Shown here: positions 1-64,000 of the stretch, piece after piece | How the letters are laid out: each line of letters opens with the position of its first letter | How positions within the stretch are numbered: the first letter of the stretch is position 1 | Source of the DNA: Alphaproteobacteria bacterium | GTDB lineage: Bacteria; Pseudomonadota; Alphaproteobacteria; MPNO01 | NCBI GenBank assembly: GCA_965248835.1 | Contig: CBDFLJ010000002.1 | Span: forward strand, 2,542,848 to 2,606,847 | Reading direction: 5' to 3' | Length of the DNA stretch: 64,000 bases | The notes under the pieces: model-generated | The model's database searches: none | Told to the model about the DNA's origin: nothing | Seen by the model: the letters and a program-made list of their open reading frames with translations, nothing else | Program-made: the position numbers and the translations under genes

Positions 1-1635
1 TGGATTCGGATGTCTACGTCACCATGCGCGACGGCGTGCGGATCGCCGTCAGGATTTACCGGCCCGATGCACCGGGCGCATTCCCGGCTCTGTTCGCCGC
101 CTCGCCCTACATGTATGCGACCGACGACCTTCCGCATTCGACCCAGTTCCTGTGGCGCGAGGTCGGGCCGGTGTCCTGGTATGTCCAGACCCACGGCTAC
201 GCCTATGTCCATGCAGACGTGCGCGGCTCCGGGAAGTCGGAGGGCGTCTACAACTTCCTCGATAAGGAAGAGCAGCAGGACTACTACGAGATCATCGAGT
301 GGATCGGCCGCCAGGACTGGTGCGACGGCAATGTCGGTGGAATTGGGCAGTCCTACTACGCCTGGTCCCAGTGGTTCATGGCGATCGTCGGCCCGCCCAG
401 CCTGAAATGCATCGCGCCTTACGACGGCGCCGTCGATATCTACCGCGGCACCGCCTATCACGGCGGGATCTACTGCGATTTCATGACCTGATGGTTCAAC
501 ATCGTGCGCGTCAACAACCTGCACCGCGCGGCCAACGGACCGGACGGCAAGGCGATGCCGCTGGACATCGGTTGGGAGGTCCAGCGCCGCCAGACCGATG
601 ACGACTGGTGGCGGGAACGCTCGGCCTACCGGCGGCTCGGCGAGATCAAGATCCCGGTCCTGTCGATCGGCCACTGGGGCAAGATGGGCCTGCATTTGCG
701 CGGCAACATCCTGGGCTACGAGGAGGTGAGGTCGCCCAAGCGGCTGGTGGTGACCGGCGCGCGCGATGTCTTCGAAGCCCATGACTATTTCGACCAGGTC
801 GCCTACCACGAAGCCGAGCTGCTGCCGTTCTACGACCGCTATCTCAAGAGCAAGCGCAACGGCTATGAGCGCCAGGCTCCGGTCAAGCTCTATGTCCGCG
901 GCGCCGAAGCCTACCGCGAGGAGCGCGAGTGGCCGCTCAAGCGCGCCAGGATGACGCCGTTCTACCTGGCGCCCGGCACCAGCGGCAGCGTGACCTCGCT
1001 CAACGACGGCACGCTTTCGACGAAAAAGTCGCCGGCCAATGGCGGGGCAACCTCCTATAGCTATCCAGACCACAACTGGAAGCTGGGCGTGGCGGCGATC
1101 GGTCCGCACGGTCCCGATCCGGTGCGCGGGGTACTGAGCTTCACCACCGCGCCGATGCGCGCGGACCTCGAGGTCACGGGGCCGGTCATCCTCGAGCTCT
1201 ACGCCGAGTCGACGGCGACCGACACCGACTTCGTGGTCCGGATCGCCGACCAGTTCCCGCAGTCGCCGGAGGACCGAAAGGCCGGGCTGCAGCCGACGGC
1301 GGTCAACGTCTCCAAGGGCTGGCTGCGCGCCTCGCACCGCGACAAGGATACCGCGCGCAGCACCGCGCATCGGCCGATCTACACACACCGACCCGCAACC
1401 GATCACCCCGGGCGAGATCTATCGCTACGAGATCGAGGTGATGCCGTTCTCCAACGTCTTCAAGAAAGGCCACCGGATCCGGCTGGAGATCGTCAACGGC
1501 GATTCGATGCTGACCGACGCGTTCTTCACCCACCAGTATCTCTGGTACAAGGTCGGCACCGACACCTTCCACCACAGCGCCGGGCATGCCTCCCGTCTGT
1601 TGCTCCCGGTGGTCCCGGCCAAGGCCGGCAGATAG
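1..1635 (+). pseudogene. CocE/NonD family hydrolase, 5'-partial, disrupted by an in-frame TGA (489-491) and a frameshift at about 1381-1389
   Basis: N-terminal 'VTMRDGVRIAVRIYRP', 'DVRGSGKSEG' and nucleophile motif 'GQSYY'. ORFs 24-491 and 504 onward share a frame across ACC-TGA-TGG. The C-terminal 'EIEVMPFSNVFKKGHRIRLEI...SRLLLPVVP' is in another frame, which starts at an (AC)4 run. Could be sequencing error. Confidence 0.8.
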
Positions 1636-1757
1636 ACCTGCTGCCATCGGATCGCGCCGGGGCGGCCCCGTCTCAGATCCCCGGCCGGAACGGGATGCCG
1701 AGCGAGACCGGGCGGCGAAAACCTAATCGGGCCCCTCTGGGGCGGCAACAACGGGGG

Positions 1758-3614
1758 CTATGGAATCACCAGAACGTCGTCGTCGGGGTGTTCGGCATAG
1801 AGCCGTTCGACATCGCCGGCGCGGCGGGCGAGCACGGCGCGCTGGTTGACATAGCCCTTGTCGGTGATCTCCCCGGCATCGATCTGCGGCGGCTCGGCCA
1901 GGAGCAGCGCGCGGGTGATCCGAGTGCTGCTGCCCGGGTTCTCCCTGTTGTGGGCGGCAAGGCCCTTTGCGAGCCGCGCGCGGATCTCGGGATGGGTGAT
2001 GAACGCCTCGATCGGCGCGTCATCGGCGATATCCGGGCAGACGCTGCGGCAGCCGGCGGGGCTGGGGACGCCGAGAATGCCGAGGTCGTTGCGCTCATGG
2101 CCGGTGATCACCGCGTCCTGCAGGATCGGCGCGCCGGCGCTCAGCACCGCCAGCCGCAGCGTGCCGGCCGCCACCCAGGTCCCGCTGAGCAGCTTGAAGT
2201 TCTCCGCCACCCTTCCGTCGAACAGCACCCCTTTGGACGCATCCTCCGGGTCGAGGAATTTTCCGGCATCACCGATCGCGAAATAGCCCTCCTCATCGAA
2301 GGCCTCCGCGGTCTGTTCGGGGTTTCGGTAATAGCCGGGGCTGATGTGCGGGCCCTTGAAGCGGACCTCGAGCTTGTCGTCGTTGGGGACCAGCTTCATC
2401 GCGGTGCCGGGCAGCGGCACGCCGATATTGCCCCACGCGTCGGAGTCCCAGGTCATGTAGGTCGAGGCTGGCGCGGTCTCGGTCGAGCCCAGCGAGGTGA
2501 CGATCGGCACCCGGTCGCCGCGCGCGGCCACCGAGAGCGCCTGGAGGCCCCGACGCAGGGACTGCGGCAGGGCGGCGCCGGCGAAAAACAGAACGTCGAG
2601 GTCGGCGAACAGCTTGTCGCGCAGCGCGGGCTCGGCCTCCAGCGCCGGGACCAGCAGGTCGTAACCCCGCGGGACGTTCAGATAGAGCGTCGGTCTGATC
2701 TCGCGCAGGTTCGTGAGCGTCTCCTCGAACCGGCCCGGCACGGGTCGGCCGCCATCGAGATAGTAGGTCCCGCCGTGGAACAGGATCATGTTGAAGTTGA
2801 AGTTGCCGGCAAACGTGTGGTTCCACGGTAGCCAGTCGACGATCACCGGCGGCCGGCGCAGCAGGAACGGGTAGGCGAAGATGGTCATCATCTGGTTGGA
2901 GACCATCATGCGTTGAGTGTTGATCACCCCCTTGGGCACCCCGGTCGAGCCGGAGGTCAGCAGGATCTTTGCCACCGTGTCGGGGCCGACGCCGTCCAGC
3001 CGTTCGGCGAGCGCCGGGCCGGGCTCGGTGGCGGCCCAGGCGGCCAGACTCTCGGTCCCGTCCGCCCCCGTAGAGGTCAGCAGCGTCCGGCCGCCCAGGT
3101 CGAGGGCAGCCAACGCGGCGGCGAACGGGCCCGGGTCGTCGACGAAGATCACCGACGGGTCGTTGTGGGCGATGACGTATTTGAGCTTGGCGTGGTCCTT
3201 CGACATCAACGAATAGGCGGACGAGACCGGCATGACCGGGATCCCGGCCTGCATGGCGCCCAACTGCAGGAGCCCGAAACCGATGCTGTTGTCCGACAGG
3301 ATGGCCACGGGCCGGTCCGGGCCGTGGCCGCGTTCGACCAGCGCCTGACCGATCCCCGCGCTCCGGCGGGAGGCCGCGGCGTAGCTCAGCCGGCGCCACC
3401 GCCGCTCGGCGCCGCGTTGGGCAAGAAAAGTCCGCTCCGGCACCTTGCCCGCCCATTCGTGGAGCTTGGCGATGACATGATCCGGCCCCGGCTCCACCGG
3501 CACCGGCGATCTCAGCACCCAGGTCCCGTCGTCGCGGGCCTCGACCTCGACGAACGGCGCGGCGAGCGGCGTGCCGGCAAACGGGGCCTTCAGGGCTGCC
3601 TCAGCGGTTGCCAT
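1758..3614 (-). CDS. fcs: Feruloyl-CoA synthetase-like acyl-CoA synthetase (AMP-binding family)
   Basis: 'KILLTSGSTGVPKGVINTQRM', 'DWLPWNHTFAGN', 'GSTETAP', 'DGRVAENFKLLSGTWV' and 'GEITDKGYVNQRAVL' are typical of the Fcs subfamily. Confidence 0.85.
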   Translation of the reverse strand: MATAEAALKAPFAGTPLAAPFVEVEARDDGTWVLRSPVPVEPGPDHVIAKLHEWAGKVPERTFLAQRGAERRWRRLSYAAASRRSAGIGQALVERGHGPDRPVAILSDNSIGFGLLQLGAMQAGIPVMPVSSAYSLMSKDHAKLKYVIAHNDPSVIFVDDPGPFAAALAALDLGGRTLLTSTGADGTESLAAWAATEPGPALAERLDGVGPDTVAKILLTSGSTGVPKGVINTQRMMVSNQMMTIFAYPFLLRRPPVIVDWLPWNHTFAGNFNFNMILFHGGTYYLDGGRPVPGRFEETLTNLREIRPTLYLNVPRGYDLLVPALEAEPALRDKLFADLDVLFFAGAALPQSLRRGLQALSVAARGDRVPIVTSLGSTETAPASTYMTWDSDAWGNIGVPLPGTAMKLVPNDDKLEVRFKGPHISPGYYRNPEQTAEAFDEEGYFAIGDAGKFLDPEDASKGVLFDGRVAENFKLLSGTWVAAGTLRLAVLSAGAPILQDAVITGHERNDLGILGVPSPAGCRSVCPDIADDAPIEAFITHPEIRARLAKGLAAHNRENPGSSTRITRALLLAEPPQIDAGEITDKGYVNQRAVLARRAGDVERLYAEHPDDDVLVIP

Positions 3615-3912
3615 CGCGCAACGCCTTCATGCGCCGGTCGATCTCTTCGTGGCTCACGAGGCCTTTCTCGGCCAGCAAGTTGGCGAGACCCTGGGTCCAC
3701 AGCTCGAAATAGCTCAGCGTGTTGTAAAAATCCTCCGGGATGTCCTCGCGGGCGCGGCGGAACTCGTCGATCCACAGGTGACGCCGCACGGTCGGGCCGA
3801 GCGCATTCACCAAGGCGCTGAGCTCCTTCTGCCAATCCGCGGGCTCGCGGGCGTTCGGATCGACCGGACCGAACTTGGCGCGCGATCCGCCGATATCGTT
3901 GGGCCTTCTCAC
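3601..3912 (-). CDS. Nitrile hydratase beta N-terminal-like / thiocyanate hydrolase subunit-like small protein
   Basis: 'PNDIGG...FGPV...DW...DEFRRARE...YNTLSYFELW...LLAEKGLVSHEEI' matches the NHase beta N-terminal pattern. GTG start; overlaps the fcs start by 14 bp. Confidence 0.7.
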   Translation of the reverse strand: MRRPNDIGGSRAKFGPVDPNAREPADWQKELSALVNALGPTVRRHLWIDEFRRAREDIPEDFYNTLSYFELWTQGLANLLAEKGLVSHEEIDRRMKALRDGNR

Positions 3913-4025
3913 CGCCTGGCTCCGAACCCGGTTGCGCGGAGGCGCCAGTTTTCCACAACGCCGGCACTCACCGCAATGGCCGCCCGATGCTAGGGTCGCT
4001 CGACCAGCAAGAGGAGCGAGGCGGC

Positions 4026-5204
4026 ATGAAGCTCAGCACCGACCGGATCCTGACCACCCATGTCGGCAGCCTGCCGAGGCCTGCCGCCCTGTTGGACCTG
4101 TTGCAGGCCGAGGAGGAAGGCCGCCCGCACGATGCCGACGCGCTGCAGGCGCTGGCGCGCTCCGCGGTCGCCGAGACCGTCGCCCGGCAGGTCGGTACCG
4201 GCATCGACATCGTCTGCGATGGCGAGATGAGCAAGATCGCCTATACCTTCTACGTCAAGCACCGGCTGGACGGGATCGGGCCGGGCGGGCCGGACGCGGA
4301 GGCCGATACCGGCGCGATGGCCGGCCGCGACATGCAGGACCACTCGGATTTCCTTGCCCGGACGACCGCCTGGCAGGGCCAGTGGATCCGCGCGTTCGTG
4401 CGCCCTTACTGCATCGGCCCGCTGGCCTATGCCGACCGCGGCCCGCTCGAGCGCGATCTCGCCAACCTCGGCGCGGCGGTCGAGGCGGCCAAGCCTGCCG
4501 AGGCATTCATGAACGCCGCCTCTCCCGGGGTGCTGACCAAGTTCGTGCCCGACGCGCATTACCGCGACGAGGACGCCTATGTCGCGGCCCTGGCCGATGC
4601 GATGAAGACCGAGTACGAGGCGATCACCGACGCCGGATATATTCTGCAGATCGACTGCCCCGACCTGGGCTCGGCCCGACACAACCAGTATCAGCACCTG
4701 GACGATGCGGCCTTCCTCAGGATCGCCGAGCGCAACGTCGAGGCGGTCAACCATGCCACCGCCGGCATCCCGCCCGAGCGCATGCGCCTGCATATCTGCT
4801 GGGGCAACTACGAAGGCCCCCACACCCACGACGTGGCGCTGGCCAAGGTGCTGCCGGTGTGCATGAAGGCGCGCCCGCAGGGCTTCCTTTTCGAAGGCGC
4901 CAACCCCCGCCACGAGCACGAATGGGAGGACCTCGCCAAGGGTACGATCCCCGACGACAAGGTGCTGATCCCCGGGGTGATCGATTCGACCTCGAACTTC
5001 GTCGAGCATCCGCGCCTGGTCGCCCAGCGGCTGTGCCGCTACGCCGACATCGTCGGGCGCGAACGGGTGATCGCCGGCACCGATTGCGGCTTCGGCACCT
5101 TCGCCGCCCGCGAGCCCCAGGTCGCCGCCTCGGTCGTGTGGTCCAAGCTCGCGGCCATGGCCGAAGGCGCGCGCATCGCCACCGAGCGCCTGTGGGCGCA
5201 TTAG
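4026..5204 (+). CDS. Cobalamin-independent methionine synthase II family protein (MetE C-terminal-like, Zn thiol-alkyltransferase)
   Basis: 'ILTTHVGSLPRP', 'DGEMSK', Zn ligands 'HICWGN' and 'DCGFGTF', 'NPRHEHEW'. RBS GGAG/GAGG upstream. Confidence 0.88.
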   Translation: MKLSTDRILTTHVGSLPRPAALLDLLQAEEEGRPHDADALQALARSAVAETVARQVGTGIDIVCDGEMSKIAYTFYVKHRLDGIGPGGPDAEADTGAMAGRDMQDHSDFLARTTAWQGQWIRAFVRPYCIGPLAYADRGPLERDLANLGAAVEAAKPAEAFMNAASPGVLTKFVPDAHYRDEDAYVAALADAMKTEYEAITDAGYILQIDCPDLGSARHNQYQHLDDAAFLRIAERNVEAVNHATAGIPPERMRLHICWGNYEGPHTHDVALAKVLPVCMKARPQGFLFEGANPRHEHEWEDLAKGTIPDDKVLIPGVIDSTSNFVEHPRLVAQRLCRYADIVGRERVIAGTDCGFGTFAAREPQVAASVVWSKLAAMAEGARIATERLWAH

Positions 5205-5213
5205 GACCCGGGC

Positions 5214-5834
5214 TCAGCCGGAGACGATCATCTCCTCGACATCGCGCAGGCGGTCCTTGCCGAAGAACATCTCGGTGCCGACGAAGAAGACCGGGCTGCC
5301 GAAGGCGCCGGCATCGACCGAGGCCTGGGTGTTGGCAAGCAGCCGGTCCTTGACCTCCTGGTCTTCGATCCGCGCGAGGACCGCGGCGCCGTCGAGGCCC
5401 GAAGAATCGAGCGCCGCACGGATCACCTCGGGTTCGTCGAGCTTCTTGGGCTCCTCCCACATGTGGTGAAACACCGCCTCGACATAGGGGCCGAGCGTGC
5501 CGTCGATCTCGGCCGCCGCCGCGCCGCGCATGATCCGCAGCGTGTTGACCGGGAAATGCGGGTTCCTGCGAAACGCGGTGATGCCGTGGCGGGCGATGAA
5601 GCGTTCGCTCTCCAGCCGCTCATAGTCCGGCTTGTTGCGCACCCCCTCATGCTGGGCCATCGGCGGCCGGTTATTGGTCAACTTGAAGACACCGCCTAAA
5701 AGCACGGGAACATATTGAAACTTTACGCCTGTTCGGGACTCGATCGCGGCGATCACCTTGTGGCTCAGATAGGCGTTCGGGCTGCCGAAGTCGAAGTGAA
5801 ACGTGACCGCAGGGGGTATGTTCGGGACTACCAT
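5214..5834 (-). CDS. 2-hydroxychromene-2-carboxylate isomerase family (DsbA/GST-kappa fold)
   Basis: 'FHFDFGSPNAYL', 'PVLLGGVFK', 'GAFGSPVFFVG.EMFFGKDRL'. Start overlaps the SDR stop. Confidence 0.88.
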   Translation of the reverse strand: MVVPNIPPAVTFHFDFGSPNAYLSHKVIAAIESRTGVKFQYVPVLLGGVFKLTNNRPPMAQHEGVRNKPDYERLESERFIARHGITAFRRNPHFPVNTLRIMRGAAAAEIDGTLGPYVEAVFHHMWEEPKKLDEPEVIRAALDSSGLDGAAVLARIEDQEVKDRLLANTQASVDAGAFGSPVFFVGTEMFFGKDRLRDVEEMIVSG

Positions 5835-6556
5835 TTCTCGATCCAGGGGCGCAGGTCCATCTCGAAGGCCCAGGCATCGCGCGGCTGGACATGGAGCTGC
5901 CAGTAGGACTCGGCGATGTGGTCGGGATCGATGATCCCGTCCTGTTCCTTCAGGGCGTAGCGGTCGGGAAAATTGTCGCGGATGAAGGCGGTGTCGATCG
6001 CCCCGTCGATGACCACATGGGCGACGTGGATGTTGCTGGGCGCAAGCTCGCGCGCCATCGACTGGGCGAGCGCGCGCAACGCCCCCTTGGCGCCGGCGAA
6101 GGCCGCGAACCGGGCCGCCCCGCGCACGCTGGCGGTGGCGCCGGTGAAGATGATCGTGCCGCGGCCGCGCGGTTCCATCCGCCGCGCCGCCTCGCGCCCG
6201 CACAGAAAGCCTGCGAAACAAGCCAGCTCCCACATCTTGAAGTAACGCCGCGCGGTCTCCTCCAGGATTCCGGACGGCGAGTTGGCCCCGATGTTGAAGA
6301 CCAACACCTCGATCGGGCCGATCTCCGCCTCGATGCGCTCGAACATGGCCACGACCTGGTCTTCCTGGCGGGCATCGCATCCGAAGGGATGAACAATGCC
6401 GCCATCCTCGGCGATGGCGCGGACCAGCGGCTCGAGCCGATCAGCCTTGCGCCGGGCGACACAGGTCGCATAGCCGCCGCGCGCGAACCGCCGCGCGACA
6501 GCGCCGCCGGTCGCATCGCCGGCCCCGACCACCAGGGCAACCGGATCAGACGGCAT
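5828..6556 (-). CDS. SDR family oxidoreductase
   Basis: 'VVGAGDATGGAVARRFA', 'IFTGATASVRG', 'HVAHVVIDGAIDT', 'DLRPWIEKW'. Confidence 0.9.
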   Translation of the reverse strand: MPSDPVALVVGAGDATGGAVARRFARGGYATCVARRKADRLEPLVRAIAEDGGIVHPFGCDARQEDQVVAMFERIEAEIGPIEVLVFNIGANSPSGILEETARRYFKMWELACFAGFLCGREAARRMEPRGRGTIIFTGATASVRGAARFAAFAGAKGALRALAQSMARELAPSNIHVAHVVIDGAIDTAFIRDNFPDRYALKEQDGIIDPDHIAESYWQLHVQPRDAWAFEMDLRPWIEKW

Positions 6557-6657
6557 GCTCTGTTCACCTCATGCAGGTAACGTGGGCAGAGTTTGCGCCG
6601 GATCGCCCTTCGGAGCTAGTGTTCGGCGCCAGGAATCGGTCGACGGGAGCGCGAAGC

Positions 6658-7305
6658 ATGACGAAGAGTGGCGTGACACTGTGGGGCATCGGCACGCCAC
6701 GCACCCACCGCCCGCAATGGCTCGCCCGCGAGCTCGGCATCGATTACGACCTTGCGCGCATCGGACCGCGGACCGGCGAGACCAAGACGCCGGAATATCT
6801 CGCCATCAACCCACGCCACAAGGTGCCGGCGATGACCCACGGCGAGGTGATCCTGACCGAGAGCGTCACGATCATGAGCTACCTGAGCGAAGTCTTCCCG
6901 GTGCCGGATCACTTCTTCGTACCGGCGACGACGATCGAGCGCGCCAAGGTCCAGGAATGGTGCTTCTTCCTGATGTCGGAGATCGACGCCAATTCGATCT
7001 ACACGATCCGTCGGCACAAATACCTCAAGGATGTCTACGGCGACGCGCCGCTCGCCGTCGCCGCGGCCGGCGAATACTTCGTCCATCAGATCGAGACGAT
7101 GGAGGAGCGTTTTCGGGCCGCCGGCGATTTCCTGATGGGCGAGAAGATCAGCATCGCGGACATTCTGTTCGTCACCTGCCTCGACAGCGCGATCAACTAC
7201 AAGCTGCCGGTGCCCGATTACCTGATGGCCTATTACGACCAGCTCGCCGCGCGGCCGGCCTATGTCGAGACCAAGGCGGAGAACCGCGATGACCGGCCCG
7301 CTTGA
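6658..7305 (+). CDS. Glutathione S-transferase family protein
   Basis: 'EYLAINPRHKVPAM', 'LTESVTIMSYL', 'FLMGEKISIADI'. Confidence 0.88.
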   Translation: MTKSGVTLWGIGTPRTHRPQWLARELGIDYDLARIGPRTGETKTPEYLAINPRHKVPAMTHGEVILTESVTIMSYLSEVFPVPDHFFVPATTIERAKVQEWCFFLMSEIDANSIYTIRRHKYLKDVYGDAPLAVAAAGEYFVHQIETMEERFRAAGDFLMGEKISIADILFVTCLDSAINYKLPVPDYLMAYYDQLAARPAYVETKAENRDDRPA

Positions 7306-8488
7306 GGGGATCCGCGTGCTCGACCTGACGACCATGGTCTCCGGGCCGGTGGCAACGATGATGCTGGCCGACCAGGGCGCCGACGTCATCAAGATCGAAT
7401 CGCCTTCCGGCGACATCATGCGGCGGACCGGCCATAAGCACCGCGGCATGTCGGCCTCGTTCCTGTCGTGCAACCGCTCCAAACGATCGCTCGCGGTCGA
7501 CCTCAAGACCGGGGACGGGCTCGAGCTCGTCCGGAAACTCGCCGCGACCGCCGACGTCCTGGTGCAGAACTTCCGGCCCGGCGCCATCGAGCGCATGGGC
7601 CTGGGCGAGGATGTGGTCCGCGCGCTCCGGCCCGACATCGTCTTCGTCTCGATCAGCGGGTTCGGCGAGACCGGGCCCTATGCGCACCAGCGGGTCTATG
7701 ACGGCGTCATCCAGGCGCTTTGCGGCCTCAACGACATCCAGGCCGACCGCGACACCGGCCGGCCCCGCATGGTGCGGACGATCATCCCCGACAAGACCAC
7801 CTCGGTCACCGCCGCCCAGGCGATCACCGCGGCCCTGTTCGCGCGCGAGCGCACCGGCAAGGGCCAGCACGTCCGGCTCTCGATGCTGGATACCATGGTG
7901 GCTTTTCTGTGGCCCGAGGGAAGCTCCTCGCTGTCGTTCGTCGGCAACGAGGCCGACCCTGCCAGCGGCCAATCCGCGCCCGACCTGGTGTTTGCGACCG
8001 CCGACGGATACATCACCGCAGGCGCGGTCTCGGACGCCGAATGGGCCGGCATGTGCAGGGCCTTCGGCCGCGAGGACCTGATCGAGGACGAGCGCTTTCG
8101 TACCGCTTCCGCGCGGGTCCAGCACGTCCCGGAGCGCCGCACGATCATGACCGAAGAGATCGCCAAGTGGCCAAGCGCGGAGATCCTCGCCCGGCTCGAC
8201 GCCCAGTGCGTGCCTGCGGCACCGGTGCTCTCGCGCACCGAGGTGATCGAGGACCCCCAAGTCGTCGAGAGCCGGACGATCGAGATCCACGACGACCCGG
8301 TCCTCGGTGCGGTCCGCCAGCCCCGCCCGGCCGCCCGCTTCGAGGCGACTCCTTCTGCCATTCGGGCGATGGCGCCCTATCTCGGCGCCGACAACGAAGC
8401 CATCCTGGCCGAGCTCGGATATGGCACCGAGGAGATCGAACGGCTGCACCAGACCGGGACCCTCCGTAGCGAGCGCCCGGCCGCCTGA
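7289..8488 (+). CDS. CoA transferase, family III (CaiB/BaiF)
   Basis: 'GPLEGIRVLDLT', 'GADVIKIESP.GD', 'NRSKRSLAVDLK', 'QNFRPG', 'SISGFGETGPY'. Confidence 0.92.
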   Translation: MTGPLEGIRVLDLTTMVSGPVATMMLADQGADVIKIESPSGDIMRRTGHKHRGMSASFLSCNRSKRSLAVDLKTGDGLELVRKLAATADVLVQNFRPGAIERMGLGEDVVRALRPDIVFVSISGFGETGPYAHQRVYDGVIQALCGLNDIQADRDTGRPRMVRTIIPDKTTSVTAAQAITAALFARERTGKGQHVRLSMLDTMVAFLWPEGSSSLSFVGNEADPASGQSAPDLVFATADGYITAGAVSDAEWAGMCRAFGREDLIEDERFRTASARVQHVPERRTIMTEEIAKWPSAEILARLDAQCVPAAPVLSRTEVIEDPQVVESRTIEIHDDPVLGAVRQPRPAARFEATPSAIRAMAPYLGADNEAILAELGYGTEEIERLHQTGTLRSERPAA

Positions 8489-8497
8489 GCAGGGCGG

Positions 8498-9043
8498 CTA
8501 TTTGTGGCGGCGGTGGCCCATACCGCCGTCGCCCATACCGCCGTGGCCGCGCGCGGCCACGGCGCGGACGACCACCGGCACGGTGACCGCGCCCGCCTTC
8601 TCGAAGGTGAGCGTCAGCGGGAACCGCTCCCCCTCCTTGAGCGGCGTGTGCAGGCCCATCAGCATCACATGCTCACCGCCGGGCCGGAGCATTGTCGCCG
8701 CCCCCGGTTGCACCGGCACGGCATCGATGCGGCGCATCCGCATCACGTTGTCCGTCGTCATGTGGGTGTGCAGTTCGGCCCGCCGGGCAACCGGCGCGGA
8801 GACGGCAACCAGGCGGTCCGCGCCCGTCCCGGTGTTCCGGATCGTCACGAACGCGGCGCCGGCCGTGGCCATGCCGGCGCTGGCCCGCGCCCATGCGGCC
8901 TCGACCGCGATCGGACCGGAAATGGCACGGCCGTGCATTTCCGCCGCCGCGGCCGGGACGATGTGCGCGGCCGGCCGGAGTATCAGCACGAACAGCGCGA
9001 ATGCCGCAGCCATCGACCGGAGCGGCAACGTCAGCGGGTTCAC
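8498..9043 (-). CDS. Periplasmic copper chaperone PCu(A)C
   Basis: Signal peptide; 'AWARAS', 'ELHTH...MRM...PGGEHVMLMGL' copper motif; His/Met-rich C-terminal tail. The GTG start overlaps the upstream TGA (GTGA). Confidence 0.88.
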   Translation of the reverse strand: MNPLTLPLRSMAAAFALFVLILRPAAHIVPAAAAEMHGRAISGPIAVEAAWARASAGMATAGAAFVTIRNTGTGADRLVAVSAPVARRAELHTHMTTDNVMRMRRIDAVPVQPGAATMLRPGGEHVMLMGLHTPLKEGERFPLTLTFEKAGAVTVPVVVRAVAARGHGGMGDGGMGHRRHK

Positions 9044-11358
9044 CGTCTGGCGGCCTCGATCAGGGCGACGATCTTGGGCGGCGTTACCGGATAGTCGGTC
9101 ACCTTGACGCCGAAGGGCGACAGCGCGTCCTCGATCCCGGCAACGACGGCCGCCGCCGCCGGCACCGTGCCGCATTCGCCGACGCCTTTGACACCCAGCG
9201 GGTTGAGCGGCGAGGGCGTCTCTTCGAAGTGGAGGTCGAGCCGGGTCAGCTCGCTTGCGGTCGGCATCACGTAGTCGGCCAGGGTCGTCGTCAACGGCTG
9301 CCCGGCCTCGTCGTAGCCCATCCATTCATACAGCGCGTTGCCGATGCCGTGGACCACCCCGCCGGTCACCTGACCGTCGACCAGCATCGGGTTGACCATT
9401 CGGCCGCAGTCGCTGACCACCACGTAGCGGTTGAAGGAGACCGCGCCGGTCTCGACATCGACCTCGACCTCCACCGCATGCACGCCGTTGGAATAGGCCA
9501 GCCCGGAAGGCTTGAAGTTGACGTTGGCCTCCAGCCCCGCCTCGACGCCCTCGGGCAGCGAATAGCCGGGCACGCCCGAGGCGGCCTCGGCGACCTCGCT
9601 CATCGGCACCGACAGGTCCGGCGCGCCGGCGACGCGGATCCGGCCGTCGACGATCTCCAGATCCTCGGGCGCGGCCTCCAGCATGTGGGCGGCGAGTTTG
9701 AGGACCTTCTCGCGCACCTCGCGGGCGGCGAGGTGGACCGAGGAGCCCGCGGTCACGGTCTGGCGGCTGGCGAACCCGCCGAGCCCAAGGGCGACCGTCG
9801 CGGTGTCGCCGCACACGACCTCGATCTCGGCCGGGTCGACGCCGACCTGCTCGGCAGCGATCTGGGCGAGGATAGTCTTCAGCCCCTGGCCGATCGCGAG
9901 CGCTCCGGTGAAGACCTTCACCCGGCCGGAGCGCTCGATCCGCACGATGCCGGACTCGAACGGCCCGCGCCCGGTGCCCTTGAGTCCGTTGGCAAGCCCG
10001 AGCCCGAGATAGCGCCCTTCCGCCCGCGCGGCAGCCTGGCGTGCAGCGAACGAGCCCGCCTCAACCGCATCGAGCGCGATCGCCTGGCATTTCGGGTAGT
10101 CGCCGCTGTCGGCCTTCACCGGCGTGCCGGCCCGGGTCTTGAGCGGCATCTCGTAGGGCATCGCCTCGGGCGGGATCAGGTTGCGCCGGCGGATCTCGCC
10201 GCGGTCCATGCCGAGCCCGGCGGCGGCCGCATCGAGCAGCCGCTCGATCACGTAATTGCCCTCCGGATAACCGGCGCCGCGCACCGGCATCGCCGGCACG
10301 GCGTTGGTCTCGACCACCTTCACGGCGATCTCCAGGGCCGGCACGATGTAGGCACCCGGCACCGAGGTCGAGGCGTTGTAGGCCAGATTGATGCCCTGGG
10401 GCGTGTATGCGCCCTGGTCCTGCAGCATCGTGCCGCGTACCCCCAGCACCCTGCCCTCGCCGTCGACGGCGATCTCCATGTCCCAGAACTGCTCGCGTTC
10501 CTGGATCGAGGCCACGAAATGCTCGCGCCGGTCTTCGATCCACTTGACCGGGCGGTCGAGCAGCCTGGCTGCGACGGCCAGCACCAGCTCCTCGCAATAC
10601 ATCAGGTACTTGGCGCCGAACCCGCCGCCGACGTCGGGCGCCACGACGCGGATCCGGGCCTCTTCGCTGCCCAACATCCTGACCAGCCCGGCGCGGACCT
10701 CGTGGGACATCTGGGTCGAGGACCACAGCGTCAGACGGTCCTCGACGGCATCGTAGCGTGCGATCGCGCCGCGCCCCTCGATCGAATGGGCGCCGCCGCG
10801 GTGCTGGGTATAGGTCGCGCGCGCCACATAGGCGGCGCGTTCGAAGGCCGCCGCGCACTCGCCGTAGGACTGGTCGAACTCGACCAGGACGTTGCTGGGC
10901 CGCTCTGTATGGACCGGCGGGGCGTCCGAAGCGGCGGCTGCGCGGCAACCGGCGACCGAGGGCAGCGGGTCGTAGTCGACCTCGACCAGGGCTGCGCCGT
11001 CCTCGGCCAGATAGCGGCTGGCAGCGATGACCACTGCGACCGCCTCGCCGACATGGCAGACCTCGGTGTCCGACAGCACGTAGGGCGTGACGTCCTCGGG
11101 AAGCTGGTTGGTGCGGAACCCCAGCGGCAGGCGCGATGCGGTCAAATGCGGCAGGAGATCGGCAAGGGTGTAGACCGCGTGGACCCCGGCCGCCGCCTTG
11201 GCCGCTTCGCTGTCGATGGCACCCACCCTGGCGTGGGGATGGGGCGAGCGCACGAAGACCGCGTGCAACGTGCCGGGGATATGGATGTCATCGACGAACC
11301 GCGCTTTGCCGCGCAGCATTGCCGGGTCTTCGATCCTGCGGACCCGCTGTCCGATCAT
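9040..11358 (-). CDS. Xanthine dehydrogenase/CoxL-family molybdopterin-binding large subunit
   Basis: 'IGQRVRRIED', 'DVGGGFGAK', active-site loop 'PVRGAGYPE', 'GQGLKT', 'KGVGECG'. Lacks the form I CODH motif AYxCSFR. Confidence 0.92.
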   Translation of the reverse strand: MIGQRVRRIEDPAMLRGKARFVDDIHIPGTLHAVFVRSPHPHARVGAIDSEAAKAAAGVHAVYTLADLLPHLTASRLPLGFRTNQLPEDVTPYVLSDTEVCHVGEAVAVVIAASRYLAEDGAALVEVDYDPLPSVAGCRAAAASDAPPVHTERPSNVLVEFDQSYGECAAAFERAAYVARATYTQHRGGAHSIEGRGAIARYDAVEDRLTLWSSTQMSHEVRAGLVRMLGSEEARIRVVAPDVGGGFGAKYLMYCEELVLAVAARLLDRPVKWIEDRREHFVASIQEREQFWDMEIAVDGEGRVLGVRGTMLQDQGAYTPQGINLAYNASTSVPGAYIVPALEIAVKVVETNAVPAMPVRGAGYPEGNYVIERLLDAAAAGLGMDRGEIRRRNLIPPEAMPYEMPLKTRAGTPVKADSGDYPKCQAIALDAVEAGSFAARQAAARAEGRYLGLGLANGLKGTGRGPFESGIVRIERSGRVKVFTGALAIGQGLKTILAQIAAEQVGVDPAEIEVVCGDTATVALGLGGFASRQTVTAGSSVHLAAREVREKVLKLAAHMLEAAPEDLEIVDGRIRVAGAPDLSVPMSEVAEAASGVPGYSLPEGVEAGLEANVNFKPSGLAYSNGVHAVEVEVDVETGAVSFNRYVVVSDCGRMVNPMLVDGQVTGGVVHGIGNALYEWMGYDEAGQPLTTTLADYVMPTASELTRLDLHFEETPSPLNPLGVKGVGECGTVPAAAAVVAGIEDALSPFGVKVTDYPVTPPKIVALIEAARR

Positions 11359-11371
11359 CGGAGCGGGCCGC

Positions 11372-11914
11372 TCAGGCGCTCTTCAGGTGGGCGTCGCGCC
11401 GCTGGAACAGCGCCTCGTCGGCATAGCCCATGGTCTCGGGCCGAGCGCGGCCGAGCATCACCTGGAAGTAGACCGGCTCCAGGCTGTCGTTGACGTAGCC
11501 GTGCACGACGCCCGGCGGGCAGGCCGCGCACTCCCACGGACCCAGCCGCCTGGAGATCTTCTCGCCGGTCTTCTCGTCCTCGAAGAAGACGGTCAGCATC
11601 CCCTGCAGGACAAAGAAGATCTCCTCGACCTCATGGGTGTGCGCGGCATTGCCCTGGCCGGGTTCGACATACATGATCGACAGGGTGAACCCGCGCGGCG
11701 GGATGGCGCCGTCCTCGCCGTCCTCGCCGTGCTTGCCCGAGCCGCCGGCGCCGATGAAGCGGTGCTGGGCGCGCCTGTAGCCGTCGATCCTGGCATCCTC
11801 GAAAGCCTCCCAGTCCGGCGTGATCTCGCGAAAGCACCGCACATAGCGCTCGGCGATGTCGCGGATCGGGACGTCGACCAGTTCCGGCGGACGATCATGG
11901 CGGGCGACGCTCAT
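11372..11914 (-). CDS. Cupin domain protein
   Basis: 'PGQGNAAHTHEVEEIFFVLQG' and 'PPGVVHGYVN' cupin metal motifs. Confidence 0.85.
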   Translation of the reverse strand: MSVARHDRPPELVDVPIRDIAERYVRCFREITPDWEAFEDARIDGYRRAQHRFIGAGGSGKHGEDGEDGAIPPRGFTLSIMYVEPGQGNAAHTHEVEEIFFVLQGMLTVFFEDEKTGEKISRRLGPWECAACPPGVVHGYVNDSLEPVYFQVMLGRARPETMGYADEALFQRRDAHLKSA

Positions 11915-12169
11915 CGGGATTTTCCTTCGGCTCGTTGGATCGGGCGGCCTGCGCCCGCGCCGATGATGGCACCGCGCGGTCGGACCGACAATGCCCTGCA
12001 CTCTGCACCAGGTCATGCCGGGCCGGGCGTTCGGCAATTGCGGATATTGTGCGGACGGCCGTGGATTGCTACCGTCTGTTCGAAACGTGCGACTTCACGG
12101 GCGCATCGCGCCCCGGCACGCAACCAGGACCGTCCGCGCGCAAGGCGGTCGATATCAGGTGGAGGCACC

Positions 12170-13282
12170 ATGGCACAGGACAAACGCGACATAAGCTCAA
12201 AGACCCCCACGCGCCGGTCGTTCCTCGCCGGGACGACCGGGCTCGGCCTCATTCTCGCAACGGGCACCGCGCCCGCGTTCATCCGGGAAGCCGGTGCATC
12301 GAAGATGCGCAAGGTCTCCTTCATGCTGCCCTGGCTGTTCGTCGGCGGGCATGCCTTCGAGTTCGCCGCACAGAAGCTCTATTGGAAGAAGCGCGGTCTC
12401 GACGTCTCGATCACCCGCGGCTACGGCTCCGGCGCGGCCTGCAAGACGATCTCCGCCGGCAAAGCGATGTTCGGCGAGGCGAGCTACGGCGTGATGGTCA
12501 ACGGCGTGTCCAAGGGACTCGATGCCGTCGCCATCGGCGCCAAGCTGCAGCGCAGCCCGATCGCGATCTCCTGCCGGCGCGATTCCGGCATCCGCACCGC
12601 GAAGGACCTGGAGGGCAGACGCATCGTCCAGGCCGCGGCCTCGGGCGACACGGTGATGTTCCCGGGCTTCGTCAAGGCCGCGGGCATCGATCGGCCGAAG
12701 ATCAACCAGACCATCGTCCATCCGTCCAAGCTGATCTCGACGGTGGTCAACAAGCAGGCCGACTGCTGCGGCTCCTACTACGTCTCCAACGCGGCCACGC
12801 TGGCCCACAAGACGCCGGCGATCCACTTCATGTACGCCGACTTCGGGCTGCAGACCCTCGATCTCGGGCTGATCACCCGCTCGGACATGATCAAGAACGA
12901 CCCGCAGCTGGTCCAGGACATGGTCGATGGCGGCATGGAGGGGCTCAAGCTGCAGATCCTGGAGCCCGAGAAGTGCCTGGACATCATGATCGAGGCCAAG
13001 CCGGAGCTGAAGACCCTAGACAAGCAGCTCCTTCTGACCCATGCCGGCAATACCAACGCGCTCTCGCTCGGTCCGGCGGTGAAGGAGCACGGCCTCGGCT
13101 ACATGTCCGAATCAGACCAGACCAAGACCCGAGACGTGGTCATCAAGTACATGGAAGCCAAGAACGTTCCGCCGATCGGCGCGCTGTTCACCAACCGCTT
13201 CGCAGGCAACATCAAGTTTTCGGCGAGCGAGTGGGAAACCGCGAACCGCATCAACGCCAAGTTCGCTCCGGCCAAGACCTGA
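12170..13282 (+). CDS. ABC transporter substrate-binding protein (NMT1/THI5/SsuA-like), Tat-exported
   Basis: RBS GGAGG; Tat motif 'TRRSFL'; 'GLDVSITRGYGS', 'KDLEGRRI'; followed by ATPase and permease genes. Confidence 0.85.
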   Translation: MAQDKRDISSKTPTRRSFLAGTTGLGLILATGTAPAFIREAGASKMRKVSFMLPWLFVGGHAFEFAAQKLYWKKRGLDVSITRGYGSGAACKTISAGKAMFGEASYGVMVNGVSKGLDAVAIGAKLQRSPIAISCRRDSGIRTAKDLEGRRIVQAAASGDTVMFPGFVKAAGIDRPKINQTIVHPSKLISTVVNKQADCCGSYYVSNAATLAHKTPAIHFMYADFGLQTLDLGLITRSDMIKNDPQLVQDMVDGGMEGLKLQILEPEKCLDIMIEAKPELKTLDKQLLLTHAGNTNALSLGPAVKEHGLGYMSESDQTKTRDVVIKYMEAKNVPPIGALFTNRFAGNIKFSASEWETANRINAKFAPAKT

Positions 13283-13326
13283 TCCGGACGCCGCGATCTC
13301 CGGATCGCACCCACAAGCCGTAAGGA

Positions 13327-13356
13327 CCGGCCCGCCTCCGTGAGGAGGCGGGCCGG
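13327..13356. other. Intercistronic hairpin (perfect 13-bp stem, GTGA tetraloop) after the binding-protein gene
   Basis: CCGGCCCGCCTCC-GTGA-GGAGGCGGGCCGG. No U-tract, so probably an mRNA stabiliser rather than a terminator. Confidence 0.7.
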
Positions 13357-13368
13357 GTGCTGCGCTCC

Positions 13369-14133
13369 ATGGCCGATAAACCGATCCACGTCGATATCAG
13401 CGCGCTCCGCAAGATCTACCAGACAAGGCGCGAGGAGATCGAAGCGATCCGCAATGTCGACATGGCGGTCTCCGAGGGCGAGTTCGTGTCGATCCTCGGC
13501 CCCAGCGGCTGCGGCAAGTCGACGCTGCTCATGGCGGTCGGCGGCCTGTTGCCGATCAGCGCGGGCTCGATCACGATCCACGAGGAGCATGTCACCGGGC
13601 CCCGGCCGGATACCGGGGTCGTCTTCCAGTCGCCGGTGCTGATGCCCTGGCGGACGATCGAGCGCAACGTCCTGTTCCCGATCGAGAGCCTCGGGCTCAA
13701 GCTCGCCGACTACAGGGCCCATGCCGAAGAGCTGCTGAGCATGACCGGGCTGGACGGCTTCGCCGAGAACTTCCCGGCCGAGCTGTCGGGCGGCATGCAG
13801 CAGCGCGTGGCGATATGCCGTGCGCTGATCCACAACCCGAGCCTGCTGTTGATGGACGAGCCGTTCAGCGCACTCGATGCGATGACCCGCGATCAGATGA
13901 ACCAGGAACTCCTGCGGATCTGGCAGGAATTCCAGAAGACGGTCCTGTTCGTCACCCATTCGATCCGCGAGGCGGTCTTCCTGTCCGACCGGGTGTTCGT
14001 GATGTCGCCGCGGCCGGCGGTGATCAGCAAGGTCGTCGACATCGACCTGCCCCGTCCGCGCACGCTGGAGATCGAGGAGACGCCGGAATTCAACGTCTAT
14101 GTCGCCGGCCTGCGCAAGGCGATCGAAGGCTGA
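13369..14133 (+). CDS. ABC transporter ATP-binding protein (TauB/SsuB type)
   Basis: 'GPSGCGKST', 'LSGGMQQR', 'LLMDEPFSALD', 'FVTHS'. Confidence 0.95.
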   Translation: MADKPIHVDISALRKIYQTRREEIEAIRNVDMAVSEGEFVSILGPSGCGKSTLLMAVGGLLPISAGSITIHEEHVTGPRPDTGVVFQSPVLMPWRTIERNVLFPIESLGLKLADYRAHAEELLSMTGLDGFAENFPAELSGGMQQRVAICRALIHNPSLLLMDEPFSALDAMTRDQMNQELLRIWQEFQKTVLFVTHSIREAVFLSDRVFVMSPRPAVISKVVDIDLPRPRTLEIEETPEFNVYVAGLRKAIEG

Positions 14134-14147
14134 GCGAAGGGGAACCG

Positions 14148-14954
14148 ATGGCCACCAACCTCGACACCGAAGAAACGGGATGGGTTGCCAAGTTCGCCGC
14201 CCAGGTGACGAACCTTACACCTGCGGTGGTGATCTCGATCATGATCCTGGTGCTGTGGCAGGTCCTGGTGGTGATCCTCAAGATCCCCGAGGCGATTCTG
14301 CCGACGCCGACGCGCATCTTCGACGTGATGATCGAACGCCGCGAGCTGTTGCTCCAGCACACCTGGCCCACCACCGAGCAATGCATCTACGGCTTCCTGC
14401 TGGCGGTCGTGGTCGGCGTCGGGCTCGGGATCATGCTCGCCTTCTCGCGGCTGTTCCGGGTCGGCGTCTATCCGCTGGTCATCGCCTTCCAGGTAGTGCC
14501 GAAGGTCGCACTGGCCCCCCTGTTCATCGTCTGGTTCGGGCTGGGGACCACCTCGCGCGTGCTGCTCGCTTTCGTGATCGCCTTCTTCCCGATGGTGGTG
14601 AACACCTATGCCGGGATCCAGAGCACCGACCCGGTGATGATCCGCATGGCGCGCTCGTTCAGCGCCAGCCGGTGGACCATCTTCTCCAAGATCGAGTTCC
14701 CGACGGCGCTGCCCTACATCTTCTCCGGGCTCAAGATCGGCATCACCTTTGCCGTGATCGGCATCATCGTGGCGGAGTTCGTGACCGCTCAGGAGGGGCT
14801 GGGCTATCTGATCGTGTTTTCCGAGGGCAATGTCGATACACCGATGCTGATGGCCGCGATCATCGTCTTGAGCGTCGTCGGCGTGATCCTTTACGCGCTC
14901 ATCATCTGGCTCGAGAAGCTCATCATCCGCTGGGATGTCGGCCAGAAGTTCTGA
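14148..14954 (+). CDS. ABC transporter permease (TauC/SsuC type)
   Basis: Hydrophobic helices; 'PKVALAPLFIVWFG', 'PTALPYIFSGLK', 'AEFVTAQEGLG'. Confidence 0.93.
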   Translation: MATNLDTEETGWVAKFAAQVTNLTPAVVISIMILVLWQVLVVILKIPEAILPTPTRIFDVMIERRELLLQHTWPTTEQCIYGFLLAVVVGVGLGIMLAFSRLFRVGVYPLVIAFQVVPKVALAPLFIVWFGLGTTSRVLLAFVIAFFPMVVNTYAGIQSTDPVMIRMARSFSASRWTIFSKIEFPTALPYIFSGLKIGITFAVIGIIVAEFVTAQEGLGYLIVFSEGNVDTPMLMAAIIVLSVVGVILYALIIWLEKLIIRWDVGQKF

Positions 14955-14977
14955 GCCCGCACCGTGCCCGGGAGGCC

Positions 14978-15859
14978 GTGTTGAAGCCGCCGAAGTTCGA
15001 CTATTTCGCACCCGAGACGCTGGAGGAGGCCCTGGACCTGCTGTCCCGGCACGGGGCGGATGCCAAGGTTCTGGCCGGTGGCCAGAGCCTGATGCCGATG
15101 CTCAATTTCCGCCTCGCCCGGCCGGCGGTGCTGATCGACCTCAACCGCATCCCGGGTCTCGCCGGGATCGACAACGGCGGCGGGACGATCAGGATCGGCG
15201 CGATGACCCGCCAGCGCGACATCGAGGAGTCCGAGATCGTGGCGCACGCCGCGCCGCTGCTGCATGAGGCCACGCGCCACATCGCGCATCTGCCGATCCG
15301 CACGCGCGGGACCATCGGCGGCAGCATCGCCAACGCCGACCCGGCGGCCGAGGACCCGGCGGTGGCCGTGGCGCTCGATGCAACGATGATCTGCCGCAGC
15401 ACGCGGGGCGAGCGGCGGATCGAGGCGGCCGGGTTCTTTCGTGACGTGCTGACCACCGCGCTCGAGGCCGACGAAATCCTCACCGGCGTCGAATTTCCCG
15501 CGCGAGTCGGCTCGGACACCGGATCGGCGTTCGCCGAGATCAGCCGGCGCGAGGGCGATTTCGCGCTCGCCGGGGTCGCCGCGCAGATCACCTTTGCCGA
15601 CGGCAAGGTCGGCGAGGCGCGCATCGCCGGATGCGGGATCGGCCCGGCACCGATGCGGATCGCCGAGGCGGAAGCGGCACTCCTCGGATCGACCGCCGAT
15701 GCGGCCGCGATCGCCGCCGGCGCCCGAGCCGTTGCCGAGGCGGCCGATCCGCACGGTGACGTCCACGCCAGCGCGGACTACCGCCGCAAGCTCGCCGGCG
15801 CCATCGCTGCCCGCGCGATCGCGACCGCGGCCCGGCGCGCATCCGGAGCGGAACAATGA
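14978..15859 (+). CDS. XDH/CoxM-family FAD-binding medium subunit
   Basis: 'KPPKFDYFAP', 'LAGGQSLMPMLNFRL', 'IRTRGTIGGSIANADPAAE'; RBS GGAGG. Confidence 0.92.
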   Translation: MLKPPKFDYFAPETLEEALDLLSRHGADAKVLAGGQSLMPMLNFRLARPAVLIDLNRIPGLAGIDNGGGTIRIGAMTRQRDIEESEIVAHAAPLLHEATRHIAHLPIRTRGTIGGSIANADPAAEDPAVAVALDATMICRSTRGERRIEAAGFFRDVLTTALEADEILTGVEFPARVGSDTGSAFAEISRREGDFALAGVAAQITFADGKVGEARIAGCGIGPAPMRIAEAEAALLGSTADAAAIAAGARAVAEAADPHGDVHASADYRRKLAGAIAARAIATAARRASGAEQ

Positions 15860-16350
15860 AGCGTTCCGTGACGCTCAAGGTCAATGGCCGGACCCGCAGC
15901 GCCGAGGCCGAGCCGCGCATGCTGCTGTGCGATTTTCTGCGCGAGTCGCTGCGCCTGACCGGCACCCATGTCGGCTGCGAGCACGGCATCTGCGGCGCTT
16001 GCACGGTCCATGTCGACGGCAAGGCGGCGCGGTCGTGCCTGATGCTCGCCGTCCAGGCCGAAGGCGCGGAGATCACCACCATCGAGGGCCTGGCCGACGG
16101 CGAGACGCTGCACATCCTGCAGAGGCTGTTCGCCAAGCACCGGGCGCTGCAGTGCGGCTTCTGCACGCCCGGCATGCTGATGACCGCGCTCGATCTGGTG
16201 GGCCGGCGCCCGAGCATGGACGAGGCGGAGATCCGATCCGGCATGGCGGCGGTCCTGTGCCGCTGCACCGGCTACGAGGGCATCGTGCACGCGATCGCCG
16301 AATACGCCAGCACGCTACCCGGTGCGAAAAGCGGGGAGCCCGCAGGATGA
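15856..16350 (+). CDS. XDH/CoxS-family 2Fe-2S small subunit
   Basis: 'GCEHGICGACTV', 'QCGFCTPG', 'CRCTGY'. Confidence 0.95.
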   Translation: MKRSVTLKVNGRTRSAEAEPRMLLCDFLRESLRLTGTHVGCEHGICGACTVHVDGKAARSCLMLAVQAEGAEITTIEGLADGETLHILQRLFAKHRALQCGFCTPGMLMTALDLVGRRPSMDEAEIRSGMAAVLCRCTGYEGIVHAIAEYASTLPGAKSGEPAG

Positions 16351-18716
16351 GCCGCTCACCCGACGGATATATCGGCCGTTCGGTCCCGCGCCGCGAGGAC
16401 AAGCGGCTGCTGCGCGGCGAGGGCAGCTATGTCGCCGACATAGTGCTGCCCGACATGGTCCACGTCGCCTTCGCGCGCAGCCAGGTCGCCCATGCGGCCA
16501 TCGCTTCGATCGACGTGGCGGCGGCCGGCGGGGCGGAGGGCGTCGTGCTGGCGCTGTCGGGCGCGGATCTCGCCGGCGAGCTTGCGCCGATCGGCGGGAT
16601 GCAGGTCTCCGCGCCCAAGGGCTGGGCCGACCGCGTCCGCCACCGGATCACCTTGCCGCCCCAGCGCATCCTGGCCGACGACAAGGTGCGCTATGTCGGC
16701 GAAGCCTATGCGCTGGCGGTCGCCGAAGACCGTTACCTGGCTGAGGACGCGGTCGAGCTGATCGAGGCCGCGTTCGAGCCGATCCAGGTGCTGCCGGACG
16801 CTGAGGCCGCGCTGGCCGAGGGTGCGCCGGCGGTCCATCCCGAACTCGGCGGCAACGCGGTCGCCGAGCTCCACATCGAAAAGGGCGACGTGGCGGCGGC
16901 GATGGAAGCGGCGCCACATCGGATCAAGCGGCGCTTCGTCCACCACCGCTATGCGGCGATGCCGATGGAATGCCGCGGGGTGGTGGCCGAATACGAGCGC
17001 CGCACCGACACGTTGACCGTCTGGTCCTCGACCCAGGTGGTCCACTGGGTGCGCAAGGAAATCGCGCTCACCCTCGGCCTGCCCGAGGAGAAGATCCGGG
17101 TGATCGCGCCCGATGTCGGCGGCGGGTTCGGCGGCAAGGGCCACGTCTATCCCGAGGACCTGATCATCCCCTACCTCGCCCGCCGGCTCGGCCGGCCGGT
17201 CCGCTGGATCGAAGACCGCCACGAGCACATCCTCAACGCCGCCCATTCGCGCGACAACGTCCACGACGCCGAGATCGGCTTCGACGACGAGGGCCATATC
17301 CTCGCCTTCCGCGATCGTTTCCTGATCGATTCCGGGGCCTATTCGCCGGTCGGCGCCGGGGTCGCCTACAACACGACCGCCCACATGATGGGACCCTACC
17401 GGATCGCGAACTTCGAAGCCGCGATCACCCTGGTGACCACCAACAAGACACCGAACGCGCCCTATCGCGGCGCTGGACGGCCGGAGGCGGTTCAGGTCAC
17501 CGAGCGCATGGTCGACCTGATCGCCGCCCATCTGGGCATCGAGGCGGCCGAGGTCCGGTTTCGCAACATGATCCAGCCCGACCAGATGCCCTATGCGGTA
17601 GGCCTGCCCTACCGCGACGGGGCGCCGATGGTCTATGACGGCGGCGACTATCCGGCCGCGCTGGAGCGCGCGATCGCCGAGGTCGGTGGGCTGGAGGCCT
17701 TCCGGGCGCGCCAGACGGCCGCGCGCGAAGACGGCCGCTATCTCGGGCTCGGGCTGGGCTGCTACACCGAAGGCACCGGCGTGGGCCCGTTCGAAGGCGC
17801 GACCGTCAAGATCGACCCGACGGGCAAGGTGATCGTCGCCACCGGCGCCTGCCCGCAGGGCCAGGGCCACGAGACCATCTTCGCCCAGGTCACCGCCGAC
17901 GCGTGGCGGGTGCCGATGGAGAACGTGGTCGTTCAGCTTGCCGATACTTCGAGCCTCACCATGGGCTACGGCACGCTGGCCAGCCGCAGCACCGTTGCCT
18001 CGTCGATGGCAATCGAGCAGGCCTCGGACAAGGTCAAGGAGCGGGTCTTCGCGGTCGCGGCCCACCTGTTGGAGACCGGCGAGGCCGACCTCGAGCTGCG
18101 CGAGGGCACCGTCGGCGTCAAGGGCGTGCCGGACATGGCGCTGAGCCTGAAGGAGATCGCCGCCGCGGCCGCGCCGGGCTGGCTGAGCCGCCGGCCGCAA
18201 GGCAGCGAGGCCGGGCTCGAGGCAACCAGCTACTACGAGCCGCCGACGGTGACCTGGGCCTACGCCGCCAACGCGGCGATCGTCGAGATCGAGCGCGATA
18301 CCGGACGCGTCAAGGTCGAGAAATACGTCGAGGTCCACGATGCCGGCGTCCTGGTGAACCCGGGCCTCGCCGACGGCCAGGTCAAGGGCGGGCTGGTCCA
18401 GGGTTTGGGCGGGGCGATGTTCGAAGCCCTGGTCTACGACGACAACGGCCAGCTCCTGACCGGCAGCCTCGCGGACTACCTGCTGCCGACCACGGCCGAA
18501 ACCCCGCCGATCGTCGTCATCCACCAGGAAACCCCCAGTCCGGCCAACCCGCTGGGCGTCAAGGGTCTGGGCGAAGGCGGCGCCATCGCCCCGCCGGTGG
18601 TGATCGCCAACGCCGTCTCCGACGCGCTCAAGCCGTTCGGTGCGGAGTTCAACACCCTGCCGATACGCTGGGAGGATGTGCTGGACGTCCTGGACCGCGG
18701 CGGCGCCCAGGGGTAG
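16347..18716 (+). CDS. XDH/CoxL-family molybdopterin-binding large subunit (form II-like motif)
   Basis: 'IGRSVPRRED', 'DVGGGFGGK', 'APYRGAGRPEA', 'GQGHET', 'KGLGEGG'. ATGA overlap with the small subunit gene. Confidence 0.93.
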   Translation: MSRSPDGYIGRSVPRREDKRLLRGEGSYVADIVLPDMVHVAFARSQVAHAAIASIDVAAAGGAEGVVLALSGADLAGELAPIGGMQVSAPKGWADRVRHRITLPPQRILADDKVRYVGEAYALAVAEDRYLAEDAVELIEAAFEPIQVLPDAEAALAEGAPAVHPELGGNAVAELHIEKGDVAAAMEAAPHRIKRRFVHHRYAAMPMECRGVVAEYERRTDTLTVWSSTQVVHWVRKEIALTLGLPEEKIRVIAPDVGGGFGGKGHVYPEDLIIPYLARRLGRPVRWIEDRHEHILNAAHSRDNVHDAEIGFDDEGHILAFRDRFLIDSGAYSPVGAGVAYNTTAHMMGPYRIANFEAAITLVTTNKTPNAPYRGAGRPEAVQVTERMVDLIAAHLGIEAAEVRFRNMIQPDQMPYAVGLPYRDGAPMVYDGGDYPAALERAIAEVGGLEAFRARQTAAREDGRYLGLGLGCYTEGTGVGPFEGATVKIDPTGKVIVATGACPQGQGHETIFAQVTADAWRVPMENVVVQLADTSSLTMGYGTLASRSTVASSMAIEQASDKVKERVFAVAAHLLETGEADLELREGTVGVKGVPDMALSLKEIAAAAAPGWLSRRPQGSEAGLEATSYYEPPTVTWAYAANAAIVEIERDTGRVKVEKYVEVHDAGVLVNPGLADGQVKGGLVQGLGGAMFEALVYDDNGQLLTGSLADYLLPTTAETPPIVVIHQETPSPANPLGVKGLGEGGAIAPPVVIANAVSDALKPFGAEFNTLPIRWEDVLDVLDRGGAQG

Positions 18717-19307
18717 TCAGCCCAGCTCGTAAGGCACCTGCCGTGGGCCGTAGCGCTGGACGCGGGTGCCGGCCTCGGCATCGTACCAGTTCTGCAAATT
18801 GGTGCCGACATTGCCGCTACGCACGATGATCCCGATGGTCTTTTCGGGTCCGTTATATTCGGCATGGACCTTGCCCGGCGGGACGAAGTCGATATAGCCC
18901 GGCTTGACGTCGTGCTCGCCCTCACGCTCCAGGGCGGCGCGGCCAGGGTCGCTGTCGTCGTCGGTCCGCCGGTAGCGGTGGACGGTCTCGCCGCCCCGCA
19001 GGACGCCGTAGAGCGTCCACACCCCGCCATGGTCGTGGATCGGCGTGCCCTCGCCCGCTTCCTTGATCAGCGCATTGATGACGAAGCCGTAATCCGGGTC
19101 CTCATAGAACAGAAGGTTCTCGTAATGGCCCCTGGCAGGATCGTTGCGCGACGGCCAAGTCCGCGAATGCGCGATCAGTGCCTCGTCCTGGAGCAGCTTG
19201 TCGAGGTGCGGGCGCACCTTCTCCCAGCGCTCCGCCACGTCGGCGACCTCCTCATAGAGGGTCCGCATGGTGTCGATGAATTCCTGGACCGCCGGCAGCA
19301 TCGCCAT
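18717..19307 (-). CDS. Cysteine dioxygenase-like cupin protein
   Basis: 'LLFYEDPDYGFVINAL', 'TPIHDHGGVWTLYGVLRG.E', 'PGKVHAE'. Start uncertain. Confidence 0.75.
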   Translation of the reverse strand: MAMLPAVQEFIDTMRTLYEEVADVAERWEKVRPHLDKLLQDEALIAHSRTWPSRNDPARGHYENLLFYEDPDYGFVINALIKEAGEGTPIHDHGGVWTLYGVLRGGETVHRYRRTDDDSDPGRAALEREGEHDVKPGYIDFVPPGKVHAEYNGPEKTIGIIVRSGNVGTNLQNWYDAEAGTRVQRYGPRQVPYELG

Positions 19308-19394
19308 AACCGCCTCCAATCGCCGTTGCCACCCCGCCATCCTACATCAAACGCGAATTTGCGGTAGTCTCGCCCGGCGACAAGGGAGGGTGCG

Positions 19395-20183
19395 ATGGAG
19401 ATCGACGTCGACAAGACCGCCCATTACGACAGCCTCAAGGACCGGGTGGTGATCATCACCGGCGGCGGCCAGGGGATCGGCCGCGGCTATGCCCATCACT
19501 TCGCTGCCCAGGGCGCGATTCCGGTGATCGCCGAGCTCAACGGCGAAAACGGCGCGCGGGTCCAGGCCGAGGTCGAGGAAAACGGCGGCCGGGCGCTCGC
19601 AATCCAGACCGACGTCGCGAGCCAGACCGACGTGCTGGCGCTGGCCGACAAGACGCTGGCCGCCTTTGGGCGGATCGATTGCCTGATCAACAACGCGGCC
19701 GTCTTCTCGCGCATCACCATGGCGCCCTTCTGGGAGCTGCCGGTGGACGAGTGGAAGGCGGCGATGGACGTCAACGTCACCGGCTCGTTCCTGTGTGCGC
19801 GGGCCGTGGTGCCGGCAATGCAGGCAGCGCGCTGGGGCCGCATCGTCAACGTCACCTCGGGCACGGTTAAGACCGGGCCGCCCAACTATCTCCACTACGT
19901 CACCTCGAAGGCGGCGATGATCGGCATGACGCGGTCGATGGCGCGCGAGCTCGGCGAATGGAACATCACCGTGAACACCTTCTGGCCCGGCGTCACCAAG
20001 ACCGAGGTCGAGCGTCCCTCGGTGCCGGAGCACATGTTCGCCGAGTTCGTCAAACAGCAGGTCGTCAAGCGCTCGACCCGTCTGGAAGACATGGCCAAGC
20101 CGATGATGTTCCTGTGCTCGGACGAGGCTTCCTACATCACCGGCCAGATCATGGAAGCCGACGGCGGGCTGAACTTTGGTTGA
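19395..20183 (+). CDS. SDR family oxidoreductase
   Basis: 'ITGGGQGIG', 'NNAA', 'YVTSK', 'YITGQ'; RBS GGAGG. Confidence 0.93.
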   Translation: MEIDVDKTAHYDSLKDRVVIITGGGQGIGRGYAHHFAAQGAIPVIAELNGENGARVQAEVEENGGRALAIQTDVASQTDVLALADKTLAAFGRIDCLINNAAVFSRITMAPFWELPVDEWKAAMDVNVTGSFLCARAVVPAMQAARWGRIVNVTSGTVKTGPPNYLHYVTSKAAMIGMTRSMARELGEWNITVNTFWPGVTKTEVERPSVPEHMFAEFVKQQVVKRSTRLEDMAKPMMFLCSDEASYITGQIMEADGGLNFG

Positions 20184-20223
20184 GGGCGCGCCGGAAAACA
20201 CCCCGACGAGCGGAGGAACGGGC

Positions 20224-21393
20224 GTGTCGGAACAGGCCGGCATGCGTTGGGTCGGGACCTGGACCTCGACGCCGGCGGCGACCGAAGGCATCGCGCTCGA
20301 CGGCCAGACCGTGCGCATCATCGCCCATGTCAGCATCGGCTGCCGGGTGCTGCGGGTCCGCCTGTCGAACGCCTACGGGCTGGACAAGCTCGACATCGGC
20401 GCGGCGACCGTGGCGCTTCGCAGCGAAGGGACCGGCATCGTCCCGGGCTCTTTGCGGGCGCTCACGTTCAACGGATCGCCGTCCACCAGGATCGCCGCCG
20501 GGGCGCTGGCGGTGAGCGATCCGGTGGCGCTCGACGTCGCCCCGCTTTCCGACCTGGCGGTCAGCATCCATCTGCCGCGCCCGCTGGGCGAGGACTTCCG
20601 GATCACCGGCCATACCACCGCGCGGCAGACCAACTATATCTCGCCTGTCGGCGACTTCACCGGACAGGCCGCAATGCCGATCGACAAGACGGTCGAAGCC
20701 GCCCTGATCCTCAGCGGTATCGACGTGCTCGCCCCGCCCGGCACCGCCGGGATCGTTGCCCTGGGCGATTCGCTGACCGATTGCAACATCTCCACGGTCG
20801 ATGCGAACAACCGCTGGCCCGACCAGTTCGCGCGCCGACTCGTCGCACGCGGCGGAGGCGGCCCGCCGGGCGTGATGAATCAGGGCATCGGCGGCAATCG
20901 CCTGATTCACGACGCCCGCGGCGGCAGCACACAACGCCGCTTCGACCGCGACGTGCTCTCACAGACCGGGGTCACGCATGTCATCGTGTTCATCGGCATC
21001 AACGATCTGCGCAACCGCTCGCGCAAGCCCGAGGAGGAGGTCACCGCCGAGGAGATGATCGCCGGCCTCCATCAGCTTGCGCTGCGCGCACGGACCGCCG
21101 GGCTGAAGGTCTTTGGCGGCACCTTGCTGACCTTCGAGCACGAGAACTACTTGCCGCCGCCGGGGCTGCCGGGCCTGTACACGCCCGAGGGCGAGGAAAA
21201 GCGGCAGGCGATCAACAGTTGGATCCGCTCCGGCGGCGCGTTCGATGCCGTAATCGATTTCGAAAAGGCGCTGCGCGATCCCGCGCACCCGACGCAAATG
21301 CTGCCCGAATACGACTGCGGCGATCACCTCCACCCCAGCGACGCGGGCTATTTGCACATGGGCGACATCATCGACCTGTCGCTGTTCGACTAG
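20224..21393 (+). CDS. SGNH/GDSL hydrolase
   Basis: 'ALGDSLTD', 'NQGIGGNRL', 'GINDL', 'GDHLHPSDAGY'. GTG start after GGAGGA. Confidence 0.9.
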   Translation: MSEQAGMRWVGTWTSTPAATEGIALDGQTVRIIAHVSIGCRVLRVRLSNAYGLDKLDIGAATVALRSEGTGIVPGSLRALTFNGSPSTRIAAGALAVSDPVALDVAPLSDLAVSIHLPRPLGEDFRITGHTTARQTNYISPVGDFTGQAAMPIDKTVEAALILSGIDVLAPPGTAGIVALGDSLTDCNISTVDANNRWPDQFARRLVARGGGGPPGVMNQGIGGNRLIHDARGGSTQRRFDRDVLSQTGVTHVIVFIGINDLRNRSRKPEEEVTAEEMIAGLHQLALRARTAGLKVFGGTLLTFEHENYLPPPGLPGLYTPEGEEKRQAINSWIRSGGAFDAVIDFEKALRDPAHPTQMLPEYDCGDHLHPSDAGYLHMGDIIDLSLFD

Positions 21394-21459
21394 CGCTTGT
21401 GCATTGCGGGTCCCGCCGGCCCGGGCTAGTGTTTTCACGATCACAACGGGAGCTGCGAC

Positions 21460-21891
21460 ATGCCCTATTCAACGCCCGGCCATCCCGAGTTCGAAACGCT
21501 CGACAAGCTGGTCTCGCGCTACGTCGATGCCAAGGCCATCCCCTGGGTCGAGCTGCCCTTCAAGGGTGTGGAGGGCAAGATCCTGTTGCGCGACGACCAG
21601 GGCGTGCGCACCGCGCTGGCGCGTATGGCGCCAGGCGGCGAGATCCCGCACCACGAGCACACCGGTCTCGAACAGACATTCGTTATCGAAGGCAGCTTCG
21701 AGGACCATGACGGGGTGTGCAGCGCAGGCGAATATGTCTGGCGTCTAACCGGCAACCGCCACGTCGCGCGCTCCAAGAACGGCTGCCTGATGCTGGTGTG
21801 CTTCGAATCGCCCAACATCTACCTGTCGGGCGATATGGAGGGCATGACCATGGAAGCCTACATGGAGCAGAAGGCCGCGGCGCCGGCATAG
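21460..21891 (+). CDS. ChrR-like cupin domain protein
   Basis: 'MAPGGEIPHHEHTGLEQTFVIEGSFED', 'GEYVWR..GNRH'. Confidence 0.85.
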   Translation: MPYSTPGHPEFETLDKLVSRYVDAKAIPWVELPFKGVEGKILLRDDQGVRTALARMAPGGEIPHHEHTGLEQTFVIEGSFEDHDGVCSAGEYVWRLTGNRHVARSKNGCLMLVCFESPNIYLSGDMEGMTMEAYMEQKAAAPA

Positions 21892-21915
21892 GACGCGGAG
21901 CAGGCTGGATTTCGA

Positions 21916-23112
21916 TCAGCGTCTGAAAGCCTGCTGACGGGCGAAAAATTTGTCGATCGCTGCGATGACGGCCTCGGCGATGCGGGCCCGTTCCGCCGGG
22001 CTGGTCAGCCGCCTCTCGTCGGACCGGTTGGACAGATGGCCGAGTTCGACCAGAACCGATGGGACATCGGGCGCCTTGAGGACCGCGAACCCGGCGAAGC
22101 GATGGGTGTTGCGCAGCAGCAACCGCACCTTGCCGAGCGCGCGGGTCAGCGATTTGGCGAACACCGCGGATTCGTTCATGGTCTCGCGCTGCGCCAGATC
22201 GATCAGGATCGACGCGACGTCCGAGCTCTGGCGGGTCAGGTTGATGCCGGCGATCACGTCGGCCTTGTTTTCCTTGGCCGCGAGTGCGGCGGCCTTGGCG
22301 TCAGAGGCCCGTTCGGAGAGCGTGTAGACCGAGGCGCCGCGGATGCGCCGGTTCCTGTTCGAATCGGCATGGAGCGAGATGAACAGATCCGCATCCGCGG
22401 CGCGCGCGATCGCCACCCGCTTATGCAGTCGCACGAAGCGATCGCGCGCGCGCGTCAGCACCACGCGGTAGCGCCCGGTGGCGCGCAGCCGCTTGGCGAG
22501 GACCAGCGCGTGGCCGAGCGTGACACGCTTCTCGCGCGTGCCGCTGACCCCGATCGCGCCGGGATCGACACCGCCATGGCCGGGATCGATCGCGATGACC
22601 GGCCGGGGCTTGGCCTTCGGGCGCGGCCTGGGCGGCGTCCGGATCCGCGCGGCCGCACCGGTCTCGGCCGGAGGCGCGGACCGACGCGCCCGGCCGGCGA
22701 ACTCGGCGCTGCCGATCGTCCGTATATCGATCACCAGCCGGTGACCCTGGCCGCCCAAGGGCGGCAGGATGAAGGATTTCGCAACCTCCACCGGCCCGGC
22801 GACGTCCAGCACGACCCGCGAGACGCCGTCGCGGAAATGGCCGTATCGGAAGGCCTGGATCAGCCCGCCGGTCGGGATCTTAAGCAGGCCGAGCTTCCAG
22901 CCGACTTGCGGCAGGTCGATGACCACGCGGTAGGGATCGCCGAGCGTGAAGACCTTGAACCCGACCGAGGCCGACAGGTCGAGGACGAAGCGGGTCTTGT
23001 CGAGACCCTGTCCGATCCGCACGCCGGTGACGTCGGGAGCCCCGGCAGCCGGTCCCGCGAGCCCGATCGCCACAAGGGCAGCCACCCGAATCGTCCGGCA
23101 TCTTCGCCACAT
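21916..23112 (-). CDS. amiC: N-acetylmuramoyl-L-alanine amidase (AMIN + Amidase_3)
   Basis: 'TRFVLDL', 'IDPGHGGVDPGA', 'FISLHADS', 'VLKAPDVPSVLVELG'. Confidence 0.92.
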   Translation of the reverse strand: MWRRCRTIRVAALVAIGLAGPAAGAPDVTGVRIGQGLDKTRFVLDLSASVGFKVFTLGDPYRVVIDLPQVGWKLGLLKIPTGGLIQAFRYGHFRDGVSRVVLDVAGPVEVAKSFILPPLGGQGHRLVIDIRTIGSAEFAGRARRSAPPAETGAAARIRTPPRPRPKAKPRPVIAIDPGHGGVDPGAIGVSGTREKRVTLGHALVLAKRLRATGRYRVVLTRARDRFVRLHKRVAIARAADADLFISLHADSNRNRRIRGASVYTLSERASDAKAAALAAKENKADVIAGINLTRQSSDVASILIDLAQRETMNESAVFAKSLTRALGKVRLLLRNTHRFAGFAVLKAPDVPSVLVELGHLSNRSDERRLTSPAERARIAEAVIAAIDKFFARQQAFRR

Positions 23113-23140
23113 CTTGGAGGTTCCCGAACACCAACCACTA

Positions 23141-23170
23141 TATATACTCGAATTGAGCGAAAATATTCAA
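23141..23170 (-). promoter_or_regulatory. Putative sigma70 promoter for amiC
   Basis: Minus strand TTGAAT-N18-TATATA in an AT-rich patch about 30 bp upstream of the ATG. Confidence 0.5.
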
Positions 23171-23192
23171 CGTCTCGGCGGGCGCATGGCGC

Positions 23193-23714
23193 CTATTCCA
23201 GGATCCGGTAATTGCCGCGATAGCGCGCCATGAGGTCGATGTAGTCCTGGGCGCCGCGGGCGATCCAATCCGCAGCGGTCCCTTCGAGCGGCTTGCGGAC
23301 GCTGGCCGGGGTTCCGGCGGCGAGGCTGCGGGCCGGCACCTCGCAGCCTTCGCGGACGACGCTGCCGGCGCCGATGATCGATTCCGGCCCGATGCGCGCA
23401 CCGTCAAGGACGACCGCGCCCATGCCGATCAGGCTCGACCGGCCGATCCAGCAATCGTGCAGGATCGCGCCGTGGCCGACGGTCACCCGGTCCTCGAGCA
23501 CGGTGCCGTGCTCGGACTCGGCGTGGATGACCACATTGTCCTGGATGTTGGAGTCCGCGCCGACCCGAATCGGCCCCAGATCGCCCCGCAGAACCGCGCC
23601 GAACCAGACGCTGACGCCGTCCTCGATCACTACGTCGCCGAGGATCACCGCGGTCGGGGCGATGAAAACATTCCCGCCGATTTTGGGCGCAGTACCCTCG
23701 AAGGCGATCAGCAT
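23193..23714 (-). CDS. Gamma carbonic anhydrase family protein (YrdA/CaiE/PaaY-like)
   Basis: Hexapeptide repeats; 'SVWFGAVLRGD', 'SNIQDNVVIH', 'TVGHGAILH' (three Zn-His). Confidence 0.9.
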   Translation of the reverse strand: MLIAFEGTAPKIGGNVFIAPTAVILGDVVIEDGVSVWFGAVLRGDLGPIRVGADSNIQDNVVIHAESEHGTVLEDRVTVGHGAILHDCWIGRSSLIGMGAVVLDGARIGPESIIGAGSVVREGCEVPARSLAAGTPASVRKPLEGTAADWIARGAQDYIDLMARYRGNYRILE

Positions 23715-23727
23715 GCGGGCCGCGCGG

Positions 23728-23982
23728 TCAGTCGCGCAGGTCGTTGAGCGCGAGGATGGCGTATTCCTCGATATTGCCCATCGCATTGCCCCGCACGACT
23801 TCGGCCAGCTCCTGGTGGTCGTCGACGTCGACCAGGCTCGCGTAGCCCTTGAGCCCGGCGATCGGGAAGACCTTTGCGCGATTGCTCGCCCCGAGTTCGA
23901 CGAAATGATTGACGCAGGCACCGACCGGCGCGTCCTTGGTGCGGTGCGGCGGGGGCCGGTTGATGATCAGGAACTTCGCCAT
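23728..23982 (-). CDS. Small muconolactone isomerase/DUF3303-like protein (paralog B)
   Basis: RBS GAGG; 'DVDDHQELAEVVRGNAMGNIEEYAILAL' resembles the neighbouring gene and the dimeric alpha-beta barrel family. Confidence 0.6.
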   Translation of the reverse strand: MAKFLIINRPPPHRTKDAPVGACVNHFVELGASNRAKVFPIAGLKGYASLVDVDDHQELAEVVRGNAMGNIEEYAILALNDLRD

Positions 23983-24008
23983 GTCGATGTCCTCGTGCCG
24001 TGCCGTGC

Positions 24009-24311
24009 TCAGGTGATGATCCCCGCCTCGCGCATCGCAGCCGTCTCGCCTTCCAGCGTCCCCAGCGGGTAGACTTGGTATTCGCCCCAGCTTCCCAGCG
24101 GGTTGCGAAACAGGATGGCCATCAACTCATCGTGGTCCTCGACGTCGAGGAACACCGCGAACCCTGCGCCATTGTCCTCGACGATCTCATAGACCTCCGC
24201 CTTGCCCTCATCGCGCAGCGCCCGCCATTGGGCGCGCGCGCCCTCGACATTGGCCTTGGCCGGGATCGGTTTCTTGGGCCGGGCCAGGACCAGAAATTTC
24301 GACATCGCCAT
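24009..24311 (-). CDS. Small muconolactone isomerase/DUF3303-like protein (paralog A)
   Basis: RBS GAGGG; 'FLDVEDHDELMAILFRNPLGSWGEYQVYPL' resembles the CatC/DUF3303 C-terminal pattern. Confidence 0.65.
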   Translation of the reverse strand: MAMSKFLVLARPKKPIPAKANVEGARAQWRALRDEGKAEVYEIVEDNGAGFAVFLDVEDHDELMAILFRNPLGSWGEYQVYPLGTLEGETAAMREAGIIT

Positions 24312-24331
24312 CCCTCGGACCCCGCCGTTGG

Positions 24332-24403
24332 CTAGAGCCTGTTCCGAACAAGCCGGGCGGCAGGCCGGGCCGGGCCGGCTTGATCAGATCGGAACATGCG
24401 TCA
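24332..24403. repeat. Palindromic intergenic repeat element (TAGAGC...-type alphaproteobacterial repeat)
   Basis: Nested inverted repeats TGTTCCGA(24340-47)/TCGGAACA(24389-96) and CAAGCCGG(24349-56)/CCGGCTTG(24375-82). Related partial copies elsewhere in the window. Confidence 0.65.
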
Positions 24404-25651
24404 GTCCCTGACCGCGCCGATCAGATCGATTTCGACCATCGAGCCCGGCACCAGGAGGCCGGTCGTGCCGACCGTGGTGCGCGCCGGCGGCGTCCTGAAA
24501 TATTCTTTCCAGACCTCATCGAAGGCATCGAACTGGTTGAGGTCCTCCAGGAACACCTGGGCCTTGACCACCTCATCGAGGCTGCTGCCGGCCGCGGCGA
24601 AAGTCTTGGCCAGATTCTTGAGCACGTAGTGCGTGCGCTTTTTGATGTCCGAGCCGTAGAACGGAAACGCCGGGTCGCAACGCGCCTCGACCGGCACCCC
24701 GGTCTCGAAGTCCGAGGGAAGCTGGCCCGCGGCGAACACCAGGTCGCCCACCCGATAGGCCTCGGTATAGTTCGCCAGCGGCTGCGGCGCGTCGGATTTA
24801 ATCGCGCGGCATGCGGTCGCGCCCGGCACATAGCCGATCAGGTCGATCTCGATCATCGAGCCCGGCACCAGGAGGCCGGTCGTGCCGATCGTCGTGCGCG
24901 CCGGCGGGGACTTGAAATATTCTTTCCAAACCTCATCGAAAGCATTGAATTCGTTAAGGTTTTCGAGAAAGACCTGGGCCTTGACGACGTGGTCTAGCGA
25001 GGAACCTGCCGCCGCGAAGGTCCTGGCCAGGTTGTTGAGCACGTAGTGCGTGCGCTTCTTGATGTCCGAGCCGTAGAACGGAAACGCCGGATCGACGCGC
25101 GCCTCGGGCGGAATCCCGGTCTTGAAGTCCGAGGGAAGCTGGCCAGCAGCGAACACCAGGTCGCCCACCCGATAAGCCTCGGTATAGTTCGCCAGCGGCT
25201 GCGGCGCATCCGAGGTGACCGAGATGCAGTCGAGTTCGCCCGGCACGTAGCCGATCAGGTCGATCTCGATCATCGCATCCTTGACCAGGAGCCCGGTTGT
25301 GCCGACCGTCGTGCGTGCCGGCGGCGTCCTGAAATATTCTTTCCAGACCTCATCGAAGGCATTGAATTCGTTAAGGTCCTCCAGAAAGACCTGTGCCTTG
25401 ACGACGTGGTCGAGCGAGGAACCAGCAGCCTCGAAGGTCTTGGTGAGGTTGTCGAGCACGTATCGCGTGCGCTTCTTGATGTCCGAGCCGTAGAACGGAA
25501 ACGCCGGATCGACGCGTGCCTCGGGCGGGATCCCGGTCTTGAAATCGCTCGGCAGTTGTCCGGCGGCGAACACCAGCCCGCCCGCACGATAGGCCTCGGT
25601 ATAGTTGGCAAGCGGCTGCGGGCTATTGGACTTTATGGCTTCGACGCGCAC
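24401..25651 (-). CDS. Protein of three tandem RidA/YjgF/UK114 domains
   Basis: Three units of about 139 aa, each with 'PQPLANYTEAY', 'VFAAGQLP', 'AGSSLD.VVKAQVFL', 'PPARTT' and 'EIDLIG'. RBS GGGAGG. Confidence 0.92.
   Translation of the reverse strand: MRVEAIKSNSPQPLANYTEAYRAGGLVFAAGQLPSDFKTGIPPEARVDPAFPFYGSDIKKRTRYVLDNLTKTFEAAGSSLDHVVKAQVFLEDLNEFNAFDEVWKEYFRTPPARTTVGTTGLLVKDAMIEIDLIGYVPGELDCISVTSDAPQPLANYTEAYRVGDLVFAAGQLPSDFKTGIPPEARVDPAFPFYGSDIKKRTHYVLNNLARTFAAAGSSLDHVVKAQVFLENLNEFNAFDEVWKEYFKSPPARTTIGTTGLLVPGSMIEIDLIGYVPGATACRAIKSDAPQPLANYTEAYRVGDLVFAAGQLPSDFETGVPVEARCDPAFPFYGSDIKKRTHYVLKNLAKTFAAAGSSLDEVVKAQVFLEDLNQFDAFDEVWKEYFRTPPARTTVGTTGLLVPGSMVEIDLIGAVRD
24410..25630. repeat. Intragenic direct repeat, 3 x 417 bp
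   Basis: The anchor AGCGGCTGCGG recurs at 24777, 25194 and 25611 (spacing 417); long identical DNA stretches between copies. Confidence 0.92.
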
Positions 25652-25680
25652 ATCTGCCTCCCGTTGGACGGCGTCCGGTC

Positions 25681-25709
25681 ATCTAACTAGCCGCCGGTTA
25701 GGGTGTCAA
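25681..25709 (-). promoter_or_regulatory. Putative sigma70 promoter of the triple-Rid operon
   Basis: Minus strand perfect TTGACA (25709-25704), N17, then TTAGAT; about 30 bp upstream of the ATG. Confidence 0.6.
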
Positions 25710-25753
25710 TCGAGCCGGATTCGGTCGCGGACCGGACCCGTGTGCGTTATTGG

Positions 25754-25782
25754 TTGAGCGGCGGCGCTGCCAAGTCTATACT
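25754..25782 (+). promoter_or_regulatory. Putative sigma70 promoter of rne
   Basis: TTGAGC-N17-TATACT, implying a leader of about 300 nt before the ATG at 26095. Confidence 0.62.
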
Positions 25783-26094
25783 ACTTGAACCGCCTGAGGG
25801 TGGTCGCGCATCGGCAAGCGATGCGCGAGCGCAGCGGACGGCGCACGGCATGCGATCTGCGATGCCTGTCCGTGGCGCGGCGCACCTGAAGATCCTAGGA
25901 GAAAATCACGGCCGCGCTTCCAAAAGGCCCCGAACACGGCTGCCGCCACCGATCGGTTGGGGGAAATGCCCGGCTTCGCGCCGTGCACCCCGATCGCGGC
26001 ACGGCGCCGCGGGCCCTGCCGGCCACCAGACAGCCGCACGCGCCCGGACGACCGAACAACGGGTCGTCGGGCGCCGGCCTCGGAGACCCAATTC

Positions 26095-28641
26095 ATGACC
26101 AAACGCATGTTGATCGACGGCTCCCACCCCGAAGAGGAGCGTGTCGTCATTACCAGCGCCAACCGGCTCGATGAGTACGATGTCGAGACCTCGACGAAAA
26201 AACGGATCAAAGGCAACATCTATCTCGCCAAGGTAACGCGCGTCGAACCGTCGCTGCAGGCGGCCTTCGTCGATTTCGGCGGCGACCGCCACGGGTTCCT
26301 CGCCTTCAACGACATCCATCCCGACTATTTCCAGATCCCGATCGAGGACCGCAAGGCCCTGATCGAGGAGGAAAGCGCCGAACAGCAGCAGGAGGATGCC
26401 GTCCAGGCGCTGGTCGACGAAATCGACGGCGCGATCGCCGATCAGGACGACGACTCCGGCCCGCCCGAAGAAGACGGGCAGGAAGTCGCCGATGCCTGGG
26501 CTGACGGCGTTTCGACGGACGAGGAATCGCCTGGTGTCGAGACCGGCGAGGGAGTGGCGGCGGCGCCCGCCGAAGTCGAGACCGCGACCGGTTCGGATGC
26601 CGAAGCCGATGCGCTCGAAGCGATCCCGGACGACCAGGCGGGTGAAGACGCTCAAGACGACGCCGAGGCCAAGCCGGCGTCCGGGCCGGCGCGCCGCGGC
26701 CGCAGACGGAACGCGGTCGACGCCGGCAGCGACGACGCGGAGATCCGCCTGTCGCGGCGCCGGGCCAGGCGCTACAAGATCCAGGAGGTCATCAAGCGCC
26801 GTCAGATCATCCTGGTCCAGGTCGTCAAGGAGGAACGCGGCAACAAGGGCGCCGCGCTGACGACCTATATCTCGCTCGCCGGGCGGTACTGCGTCTTGAT
26901 GCCCAACACCGCGCGCGGCGGCGGGATTTCGCGCAAGATCACCAACACCTCCTCGCGCCGAAAACTCAAGGAGATCCTGAACGAGCTGGAGATCCAGGAC
27001 GGCATGGGCGTGATCATGCGCACCGCCGGCATGGAAAGAACAAAATCGGAGATCAAGCGGGATTTCGAATATCTGTTCCGGGCCTGGGACGATATTCGAG
27101 AGCGCACCATGCAGTCGATCGCGCCGACGCCGGTCTACGAGGATGCCAGCCTGATCAAGCGCGCCATCCGCGACCTCTATACCAAGGATATCGAGGAGGT
27201 GCTGATCGAGGGCGCCGACGCCTATCAGACCGCCAAGAAGTTCATGCGGCTGATGATGCCGAGCCACGCCAAACGCGTGCAGCCCTATCGCGACGAAAAC
27301 ATTCCGCTGTTCCATCGCTACCAGGTGGAAGACCAGCTCGATGCGATACACAGCCCGGAGGTCCAACTGAAATCCGGCGGCTATATCGTCATCCACTCCA
27401 CCGAGGCGCTGGTGGCGGTCGACGTGAACTCCGGCAAATCCACGCGTGAGAGGAACATCGAGGAAACCGCGCTCAAGACCAACCTGGAGGCCGCGGACGA
27501 AGTTGCCCGCCAGCTCCGGCTGCGCGACCTGGCTGGCCTGGTGGTGATCGATTTCATCGACATGGAGGAGAGCCGCCACCTGCGTCAGGTCGAGCGCCGG
27601 CTCAAGGACGCGATGAAGCCCGACCGGGCGCGGATTCAGATCGGCCGCATAAGCGGCTTCGGCCTGCTCGAAATGTCGCGCCAGCGACTGCGGCCGAGCC
27701 TGCAGGAGGCCAGCACCCAGATCTGCCAGCACTGCCATGGCCAGGGCTTTGTGCGGTCCACCGAATCGATGGCGCTGGTGGTGCTGCGTGCGCTGGAGGA
27801 CGAAGGCATCCGCCAACGCTCCAGCGATATCTCGGTGGCGGTGCCGACCTCGGTGGCGCTATATGTGCTGAACAACAAGCGCAAGGCCTTGGGCGACATC
27901 GAGGCGCGCTACGGATTCAGCATCAGCCTTATCGGCGATGACACGGTGGTCCCGCCCGATATGAGGATCGAACGGACCAAGGCGCTCCCGACGGAGGCCA
28001 TGGCCGAGCGCGTGCCGGCAGCGGAAGAGGCCGCGCCCGCCGAGGCGGCGGTCGTTGACGCAACCGAACCAGCGGAGACCGGCAAGGAAGACGGCGAGCA
28101 CAAGCAGACCCGAGCGCGCCGGTCACGCCGCCGTAGGGCCACGCCGGAGACGGCGGCCGAGGCTGCACCCGAAGCCGCAGAGGCCGGTGCGGAGAACGCG
28201 CCGGCCGCGGAGACCGCGGAGCTGGAAGAGACCGCTGCGCCCAAGCGCCGCCGCCGTGGACGACGCGGCGGTCGCGGACGGAGCGCGCGCGGCGAGCAGA
28301 CCGGATCGGCGGTGGCCGATGAGGCCGAAACCGACGAGACCACGCCGGAGAGCGAGGCCGATCCGATCACCGCGACCAATGGCGCGGGAGCGGAGCCCGC
28401 CGCCATGGAGCCCGAAACCGCAGATGTGCAGCCCGCGCCGGCAGACGATGCAGCGCTGGAAGCCGCTCCGGCCGAGTCGCCGGCCGAACCGGAGGGGTCG
28501 AACGGCGAGCAGGAGCGTGAAGCCGTGGAGGAGTCCGCCGCGGACGACGACGTCGAGGCGCCCGCACCGGTCGCCGTCCCGCATGAGGTTGCGGCCGGTC
28601 CACCGCGCCGCCGCGGCTGGTGGCAGCGGCTGGTCGACTAA
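26095..28641 (+). CDS. rne: Ribonuclease E
   Basis: 'KRMLID', 'KGNIYLAKVTRVEPSLQAAFVD', acidic S1 insertion, 'DVNSGKST', 'DFIDM', Zn-link 'CQHCHG', Arg-rich C-terminal region, terminal 'GWWQR'. Confidence 0.97.
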   Translation: MTKRMLIDGSHPEEERVVITSANRLDEYDVETSTKKRIKGNIYLAKVTRVEPSLQAAFVDFGGDRHGFLAFNDIHPDYFQIPIEDRKALIEEESAEQQQEDAVQALVDEIDGAIADQDDDSGPPEEDGQEVADAWADGVSTDEESPGVETGEGVAAAPAEVETATGSDAEADALEAIPDDQAGEDAQDDAEAKPASGPARRGRRRNAVDAGSDDAEIRLSRRRARRYKIQEVIKRRQIILVQVVKEERGNKGAALTTYISLAGRYCVLMPNTARGGGISRKITNTSSRRKLKEILNELEIQDGMGVIMRTAGMERTKSEIKRDFEYLFRAWDDIRERTMQSIAPTPVYEDASLIKRAIRDLYTKDIEEVLIEGADAYQTAKKFMRLMMPSHAKRVQPYRDENIPLFHRYQVEDQLDAIHSPEVQLKSGGYIVIHSTEALVAVDVNSGKSTRERNIEETALKTNLEAADEVARQLRLRDLAGLVVIDFIDMEESRHLRQVERRLKDAMKPDRARIQIGRISGFGLLEMSRQRLRPSLQEASTQICQHCHGQGFVRSTESMALVVLRALEDEGIRQRSSDISVAVPTSVALYVLNNKRKALGDIEARYGFSISLIGDDTVVPPDMRIERTKALPTEAMAERVPAAEEAAPAEAAVVDATEPAETGKEDGEHKQTRARRSRRRRATPETAAEAAPEAAEAGAENAPAAETAELEETAAPKRRRRGRRGGRGRSARGEQTGSAVADEAETDETTPESEADPITATNGAGAEPAAMEPETADVQPAPADDAALEAAPAESPAEPEGSNGEQEREAVEESAADDDVEAPAPVAVPHEVAAGPPRRRGWWQRLVD

Positions 28642-29825
28642 ACCACGTTCTGATCGGATCGCGTCGGTCCGGCGCGCGTGTCCGCCCACCGCTCCAGCCT
28701 GGCGACGGCCTCGTGCATGTCCGCGTTGGACCCGGCGAATGAGATCCGCACGAAGTCGCCGCCGCGCGCCTGGTCGAAGTCGCGGCCGGGTGCCATCGCG
28801 ATACCGGCCTCGTGCAGCAGCCGGTCGCACAGCGCGTCGCTGTCCAGCCCCAGCGGGCTGACGTCGGCATAGAGGTAGAACGCCCCATCGGCCGGTGCCA
28901 GCCGCACAAGGCCCGCCCGGGGCAGCCCGTTCAGCAGGATCTCGCGGTTGCCGGCGTAGCGGCGGACATTCCCGTCCAGCTCCTCGCCGCAGTCGAAGGC
29001 CGCGACCGCTGCATGCTGGGCCAGGCTCGGCGGCGAGATGAACAGGTTCTGGGCAAGGCATTCGACGGCCCGCAGCAGGTCCTCGGGCACGACCATCCAA
29101 CCGATTCGCCAGCCGGTCATCGAGAAATATTTCGAGAAGCTGTTGATGACAATGGCCTCGTCGGTGAAGGCCAACGCAGTCTCCGCCGGGCCGGCGTAGG
29201 TGATCCCGTGATAGATCTCATCGGAGATCAGCCGGATCCTGCGGTCGCGGCAGTACGCGGCGAGCGCGGCCAGCGAATCGCGGTCGAGCATCGTGCCGGT
29301 GGGGTTGGCGGGGCTTGCCACGATCAGCCCGTCGAGCGGCTCATCGATGCCATCGAGGAGCGCGGGGCTCGGCTGATACCGGGTCTCCGGGCCCGTCTGC
29401 AGGCAGAGGGTTTCGATCCCCACCGCCTGCAGGATGTTGCGATAGGCGGGGTAACCCGGATCGGCGAGCGCCACGCGATCGCCGGCATCGAAGGCGGCGA
29501 GGAACGACAGCACGAACCCGCCGGACGAACCGGTTGTGACGACGACCCGCCGGGGATCGACCGACCGGCCGTAAGAGTCCTGGTAATGGGCGGCGATCCG
29601 GGCGCGCAGCCGCGGAATGCCGGTCGCCTCGGTATAGCCCAGCGCATCGGATTCCAGGGCCCGCTTCGCCGCGTCCAGAACGCCGCGCGGCGCCGGGGTC
29701 GATGGTTGACCCACCTCCAGATGGACGACGTCGTGACCCGCGGCCTCATGCGCGTTCGCGGCGCGCATCACTTCCATGACGACGAAGGGCGGAACCGCGC
29801 CGCGGGCAGAGCGTTTCAGGGCCAC
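28638..29825 (-). CDS. PLP-dependent aminotransferase class I/II
   Basis: 'HLEVGQP', 'SPANPTG', 'SDEIYHG', 'NSFSKYFSMTGWRIGW'. Confidence 0.93.
   Translation of the reverse strand: MALKRSARGAVPPFVVMEVMRAANAHEAAGHDVVHLEVGQPSTPAPRGVLDAAKRALESDALGYTEATGIPRLRARIAAHYQDSYGRSVDPRRVVVTTGSSGGFVLSFLAAFDAGDRVALADPGYPAYRNILQAVGIETLCLQTGPETRYQPSPALLDGIDEPLDGLIVASPANPTGTMLDRDSLAALAAYCRDRRIRLISDEIYHGITYAGPAETALAFTDEAIVINSFSKYFSMTGWRIGWMVVPEDLLRAVECLAQNLFISPPSLAQHAAVAAFDCGEELDGNVRRYAGNREILLNGLPRAGLVRLAPADGAFYLYADVSPLGLDSDALCDRLLHEAGIAMAPGRDFDQARGGDFVRISFAGSNADMHEAVARLERWADTRAGPTRSDQNVV
28639..28660. repeat. Degenerate partial copy of the palindromic repeat at the rne/aminotransferase stop overlap
   Basis: TAAACCACGTTCTGATCGGATC vs the reverse complement of 24382-24403 (TGACGCATGTTCCGATCTGATC), 16/22 identical. 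Confidence 0.4.
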
Positions 29826-29828
29826 TTT

Positions 29829-31166
29829 CTACCTTTGGGCGCTGACCGCGTAGCCGAAACCGCGCGGATCGGTTTGAAACCGGCAGAGATCCACCCTGCG
29901 CCGAATGCCCTCCGGGCAGTAGATCGCATTGACCCGGCCAACACCGGGCCGCCGGGCCGCGACAGCCTCTTTCAACGGTGCCTTCCGATAGAGGACGGCG
30001 CCCGAGACACCGGCCAGAACCCGGGCCGAGGCCGGCCCGCCGGAGGCCGAGACGGCGAAATAGGCATTGCTGGTGTTCTGGTTGAAGATGATCGCCAGCG
30101 AGAACCCGTCTCCCGCCGCCGCGCTTGCCGGGGAGGAGGCGAACACGCCGGTGCCCGGGATGATCCGACCGGTGCCGAACGGGCCGTTCATCGAAAACCC
30201 GCAGGCAACCGCGCCGCCGTTGCGATCCATTACGACGAAGCCGGTGGTGCCGTGGTCATGCGGTCCCGGTTCCGGTTCGTGTGTCCCTGCGGGCGTGTCG
30301 GCTTCGCCCCGAGACAGCCGTCGCCACAGGCCGGCGGCCGCGGACCCGGCCACCAACGCAACCGTATGGTCACCGAACTTGAAGGTCTCGGGCTCACGCC
30401 AGGTCGGGATCCAGTTGCGCAATGAAGCGACCGGCATCGTCATGCCGATGGAGGCGGCCCCGCTGGCAAGCCGCTTGGCCAGCGACCCGCCATAGAGCGC
30501 GCCGGCGCCCCTGGCCCTGATCTGGCCGATGGTCGTCGCGAGCGAGACCTGCTCGAGGCTGTCACCTTCATCCAACGGCGCTCCGTTGCGCCGCAGGAAG
30601 ATCGCTCTGGCCGTCGGGTCGGCCGCCAAGCGGGCGGCCTCGGGGCGGCTCGCGCGCGCCAGGGCGCGCGAAATCCGGTTGCCGAACCGCGCGGCCCGTT
30701 CGCCGGGCAGCACGAGTTGTTCCCAACGCAATCGGCCGTAGCGGGCATGGAGCGCAGCCATCCCGCGCACGTTCGAGGGGATTGCGAGCGTCCGCCCAGC
30801 GGCGGCGGCCGTATCCGGGCGGGGCAGGAAGTCCAGCACCTCAGCCTTGGCGGAGTCCCCGGAATGGACGACGCACATCCCGCCGCCGCCCAGGGCGGCG
30901 GCGATCGGATAGGTCACGGCGAGCCCGAAATAGAGCGCGACCGCGGCATCGGCGGCGGTTCCGCCGGCCGATAGTGCGTCGCGGGCGATCAGCGCCGCGG
31001 CCGGTTCCTCGGAGACGGCACCGCCGAAGCCTTCCCCGGCATGGCCGATCACGCCCAGCGGCTTGGCCCCGAAATCGCACGCGAACAGCAATGGCAGCAT
31101 CAACGCGAGCGCCGTTTGACGGTGCGGCTTCCACCACCTAGGTTCCGAACCACGAGAGGGACTCAT
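29829..31166 (-). CDS. Gamma-glutamyltransferase family protein (short form), probable lipoprotein
   Basis: 'AGGTAADAAVA', 'LGGGG', 'RYGRLRWEQL', 'HGTTGFVVMDRNG', 'FGTGRIIPGTG'; lipobox-like 'LLFAC'. Start uncertain. Confidence 0.8.
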   Translation of the reverse strand: MSPSRGSEPRWWKPHRQTALALMLPLLFACDFGAKPLGVIGHAGEGFGGAVSEEPAAALIARDALSAGGTAADAAVALYFGLAVTYPIAAALGGGGMCVVHSGDSAKAEVLDFLPRPDTAAAAGRTLAIPSNVRGMAALHARYGRLRWEQLVLPGERAARFGNRISRALARASRPEAARLAADPTARAIFLRRNGAPLDEGDSLEQVSLATTIGQIRARGAGALYGGSLAKRLASGAASIGMTMPVASLRNWIPTWREPETFKFGDHTVALVAGSAAAGLWRRLSRGEADTPAGTHEPEPGPHDHGTTGFVVMDRNGGAVACGFSMNGPFGTGRIIPGTGVFASSPASAAAGDGFSLAIIFNQNTSNAYFAVSASGGPASARVLAGVSGAVLYRKAPLKEAVAARRPGVGRVNAIYCPEGIRRRVDLCRFQTDPRGFGYAVSAQR

Positions 31167-32535
31167 GCCCTTTGCCCGCTCCATTTGTCGAGCGCTGTTC
31201 CTGAATGTGCTGATCTGCGTGCTCTCGATCGAGGGCGCGGCGCCCGCCAATGGCGGCACGGTCCAGATATTCGACACCGAGATCGAGAATATCATCCGGC
31301 TTTACGCGAAGCCAGTATTCCGCGCAGCCAGCATAGCGCCGGGTGCGGTGCGGATCCATCTGGTCCGCTCGAACGTGGCCAACGCCTTCGTATCGCGCGG
31401 CCAGCGTCTGTTCCTCACCACGGGGTTGCTGCGCGCCGCGGAGCACCCGGGCCAGGTAATCGGGGTCCTGGCCCACGAGACCGGGCACATCGCCGGCGGC
31501 CACCTGGCAAGGCTGGACACGATGCTGCGCGATGCTTCGACACCGGCGCTGCTGACGACCATCTTCGCTGCGGCACTTGGCATATTGTCGGGCAGCCCCG
31601 AAGCCGCGATCGCCGCCGCCGGCGCCGGGGCGACCGCGGTCAACCGCCGCCTCCTGTCGTTCAGCCGTGCGCAGGAGCAGGCCGCCGACCGCGCGGCGAT
31701 CTTCTACCTCGACAAGACCGGGCAGTCGGCCCGCGGCCTTTACGAGTTTCTCGAATACCTCGACGATCAACAGGCGCTGATCCTCAGCCGGCGCACCCAG
31801 GAGGCGCTCGGCTATGACGTCACCCACCCGCTGACCCGCGACCGCATCGCGTATCTGCGCGATCACGTGGAGCGCTCGAAGCATTCCGACCGGCCGGTTT
31901 CCCCGGCACGCCAGCGGATGCACGCGCGCATGGTCGCCAAGCTGGATGGGTTCATGGACAAGCCGGCCCGCACGCTCGCCAAGTACAAGCCATCCGATCG
32001 AGGGCTGCCCGCCCGCTACGCCCGTGCGATCGCGCTTTACCGCAAGACCGATACCGAGAACGCGCTGCGCGCCACTGCCGACCTGATCGCCGAACACCCC
32101 GATGATCCGTATTTCCAGGAGCTGATGGGGCAGATCCTGTTCGAATCCGGCCGGATCGCCGACGCGGTGCCCTATTACCAGCGCGCGGTCGACATGATGC
32201 CCGACGCGCCCCTGCTGCGGGTCGGCCTCGCCCACGCGCAGATCGAGCTCAATCGCAAGGACCTGATCCGCACGGCGCTCGGCCATCTCAAGATCGCAAT
32301 GCGCGATGAGGACACCATCGTGCTGGCCTGGCGGCTGGCGGCGACTGCCTATGGCCGGTTGGGTCAACTTGGCCAGTCCGCGCTGGCCTCGGCCGAGTAC
32401 GCGTTTCGCACCGGCCGGCCCAGCGAGGCCATCCAGATGGCCGAACGGGCCAAGAGGCTGTTGAAGGAAGGCTCCCCCGGCAGGTTTCGCGCCGACGACC
32501 TGATTGCCTTGCTCGAGCGCCAAAAGCCGCGCTGA
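31165..32535 (+). CDS. M48 family metalloprotease with TPR-like C-terminus (BepA/YfgC-like)
   Basis: 'NAFV', 'GVLAHETGH' (HExxH), 'FSRAQEQAAD', 'THPL'; signal peptide. Confidence 0.9.
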   Translation: MPFARSICRALFLNVLICVLSIEGAAPANGGTVQIFDTEIENIIRLYAKPVFRAASIAPGAVRIHLVRSNVANAFVSRGQRLFLTTGLLRAAEHPGQVIGVLAHETGHIAGGHLARLDTMLRDASTPALLTTIFAAALGILSGSPEAAIAAAGAGATAVNRRLLSFSRAQEQAADRAAIFYLDKTGQSARGLYEFLEYLDDQQALILSRRTQEALGYDVTHPLTRDRIAYLRDHVERSKHSDRPVSPARQRMHARMVAKLDGFMDKPARTLAKYKPSDRGLPARYARAIALYRKTDTENALRATADLIAEHPDDPYFQELMGQILFESGRIADAVPYYQRAVDMMPDAPLLRVGLAHAQIELNRKDLIRTALGHLKIAMRDEDTIVLAWRLAATAYGRLGQLGQSALASAEYAFRTGRPSEAIQMAERAKRLLKEGSPGRFRADDLIALLERQKPR

Positions 32536-32635
32536 GCGGGTCTTGCGAACAAATGTCGAATTTCCCGTCCCAGCCGTGATAAGGTTCGCGTCGGGTGGTT
32601 TGCGCCCTGAAAGAGGTCTGTTCAGGATTCCCGAC

Positions 32636-33385
32636 ATGCGTCATCGATTTGTCATCTTGGGCGTCGTTGCGGCGCTTGCGTTGTCTTCGCCGCCGGGGGC
32701 CGCAGCTGCCGAGTTGAGCCCAGACCAGCGCAAGGCGATCGAAGCGGTGATCGAGGACTATCTGGTCCGCAACCCAGAGGTGATCGAGCGCGCCCTGCAG
32801 ACGCTGGAGGCCACGCGCGAGGCCGAGGCGGCGCAGGCCGTGCGGGTCGCACTCAAGACCTACCACAAGGACTTGGTGGACCAGCCCAAGACACCGGTCG
32901 CCGGCAACATCAACGGTGACGTGACGATGGTGGAATTCTTCGACTATCGATGCGGGGTCTGCCGGCGGGTTCATCCTGTGCTCGACACGCTGATGGAGTC
33001 CGACGACGGAATCCGGCGGGTCTATAAGGAATGGCCGATCCTGGGCCCCGACTCGGTCTACGCCAGCCGCGCCGCCCTCGCCTCGCGCGCCCAGGGCAGG
33101 TACCACGCCTTCCACGATGCGCTGATGGAAAACCGCGGCGGCCTCGACAAGGCCGGGGTCCTGCGCGTCGCATCGCGAATCGGGATGGACGCCGCGAAGT
33201 TGCAGCGCGACATGGAATCGCGCGAGATCACCGCGATCATCAGCCGCAACTTCGCCGTCGCCGAGGCGTTGCAGATCACCGGCACGCCGTCCTTCGTGAT
33301 CGGCGATCAAGTGATCCGGGGCGGACGCGACCTGGCGACGATGAAGCGGCTGATCGCCCAGGCCCGCGCGGCAACCAAGCAATAG
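32636..33385 (+). CDS. DsbA family protein (Com1/ScsC-like)
   Basis: 'YLVRNPEVI', 'EFFDYRCGVC', 'KEWPIL', 'GTPSFVIG'. Confidence 0.92.
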   Translation: MRHRFVILGVVAALALSSPPGAAAAELSPDQRKAIEAVIEDYLVRNPEVIERALQTLEATREAEAAQAVRVALKTYHKDLVDQPKTPVAGNINGDVTMVEFFDYRCGVCRRVHPVLDTLMESDDGIRRVYKEWPILGPDSVYASRAALASRAQGRYHAFHDALMENRGGLDKAGVLRVASRIGMDAAKLQRDMESREITAIISRNFAVAEALQITGTPSFVIGDQVIRGGRDLATMKRLIAQARAATKQ

Positions 33386-33408
33386 AGCATTTTCCGGACA
33401 AGCCGGAC
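33383..33408. repeat. Partial copy of the palindromic repeat, beginning at the dsbA stop codon
   Basis: TAGAGCATTTTCCGGACAAGCCGGAC vs 24333-24358 (TAGAGCCTGTTCCGAACAAGCCGGGC), 22/26 identical. Confidence 0.6.
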
Positions 33409-33428
33409 CACGGCCGCTCAGATGCCGC

Positions 33429-34559
33429 TCAGATATAGTGCTCGTCGAGCGGTGGAAACCCGTTGAAGCCGACCGAGGCGTAGGTCGTGGTGTACGCCCC
33501 GGCGCTCAGGATCTCGATCTTGTCGCCGATCCGCAGGTCGAGCGGCAGTTCGTAGCCGGCCGCCTCGTAGAGCATGTCGACCTCGTCGCATGTCGGACCG
33601 GCGATCGCCACCGGGCCCGTCGGCCCACCGTCGCGCGGCGTGCGCATGCGATACTGGATCGCCTCGTCCATCACCTCGGGAAGCCCGCCGAACCGGCCGA
33701 TGTCGAGATAGATCCAGCGCTTGTCCTCGCCGTAGGACTTGCGTGAGATCAGCACGACCTCGGTCTGGATCACACCGGCATCGGCGGGGATACAGCGCCC
33801 GGGCTCGATCATCATGCGCGGCAGATCGTTGCCGAAATGGCGGCGCATAGCGGTCATGATCGCATCGCCGTAACGCTCCAGCCCGGGCACGTCCTGGCGG
33901 TAGCGGCCCGGGAAGCCGCCGCCCAGGTTGACCATCTGGAGTTCAATCCCGCGGCGGGTAAGGGCGGTGAAAATCATCGCGGTGCGCCCGATCGCGATAT
34001 CCCACTGGGCGACGTCGCGCTGCTGCGAGCCGACATGGAAGGAAATGCCGTAGGGCACCAGATCCAGGCCGGCCGCGCGCTCGAGCAGGTCGATCGCCAT
34101 CTCGACATGGCAGCCGAACTTCTCCGAAAGCGGCCAGTCCGCGCCCTGACCGTCGGTCAGGATCCGGCACAGCACCCGCGACCCGGGTGCCGCGCGCGCG
34201 ATCTTGAGCAGCTCCGCCTCGCAGTCGAAGGCGTAGATGTCCAGACCGCAGGCGCGAGCCATCGCGATGTCGCGTTCCTTCTTGATGGTGCTGCCGAACG
34301 CCATCCGGGCCGGATCGATGCCGTAATCGCGGCATTGCCCAATCTCATGGATGCTCGCGGTATCGAAGTGCGACCCCAGCCGGTCGAGCAACGCCACCAC
34401 CGGGCGCGCCGGATTGGCTTTGACGGCGTAGTAGATCTCGGCATCGGGCAGGGCCGCACGCAGCGCGTGGTAGTTCTCCTCCACCACGTCCAGATCGACC
34501 ACCAGGCACGGCGTCGCCGGCTGACGTTCCGCCAGAAACCGTTCGATCTTCGAATTCAT
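33429..34559 (-). CDS. Ornithine/lysine decarboxylase (fold-type III PLP)
   Basis: 'YYAVKANP', 'FDTAS', 'SFHVGSQ', 'NLGGGFP', 'EPGR', 'GPTCD', 'GAYT...FNGF'. Confidence 0.93.
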   Translation of the reverse strand: MNSKIERFLAERQPATPCLVVDLDVVEENYHALRAALPDAEIYYAVKANPARPVVALLDRLGSHFDTASIHEIGQCRDYGIDPARMAFGSTIKKERDIAMARACGLDIYAFDCEAELLKIARAAPGSRVLCRILTDGQGADWPLSEKFGCHVEMAIDLLERAAGLDLVPYGISFHVGSQQRDVAQWDIAIGRTAMIFTALTRRGIELQMVNLGGGFPGRYRQDVPGLERYGDAIMTAMRRHFGNDLPRMMIEPGRCIPADAGVIQTEVVLISRKSYGEDKRWIYLDIGRFGGLPEVMDEAIQYRMRTPRDGGPTGPVAIAGPTCDEVDMLYEAAGYELPLDLRIGDKIEILSAGAYTTTYASVGFNGFPPLDEHYI

Positions 34560-34750
34560 AGCCGCCGTGCCGCCGTGCCGCCGCCCGCACCCGCCCACCG
34601 GCGAGGGCGCAGGTGATATACGCGCCCACGCCCGCTGTAAAGGGTGAAGCCCGCCACGCCCGCCCGCGCGGCGGATGACTGCTTGATTGCAGAGACGCCC
34701 ATGCGTCCCTATAACGCTGGCTGTCCTCGAACCGATACGAGCGGGCCGGC

Positions 34751-35206
34751 ATGGCATCGCGAATTCTCATCCTCAACGGCCCAAACCTCAACATGCTCGG
34801 TGTCCGCGAGCCGGACATCTATGGGCATCAGACGTTGCGGGACGTCGAGGCGCTGTGCCACGCCACGGCCGACCCGCTCGATGCCGTCGTTTCTTTTCGC
34901 CAGTCCAACCACGAAGGCGAGCTGCTCGATTGGATTCACGCCGCGCGCGATACCCAGGACGTCATCATCATCAACCCGGCCGCTTACGGCCACACGTCGA
35001 TTGCACTCCTTGACGCGCTCAAGGCCTGCGCGCTGCCGGTGGTGGAGCTGCATCTTTCCAACCCGCTGGCCCGCGAGCCGTTCCGCCATCACAGCTACGT
35101 GAGTCAGGTCGCCGACGGCCTGATTTGCGGCTTCGGCAGCGACGGCTATGCGATGGCGATCGAGGCCGCGGTCCGGCTGGTGGACCGGAAACGGGAAGCC
35201 CGGTAG
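34751..35206 (+). CDS. aroQ: Type II 3-dehydroquinate dehydratase
   Basis: 'LNGPNLNMLG.REP.IYG', 'QSNHEG', 'INPAAYGHTS', 'REPFRHHS'. Confidence 0.96.
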   Translation: MASRILILNGPNLNMLGVREPDIYGHQTLRDVEALCHATADPLDAVVSFRQSNHEGELLDWIHAARDTQDVIIINPAAYGHTSIALLDALKACALPVVELHLSNPLAREPFRHHSYVSQVADGLICGFGSDGYAMAIEAAVRLVDRKREAR

Positions 35207-35646
35207 TGGCGCAGATCGACATCGACGAGGACCTGATCCGGCGGCTCTCGGCCCTGCTCGAGGAGACCGGCCTGGGCGAGATCGAATACGCCGAGGGCAG
35301 GACAAGGATCCGGGTCGCCCGCGGCGGCGGCGCGGTCGCGATCCCCGCTCCCCACGGCGCGCCGGCGGCCGATCCCGCCGCGGAAGCTCGGGTCCCGGCC
35401 CGGGCGGACATCGAGGGCGCGGTGATTGCTCCCATGGTCGGCACCGTCTATGTCGCACCGGAGCCGGGGGCGGCGCCTTTCGTTCGGCCCGGCGATACGG
35501 TCGAGGAGGGCCAGACGCTGCTGCTTATCGAGGCGATGAAGACGTTCAACCCGATCCGCGCGCCGCGCGCCGGCAGGGTCGCCCGGATTCTGGTGGGCGA
35601 TGCCATGCCGGTCGAGTACGGCGAAGCCCTGGTCGTCCTCGAATAG
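35206..35646 (+). CDS. accB: Acetyl-CoA carboxylase biotin carboxyl carrier protein
   Basis: 'PMVGTVY', 'IEAMKTFN', 'PVEYGE'; between aroQ and accC. Confidence 0.95.
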   Translation: MAQIDIDEDLIRRLSALLEETGLGEIEYAEGRTRIRVARGGGAVAIPAPHGAPAADPAAEARVPARADIEGAVIAPMVGTVYVAPEPGAAPFVRPGDTVEEGQTLLLIEAMKTFNPIRAPRAGRVARILVGDAMPVEYGEALVVLE

Positions 35647-35664
35647 AGGTTCAAGCCCGCGCCG

Positions 35665-37008
35665 ATGTTCGACAAGATCCTCATCGCCAACCGTGGAGAG
35701 GTGGCGCTGCGCATCCATCGCGCGTGCAAGGAGATGGGTATCCAGACGGTCGCCGTCCATTCGACCGCCGACAAGGACGCCATGCATGTCCGCCTCGCCG
35801 ATGAGAGCGTCTGCATCGGACCCCCGCCGGCGCGCCAGAGCTATCTGAACATCCCGGCGATCGTCTCCGCGGCGATGATTGCCAATGCCAACGCGATCCA
35901 TCCGGGATACGGCTTCCTGTCCGAGGATGCGAAGTTCGCCTCGATCGTCGAGGAGCACGGGCTGAGTTTCATCGGCCCGGCGCCCGAGCACATCGCGATG
36001 ATGGGCGACAAGGTCGCGGCCAAGAAGGCGATGATCGAAAACGGCGTGCCCGTCGTACCGGGCTCCGACGGCCCGGTCGAGGACGACGCCGCGGCCGGCG
36101 CCATAGCCGAGGAGATCGGCTACCCGGTGCTGGTCAAGGCGTCCGGCGGCGGCGGCGGGCGCGGCATGAAGGTCGCCGAGCAGCCTTCGATGCTGAGCGC
36201 CGCGCTCGGCATGGCGCGCGCCGAGGCCAAGGCCGCATTCCGCAACGATGCGGTCTATATCGAGAAGTTCCTCGACAACCCGCGCCACATCGAGGTGCAG
36301 ATACTGGCCGACGGCGAGGGCAAGGTGGTCCATTTGGGCGAGCGCGACTGCTCGCTTCAGCGGCGCCATCAGAAGATCCTCGAGGAGGCCGGATCGCCGG
36401 CGCTCAACGACGAGCAGCGCGCGGAGATCGGGCGCATCGCCTGCACCGCGATCGAGAAGCTCGGCTACCGCAACGCCGGCACGCTGGAATTTCTGTATCA
36501 GGACGGCCGGTTCTATTTCATCGAGATGAACACCCGGCTGCAGGTCGAGCACCCGGTGACCGAGATGATCACCGGGATCGATATCGTGCGCGAGCAGATC
36601 AGGGTGGCCGCCGGCCTGCCGCTGAGCTTCAGGCAGTCCGACATCACGTTCTCGGGCCATGCGATCGAGTGCCGGATCAACGCCGAATCGCCGGAGACCT
36701 TCACGCCCTCGCCCGGCCGGGTGAGCGAGTACCACGCGCCGGGCGGTCTCGGCGTGCGGATGGATTCCGGACTCTATGCCGGATACGTCGTGCCACCGAA
36801 CTATGACAGCTTGGTCGCCAAGCTCATCGTCCATGGAACCAACCGCAATGAATGCCTTATGCGGCTGCGCCGGGCTCTGCAGGAGTGCGTGATCAGCGGG
36901 ATCGAAACCACGCTGCCGCTGTTGGAACGGATCGTCGCCGCGCCCGATTTCGTCAACGGCGACTACGACATCAAATGGCTCGAGGCCTTCGTCGCCGACA
37001 GGGGGTGA
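35665..37008 (+). CDS. accC: Acetyl-CoA carboxylase biotin carboxylase subunit
   Basis: '[16 protein letters not shown]', 'HPGYGFLSE', '[12 protein letters not shown]', '[14 protein letters not shown]'. Confidence 0.97.
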
Positions 37009-37012
37009 GACG

Positions 37013-37663
37013 GTGTCGAAGCTGACCACCGAGGTCCTGTTGCGCGCCTACTCGATGGGGCTGTTCCCGATGGCCGAGCGGCGCGACGACCCGACGCTGT
37101 ATTGGATCGATCCGGAAAAGCGCGGCATCCTTCCTCTGGACGGGTTCCACATCTCCCGCCGGCTCCGCAAGATCGTGCGCGCCGAAACCTTGGAGGTCCG
37201 CTGCGACACCGCCTTCGCCGCGGTGATCGAGGCCTGTGCGGAGCCGGGCCGCGGCAGGGAGGAGAGCTGGATCAACGCCGAGATCATCGCCCTTTATTGT
37301 GAGCTGCACATGATGGGCCGCGCCCATTCGGTGGAATGCTGGCAGGACGGTGCGCTCGTCGGCGGCCTGTACGGCGTCAGCCTCGGCGCGGCGTTTTTCG
37401 GGGAGAGCATGTTCTCGCGGGTCTCCGATGCCAGCAAGGTCGCGCTGGTCCATCTTCTGGCCCGGCTGCGGGCGGGCGGGTTCAGCCTGCTCGACGTGCA
37501 GTTCGTCACCCCGCATCTGGCCCGGTTCGGCGCCGTCGAGGTCCATCGCGCGGGCTATCGCCAGATGCTCGCCGATGCGCTCGACCGGCTGGGGACATTT
37601 CACCGGGAGATAACGCGTTCGGAGATCGAGGAGGTCTTGCAGTCCACCACCCAGACGTCATAG
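37013..37663 (+). CDS. aat: Leucyl/phenylalanyl-tRNA--protein transferase
   Basis: 'AYSMGLFPM', 'AHSVECW', 'GGLYGV', 'FFGESMFSR', 'ASKVAL'. Confidence 0.95.
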
Positions 37664-37989
37664 ATCGGGTGCTCGAGGCTGGACAAGGCGGGGCTCGATG
37701 CAAACATCCAGCCGCTGAACAGCCTGACCGGGCGCTCGCCCCTGCGCACCTCGTCGACCTCCAGGAACGCGGTGGTCTCGGGCGGCTCTTCGGGCGGGCG
37801 GGTGCGGCAGTATCGGACGACGATGTTCAGCGTTCCGAACCGCACCATGCCGTCGATCGGCGCCTCGATTGCGGAGATCCTGGCGGTGACCTTGTCGAGG
37901 CCCTGCAGGATCGCGACGGAGCCTTCGCTCTTTGCCGGGCCGGCGAGCAGCAACGAGGCCGCGAGCGCCGCGATCTGCCGCGCGGTCAT
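37600..37989 (-). CDS. DUF2155 family protein
   Basis: '[10 protein letters not shown]', '[28 protein letters not shown]'. Confidence 0.88.
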
Positions 37990-38774
37990 CGATCAGCCGA
38001 CACCGGCTTGACGGCGCGGAAGCGCAGCCTGACGTAATCGGCGATCCAGCCCCCGTCGGCCCAGCAGAGATCGGGCCTCAGCATCTCGCGGACCTCGTCG
38101 AGCAGGGCCGGCCTTGCGCCGGGCGCGAGCGCCAAAAGGACCGGCTCGGCGAAGGTCTCCAGCCAGGCGGCGATATCGCCGGGCAGCCTCGTCGGCCGAT
38201 CGATCAGCGCGATGGAGGTGACCGCGAAGCCGCGTGCGGCCAGCCGGTTACGGTAGTCCTCCACGGTCGGGAAGTACCACGGCAGCAGCGGAGCGGCATC
38301 GATCCCGCGCTTGGCCATGGCCGCGCCCAGGGCCTCGCGGATCCGCGCGACATTGCCGTGGCCGCCCATCTCGCCGACCAGCCGCCCGGCCAGCCGCAGC
38401 GCGCGCCACATGCCGTCGATCACCGCATCGGGCCGGGGCATCCAATGGAGCGCGGCATTGGTGAGGATCGCATCGAAAGCGCGATCGAAGGGCAGATCGT
38501 GGCCGTCGGCGATGCGCGCATCGAGGCCGCGCCGGCAGGCCGCGGCAACCTGCTCCGCGCTCGAATCCACGCCGATGACCGATGCGCAGCGCTCGGCGAG
38601 CATCGCCGTCAGCGCACCATCGCCGCAACCGAGGTCGAGGATCACCTCATGGGGCCGCGGGGCGAGGAGGTCCAGAAGGGGCGTGCCGAGGTCGGCCACG
38701 AACCGCGCGTTCCTGGCGTATCGGTCAGGATCCCAGTGCTGCGGTGCGGCAGGACCGTCCTCACCTGGGCTCAT
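37986..38774 (-). CDS. Class I SAM-dependent methyltransferase (Tam-like)
   Basis: 'ILDLGCGDG', 'FDAILTNAALHW', 'ADYVRLRF'. Confidence 0.88.
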   Translation of the reverse strand: MSPGEDGPAAPQHWDPDRYARNARFVADLGTPLLDLLAPRPHEVILDLGCGDGALTAMLAERCASVIGVDSSAEQVAAACRRGLDARIADGHDLPFDRAFDAILTNAALHWMPRPDAVIDGMWRALRLAGRLVGEMGGHGNVARIREALGAAMAKRGIDAAPLLPWYFPTVEDYRNRLAARGFAVTSIALIDRPTRLPGDIAAWLETFAEPVLLALAPGARPALLDEVREMLRPDLCWADGGWIADYVRLRFRAVKPVSADR

Positions 38775-39243
38775 CGGCTGCCGATTTGCCGCTTTTGCCG
38801 TCGCCGGCCTGGCTGAAAATAAGCTGACCAATCAGGGAGAACAGATCGACCGAGCCTTGGGTGGTCTCGATCTCGCCGCCAGGGGGGATTATCTCGTCCT
38901 CGCCACCGGGAGAAAGCGTCAGGTACTTCTCGCCGAGCAGCCCGTCGGCGGTGATCGAGGCCGAGGTATCCAGGGGCAGCTTGATCGCCCGATCGATGCT
39001 CATCGTCACCACTGCAAGATAGGTCTGCGGATCGATCGCCTGGGTCGTGACCGTGCCGATCTTGATTCCGCTCATTCTGACGTCGCTGCCCTCGTGGATC
39101 CCGTCGATCCGGTCGAACTTGGCCGAAATCGGGTAGCCGTCAACCGCCCCGATGTCGGCGGTGTTGTAGGCGAAGACGAAGAAGAACACCGCCACGACGA
39201 TGACCGCCGCGCCCATCAACGTCTCGATCAGATTCCTACCCAT
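38761..39243 (-). CDS. mlaD: Outer membrane lipid asymmetry maintenance protein MlaD (MCE domain)
   Basis: 'NLIETLMGA', 'FDRIDGI..GSDVRMSGIKIG', 'GLLGEKYLTLSPG'. Confidence 0.9.
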   Translation of the reverse strand: MGRNLIETLMGAAVIVVAVFFFVFAYNTADIGAVDGYPISAKFDRIDGIHEGSDVRMSGIKIGTVTTQAIDPQTYLAVVTMSIDRAIKLPLDTSASITADGLLGEKYLTLSPGGEDEIIPPGGEIETTQGSVDLFSLIGQLIFSQAGDGKSGKSAADEPR

Positions 39244-39317
39244 CGGGCGAGAGTCCCTTGTCGTTGGATCCCCTCATGCGTGCCGCCCGGCGGCCGGACG
39301 ATCGCCGCCGGTCCCGA

Positions 39318-39674
39318 TCACGGCGGGACCCAAGGCTCGTATTCGCTGTTGGCACGCTCGCGGCGCGCGCCCATGAGAACGTGGCCGGGCGGGCGATAGG
39401 CTTCCGCCGTCCCGGTCGCGTTTGGGCGGTGAGGCTTCTGCCAATCCCGTTTGGGGCTGCCGCCTTGGGGCGGCACGTCGTCGCAGGTGTGATGCAGCCA
39501 GGCGTGCCATTCCGGCGGAACGCGCGAGGCCTCCACGGTGCCGTTGTAGAGCACCCAGCGGCGCTCGCGCCGGCCGGACGGCGCCGATTTCTCCCGGTAG
39601 TAGCGGTTGCCGGCCTCGTCACGGCCGACATGCTCGCCCTTCAGCCAGGTGAAAATCCGCGTGCCGATCGTCAT
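39318..39674 (-). CDS. NADH:ubiquinone oxidoreductase subunit NDUFA12 family
   Basis: 'VGRDEAGNRYY', 'RRWVLY', 'VPPEWHAWLH', 'NATGT.EAYRP'. Confidence 0.92.
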   Translation of the reverse strand: MTIGTRIFTWLKGEHVGRDEAGNRYYREKSAPSGRRERRWVLYNGTVEASRVPPEWHAWLHHTCDDVPPQGGSPKRDWQKPHRPNATGTAEAYRPPGHVLMGARRERANSEYEPWVPP

Positions 39675-39862
39675 GGAACTCCTCGACGGGCGGCTGGCGG
39701 CGGCCCGGATGCCTCTTGGCCCCGTCAGCGGGTCGAGAATATTGCACTTGTCGGAAGTCCCGTCCAGCCTGACGGCAGCGGCTTGCCGCTTGCCGCTTGC
39801 CATCACTGCCGTGGCATCATTCAATGCCACCGCGATAGATCAATCGTGTTTTGGAGACGCAA

Positions 39863-40327
39863 ATGGCTGGCCGCATCGAAGCACGGCTGTCCGAGCTCGG
39901 GATCACCCTGCCGGAACCGGCGGTGCCGCAGGCGAACTACGTTCCCTTCGTGCGCACCGGCAACCAGCTATTCATCGCCGGCCAGGTGCCGAGCATTGCC
40001 GGCCAGACGATCACCGGCAAGCTCGGCGCGGGTACCGACATCGCCACCGGGCAGAAGGCCGCGCGGGCATGTGCGCTCAACCTCATCGCGCACGCCAGAA
40101 CCGCGTGCGAGGGCGATCTCGACCGCGTGGTCCGTTGGGTCAAGCTCGGCGGCTTCGTCCAGGGCACGCCCGACTTCACCGACGCGCCGCAGGTCGTCAA
40201 CGGCGCCTCGGACCTGATGGTCGAGGTGTTCGGGGATGCCGGCAAACACGCCCGGTTCGCGGTCGTGGTGGCCTGCTTGCCGCTCGATTCGGCAGTCGAG
40301 GTCGACGCGGTCCTCGAAATCCGCTAG
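39863..40327 (+). CDS. RidA/YjgF family protein (single domain)
   Basis: 'ANYVPFV', 'IAGQVP', 'VVNGASDLMVEVFG.AGKHARFAV', 'LPLDSAVEV'. Confidence 0.9.
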   Translation: MAGRIEARLSELGITLPEPAVPQANYVPFVRTGNQLFIAGQVPSIAGQTITGKLGAGTDIATGQKAARACALNLIAHARTACEGDLDRVVRWVKLGGFVQGTPDFTDAPQVVNGASDLMVEVFGDAGKHARFAVVVACLPLDSAVEVDAVLEIR

Positions 40328-40336
40328 GCACGAGAG

Positions 40337-41506
40337 ATGCCTGACGGCGGCGACCCGGTAACGATCAAAATCTTCGGCGGCATCGCCGAGGTCCCGCCGG
40401 AGGAATGGGATGCCTGCGCCGGCCCCGACAACCCTTTCGTCTCGCACGCCTTCCTCCGGGTTGCCGAGGAGAGCGGCTCGGCCTCGGCGCAGACCGGCTG
40501 GCTCCCACAGCATCTTGGGATCGAGGACGACCAGGGCCGGCTGATCGGCGCGGTGCCGTGCTTTCTGAAAAACCATTCCTACGGCGAGTATGTCTTCGAC
40601 TGGGGTTGGGCGGACGCCTTCGAGCGCGCCGGCGGAAAGTACTACCCCAAGCTCCAGGTCTCGGTGCCGTTCACCCCGGTGAGCGGGCCGCGGCTCCTGG
40701 TGCGGCCGGGCGCGGACGCCGGCCAGACCCGGATGATGCTGACCGCCGGGCTGGTCGAGCTCGCCAGGCAGCACGACGTGTCGTCCTTCCACATCACCTT
40801 CTGCGAGGAGGAGGAATGGCGCGGGCTGGGCGAGGCCGGCCTCTTGCAGCGGATGGGCCAGCAGTTCCATTGGCACAACCGGGGTTACGCGTGCTTCGAT
40901 GACTTCCTGGCCGCGCTGTCCTCGCGCAAGCGCAAGGCGATCCGCAAGGAGCGGCGTGAGGCCAACGACGGCGGCATCACGATCGAGACGCTCACCGGCG
41001 ACGCGCTGGAAGAGCGCCACATGGCGGCCTTCTACCGGTTCTACCTCAACACCGTGGACCGTAAATGGGCCCATGCCTATCTGAGCGAGCCGTTCTTCCA
41101 GCTTCTGCGTGAGCGAATGGCCGACCAGGTCGTGCTGGTCATGGCCTCGCAAGGCGGAAAATTTGTCGGCGGGGCGCTCAACCTGCGCGGGGCGGACACG
41201 CTCTATGGCCGTAACTGGGGCTGCAGCCACCGCTACCGGATGCTCTATTTCGAGGCCTGCTTCTACCGCGCCATCGATTTCGCCATCGCGCACGGCCTGG
41301 CCCGGGTCGAGGCCGGCGCCCAGGGTCCGCACAAGATCCAGCGCGGCTACCTGCCGAGCCCGACCTATTCCGCCCACTGGATCCGCGAGCCGCGGTTCCG
41401 CGAAGCCGTCGAGCATTTCCTCGGCCGCGAGCGCATCCTGGTCGGCCACGAGATGAAAGATCTCGGCGAGACCGGCCCCTACCGCAAGGACGGGCCGGCG
41501 GACTGA
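40337..41506 (+). CDS. GNAT/FemAB-like protein (DUF482)
   Basis: 'NPFVSHAFL', 'HSYGEYVFDWGWADA', 'YGRNWG', 'EAGAQGPHK.QRGY'. Confidence 0.9.
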   Translation: MPDGGDPVTIKIFGGIAEVPPEEWDACAGPDNPFVSHAFLRVAEESGSASAQTGWLPQHLGIEDDQGRLIGAVPCFLKNHSYGEYVFDWGWADAFERAGGKYYPKLQVSVPFTPVSGPRLLVRPGADAGQTRMMLTAGLVELARQHDVSSFHITFCEEEEWRGLGEAGLLQRMGQQFHWHNRGYACFDDFLAALSSRKRKAIRKERREANDGGITIETLTGDALEERHMAAFYRFYLNTVDRKWAHAYLSEPFFQLLRERMADQVVLVMASQGGKFVGGALNLRGADTLYGRNWGCSHRYRMLYFEACFYRAIDFAIAHGLARVEAGAQGPHKIQRGYLPSPTYSAHWIREPRFREAVEHFLGRERILVGHEMKDLGETGPYRKDGPAD

Positions 41507-41548
41507 GCCGGATCGCCTCAATTGGCATCGTTGGTGGAATCGTTGGGG

Positions 41549-42201
41549 TCAGGCGCCTTGTGCGGGTGTCCAGACGATGACCCGGATTGGCGTCGGGTTG
41601 TAATCGTTGACCGGGTTGTTGATCTGCGGGCAGTTGGAGATCACCGCCAACGTGTCGGTCTCGGCTAACAGCTCGACGTGGTTGCCGGGCTTGGAGAGGC
41701 TGGGGCCCATGTCCATCTCGCCGGTCTCGGCCACGGGCACATACATGAAGAAGTTGATGTTGGCGACGATGTCCGCCGCGCCCATGCCGTGCTTGGCAAG
41801 CTCGTGGAGGAAGTTGTCGCGGCAGTTGGGACCCGGCGCGGCGCCGTAGCGGAAGGCGTTGATCGCGTTGCTGCAGCAGCCGCCGATGGTGTCGTGGCGG
41901 CCGCAGGTGTCCACAACGATGGTCAGGAGCGGGGTCAGGCGGACGGAATAAAGCGTCGTGCCGGTCTCGAGGAAGATGCCGCGCTCGTTGACCTTCATCG
42001 TATCGGCCGCGGCATAGCGGTCGGCGTGGTCGTGAGCGTTGTAGCACAGGAAATCGACCGCCTGCCTGCCCTCCAGATCGATGATCCGAAGGTGCTGGCC
42101 GGCCTCGATCACCCGGCTCCACGAGGCCCGGGCGGCGATGGTGCTATCCTCCAGGACCGCGCCCGCGATGTCGTGTCCGGCCACCGCCCCGCCCGCGCGG
42201 C

Positions 42202-42205
<4 letters not shown>
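41549..42205 (-). CDS. Urea carboxylase-associated (DUF1989) family protein
   Basis: 'LRIIDLEGRQAVD', 'HDTIGGCC', 'NCRDNF', 'NINFFM', 'SNCPQINNP'. TTG start overlaps the clpA stop. Confidence 0.85.
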
Positions 42206-44550
<2,345 letters not shown>

Positions 44551-44554
44551 GACG

Positions 44555-44950
44555 CTAGGCCTTCTCGAGCGTGCACTGAAGGGGATGCTGATGCTGTCGA
44601 GCTAGATCCATCACCTGCGTTACCTTTGTTTCCGCGATTTCATAAGTGAAGACACCGCACACGCCGACCCCTCTCTGGTGTACGTGGAGCATAATGTGCG
44701 TGGCTTCCTCGTGGGTTTTGTTGAAGAATCTCTCAAGCACCATGACGACGAATTCCATCGGTGTATAGTCGTCATTGAGCATGATGACCTTATACATTGA
44801 CGGCTTTTTGACCTTGGGCTTGGGCTTGACGACGACGCCCGTTGCCGGACCTTGGTCCTGGCCATCGTCATCCCGGTCATCATCGCCTGCCGACCTCGCG
44901 GGATGTAGAGTTGCGAGACGGGTGATCATCAGCCTTACCTCCGATGCCAT
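44555..44950 (-). CDS. clpS: Clp protease adaptor ClpS
   Basis: '[17 protein letters not shown]', 'IMLHVHQRG', 'QHPLQCT'. Start uncertain. Confidence 0.95.
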
Positions 44951-45174
44951 GATATTGGATCACGGCAACGTTCGCAAAGCCGTTTCGCCGCGCCTGTGCG
45001 TCGATGCGGGGCCCGGAAGCGGGCCTGTTGCTTACCACACCCCGGCTTATCTTCCGATTGAACTTAATGCCCCAATAGTTCGATAAATTTGATATATTCG
45101 TGGAAGCTTGCCGGATAGAAGCCATCGCGCGGCCGGGCAAGCGGCGTCTAGGATCGTTGCAGAGTTAGCACCCG

Positions 45175-46371
45175 ATGGGGCCTGGGGATCGCCGAAAGCG
45201 CAAGGTTTTTGCCGCCGTGGCGGTATCGATGTTGGCGCTCGCCGCAATGCCGGCCCTGTCGACGGCGCCGGCCCTGGCGGGCTACGCCGCGATCGTGATC
45301 GACGCGGACACCGGCGCGGTGCTGCACGCGGTCAACGCCGATACCCGCAACTACCCGGCCTCGCTGACCAAGATGATGACCCTCTACCTGTTGTTTGAGC
45401 GAATCGGACAGCGGCGCCTGGGTCTGTCCGACCGGCTGCGGGTCTCCCGGCGGGCGGCGAGCCGGGCGCCGTCCAGTCTCGGCCTCCGCAAGGGCCAGCG
45501 AATCCCCGTGCGCGATGCGATCGGAACGCTGGTCACCAAATCGGCCAACGACGCCGCCACCGTGATCGCCGAGGCGGTCGGGGGCAGCGAGCGCCGGTTC
45601 GCCCGGATGATGACCGCCAAGGCGCACGCGCTCGGCATGTCGCACACGAATTTTCGCAATGCCTCCGGCCTGCCCGACAGGCGCCAGACCAGCACCGCAC
45701 GCGACATGGCGCGGCTGGCCAATGCCCTGTTGCGGGATTTCCCGCACCGGTATCCTTATTTCCGGTTGCAGTCCTACCTCTATGACGGCCGCAAATTCCA
45801 CAATCACAACCGCCTTCTGCGGTCCTACGACGGCATGGACGGGATCAAGACCGGCTATATCCGTGCCTCGGGATACAACATCGCCTCCTCGGCAACGCGC
45901 GACGGCAAGCGGCTTATCGCGGTGGTTTTCGGCGGCAGGTCGGCGCGCTGGCGCGACCGTCATGTGGCGCGGCTGCTCAACCGTGGCTTCGCCGCGCTAC
46001 GCGACGGCCGGCACGGCGGCCGCGTCATCCGCGGCTGGAACGTCCGCGCGGTCCCCTTGCCCAAGGCCAAGCCGATCCGGAAGCTGGTCGACAAGAACAT
46101 GTTGTGGGCGATCGAGATCGGCCGCTTCCATCAGTTCGCGCTGGCCCATCGGGCGATCACCAAGGCAGCCGATATCGTGCCGTCCCTGGTCAGCACGCCG
46201 ATCGCGATCCTCAGCGATGAGGACAGCGGCGGCCGGGTGGTGTTCCGGTCCCAGATCACCGGGCTCAGCGAGGCGGGCGCACGCCGCTCCTGCGATGCGC
46301 TGCAGCGTCGGAACTTCAGTTGCCTGCCGCTGCCGGGCAGCACCGGCGCCGTCATCCAGGGCAGCCGCTAA
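45175..46371 (+). CDS. D-alanyl-D-alanine carboxypeptidase (S11) with C-terminal SPOR-like domain
   Basis: SxxK 'PASLTKMMT', SxN 'SAND', 'IKTGY'. Start uncertain. Confidence 0.9.
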   Translation: MGPGDRRKRKVFAAVAVSMLALAAMPALSTAPALAGYAAIVIDADTGAVLHAVNADTRNYPASLTKMMTLYLLFERIGQRRLGLSDRLRVSRRAASRAPSSLGLRKGQRIPVRDAIGTLVTKSANDAATVIAEAVGGSERRFARMMTAKAHALGMSHTNFRNASGLPDRRQTSTARDMARLANALLRDFPHRYPYFRLQSYLYDGRKFHNHNRLLRSYDGMDGIKTGYIRASGYNIASSATRDGKRLIAVVFGGRSARWRDRHVARLLNRGFAALRDGRHGGRVIRGWNVRAVPLPKAKPIRKLVDKNMLWAIEIGRFHQFALAHRAITKAADIVPSLVSTPIAILSDEDSGGRVVFRSQITGLSEAGARRSCDALQRRNFSCLPLPGSTGAVIQGSR

Positions 46372-46820
46372 GGCGCGTTCCGAACATGCTGGACCGGCCC
46401 GGACTGGCGGCCGGTGAACGGCGCCCTGTGCCTGCGGGCAAAACCCGCCTTGTGCAGGCGTTGCCAAGTGTCCACGGTCCAGTCGCGATCGGTCGGCCGG
46501 GCGAGCCGGCTGGCGAGAAAAACCCGGGCGCCGAGCACGGTGCCGTCGGCCAGCCGCACGGGCCGGTCCGCGGCGACATATTCATCGCTCTCGAACGCGG
46601 CGAGGTTTGCCGCAGCCTGCCGATCGAGCCCCAGCGCCACAAGGCCCGCCACCTCGTGGCCGCGTGCGGGAACGACCACCGGGTAGGCGCGACCGCGCAG
46701 ATAGACCCGGCGGTATCGCGGCAAGACCGCCTGCAGCAAAGCGCGGCGCCCGATCCAGGCGCCCAGGATCCACGACCGCACATCGGCGTCCAGCAGCGTG
46801 CCATAGAAGAAATACCGCAT
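46368..46820 (-). CDS. Gamma-glutamylcyclotransferase (AIG2-like) family protein
   Basis: 'YFFYGTL', 'YPVVVP', 'LAAFESDEY'. Confidence 0.8.
   Translation of the reverse strand: MRYFFYGTLLDADVRSWILGAWIGRRALLQAVLPRYRRVYLRGRAYPVVVPARGHEVAGLVALGLDRQAAANLAAFESDEYVAADRPVRLADGTVLGARVFLASRLARPTDRDWTVDTWQRLHKAGFARRHRAPFTGRQSGPVQHVRNAP
46369..46394. repeat. Degenerate partial copy of the palindromic repeat at the DD-carboxypeptidase/GGCT stop overlap
   Basis: TAAGGCGCGTTCCGAACATGCTGGAC vs 24333-24358, 19/26 identical, including GTTCCGAACA. Confidence 0.45.
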
Positions 46821-46841
46821 CGTCGGGCGGGCGCAGGCGGC

Positions 46842-47579
46842 TCAGCGGACCTCCGCGGCCAGCCGGGCGCCGCGTGAGGCCATGAAATACAGCCCCAGAT
46901 GATGGCTCAGCGCCTGCGGGTGCGCGGCCGTGTCCGGCAGGCCGGCCGAAGCGGCGGCCTCCGCCGGCAGGTCGTAGGTCGCGCAACCGGGCTCGTAGAC
47001 CACGATCTCGACGAGCCCGGGCAGCAGCCCGTGGTTGCGCGCCGACAGCGCGGTGAGCACGAAGTCCATCACACAGATGTCGGTGCAGATGCCGACCACC
47101 AGCGCGCATTCGATCCGGTGGCGGCGGACCCATTCCGAGATCCGGTTCGCCCCGGACTCGGGGTCGATCGCGCCGACGAAGCCGTTGATGCAGTCCTTCT
47201 GGATCAGGCTCGCGTGTTCGCAGGACTCCAGCCAGGCAAGCTCGGGCACCAGCTCCTCCTGCCCGGTGCCGCGCTCGCAATGCGGCGGGTAGGGCGGCTC
47301 CGGCTTGCCCGGCTCGTGGGTGTCGAGAAAGACCGCGATCGGCCAGCCGTGCGCGGCGAACCGGCGCGCCAAACGGTCGGTCTCGGCGACCATCCCGGCG
47401 ACCTGGGCGTTGGGCGCGGGCGGGGCCAGTGGGCCGGCGCCCACGGTGGCGAAGCCGTTGACCTCGTCGACGATCACCAGCCCGGTGCGCTGGGCCCCGG
47501 CATCGAAGGGCGCGAGCGAAATCGGCATTTGGGCGCGCACCCCGGCCAGGACCGCATCCGCGCTCGCTGTCTCGCTCAT
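46842..47579 (-). CDS. Isochorismatase-family cysteine hydrolase, nicotinamidase-like
   Basis: 'IVDEVNGF', 'LDTH', 'PPHC..GT', 'KDCINGF', 'VGICTDICV'. Confidence 0.85.
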   Translation of the reverse strand: MSETASADAVLAGVRAQMPISLAPFDAGAQRTGLVIVDEVNGFATVGAGPLAPPAPNAQVAGMVAETDRLARRFAAHGWPIAVFLDTHEPGKPEPPYPPHCERGTGQEELVPELAWLESCEHASLIQKDCINGFVGAIDPESGANRISEWVRRHRIECALVVGICTDICVMDFVLTALSARNHGLLPGLVEIVVYEPGCATYDLPAEAAASAGLPDTAAHPQALSHHLGLYFMASRGARLAAEVR

Positions 47580-47615
47580 CCTCGCCTCCCGCCCGGACCC
47601 GCGCCGGGCCTTTCC

Positions 47616-49016
47616 TCAGATGTCCGGGATTTCCAGGCCCGACAGCCGGACCTGCTCGCCCAGCGCCGCCTTGAGCCGTTCGAGACCGGCATGGTCATCG
47701 GCCTCGCAGCGCGCGACCAGCGCATCCTGGGTGTTGGATGCACGCAGCAGCCACCAGCCGTCGGCGGTGCGGACCCGGACGCCGTCGATGTCGTTCATGT
47801 CCGCCCCGGCGGACACGAGCCGGCCGCGCACCTCATCGATGACGTCGAACTTGCGCGTATCCTCGCAAGGGAAGCGCAGCTCCGGCGTGTTTATCGGCGA
47901 GGGCATCCGGTCGCGGATCTCGCTCAGCGTCTCGGTGCCGCGGGCGATGTGGTCGAGGATCCGGACGGCGGCGTAGAGGGCGTCGTCGTAGCCGTAATAG
48001 CGGTCGGCGATAAAGATATGACCGCTCATCTCGCCGGCCAGCAGGGCGCCGGTCTCGGCCATCTTGGCCTTGATCAGCGAATGGCCGGTCCGCCACATCA
48101 GCGGCCTGCCGCCGAGTCGCTCGATCTCGTCGAACAGGGCCTGGCTCGCCTTGACGTCGGCGATGATCTGGGCGCCGGGGTTGTCCGCCAGCACATCGCG
48201 CGCGAGCAGGACCAGAAGCTGGTCGCCCCACAGGATCCGCCCGGTGCCGTCGATGATCCCGATGCGGTCGCCGTCGCCGTCGAAGGCGATGCCGAGCTCG
48301 CAGGACCGCGATTTCACCGTCTCCTGGAGCTGGGACAGGTATTCCGGGATCGTCGGGTCGGGATGATGGGCAGGGAACGTCCCGTCTATGGTCTCGTTCA
48401 ACAGGATGTGCTCACCGGGCAGCCGAGCGCACATCATCGCCATCGCCTGGCCGGCCGAGCCGTTGCCGGCATCCCATGCGACCCTGAGCGGGCGGCCGCC
48501 GTCGAAGTCCTCGACCAGCCGGTCGACATAGGCTTCCAGCATCGGCCGGTCCTCGCGCGAGCCCTGGCCGGACGCAAACGCGCCCTGGGCGACCATCCGG
48601 CCGAGCGCCAGGATGTCCTCGCCGAAGAACGAGCCGTCACGGGTGGTGAGCTTGAATCCGTTATATTCCGGCGGGTTGTGCGAACCCGAGACCATGACCC
48701 CGGCATCGGCCGACAGCTTTTTGACTGCGAAGTAGAGCATCGGCGTCGGTCCGAGCCCGACGCGGATCACATGCATGCCGGCGCGCATCAACCCCTCGAC
48801 CAGCGCCGCCTCCAGGTCGGGCGAGGACAGCCTGCCGTCGAAGCCGACGCAGATCCGGCGCCCGCCGTGTCGGCCGATCCGGGTGCCGAAGGCCCGGCCG
48901 ATGGCGCGCGCGTCCTCGACCGACAGGGTCCGGCCGATCACGCCGCGGATGTCGTAGGTGCGCAGGATCGAGGGGTCCAACGGTTTCGCTTCGGGCGTGA
49001 TCGCGTCCATGATCAT
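47616..49016 (-). CDS. Phosphomannomutase/phosphoglucomutase
   Basis: 'YDIRG', 'SGSHNP', 'FDGDGDR', 'GEMSGH', 'RASNTQ'. ATGA overlap with ugd. Confidence 0.95.
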   Translation of the reverse strand: MIMDAITPEAKPLDPSILRTYDIRGVIGRTLSVEDARAIGRAFGTRIGRHGGRRICVGFDGRLSSPDLEAALVEGLMRAGMHVIRVGLGPTPMLYFAVKKLSADAGVMVSGSHNPPEYNGFKLTTRDGSFFGEDILALGRMVAQGAFASGQGSREDRPMLEAYVDRLVEDFDGGRPLRVAWDAGNGSAGQAMAMMCARLPGEHILLNETIDGTFPAHHPDPTIPEYLSQLQETVKSRSCELGIAFDGDGDRIGIIDGTGRILWGDQLLVLLARDVLADNPGAQIIADVKASQALFDEIERLGGRPLMWRTGHSLIKAKMAETGALLAGEMSGHIFIADRYYGYDDALYAAVRILDHIARGTETLSEIRDRMPSPINTPELRFPCEDTRKFDVIDEVRGRLVSAGADMNDIDGVRVRTADGWWLLRASNTQDALVARCEADDHAGLERLKAALGEQVRLSGLEIPDI

Positions 49017-50338
49017 GCGGCGCCTTCGATCACCGCGCGCCCGATGCTGTGATAGTCGAAGCCCGCCACCCGCATCTCCTCGACGCGGTAGATGTTGCGC
49101 ATGTCGACCATGACGGGGGACTTCAACAGGCTCTTCGCACGCTGCAGGTCGAGCGCGCGGAACTCGTTCCATTCGGTGATGATAGCCAGGCAGTCCGCCC
49201 CGTCCATCGCGCTGTAGGCATCATCGCACCAGTCGATGCCGTTGAACAGCAGCTTGGCCTCGTTCATGCCCTGCGGGTCGAACGCGCGCACCTTGGCGCC
49301 GCGCTCGGTCAGCCCGGGAAGGATGTCAAGGCTCGGGCTGTCGCGCATATCGTCGGTGTTGGGTTTGAAGGTCAGCCCGAGCACGGCGATGGTCTTGCCG
49401 TCGACCGAGCCGTCGCAGGCATCGACGATCTTTTCCACCATGCGCTGCTTGCGCGATTCGTTGACCTCAACCACCGTCTCGACGATCCGGACCGGCGCAC
49501 CGACCTGGCGCGCGGTCGAGACCAGAGCCAGCGTGTCCTTGGGGAAGCACGAGCCGCCGTAGCCCGGCCCGGCATGGAGGAACTTGCGGCCGATGCGCCC
49601 GTCCAGGCCGATGCCGTGGGCGACATCCTGAACATCGGCGCCGACCTTCTCGCACAGATCGGCGATTTCGTTGATGAAGGTGACCTTGGTCGCAAGAAAG
49701 CTGTTGGCGGCGTACTTGATCAGCTCGGCGGTCTCGAGCCCGGTGAAGATGATCGGCGTCTCGAGCAGATAGAGCGGCCGGTAGAGCGCGCGCAGGACGT
49801 CCGATGCGCGCTCGCCGTCGCTGCCGATGACCACCCGGTCGGGCCGCATGAAATCGTTGATCGCCGAGCCTTCGCGCAGGAACTCGGGGTTGGAGACGAC
49901 ATCGAAGGCCTCGGCCGGGCGGTGCTGTGCGACGATCCGCTGGACTTGGCGCCCGGTGCCGACCGGCGCGGTCGACTTGGTCACGATTACGGTGTAGCCG
50001 TTGTCCATCGCTCGGGCGATGTCTTCGGCCGCCTGGTAGACATAGCTGAGATCGGCATGCCCGTCGCCGCGCCGGCTGGGTGTGCCGACCGCGATGAACA
50101 CCGCATCGGAGCCGACGACCGCCTCCTCCAGGTCGGTGGTGAACGAAAGCCTGCCCGCGCTCATGTTCGATCCGACCAGCGCATTCAGCCCTGGCTCGTA
50201 GATCGGCATCTCGCCGCCCCGGAGCTGCTGGATCTTCGATTCGTCCTTGTCCACGCAGACGACCTCGACACCGAACTCCGAGAAGCACGTGCCGGAGACC
50301 AGTCCGACATATCCCACACCCACCATGCCTATGCGCAC
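49013..50338 (-). CDS. ugd: UDP-glucose 6-dehydrogenase
   Basis: 'GVGYVGL', 'SNPEFLREG', 'GYGGSCFPKD', 'FKPNTDDMR'. Confidence 0.95.
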   Translation of the reverse strand: MRIGMVGVGYVGLVSGTCFSEFGVEVVCVDKDESKIQQLRGGEMPIYEPGLNALVGSNMSAGRLSFTTDLEEAVVGSDAVFIAVGTPSRRGDGHADLSYVYQAAEDIARAMDNGYTVIVTKSTAPVGTGRQVQRIVAQHRPAEAFDVVSNPEFLREGSAINDFMRPDRVVIGSDGERASDVLRALYRPLYLLETPIIFTGLETAELIKYAANSFLATKVTFINEIADLCEKVGADVQDVAHGIGLDGRIGRKFLHAGPGYGGSCFPKDTLALVSTARQVGAPVRIVETVVEVNESRKQRMVEKIVDACDGSVDGKTIAVLGLTFKPNTDDMRDSPSLDILPGLTERGAKVRAFDPQGMNEAKLLFNGIDWCDDAYSAMDGADCLAIITEWNEFRALDLQRAKSLLKSPVMVDMRNIYRVEEMRVAGFDYHSIGRAVIEGAA

Positions 50339-50401
50339 GACCTGACCCCAGTCTCGGTTTCGCGGCTGCCGACGGTCCTGCCGTGCGGCGTCGAAGCCCG
50401 G

Positions 50402-51271
50402 TTAACGATAGTTCTCCAGCATTTCCCGTACGGCGCCCCCAAGGTCTTCTCGTGCAAGCGCGAACGCGAGGTTCGCCTCGAGAAATCCGATCTTGTCGCC
50501 GCAATCATAGCGCCGGCCGCTGAAGCGGAAGCCGTGAAAAGGCGAGGTGCCGAGCAGCCGCGCCATCGCGTCGGTAAGCTGGATCTCGCCGCCGGCGCCG
50601 CGCTCGCCGCGCTCGAGCTCCTCGAAGATCTCGGGCAGCAGGATATAGCGCCCGATGATGCTGAGCGTCGAGGGCGCGTCTTCGGGCGCCGGCTTCTCGA
50701 CCAGCCCGGTGACTTCGGCAAGCCGGCCGTCGTCGCTGCCGACCTCGAGGATGCCGTATCGGCCGGTGTGCTCGCGCGGAACGTCCATGACCGCGACCAC
50801 GTTGCCGCCGGTGCTCTTGTGCACCTCGACCATCTGTTTCAGGCAGGGGACATCGGCCAGCACCAGGTCATCGGGCAGGATCACCGCGAACGGCTCGTTG
50901 CCGACGATCTCGCGCGCGCACCAGACGGCGTGACCCAGCCCCATGGGCTCCTGCTGACGGGTGTAGACGAGCTTTCCGGGGGCGAGCACCGGCGCGTTGA
51001 CCTGATCCAACGCGGCCGCCTTGCCGCGGCCGCCCAGCACCGTCTCGAGCTCGAAGGCGTGATCGAAATGATCCTCTATCGCGGCCTTGCCACGGCCGGT
51101 GACCAGGACGACGGTCTCGATCCCGGCGGCGAGCGCCTCTTCAACCGCGTACTGGATGAGCGGCTTGTCGACGACCGGCAGCATTTCCTTGGGCACCGTT
51201 TTGGTCGCCGGCAGGAAGCGGGTGCCCAACCCTCCGACCGGCAGCACCGCGGTGCGCAGGCGTCGCGACAC
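50402..51271 (-). CDS. galU: UTP--glucose-1-phosphate uridylyltransferase
   Basis: 'GLGTRFLPATK.VPKEMLP', 'GLGHAVWCA', 'VEKP', 'GEIQLTDA'. Confidence 0.96.
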   Translation of the reverse strand: MSRRLRTAVLPVGGLGTRFLPATKTVPKEMLPVVDKPLIQYAVEEALAAGIETVVLVTGRGKAAIEDHFDHAFELETVLGGRGKAAALDQVNAPVLAPGKLVYTRQQEPMGLGHAVWCAREIVGNEPFAVILPDDLVLADVPCLKQMVEVHKSTGGNVVAVMDVPREHTGRYGILEVGSDDGRLAEVTGLVEKPAPEDAPSTLSIIGRYILLPEIFEELERGERGAGGEIQLTDAMARLLGTSPFHGFRFSGRRYDCGDKIGFLEANLAFALAREDLGGAVREMLENYR

Positions 51272-51405
51272 TGATTGGCCCTCCGTTGCGGAACCGGACG
51301 GCGCGCGCGGAATTGCCGCCCGAACGGGACTGTCCTCAGGCGATGAGGCCTAAGAATTCGCCGGCTGTTGTGCCATACCTGGAACCGGACCTGCAATCGC
51401 GACCG

Positions 51406-52158
51406 TCATCCGCCGAGCAACAGGTCCTTGGCCTGGTTGATCTTGGCCGCCAGATAGGTCGAGCCGCCGTGATCGGGGTGGATCTTGAGCATCAGCCGGC
51501 GGTGGGCGTCGCGCACCTCGTCAGGGCCTGCGCCCGGGCCGAGCCCAAGGATCTCGTAGGCCTCCTCGGTGGTCATCGCCTGCGGCCCGGGCCCGCGACC
51601 CCATGAGCCCCCTTGCGAGCCGCCGTGCCCTCCCGACCCGGCCTGGTCTTGGGCGCGGCCGTCATCCTCGCCGCCGCGCCAGGCCGCGCCGTGGACCCGG
51701 TCGAGATAGCTTTCGAGCACGGTGGCCGATTGGTCGTCGTTGATCCGGCATTCCTGGAGCAGCGCCATCAGCTCCTCCAGGCTCAACTCGTCCAGATGCC
51801 GGCCGCGAAACGCGCCTTGCAGGACGGTGCCGTGCAGCGTTCCCGCATCGTGGTTCAGCCGCATGCGCAGATACGCCGTTTCGACATCCGAGGATTGGCC
51901 CGGCGAGGGACCGCGGAAGCTCTTTGCGAGCCGGCCGATCTGCCGCGCCCGCAGAATGACCGGGATCAGCCCGGCGGCGATCATCGCCGCGATGCCGATC
52001 CGGCCGGTCACCGTCAGATAGCCCGCAATCGCAACCGCCAGGATTGCCACGGTCCATTTCAGAGTCTTGAGCAGGACCTTCGGGTCGGTTCCCGAGATGC
52101 CGCGCGCCAGGAGCAGCAATCCGACAACCAGCGCAACGCCCAGGATCAGGTAAGGCAT
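51406..52158 (-). CDS. Membrane-anchored protein with C-terminal J-domain (Pam18/Tim14-like)
   Basis: N-terminal TM segments; 'EAYEILGL...[29 protein letters not shown]'. Confidence 0.88.
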
Positions 52159-52177
52159 GGCGCGCGCGTTTCCGTGG

Positions 52178-52897
52178 TCATCCGATCTGCTTGGTGATCT
52201 GGAGCGCGGCCCCACCGGTCCGCCTGCCGTAATCGGCCAGCGCCAGCCGTCCGCCCGCGGCGAAGACCGCCACTGCGCTCAGCAGCTCGCGCAACTGGCG
52301 CGCCGAGGCCGAATCGAAGCTGCAATAGGCGCCGCCCGACAGCTTGGCGATCTGCCGGAAGGCACGCATCGCGATCTGCTCGCCACCCTCCTGGAAGACG
52401 AACGCCGGCACGCCCTGGACGCCGAGATGACCGGCATGGTGGCACAGCCCGTCGACCTCCTCCTCCATGCAGTCGCCGACATAGACCAGGGCGTTGACCT
52501 TACTCCGCTCGTTTTCCTTCAGCGCGTGCTTGAGCACCTTCTCGATCTGGGTCTGGCCGCCGCGGCAGCCGACCGCGGTCATCCGGCGGACGAGCTCGCC
52601 GGAGGATTGCACCCAGGGGCTCGCCTTGCACTCGCCGAACCCCCGGAAGAACACGAGCTGAACCTCCAGCCCGCCCAACCCCTCGGTGGCGTTGAACATC
52701 TCGGCCTGGAGATGGCACGCCCTGTCCCAGGTCGGCTCGCGGCTCGCGGTGGCATCCATCGCGAAGATCAGCCGGCCCCGCGTGCCGGGCGATTTCAGGT
52801 TCGGCGTTCGTGCGACCTTGGCCAGGAAATCGGCGACGTCCCCGCTCGCGGATTTCGCTGCCGACCGTCCGGGCCTAGGGGTCACTTGCTTGGACAT
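52178..52897 (-). CDS. VWA domain protein
   Basis: MIDAS-like '[10 protein letters not shown]', 'GGQTQI', 'YVGDCMEE'. Confidence 0.85.
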
Positions 52898-52989
52898 CGT
52901 TCACGCTCGCCTTTGAGGCTTGAGATAATGCCTCCGCCCGTCTCTTTCCAGACCCGCAGCCCCGATCATGAAGTCCGCTCTCCCCCGTC

Positions 52990-55083
52990 TCAGGCCGGCT
53001 CCATCCATATCGCGGTGTCGTGGAAGACGGCGCCGCCCAGCGGCGGCCCCGGATCGGCGCTGACCAGAAGATTGATCCCGATCCCTTCCGGGAAGTCGGA
53101 CCCGGGCCAGATCCCCTCGACGACGACCACGCCCCGTTGCAGGCCGTCGAACGGCTCGGCGTGGACGGTGACCGCCCCGCGGTCGTTGCCGAGCCGCACC
53201 CGATCGCCGGCGCTCAGGCCCAGATCGGCGCAATCGGCGGGATGGATCATCGCCGTCGGCTTGCCCTCTCGGGCGCGCGAGCCGGGCGTCTCCGAAAAGC
53301 TCGAATTGAGGAACTGCCGGGAAGGCGCGGTCACCAGCCGGAACGGCCTGGCTTCGTCCGCCTCGTCGATGATCTCCAGATGATCGGGCAGGTCGGGCAT
53401 CACCGCGTGCATCGGCCCGAGCGATTGCCAGTCCGGCGCGAAGCGGAACCTTCCGCCTGGCTGGGGAAAGCCTTCCAGGAAATGGGCGGTCTCGAACGGC
53501 GGAGCGCAATCGATCCAGCGGCGCTCGGCCAGATCGTCGGCGCCGCAATAGCCCGAGGCGCGGAGCGTGCGGTCGATCACCTCCCAGGCGGAGATCTCGA
53601 AACCCTCGTGGCGGGCGCCCAGTCGCGCGGCGAGATCGGCCAAGACATCGTGGTTCGACCGCGCCTCGCCGTGCGGGGTTATCGCGTGCGGGCCGATCTG
53701 CAGGTGGGTATGGCCAAGCGCGAGGTAGAGGTCGTCGTGCTCCAGGAAGGTCGTCGCCGGCAGCACGATATCGGCCATCCGCGCGGTCTCGGTCAGGAAC
53801 TGCTCGTGGACGCACACGAACAGGTCTTCACGCGCGAAGCCGCGGCGCACCAACCCGAGATCGGGCGCCACCGACATCGGATTGGTGTTCTGGATCAGCA
53901 TCGCGGTGACCGGCGGCCCGTCGCCGATATCCCGGCGCTCGCCGGTCAGCACCGGGCCGATGCGCGACATGTCGAGGACCCTGGTGGCGCGGTCCGGGAT
54001 GTCGAGCCCTTCGATCAGCGTCATGTCGATCCGGAACAGCTCGGAGTTGGAATAGAACGCGCCGCCGCCGCGGTGCGCCCAGGCGCCGGTCACCGCAGGC
54101 AGGCAGGTCACCGCGTGAAAGGCCGCCGCCCCGTTGCGCGAGCGCGAAAATCCGTAGCCGCAGCGGATCATCGCCTTCCCGGTGGTGCCGTAGAGCTTTG
54201 CGAAATCCTCGATCTCGGCCGGTGTGAGCCCGGTGATGCGGGCCGCCCAATCCGGCGTGCGCGCGGCCAGATGCGCCTCCAGCCGGTCGGGCGCGTCGGT
54301 ATAGCGCGCCATATAGGCGCGGTCGGCCAGCCCGTCGCGGAACAGGACATGCATCACCGCGCAGGCGAGCGCCCCGTCGGTGCCCGGGCGCGGCGCGAGA
54401 TGGATATCGGCGGTCTTCGCCGTCGCGGTACGGTAGGGATCGACGACCACCAGCTTCGCCCCGCGCGCCTTGCGGGCCACCGTTATGTGATGCATCAGGT
54501 TGACCTGGGTGTGCACGGGGTTCGATCCCCAGATCACGATCAGGTCGCTTTCGGCGATCTCGCACGCATCGGGTCCGTACTTGGCGCCGACGCCGGCGCG
54601 CCAGCCCGCGTCGGTCAGCGAGGAGCAGATGGTCTTGAGCTGGCGCGAATAGCGCTTGGCGTGGCGCAGCCGGTTGATCCCGTCGCGTTGGACCAGCCCC
54701 ATCGTGCCGGCGTAGTAGTAGGGCCAGACCGCCTCGCTGCCGTGCTTGGCCTCGGCGGCAAGCAAGGCCTCGGCCACGCGATCGAGCGCCTCGTCCCAGC
54801 CGATCTCGACAAACTGGCCGGAGCCTTTGGACCCCGTCCGGCGCAGCGGTCGGGTCAGGCGATCGGGGTGATGAACCCGTTCGGCGTAGCGCGCGACCTT
54901 GGCGCAGACCACGCCCGCGGTATAGCGGTTGCCTTCCGCGCCGCGCACCACGCCGATCCGATCGGGCGCCAGCCGCTCGATGTCCAGCGCGCACGCGCTC
55001 GGGCAATCATGCGGGCAAACCGAATAGGCGACGTCCAGGGGCACGACTGCAGGCTCATCCTTTTGAAAAACGGGCCATTTCAC
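52990..55083 (-). CDS. Molybdopterin (bis-PGD) oxidoreductase, DMSO reductase family, cytoplasmic
   Basis: 4Fe-4S motif 'CPHDCPSAC...CAK', 'WDEALD', 'WGSNP', 'ADIVLPATTFLE', 'FLNSSF'; no Tat signal. Confidence 0.92.
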   Translation of the reverse strand: MKWPVFQKDEPAVVPLDVAYSVCPHDCPSACALDIERLAPDRIGVVRGAEGNRYTAGVVCAKVARYAERVHHPDRLTRPLRRTGSKGSGQFVEIGWDEALDRVAEALLAAEAKHGSEAVWPYYYAGTMGLVQRDGINRLRHAKRYSRQLKTICSSLTDAGWRAGVGAKYGPDACEIAESDLIVIWGSNPVHTQVNLMHHITVARKARGAKLVVVDPYRTATAKTADIHLAPRPGTDGALACAVMHVLFRDGLADRAYMARYTDAPDRLEAHLAARTPDWAARITGLTPAEIEDFAKLYGTTGKAMIRCGYGFSRSRNGAAAFHAVTCLPAVTGAWAHRGGGAFYSNSELFRIDMTLIEGLDIPDRATRVLDMSRIGPVLTGERRDIGDGPPVTAMLIQNTNPMSVAPDLGLVRRGFAREDLFVCVHEQFLTETARMADIVLPATTFLEHDDLYLALGHTHLQIGPHAITPHGEARSNHDVLADLAARLGARHEGFEISAWEVIDRTLRASGYCGADDLAERRWIDCAPPFETAHFLEGFPQPGGRFRFAPDWQSLGPMHAVMPDLPDHLEIIDEADEARPFRLVTAPSRQFLNSSFSETPGSRAREGKPTAMIHPADCADLGLSAGDRVRLGNDRGAVTVHAEPFDGLQRGVVVVEGIWPGSDFPEGIGINLLVSADPGPPLGGAVFHDTAIWMEPA

Positions 55084-55092
55084 CTGCCGGCG

Positions 55093-55121
55093 AGTATAGA
55101 GCGGACGGCGCCGCCGGACAA
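55093..55121 (-). promoter_or_regulatory. Putative sigma70 promoter
   Basis: Minus strand TTGTCC-N17-TATACT ending 9 bp before the GTG at 55083. Confidence 0.55.
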
Positions 55122-55160
55122 TCTCTTCTCCCTGTCATCAGGAGCGCCGGTGCGGGCCGT

Positions 55161-56165
55161 TCAATTCTTGTGGATCTTGCCGTGCGGGACGAAGGCGTGG
55201 AAGACGAAGGCGAAGGTCAGATCGTGGACCGCGTCGACCCATTTGCCGTCCTTGCGCCGCTGGACGACCAGATTGCCGATGTCGCGGCCCTCGGCAATGG
55301 TGCCGTGATCGAGCGCGGAGTTCCGGCCGGTCGTCCAGCTCAGGCGCAGATCGCCCGCGTTCAGGCCGCCGCGCTGCCTGATCAGGTCCAGCGGCCAGGC
55401 CTCGGCGCCCACCTTGACCACGTAGGCCATCGGCGCGATGCCTTCGGGATAGCCGCCGCGGTAGAGGAACGGCCGCGCGGCGGTGTCGTAGCGCTGATAG
55501 GGGTTGGTCCCGTAAGGGCGGAAGCGCGCGTTGTCGGGGACCAGGATGCGGCCGCCGCGGTGGCGCTTCCCGAACAGCGCAAAGGACTCGACCCGGGCGG
55601 GCAGCATCTCGAGCACCTTGCCGTTCATCTCGCCGACGATGCCGGTCCCGGTGAACTGTTGCCACCAGCTCTCGGTCTGACGGTCGTACATCACCAGATC
55701 GCTGTTGCGCAGCTTACCGGTGGTGCCGAAGTCGAGCACGCGGCCGTCCACTCGCCGGTCGAAGACGATGGCCGAGTTGCACAGCGGGCAATAGGTCACC
55801 GACACCGGCACGCCGCCGACGGTGTCGTTGACGATCTCGTGCCAGATCAGGATACGCAGCGGGTAGGCGCGGGCATCGCCATGGAGGCTCAGGCTGACCA
55901 CCGGCTCGGTCGCGGCCAGATTGTCCACATCCGCGATTGCGGCGAATTTGGGGTCGTCGATCGCGGGGATACCGTCCTTGGGCGGTCCGCCGGACATGAT
56001 ATCGGAGAATGCCACCGAGTGCCTGGAGAAGTCGGTGTTCGGCCAGGCGTGTCTCCAAACGTCCGGGTTGGCGGCCGCGGTGCCCATCCACAGGGCGAGC
56101 GCGAACGATGCGGCCATCGTCCGGCCGAGGGCCTCGGCGGGGCGCAAACGTCCGTGGGCTGCCAT
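55161..56165 (-). CDS. DUF3179 family exported protein
   Basis: 'SGGPPKDGIPAID.P', 'RAYPLRILIWHEIVND', 'TYCPLCNS', 'MYDRQTESWWQQ'. Confidence 0.88.
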   Translation of the reverse strand: MAAHGRLRPAEALGRTMAASFALALWMGTAAANPDVWRHAWPNTDFSRHSVAFSDIMSGGPPKDGIPAIDDPKFAAIADVDNLAATEPVVSLSLHGDARAYPLRILIWHEIVNDTVGGVPVSVTYCPLCNSAIVFDRRVDGRVLDFGTTGKLRNSDLVMYDRQTESWWQQFTGTGIVGEMNGKVLEMLPARVESFALFGKRHRGGRILVPDNARFRPYGTNPYQRYDTAARPFLYRGGYPEGIAPMAYVVKVGAEAWPLDLIRQRGGLNAGDLRLSWTTGRNSALDHGTIAEGRDIGNLVVQRRKDGKWVDAVHDLTFAFVFHAFVPHGKIHKN

Positions 56166-56272
56166 GGGATGATCCTCCCGGTCGGGTGGCTTGAGGATAA
56201 CGGACCGCCGTACCGGCGGCTGCAAGGAAGTTTTGCTCACTTTCGGGTGATCGGTTCCCTACAATCCCTGCC

Positions 56273-57220
56273 GTGTCACCGACCAGCCTTCTGCGGCGCA
56301 TCGAGGCCGCCGTCCCGCCGCGCCCGCTCGCCTATATGCTGTGCACGGTGACGGCGCTGTGCTGGGCCGGGACGATCGTCGTCGGCCGCGCGGCGACGCC
56401 GGAGGCACCGCCGATGGCGCTCAATTTCTGGCGCTGGGTGATCGCGTTCCTGGCGATCGTGCCGTTTACCGGCCCGGCGCTGATTGCCAAGCGCCGGGTG
56501 CTGATCGCTCATTGGCGGATCCTCACGCGGCTGGGCGTGCTCAACATGACGGCTTTCGGCGCGCTCTTGTTCCTCGGCATCGAGAACACCCAGGCAATCA
56601 ACGGCTCGATCCTGCTGGCGACGATGACGATCAACATCGTCCTGGTCTCGTGGCTGTTCCTCGGCATCCGCGTTTCGGGCCTCCAGGTGATCGGCGTGGC
56701 GTTCGGCTTCATCGGCATCGTCCTGATGGTCGTGCGCGGCGATCTCGGCGCACTCTTGACCCTTCGGATCAACATCGGCGATCCGCTGATATGGGCGGGC
56801 ACGCTCGCCTACGCTTTCTATTCGACGGGCGTTGCCCGCGCGCCCAGGGCGTTGACGCCGAGCGAGCTGATGACGGCGCTGTGCCTGGTCGGCGCGCTCA
56901 CCTGCCTGCCGCTGGTCGCTGTCGAATGGGCGGTGTTCGCCCGGCCGATGATATGGACCGTCGATTCGACGCTCGCGGTCCTGTTCCTCGGCCTGTTCCC
57001 CTCGGCGCTGGCCCAGACGCTGTGGGTCGCCGGCATCAACCGGATCGGTGCGACGACGGCGGGCTATTTCTTCTACACCGTGCCGGTGTTCGGTGCGCTG
57101 ATGGCGATCGGGTTCCTCGGCGAGGCGCTGCGCTGGTATCACATCGCCGGCATCGCGCTGGTCTTCGTCGGCGTCTACGCCGCGACCGCGCGGGCTTCGC
57201 GCACGGATCAGACGGGCTGA
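56273..57220 (+). CDS. DMT (EamA) family transporter
   Basis: About 10 TM helices; 'PPMALNFWRW', 'NIGDPL', 'PVFGALMA..FLGE'. Confidence 0.88.
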   Translation: MSPTSLLRRIEAAVPPRPLAYMLCTVTALCWAGTIVVGRAATPEAPPMALNFWRWVIAFLAIVPFTGPALIAKRRVLIAHWRILTRLGVLNMTAFGALLFLGIENTQAINGSILLATMTINIVLVSWLFLGIRVSGLQVIGVAFGFIGIVLMVVRGDLGALLTLRINIGDPLIWAGTLAYAFYSTGVARAPRALTPSELMTALCLVGALTCLPLVAVEWAVFARPMIWTVDSTLAVLFLGLFPSALAQTLWVAGINRIGATTAGYFFYTVPVFGALMAIGFLGEALRWYHIAGIALVFVGVYAATARASRTDQTG

Positions 57221-58188
57221 GGCGCCCGGGTCTGCGCCGAGGTGACGATGGCTTCCAGCACGGCAACCGCGTGCACGATGTCGGCCGGCGGGATCGGGAA
57301 GGCCGGCCCGCCCTCGGCGGCGTGGGCGAACGCCTCCAGGCAGTCCCGCACCGTCTGGTAGCCGGGATAGTCGTAGCCGTCCCAGGTCCGGTGGTCACGG
57401 GTCCCGTCGGTGAACACGGCTTCGAACCGGTCGAGGAAGCCGATCTCGGCCCACCCGTAGGTGCCGATCACCCGGAGCTGGTAGAGCTGCGCGCTGGCCG
57501 CCACGGTGCCGAGATAGCCGGTGCAGCCGTTTTCGAAGTCAAGCAGGACAGAGGTCGAGTCATCGACCGCGAACGGCAGCGCCAGACGCTTGCTTTTCGC
57601 GCTCACCGCGCTCATGCGGCCGATCAGGTCGATGAACGCATCGACAACGTGGATGCCGAGCGAGGTCATGCCGCCGGCCGGGCTCTCCCTGGCATCGCTG
57701 CGCCAGGTCCCGCCGGCGCCCGTCAGGTTGGCGGTGAAATTGCCCTCGATGTGGAGCGGCGTGCCCAGCCGGCCGGCCTTGACCGTCTCGCGCAACGCGA
57801 CCGTGTTGGGGGAGAAGCGCCGGTTGTGGCCGATCGCCAGCCTCACGCCCGCCGCCTCGGTCGCCGCAATCGCCCGGCGCGCCTGTGCCGCGGTCAAGGC
57901 CAGGGGCTTCTCGCAGAAGACGTGCTTGCCGGCCGCGGCAGCCGCGCAGATCTGATCGCAGTGCAGCGTGTGGGGCGTTGCCAGCACCACCGCGTCGATC
58001 GCGGGATCGGCCAGCATCGCCGCATAGTCCTCACCCAGCGCGATCCCCTTGGCCGCGGCGTAGTCCGCCGCATTGGCAACCGTGCGGGTCACCCCCCGGG
58101 TGAACCGGATGGCATCGCTGGTGCCGTGAACGGAATCGACCAGGGTCTGGCCCCAGCGGCCGAGTCCGACGATGGCTGCGTTGATCAT
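57208..58188 (-). CDS. Gfo/Idh/MocA family oxidoreductase
   Basis: 'IVGLGRWG', 'LATPHTLH', 'HVFCEKPLA', 'GHNRRF'. Confidence 0.9.
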   Translation of the reverse strand: MINAAIVGLGRWGQTLVDSVHGTSDAIRFTRGVTRTVANAADYAAAKGIALGEDYAAMLADPAIDAVVLATPHTLHCDQICAAAAAGKHVFCEKPLALTAAQARRAIAATEAAGVRLAIGHNRRFSPNTVALRETVKAGRLGTPLHIEGNFTANLTGAGGTWRSDARESPAGGMTSLGIHVVDAFIDLIGRMSAVSAKSKRLALPFAVDDSTSVLLDFENGCTGYLGTVAASAQLYQLRVIGTYGWAEIGFLDRFEAVFTDGTRDHRTWDGYDYPGYQTVRDCLEAFAHAAEGGPAFPIPPADIVHAVAVLEAIVTSAQTRAPQPV

Positions 58189-58200
58189 CGGGTCCGAGGC

Positions 58201-59721
58201 TCAGGCGCCGGTGGTCTCGCGCGGCACGAGCATGTCGTACCACGGCTTGTTCTCGCGCGTCTTGGCGTCATCGACGTGAAGCGCCTTGACCTCGGTATAT
58301 TCGTTCAGCCCCTCCTCGCCGAACTCCCGGCCGATGCCGGACTGCTTGTAGCCGCCGAACGGCATGCGCTCGCTCAGCAGGTGCCAGTCGTTGACCCAGA
58401 CCGTGCCTGTCCGCATACGCCCGGCGACCGCGCGGGCCCGGTCGATATCCTCGCTCCAGACGCCGCCGCCGAGCCCGAAGATCGAATCGTTGGCGATCGC
58501 CACCGCCTGGTCTTCGGTGTCGTATTTGAGCACGCACAAGACCGGGCCGAAGATCTCCTCCTGGGCGATCCGCATGTCGTTGGTGACGTTGGTGAACACG
58601 GTAGGCTTGATGAAACAGCCCTTGCCCAGTGCGCCTTCGGTCGCCCGCACGCCACCGCAGACGAGCGTTGCGCCTTCCTTCCTGCCGATCTCGATATAGT
58701 CGAGCACCGTCTGCATGTGGCGCTCGGAGACGACCGGGCCGACCTTGGTCGCCGGATCCAGCGGGTCGCCCATCGGCAGCGCCTCGAGCTTGGCGACCAT
58801 CCGGGCGACGAAGTCGTCATGCTGCTGTTCGGGCAGCAGCAGTCGGGTGCCGGACTCGCAGACCTGCCCCTGGTGATAGAACGAGGCGAAGATCGAGCCG
58901 TCGACGGCGATGTCCCAGTTGGCGTCGTTGAGAACGATGTTGGCCGACTTGCCGCCGCATTCGAGCGTGACCTTCTTCAGCGTGCCCGATGCCTTCGCCA
59001 TGATGTCGCGGCCGACCTCGGTCGAGCCGGTGAAGGCGACCTTGTCGACGTCCGGGCTGGTGGTCAGCACCTCGCCGATCTTGCCGCCGGGGCCGGTGAT
59101 GATGTTGACCACGCCGGGCGGGAAGCCGACTTCGTCGATAATCCGGGCCAGCTCCATTGCGTTCAGCGGTGTGTCGGTCGCCGGCTTGAGCACGATCGTG
59201 TTGCCGGTCGCCAGCGCCGGTCCCAGCTTCCAGACCGCCATCAACAGCGGGAAGTTCCACGGGATGATCGAGGCGCACACCCCGATCGGCTCGCGGATGG
59301 TGTAATTGTAGGATCGCCCGGCGCGCGACATTCCCTCGATCTCGCGTGCCTCGGCGTTGTAGATCTTGGCCATCTCGGCGAAATAGGCCATCTGGCGCTG
59401 GGCGAGATAGGCATCGGCGCCGCACTTGGTGATCGTGCCGCCGGAGTCGCGGGATTCGTTGGCGGCAAGCTCCTTCTGGCGCTCCTTCATGATCGCCGCG
59501 ACCTTGCCGATCAGTTCCGAGCGCGCCTCGCCGCTCATGGACGGCCACGGACCCTCGTCGAAGGCCTTGCGCGCGGCGGCGATCGCCTTCCTGGCATCGT
59601 TCGCGCTCGCCACGGGGATGTTTGCGATCGCCTCGCCGTTGGCGGGGTTGCAGGTGGGCTGGGTGGCGCCGCCCTCCGCATCGACGAACTCGCCACCGAT
59701 ATAGAGCCGATAGGTCTCCAT
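58201..59721 (-). CDS. Aldehyde dehydrogenase family protein
   Basis: 'IIPWNFP', 'FTGSTEVG', 'LECGGKS', 'GQVCESG', 'EEIFGPV', 'PFGGYKQSG'. Confidence 0.95.
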   Translation of the reverse strand: METYRLYIGGEFVDAEGGATQPTCNPANGEAIANIPVASANDARKAIAAARKAFDEGPWPSMSGEARSELIGKVAAIMKERQKELAANESRDSGGTITKCGADAYLAQRQMAYFAEMAKIYNAEAREIEGMSRAGRSYNYTIREPIGVCASIIPWNFPLLMAVWKLGPALATGNTIVLKPATDTPLNAMELARIIDEVGFPPGVVNIITGPGGKIGEVLTTSPDVDKVAFTGSTEVGRDIMAKASGTLKKVTLECGGKSANIVLNDANWDIAVDGSIFASFYHQGQVCESGTRLLLPEQQHDDFVARMVAKLEALPMGDPLDPATKVGPVVSERHMQTVLDYIEIGRKEGATLVCGGVRATEGALGKGCFIKPTVFTNVTNDMRIAQEEIFGPVLCVLKYDTEDQAVAIANDSIFGLGGGVWSEDIDRARAVAGRMRTGTVWVNDWHLLSERMPFGGYKQSGIGREFGEEGLNEYTEVKALHVDDAKTRENKPWYDMLVPRETTGA

Positions 59722-59853
59722 GTCTGCCCGTTCTCCCTGGATCTCGGTTTGCGCGGTGGCGGAGATATACCCAGTGCCGTACGGCCGGTCCATAGCGCGC
59801 GCGGGTCGGCGCTGCTAGGTTCGCGCGGATCGGGAAGAATGCGAGGAGTCGGC

Positions 59854-60690
59854 ATGGCACGCAGCACGACTGCGAAATCCAGGGCGCGGGCCAAGAAGGT
59901 CTACGAGAACATCATCGTCGCCCGGCGCAAGGGCGCGCTCGAGATCACCTTCAACCGGCCGAGCGTGATGAACGCCATAAACGAGCCGATGGCCGACGAT
60001 ATCATGGACTCGATGGCCGAGGCCGAGATGGACCGCAAGGTGCTCGCAGTCATCTTCCAGGGCGACGAGCGCGCGTTCTGCGCCGGGGCCGATGTCAGCG
60101 GCTTCCGCGACCGGCCGCAGGACCGCTATGACAACTACCGGGCGCGCTACAACACCAGGCGCAACCGGCTACTCTACAAGTACATGCAGGGCTACACCAA
60201 GCCGGTCATCTCGGCGGTCGAGGGCTATTGCCTGGGCGGCGGGTTCGAGCTTGCGATGCTGGGCGATATCATCGTCGCCGGCGAGGCGGCCCGGATCGGA
60301 CTGCCCGAGACCCGGCTGGGGCTCATCCCCGGCGCCGGCGGCACCCAGACCCTGACGCGGCTGATCGGCCCGGCGCTGGCCAAGGAAATGATCTGGACCG
60401 CGCGGCGGCTGACGGCGGAGGAGGCCAAGGAGTTCCGCATCGTCAACCACGTCACCCCCAAGGGCGGTGCGCTCGCCAAGGCGCGCGAGATCGTCGAGGC
60501 GATGTCGAAGAACGGCCCGCTCGCCATCATGATGGTCAAGCAGTCGATAAACCGCGGCATGGACATACCGCTGTCACTGGGCTTCCAGCAGGAAGCCGAT
60601 CTCGCCTACATGCTGACCTGGTCGAACGACCGCGCCGAGGGGTTGAAAGCATTCGGCGAGCGCCGCCCGGCGAACTTCAAAGGGGAGTAG
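59854..60690 (+). CDS. Enoyl-CoA hydratase/isomerase family protein
   Basis: 'AFCAGAD', 'GGGFELA', 'LPETRLGLIPGAGG' (both catalytic Glu present); RBS GAGGAG. Confidence 0.93.
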   Translation: MARSTTAKSRARAKKVYENIIVARRKGALEITFNRPSVMNAINEPMADDIMDSMAEAEMDRKVLAVIFQGDERAFCAGADVSGFRDRPQDRYDNYRARYNTRRNRLLYKYMQGYTKPVISAVEGYCLGGGFELAMLGDIIVAGEAARIGLPETRLGLIPGAGGTQTLTRLIGPALAKEMIWTARRLTAEEAKEFRIVNHVTPKGGALAKAREIVEAMSKNGPLAIMMVKQSINRGMDIPLSLGFQQEADLAYMLTWSNDRAEGLKAFGERRPANFKGE

Positions 60691-60691
60691 G

Positions 60692-61873
60692 ATGAAAGGC
60701 AACTATCTGGCGAAGCGCGACGTCTGCATCGTCGCATTCGCCGAGACCAAGATCGACCGGCGCACCGGGAAGTCGGCCTATGAGCTGGCCGCCGAAGTCG
60801 CCGAGGCACTTTACCGCCAGACCAAGATGGGTCCGTCGGACATCGATGGGGTGACCTTCACCGTGCCGCTGAGCGAAGCGGGCAACCCGTTCTGGTCGAA
60901 CTACGCGACCGACTATCTGGGGATCAGCGCGCGCTGGCTTCAGACCTCCGATATCGGCGGCGCCTCGGCGACCGGCAACGTCGCGCGCGCGGCGATGGCG
61001 ATCCAGAACGGCTGGTGCGAAACGGTCATGATCCTCGGCTCGGACGCGCCGTCGACCAATTGGCGCGCGAGCTACGGCTGCTACCGCAACGAGTTCTGGG
61101 ACCCGGTCGGGATCCAGGGTCCGCCGGGCGCTTTCGGCCTCTTGATGAACCGCTACATGGCCCAGCACGAGCTGGATTTCACCGGGCTGGGCGCGCTCGC
61201 GGTTGCCCAGCGCAACGGCGCGGTCGCCAATAGGAACGCCTATGAGAGCTTCCGCAAGAAGATCACCGTGGACGACTATTTGAACTCCCGCATGGTGTCG
61301 AGCCCGCTTCGGCTGCTCGACTCGGTGATGTTTTGCGACGGTGCCAACGGGCTGATGATGATGAAGACCAGCCGGGCGCGCCGGCTCGGCTTCACCGACC
61401 GGGTCTACCCGGTGAGCTATTCGGAGATCTCGAACTTCAACGGCGCCGAGCAGACGCCGGACATAACCAGGACCGGCCATTCCGTCGTCGGGCCCGAGGC
61501 GCTGAAGATGGCCGGGCTGAAGCCCAAGGACATCGACATGCTCCACCCCTATGACGATTTCCTGATCGCGGTCATGCTCAAGCTCGAGCAGATGGGCTTC
61601 TGCAAGGAGGGGCGCGGCTCGCAGTTCCTGCGCGATACCGACATCGGACCCAAGGGCGCGCTGCCGATCAATACCGGCGGCGGGCAGATCGGCTGCGGCC
61701 AGCCGGGGCTTGCCGGCGGCGGCGTCAACCTGGTCGAGGCGGTCCGCCAGCTCATGGGCCAGGCCGGAAGGCGCCAGGTGCCGAGCGCGCGCAACGCCTT
61801 GGTCACCGGGATCGGCGTCATCCCCTACGGCCGCAACTGGGGAACGAGTTCGGCGATGGTTCTGGAGAACTGA
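60692..61873 (+). CDS. SCP-x-type thiolase superfamily protein, probably an Ltp2-like aldolase
   Basis: 'SSPLRLLD', 'DGA', 'YDDF', 'PINTGGG', 'VEAVRQLMGQAG.RQV'; 'GGAS' where thiolases have the catalytic Cys. Confidence 0.85.
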   Translation: MKGNYLAKRDVCIVAFAETKIDRRTGKSAYELAAEVAEALYRQTKMGPSDIDGVTFTVPLSEAGNPFWSNYATDYLGISARWLQTSDIGGASATGNVARAAMAIQNGWCETVMILGSDAPSTNWRASYGCYRNEFWDPVGIQGPPGAFGLLMNRYMAQHELDFTGLGALAVAQRNGAVANRNAYESFRKKITVDDYLNSRMVSSPLRLLDSVMFCDGANGLMMMKTSRARRLGFTDRVYPVSYSEISNFNGAEQTPDITRTGHSVVGPEALKMAGLKPKDIDMLHPYDDFLIAVMLKLEQMGFCKEGRGSQFLRDTDIGPKGALPINTGGGQIGCGQPGLAGGGVNLVEAVRQLMGQAGRRQVPSARNALVTGIGVIPYGRNWGTSSAMVLEN

Positions 61874-61894
61874 AGGGTCAGGGGGGATTCTTCA

Positions 61895-62308
61895 ATGAAC
61901 AACCAGACGCGGCCGCGCCCGGTCCCGCAGCCGACGCCGGCCACCCAGCCGTTCTGGGACGGCGCCAGGCAGAAGAAGCTGATGCTGCAATACGACCCGG
62001 TCTCGCGGCGCTACCAGTTCTGGCCGCGCGCATGCAGCGTGCGCACCGGCAGGCGGAACCTGCGCTGGCGGGAGGCCAAGGGAAGCGGCACGCTGTATTC
62101 GTTCACCCAGACCCATGTGCCGACCGCCGGCTTCGAGGGCAAGGCGCCCTATCTGATCGGGCTGGTCGAGCTCGACGAGGGTGTGCGCATCGTCGCCAAC
62201 CTGATCAACGTCGCCTCGGACCAGGTCGCGATCGGCATGCGGCTCACGCTTGCCTGGGAGCCGATCTCCGAGGACCTGAACTACTTCGCCTTCGAGCCCG
62301 CAGGGTAG
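61895..62308 (+). CDS. DUF35 OB-fold protein (ChsH2 C-terminal-like)
   Basis: 'TQPFWDGA...LMLQ', 'GTLYSFT', 'PYLIGLVELDEGVRIVAN', 'IGMR'. Confidence 0.88.
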   Translation: MNNQTRPRPVPQPTPATQPFWDGARQKKLMLQYDPVSRRYQFWPRACSVRTGRRNLRWREAKGSGTLYSFTQTHVPTAGFEGKAPYLIGLVELDEGVRIVANLINVASDQVAIGMRLTLAWEPISEDLNYFAFEPAG

Positions 62309-64000
62309 GCATTCGGGCCGGCATCCGGGGCGGGCGGCGCCGGCCTCGCGGAATCGCGCGCCAGATGCGTTCCGGCGTCGCCGGCATCGGGATATGGGTG
62401 ATGCCCCAGGGCGATAGCGCATCGACGACCGCGTTGACGATGGCCGCCGGTGCGCCGACGTTCCCCGCCTCGCTGCCGCCTTTGGTGCCGAGTTCGTTGG
62501 TGGCGGTCGCAACCAGCGCGACCTCGGCGATGATGTCGGGCATGATGTCGGCACGCGGCATGCCGTAGTCCATGAACGAGCCGGTCAGGAGCTGGCCGCT
62601 GTCGCGGTCGTAGACCATCTGCTCGACCAGCGCCTCGCCGAGGCCCTGCGCGACCGAGCCGTGCACCTGCCCGTGGAGGGTGAGCGGGTTGACCACCACA
62701 CCGACATCGTCGACCGCGCACAGGCGTTCCACGGTGATCGTGCCGGTCTCGGTGTCGACCACGACCTCGCAGACCATGCAACCGTTGGGAAAGGTGTAAG
62801 ACCCCTCGTGGGCGCCGACGCCGTCGAGCCCGACCCCGAACTCCGGCGGAATTCCGGCGCCGGCATAGGACATCCGCGCGACCTCACCGAAGGTGACGCT
62901 CCGGTCGGTGCCGGCGACATGGAAGACGCCGCCCTCGAATTCGATGTCGGCTTCGGAGACCTCGAGCATCCAGGCGCTCAACCGCCGACCCTTGGCAATG
63001 ACGTCCTCGGCGGCCAGCTTGAGCGCCGACCCGCCGGTGCTCATGCTGCGCTGGGCGAAGGTCCCCCGGCCGAACAGGATCTTGTCGGTGTCGCCCTGGA
63101 AGAGGTGCACCTGTTCCATCGCCACACCGAGCCAGCCGGAGACCATCTGGGCGAACATGGTCTCGTGGCCCTGCCCGGTCGACAGCGTGCCGACGTGGAG
63201 CGCGACCGAGCCCGTGCGGTCGACCCGGATCTCCATCCGTTCCGAGAACGTGCCGGCGCGTTGGCAATGCATGGCGAGCCCGATGCCCCGCCGCCGGCCG
63301 GCGCGTGCGCACGCGGCCCGGCGGCGTTCGAACCCCTGCCAGTCGGCGAGTGCGAGCGCCTGGTCCAAGACGCGTTCGAAATCTCCCGAATCGTAGACAT
63401 AGCCGCCCGGCGTCCGGTACGGCATGGCCCGGGCAGGGATGAGATTGCGCCGGCGCAGCACGACCGGATCGATGCCCATCTCGCGTGCCGCGTTGTCGAC
63501 CAGACGCTCGAGCACGAAGCTCGCCTCGGGCTTGGCCGAGCCGCGGTAGGGGCCGAGCTGCACGGTGTTGGTGAAGGCGGCACGAACGACCGCATGGATC
63601 AGCGGCACGTCGTAGGTGCCGGGATAGCTGATGGCTGCATTGCGCGGCGGAACGCCGGCCGAGATGCTGAGATAGGCGCCGAGATCGATGGTGACCGAGG
63701 TCCGGAACGCAAGGATTCGCCCGTCGCCGTCCAGCGCGAGCTCGGCCTCGGCGATCTGATGCCGCCCGTGCATGTCCGAGGCGAGACTCTCGCTCCGGTC
63801 CGCGGTCCATTTCACCGGCCGTGCGAGCTTGCCGGCGGCCCAGACGACCAGGGCCTCTTCCGGATAGATCTGGCCCTTCATGCCGAACCCGCCGCCAACA
63901 TCGGGGGCGATCACCCTGAGGCGCGCGGCGGGAATGCCGAGCAGGTCGGAGATCGTGTCCTTCACTTCGTGCGGGCTTTGCGCGCTGGTGCAGAGCGTGC
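62244..64000 (-). CDS. XDH/CoxL-family molybdopterin-binding large subunit, 5'-partial
   Basis: 'DVGGGFGMK', 'GPYRGSAKPEA', 'GQGHET', 'KGGSEAG', 'MPATPERIW'. The frame is open to the window edge. Confidence 0.92.
   Translation of the reverse strand, partial: TLCTSAQSPHEVKDTISDLLGIPAARLRVIAPDVGGGFGMKGQIYPEEALVVWAAGKLARPVKWTADRSESLASDMHGRHQIAEAELALDGDGRILAFRTSVTIDLGAYLSISAGVPPRNAAISYPGTYDVPLIHAVVRAAFTNTVQLGPYRGSAKPEASFVLERLVDNAAREMGIDPVVLRRRNLIPARAMPYRTPGGYVYDSGDFERVLDQALALADWQGFERRRAACARAGRRRGIGLAMHCQRAGTFSERMEIRVDRTGSVALHVGTLSTGQGHETMFAQMVSGWLGVAMEQVHLFQGDTDKILFGRGTFAQRSMSTGGSALKLAAEDVIAKGRRLSAWMLEVSEADIEFEGGVFHVAGTDRSVTFGEVARMSYAGAGIPPEFGVGLDGVGAHEGSYTFPNGCMVCEVVVDTETGTITVERLCAVDDVGVVVNPLTLHGQVHGSVAQGLGEALVEQMVYDRDSGQLLTGSFMDYGMPRADIMPDIIAEVALVATATNELGTKGGSEAGNVGAPAAIVNAVVDALSPWGITHIPMPATPERIWRAIPRGRRRPPRMPARMPTLRARRRSSSGPRRSAPRQA

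Follow-up and report, generated by a model that had tools for sequence, protein, structure and literature searches.

A conserved three-gene unit pairs a 3x-RidA protein with two muconolactone-isomerase-like paralogues

A gene encoding three tandem Rid domains (3x-RidA; here Rid3) is followed by two small genes, MIa and MIb, in the same order in the window—the whole 64,000-nucleotide stretch of alphaproteobacterial DNA analyzed here—and in all 11 close relatives, across at least four genomic settings. The conserved unit is these three genes (3x-RidA, MIa, and MIb); a gamma-carbonic anhydrase gene (gCA) is an optional fourth. Our preferred account, held tentatively and judged slightly less apt to be right than wrong, is that the three genes form an autonomous operon in which a Rid pseudo-trimer and a Cys-bearing MIa/MIb heterodimer act on the same intermediate.

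Genomic Layout of the Cassette

The window cassette comprises four co-oriented minus-strand genes—Rid3, MIa, MIb, and gCA—as read from the open-reading-frame list and the sequence. This part of the initial annotation, short gaps included, is borne out. The features are as follows.

25681..25709, minus strand: promoter-like element of the cassette; TTGACA (25709-25704), 17-nt spacer, TTAGAT (25686-25681)
24401..25651, minus strand: Rid3, the 3x-RidA gene; 416 aa, GTG start, GGGAGG at 25662-25657
25651-25235, 25234-24818, and 24817-24404, minus strand: tandem Rid domains of Rid3, three PF01042 stretches
24341..24395, minus strand: GC-rich imperfect inverted repeat in the Rid3–MIa spacer, found by folding and specific to the window
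24009..24311, minus strand: MIa, predicted MIase-fold protein of 98-100 aa; likely start 24305, the second Met, where relatives begin
23728..23982, minus strand: MIb, 84 aa, paralogous to MIa; Cys23 near-invariant
23193..23714, minus strand: gCA, 173 aa, gamma-class carbonic-anhydrase family; accessory cassette member
23142..23170, minus strand: promoter-like element of amiC; TTGAAT, N17, GTATAT; downstream boundary of the cassette

The gaps measure 89 (or 95) bp between Rid3 and MIa, 26 bp between MIa and MIb, and 13 bp between MIb and gCA. Upstream, the divergent neighbor is rne; downstream, amiC (23112..21916) begins 80 bp beyond gCA. Housekeeping genes surround the cassette: rne, amiC, accBC, clpA, and a lysA-like gene. 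The window also carries a second Rid-like gene (PF14588, 39851-40327). Large flanking genes were taken from a greedy GC3-based gene caller, which in the cassette region chose a spurious plus-strand ORF (23293-24072).

The TTGACA box initially annotated ahead of the first gene and the separate promoter-like motif ahead of amiC are both present and conserved. Upstream of Rid3, CGAT[T/A]GACA is invariant in nine of nine aligned regions (the window and eight relatives), with the surrounding DNA poorly conserved; the −35 variant is TTGACA in six and TAGACA in three, and regions keeping the spacer have an A-rich −10-like hexamer 17 nt downstream. Both amiC boxes are likewise kept in nine of nine aligned amiC-upstream regions, whether MIb or gCA precedes. 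A strict sigma-70 promoter and terminator scan of 22900-26100 called no minus-strand promoter or terminator, TTGACA/TTAGAT included. Its sole promoter lies on the rne side (plus strand, 25754-25782), and its three plus-strand "terminators" are one sequence occurring three times, antisense inside the Rid repeats, against a shuffle expectation of 2.0 ± 1.5. Support for an operon comes from the shared strand, gaps of 13-95 bp, the conserved −35 upstream, the lack of a called minus-strand terminator, and the separate conserved promoter of amiC; the cassette stands, as annotated, as a separate, promoter-equipped unit, and it is conserved.

The inverted repeat in the Rid3–MIa spacer was considered as a conserved attenuator. 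A stem-loop forms, but its stability does not exceed that of shuffled sequences (z 0.24) and relatives lack the hairpin, so we rejected this candidate. The spacer is much shorter in relatives: 40 nt in locus L003, and 9 nt from the Rid3 stop to the MIa ATG in L001, which suggests coupled translation there.

Conservation Across Relatives

An MIa/MIb profile run on six-frame ORFs from the window and 80 Rid3 loci gave 24 matches, two per source from exactly 12 sources, all directly downstream of Rid3, a linkage seen by tblastn too. Around the remaining 69 Rid3 loci (L012-L080), a profile HMM detected no distant MI domain, and the MI gene context described here is that of the 12 cassette loci. Searching 72,556 plasmid records with MIa and with Rid3 by tblastn returned no match.

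Genomic surroundings differ among cassettes. Flanks are rne/amiC in the window and seven loci (L006: amiC only); an OpuAC-type binding protein and GSTs in L003; an amidase, an acyl-CoA ligase, and a Liv ABC transporter in L010; and RF2, a CoA-transferase, and a GST in L011. Across this range, co-occurrence holds for Rid3, MIa, and MIb in 12 of 12 cassettes but not for gCA, which follows MIb in three (window, L003, and L010) and is missing from nine. The four-gene system initially proposed is therefore not obligate. FastTree places the gCA-bearing loci as early branches, which would fit an ancestral gCA that was later lost; this is only suggestive, because IQ-TREE backbone support is just 44-78% and L018, which has no MI genes, groups with L010 at 99%.

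That locus, L018, carries a same-clade Rid3 without MI genes behind a Liv ABC transporter; Rid3 therefore does not need MIa/MIb. Across L012-L080, Rid3 is often the last gene of Liv-type ABC transporter operons, and a binding-protein gene lies upstream of Rid3 in 33 of the 80 loci.

Rid3 Is a Predicted Single-Chain Pseudo-Trimer

Rid3 contains three PF01042 stretches (E 2.1e-79) with repeat borders 139 aa apart. The repeats are 81-83% mutually identical and evolve in concert. Each repeat retains the Arg, Tyr, and Glu with which RidA binds its substrate. Across 17 diverse homologues, two of the three Arg (R113 and R391) never vary and the third, R252, is kept in at least 90%; each of Y17/Y156/Y295 and E129/E268/E407 is likewise either invariant or conserved to that level. 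The PAR motif aligns with the same motif of a solved RidA-family chain. According to PMC4433059, the conserved Arg (Arg105 of Escherichia coli TdcF) is essential for imine hydrolysis, and equivalents of Tyr17 and Glu120, whose roles are described in the same source, accompany it.

The AF2 model of Rid3 (pLDDT 90.6, pTM 0.91) is predicted to fold as a single-chain pseudo-trimer with trimer-like packing. Single repeats superpose on RidA chain structures at TM 0.85-0.88, whereas the best structural matches of the whole model, over ~380 columns, are three-domain chorismatase pseudo-trimers (FkbO/Hyg5 type; 4bps, 5ag3, and 5a3k; TM 0.60-0.64 on target). Rid3 resembles these in being a single chain of three YjgF/Rid-like domains; it differs in being only 13-14% identical to them and in having near-identical RidA-type repeats, each with its Arg. 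The domains of chorismatases, by contrast, have diverged strongly and have a single active site between them.

The triple-Rid architecture is not new and already has a name: Niehaus et al. 2015 called it 3x-RidA, with EF_0115 of Enterococcus faecalis as the example (PMC4433059). As in that description, Rid3 has three tandem PF01042 domains with the essential Arg in every repeat, and our model agrees in prediction with the covalently linked trimer unit presumed there. The passages drawn on give neither biochemical data nor gene context for 3x-RidA; in the text covered, the words "muconolactone," "transporter," and "permease" are absent and linkage to an MIase fold or a Liv-type ABC transporter is unmentioned. 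Our literature search found the term "3x-RidA" only in this paper.

Rid3 also has features of its own relative to RidA and 3x-RidA. Full-length Rid3 scores 246.8 bits against TIGR00004, yet single repeats score 84.8-87.3 bits, below the cutoff of 106.25; compared with PH0854, every repeat has a conserved insertion of 11 residues; and the repeats show the concerted evolution noted above. Because of the subcutoff scores and the insertion, the substrate and even the reaction of Rid3 may differ from those of RidA. The best PDB sequence matches are generic RidA-type chains; the 2-aminomuconate deaminase 6izh matches at E 3.7e-11.

Rid3 could alternatively be a general RidA-type scavenger of 2-aminoacrylate or imines engaged in housekeeping damage control, with MIa and MIb as small proteins that are expressed from the same promoter but serve an unrelated or regulatory function. 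The setting amid rne, amiC, accBC, clpA, and a lysA-like gene fits this view, as do the lack of a linked substrate-specific partner enzyme in the flanks and window ORFs, the DUF3303 clusters of unknown function that are the closest relatives in language-model feature space, and the broad action of RidA proteins described in PMC4433059. We nevertheless consider it unlikely: all 12 cassettes, from at least four contexts, have the MI pair behind Rid3, with a 9-nt gap in L001; single repeats fall under the RidA model cutoff; the window has another Rid-like gene, of the PF14588 type; and, beyond the cassette clade, 3x-Rid genes come last in operons for substrate uptake, a position that suggests a specific function over a general one.

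MIa and MIb Form a Rare Paralogous Pair

MIa and MIb are real genes under purifying selection. MIa dN/dS is 0.085-0.12 in four of five comparisons (dS is saturated against L010), and MIb dN/dS is 0.12-0.26 in five comparisons. Described initially as two paralogous MIase-like proteins, they hold up as paralogues (tblastn cross-matches of 30-36% identity, E 1e-7 to 1e-9) and in the predicted fold of MIa, but not at the Pfam MIase cutoff: MIa scores 26.1 bits against PF02426, just below the 26.7 gathering cutoff, and MIb has no Pfam match at E ≤ 0.01. Searching the PDB with the MIb sequence returned no match at E ≤ 10.

The AF2 model of MIa (pLDDT 85.5) has a beta-alpha-beta-beta-alpha-beta topology. 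Its best Foldseek match is ClcF (E 6e-6, TM 0.63-0.71, 24-26% identity), with muconolactone isomerase 1mli at E 1.8e-3, and many nonenzymatic ferredoxin-like proteins (PII, PstA, and HI0828) are returned at E of about 1e-3 to 1e-2. MIb probably shares the muconolactone-isomerase fold, given its paralogy with MIa. MIa thus resembles muconolactone isomerase and ClcF (PF02426; 1mli, 3znj, 3zo7, and 4fpi) in its predicted ferredoxin-like fold of ~95 residues, and a D-V-x-x-H-D-E-L stretch is common to the MIa and MIase/ClcF alignments.

They also depart from these enzymes. Where the latter have a single, homo-oligomeric subunit, MIa and MIb are an obligate pair of paralogues; no catechol/protocatechuate ortho-cleavage genes lie near the cassette (37 window ORFs; flanks of L003, L010, and L011), and ClcF Glu27 is replaced. 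Glu27 is the catalytic residue of ClcF, as the title of the E27A entry 3zo7 also suggests. Its position is occupied by Ala in MIa and, via the MIa/MIb alignment, by Cys23 in MIb, as judged from weak HMM alignments (E 0.44 and 0.015). Cys, His, and Asn residues are near-invariant in the MIa/MIb alignments: Cys23 is kept in at least 90% of one MIb alignment (A4), and a Cys occupies profile column 23 in MIb-type domains generally, the P0251 group excepted.

The MI family is rare: a search of 1.84 billion representative proteins yielded 45 clusters. Among their representatives are six natural fusions of two MI domains in MIb-then-MIa order, which, together with the pairing, argues that MIa and MIb may form one heterodimeric barrel. 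According to PMC4835899, ferredoxin-like alpha+beta barrels form from homodimers, paralogue heterodimers, or tandem fusions, and half-barrel paralogues of siroheme decarboxylase and chlorite dismutase/DyP are, like the MI pair, adjacent or fused in one chain; as those proteins bind heme, the apparent likeness is one of assembly and not of function. Four of the 45 representatives (P0239, P0241, P0246, and P0261) carry a C-terminal rhodanese domain (PF00581), and P0291, with nine member sequences and found on a 280-kb contig, is also rhodanese-fused. Rhodanese loops in P0239, P0241, and P0246 read CRTGNRS or CERGNRS, so that the fused domain, which at times comes after an MIb-MIa fusion, appears active.

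More distant profile-search members weakly match YCII, GYD, and DUF3303 models. In language-model feature space the nearest named clusters, for MIb-type and MIa-type proteins, are DUF3303 (scores 0.91-0.93). This dimeric alpha/beta-barrel family (PF11746) is similar in length to MIa/MIb, but neither protein has a Pfam match to it at E ≤ 0.01. Since no paper mentioning DUF3303 appeared in our literature search, the likeness adds no functional information.

A further reading makes the MI pair nonenzymatic—a small ligand-binding or stress-type barrel (cf. Dabb, YciI, GYD) whose role, in place of catalysis, is to sense or sequester a metabolite or to modulate Rid3. The weak YCII, GYD, and DUF3303 matches, the many nonenzymatic Foldseek hits, and the loss of the known MIase-family catalytic Glu are in keeping with it. 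We hold it to be distinctly unlikely, as the near-invariant Cys, His, and Asn and the catalytic-type rhodanese fusion are easier to square with an active site than with passive binding, and both genes are under strong purifying selection.

The Gamma-Carbonic Anhydrase Gene Is Accessory

gCA encodes a left-handed beta-helix hexapeptide protein (PF00132, E 6.5e-22). Its scores fall below the equivalog cutoffs of all three models compared: 170 bits against the NCBIfam gamma-CA model (cutoff 250), 150 against PaaY (319.6), and 136 against CaiE (305). The best PDB match is 9qev, "Carbonic anhydrase, family 3" (E 4e-41), whose His residues align with the three putative metal-ligand His of the gCA VIH and GHxxxxH motifs. 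Neither the 37 scanned window ORFs nor the flanks of L003, L010, and L011 include a paa or cai gene. By these sequence comparisons gCA is closest to plain gamma-carbonic anhydrases, and the PaaY/CaiE-type label given initially is not upheld.

The accompanying idea of a four-gene catabolic module—in which Rid deaminates an enamine such as 2-aminomuconate, the CatC-like pair isomerizes lactones, and a PaaY/CaiE-like protein assists, with release of NH3 and CO2—drew on family names only. It can point to 6izh among the PDB matches of Rid3, to ClcF and muconolactone isomerase as the best structural relatives of MIa, and to the presence of all four genes together in three settings, but is very unlikely given that gCA is absent from 9 of 12 cassettes, MIa falls just under the Pfam MIase cutoff and MIb has no match, ClcF Glu27 is Ala in MIa and Cys in MIb, Rid3 matches generic RidA-type chains better than aminomuconate deaminase, gCA is well under the PaaY and CaiE cutoffs, and no ring-cleavage (dioxygenase, ortho- or meta-cleavage) or cycloisomerase gene is found in the 37 window ORFs, nor any ring-cleavage, cycloisomerase, paa, or cai gene in the flanks of L003, L010, and L011.

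A Proposed Shared-Intermediate Mechanism

Under the preferred account of an autonomous 3x-RidA/MIa/MIb operon, Rid3 would hydrolyze a carboxylate-bearing imine or enamine to a keto acid and ammonia, at three slightly different sites. MIa and MIb would form one heterodimeric alpha+beta barrel whose working residue is the conserved MIb Cys at the ClcF Glu27 position. This barrel would act directly before or after Rid3 on the same labile, possibly sulfur-linked intermediate, either by thiol-based isomerization or elimination or by accepting sulfur. As a candidate substrate, a sulfur-containing amino-acid derivative is the most concrete lead. Where present, gCA would handle CO2/bicarbonate or a related side reaction and be dispensable. 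No enzyme able to supply the imine or enamine, for instance a PLP dehydratase or an FAD amine oxidase, lies in the cassette or consistently beside it, as judged from the flanks and window ORFs.

A more specific version, to which we assign a low probability, is that MIa/MIb represent unrecognized MI-fold barrels, obligately heterodimeric or fused and with Glu replaced by Cys on one half, that work in sulfur chemistry with a dedicated 3x-RidA partner. Here the barrel would serve as persulfide acceptor downstream of a rhodanese, or would catalyze the thiol-dependent elimination or isomerization of a sulfur-containing amino-acid derivative, and the 3x-RidA would dispose of the enamine or imine released by the barrel reaction. 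Neither the cassette nor the set of 37 scanned window ORFs includes a rhodanese gene.

Significance of the Rid3–MI Pairing

The initial claim that this composition is undescribed stands within the literature searched, beyond which the picture may differ: no paper was found with the Rid3/MI/gCA combination or on "muconolactone isomerase-like" proteins, and the matches listed show no Rid/muconolactone/rhodanese/gamma-CA operon. The combination of a triple-Rid protein with MIa/MIb is thus not yet described, and MIa/MIb are its newer part.

Of the proteins that mostly lack a known natural substrate, Rid proteins are among the most widespread. The locus gives one of them a fixed, rare partner, the MIa/MIb pair, and this pair offers a testable handle through its natural rhodanese fusions and the conserved Cys at a known catalytic position of the fold. 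Should the Rid3–MI link fail, the cassette would be an unremarkable operon for small metabolic proteins, specific to this lineage of Defluviicoccus-like wastewater bacteria. If the link is true, it would supply the first functional assignment for a small orphan branch within the muconolactone-isomerase/DUF3303 group and indicate one specific origin of Rid substrates in vivo. If the sulfur-chemistry reading is also true, the cassette would connect sulfur transfer with Rid-type deamination by a new two-component route.

Rid3, MIa, and MIb Form the Constant Core of the Cassette

The ORF list and the sequence agree with the initial annotation on four co-oriented minus-strand genes separated by short gaps.

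Genes of the cassette and its downstream neighbor
25651..24401, minus strand: Rid3, the triple-Rid protein (416 aa); GTG start, with GGGAGG six bases upstream
24311..24009, minus strand: MIa, a small muconolactone-isomerase-fold protein; the second Met, at 24305, is the start in relatives
23982..23728, minus strand: MIb, its paralogue (84 aa)
23714..23193, minus strand: gCA, a gamma-carbonic-anhydrase-family protein (173 aa)
23112..21916, minus strand: amiC, 80 bp beyond gCA

In cassette order, the intergenic gaps are 89 (or 95), 26, and 13 bp. Rid3 contains three PF01042 domains (Pfam, E = 2e-79) and scores 246.8 bits on the RidA model TIGR00004 (NCBIfam). MIa reaches 26.1 bits against PF02426 (MIase; Pfam), under the 26.7 cutoff, and MIb returned no match in Pfam and NCBIfam scans; the paralogy of the two appears as tblastn cross-hits at 30–36% identity (E 1e-7 to 1e-9). 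Both are under purifying selection, with dN/dS of 0.085–0.12 for MIa (four of five comparisons with relatives; dS was saturated against locus L010) and 0.12–0.26 for MIb (five relatives compared).

A word-indexed search with Rid3 scored 8000 candidates and yielded 2039 proteins at E ≤ 1e-3. Among the 120 matches listed, all but one measured 369–453 aa (most 414–429 aa), most were 58–100% identical to Rid3, and source names were of the "RidA family" type only. The length exception, P0001 (557 aa, 68% identical over the full query), was seen once, on a 3.3-kb contig; judged by length, it looks like a four-repeat Rid form. Scanning species-representative genomes with an alignment built from 17 of the matched proteins gave 316 stretches, 202 of which encode a relative; the best 80 of these 202 were taken as loci (L001–L080) and compared with six window proteins by tblastn.

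In 11 of the 80 loci, Rid3 is followed immediately by MIa and MIb. These 11 (L001–L011) are every locus among the 80 with a Rid3 at least 78% identical, and they come from Defluviicoccus or alphaproteobacterial MAGs and one MAG labelled Rhizobium. A MIa/MIb profile HMM run on six-frame ORFs of the 80 loci and the window gave 24 matches, two in each of 12 sources, and no match outside those 12. The gene-neighborhood analysis that the initial annotation had proposed, covering the 80 Rid3 loci and the window, thus finds Rid3, MIa, and MIb co-localized in 12 sources. AmiC lies downstream of the cassette in eight loci and rne divergently upstream in seven. Elsewhere the flanks differ from those of the window and from one another: an OpuAC-type binding protein, GSTs, an amidohydrolase, and an FAD oxidase in L003; an amidase, an acyl-CoA ligase, and a Liv-type ABC transporter in L010; and RF2, a CoA-transferase, a GST, and LysS in L011. 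Constant MI pairing amid differing flanks indicates that the conserved movable unit is Rid3–MIa–MIb. The four-gene system originally described holds in this three-gene part, constant in 12/12 cassettes, but not in gCA: the only loci with gCA after MIb are L003 and L010 (3/12 counting the window).

By sequence, gCA classifies as a plain gamma-class CA-family protein. Its NCBIfam scores are all below cutoff (gamma-CA, 170/250 bits; PaaY, 150/319.6; CaiE, 136/305), and its best PDB match is 9qev, "Carbonic anhydrase, family 3" (E = 4e-41), with which its His residues align. The window gCA is 73% identical to the L003 copy and 63% to the L010 copy; the same comparison gives 84% and 78% for Rid3 and 76% and 58% for MIb. 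In Rid3 trees the gCA-bearing loci fall early, with backbone support of 44–78%, and L018, which lacks MI genes, groups with L010 at 99%. Because the backbone is weak and L018 joins L010, a scenario of ancestral gCA and later loss is only suggestive.

The Cassette and amiC Carry Separate Conserved Start Signals

The perfect TTGACA noted ahead of the first gene and the separate motif ahead of amiC are both present, and both are conserved in an alignment of nine sequences (the window and eight relatives with amiC after the cassette).

Promoter-like elements
25709-25704, minus strand: TTGACA, then 17 nt and TTAGAT, ahead of Rid3 (from sequence)
23170-23142, minus strand: TTGAAT-N17-GTATAT, ahead of amiC; kept in 9/9 aligned sequences

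Upstream of Rid3, CGAT[T/A]GACA is invariant (n = 9) within poorly conserved DNA; the −35-like box reads TTGACA in 6/9 and TAGACA in 3/9, with a similar A-rich hexamer 17 nt downstream wherever the spacer is kept. Conservation of the amiC motif is independent of whether MIb or gCA precedes it. Together, the two motifs point to a cassette with its own conserved start signal and an amiC with its own. A strict sigma-70 scan left the TTGACA/TTAGAT element uncalled, its sole site being on the plus strand, on the rne side.

The divergent rne upstream of Rid3 is listed as an ORF from TTG at 25957, and its conserved N-terminus begins at Met 26095; the Rid3–rne interval (25652–26094) thereby spans ~440 bp, and its blocks conserved among relatives are consistent with a long rne leader. 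In L006, tandem ~14-nt units (GAGAGGTGTCCCGC-like) at ~5900–5990 upstream of Rid3 replace the region conserved in other relatives, and tblastn found no rne match within 6 kb of Rid3 in that locus.

From the Rid3 stop to the MIa ATG there are 9 nt in L001 and 40 nt in L003; the longer spacer of the window holds a GC-rich inverted repeat whose stability is no better than that of shuffled sequence. Plus-strand terminator-like matches at 24622-24636, 25039-25053, and 25456-25470 are one antisense sequence copied inside each Rid repeat, and we therefore set them aside as an artefact of the repeat rather than three terminators.

3x-Rid Genes Are Often Last in a Liv-Type Uptake Operon

Across L012–L080, no MI or gCA gene was found within 6 kb of Rid3 (tblastn, with the profile HMM for MI). 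All ORFs of 60 aa or longer lying up to 4 kb from Rid3 were grouped into clusters, and a single representative of each was searched against Pfam. A Peripla_BP_6 binding-protein gene stands immediately upstream in 33/80 loci (35/37 of its ORFs on the same strand), a BPD_transp_2 permease cluster occurs in 37/80, and an ABC ATPase cluster in 43/80. With these neighbors, the 3x-Rid gene is the last gene of a Liv-type uptake operon in most lineages, an arrangement also present in L018. L012 carries two different 3x-Rid genes in tandem (4672-5934 and 6001-7254), the upstream copy likewise with three PF01042 stretches.

Rid3 Is Predicted to Resemble a Covalently Linked RidA Trimer

The 3x-RidA form was named by Niehaus et al., whose account presumes covalently linked trimer units (PMC4433059); within the literature searched, the term occurs in that paper only. 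The same source describes an Arg essential for imine hydrolysis (PMC4433059). Every Rid3 repeat keeps this Arg and the Tyr and Glu equivalents, each either invariant or conserved to at least 90% in the 17-protein alignment. The Rid3 PAR motif can be aligned to a solved RidA-family chain, and all three repeats have an extra conserved 11-residue loop. A single repeat scores 85–87 bits on TIGR00004, under the 106.25 cutoff. The AlphaFold2 model (pLDDT 90.6, pTM 0.91) finds its best whole-chain Foldseek matches in chorismatases, proteins with three domains in a single chain (TM 0.60–0.64 over ~380 columns), while RidA structures match single repeats at TM 0.85–0.88.

The window's repeats (24404-25651) are 81–83% identical as protein and 77–83% as DNA. 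When the 51 individual repeats of 17 proteins are placed in one tree, they group by protein or lineage, not chain position, with 12–15 label changes needed per position class; this clustering indicates that the repeats evolve in concert.

MIa and MIb Belong to a Rare Family with Rhodanese Fusions

MIa is modeled (pLDDT 85.5) as a beta-alpha-beta-beta-alpha-beta core with an added C-terminal helix. Its best structural match is the 5-chloromuconolactone dehalogenase ClcF (E = 6e-6, TM 0.63–0.71), and muconolactone isomerase 1mli also matches (E = 1.8e-3). In language-model feature space, DUF3303 and MIase are the closest clusters that carry a name; no paper in the searched literature mentions DUF3303.

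A two-paralogue profile run against 1.84 billion representative proteins returned only 45 at E ≤ 1e-3, two of which (P0259 and P0277) are long repeat proteins that look spurious. Two MI domains, in the fixed order MIb-type then MIa-type, are found in six representatives (P0238, P0239, P0241, P0242, P0246, and P0247), and P0267 looks like a truncated seventh. A C-terminal rhodanese domain occurs in 4/18 MI representatives scanned with Pfam (P0239, P0241, P0246, and P0261), with CRTGNRS or CERGNRS loops in the first three; P0291, named "rhodanese-related sulfurtransferase" at source, is a further MI–rhodanese fusion (9 member sequences, 280-kb contig). The P0242 fusion, found on contigs up to 1.6 Mb, is at least not a short-contig artefact.

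Ferredoxin-like alpha+beta barrels are described as arising from homodimers, paralogue heterodimers, or tandem fusions (PMC4835899). Combined with these assembly modes, the pairing and the fusions argue that MIa and MIb most likely form one heterodimeric barrel. Profile column 23 is Cys in MIb-type domains outside the P0251 group. By way of the MIa/MIb alignment and two HMM alignments to ClcF, both weak, this column corresponds to ClcF residue 27, the site of the mutation in the substrate complex 3zo7 ("ClcFE27A"); its MIa counterpart in those weak alignments is Ala.

Other Features of the Window

A second Rid-superfamily gene at 39851-40327 (plus strand) encodes a single-domain protein of 158 aa (PF14588, YjgF_endoribonc; a weak 29.7 bits on TIGR00004) and is flanked by NDUFA12-like and FemAB-like genes. 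Two large molybdopterin subunits of xanthine-dehydrogenase/aldehyde-oxidase type, at 9040-11358 (minus) and 15594-18716 (plus), lie within one 10-kb stretch, with a cupin, a CoA-transferase III, a GST, and a nitrile-hydratase-beta-like ORF (3601-3912) in the vicinity. This region may be a catabolic island, by position unrelated to the cassette. Several well-formed ORFs of 89–207 aa (GC3 0.85–0.95) at 18717-19340 and 12484-13700 (both minus) had no Pfam match at E ≤ 1e-5.

Interpretation

The initial annotation cast the locus as a catabolic module for a ring-cleavage intermediate; fold names speak for it, and we found no support beyond them. We read the locus instead as an autonomous operon with the three-gene core Rid3–MIa–MIb, a linkage known from 12 loci (the window and L001–L011). 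Against this operon reading stand the same-clade Rid3 of L018 without MI genes and the finding of neither a linked imine-generating enzyme nor a linked rhodanese among the window ORFs scanned and the L003, L010, and L011 flanks.

Under the operon reading, the reaction, its substrate, which of the two steps comes first, and any interaction of Rid3 with MIa/MIb are inferred. Rid3, a single-chain Rid pseudo-trimer, would most likely hydrolyze a carboxylate-bearing imine or enamine, and in the probable MIa/MIb barrel the MIb cysteine would be the key residue. Because of the rhodanese fusions, sulfur chemistry is the best available lead to what MIa and MIb may do.
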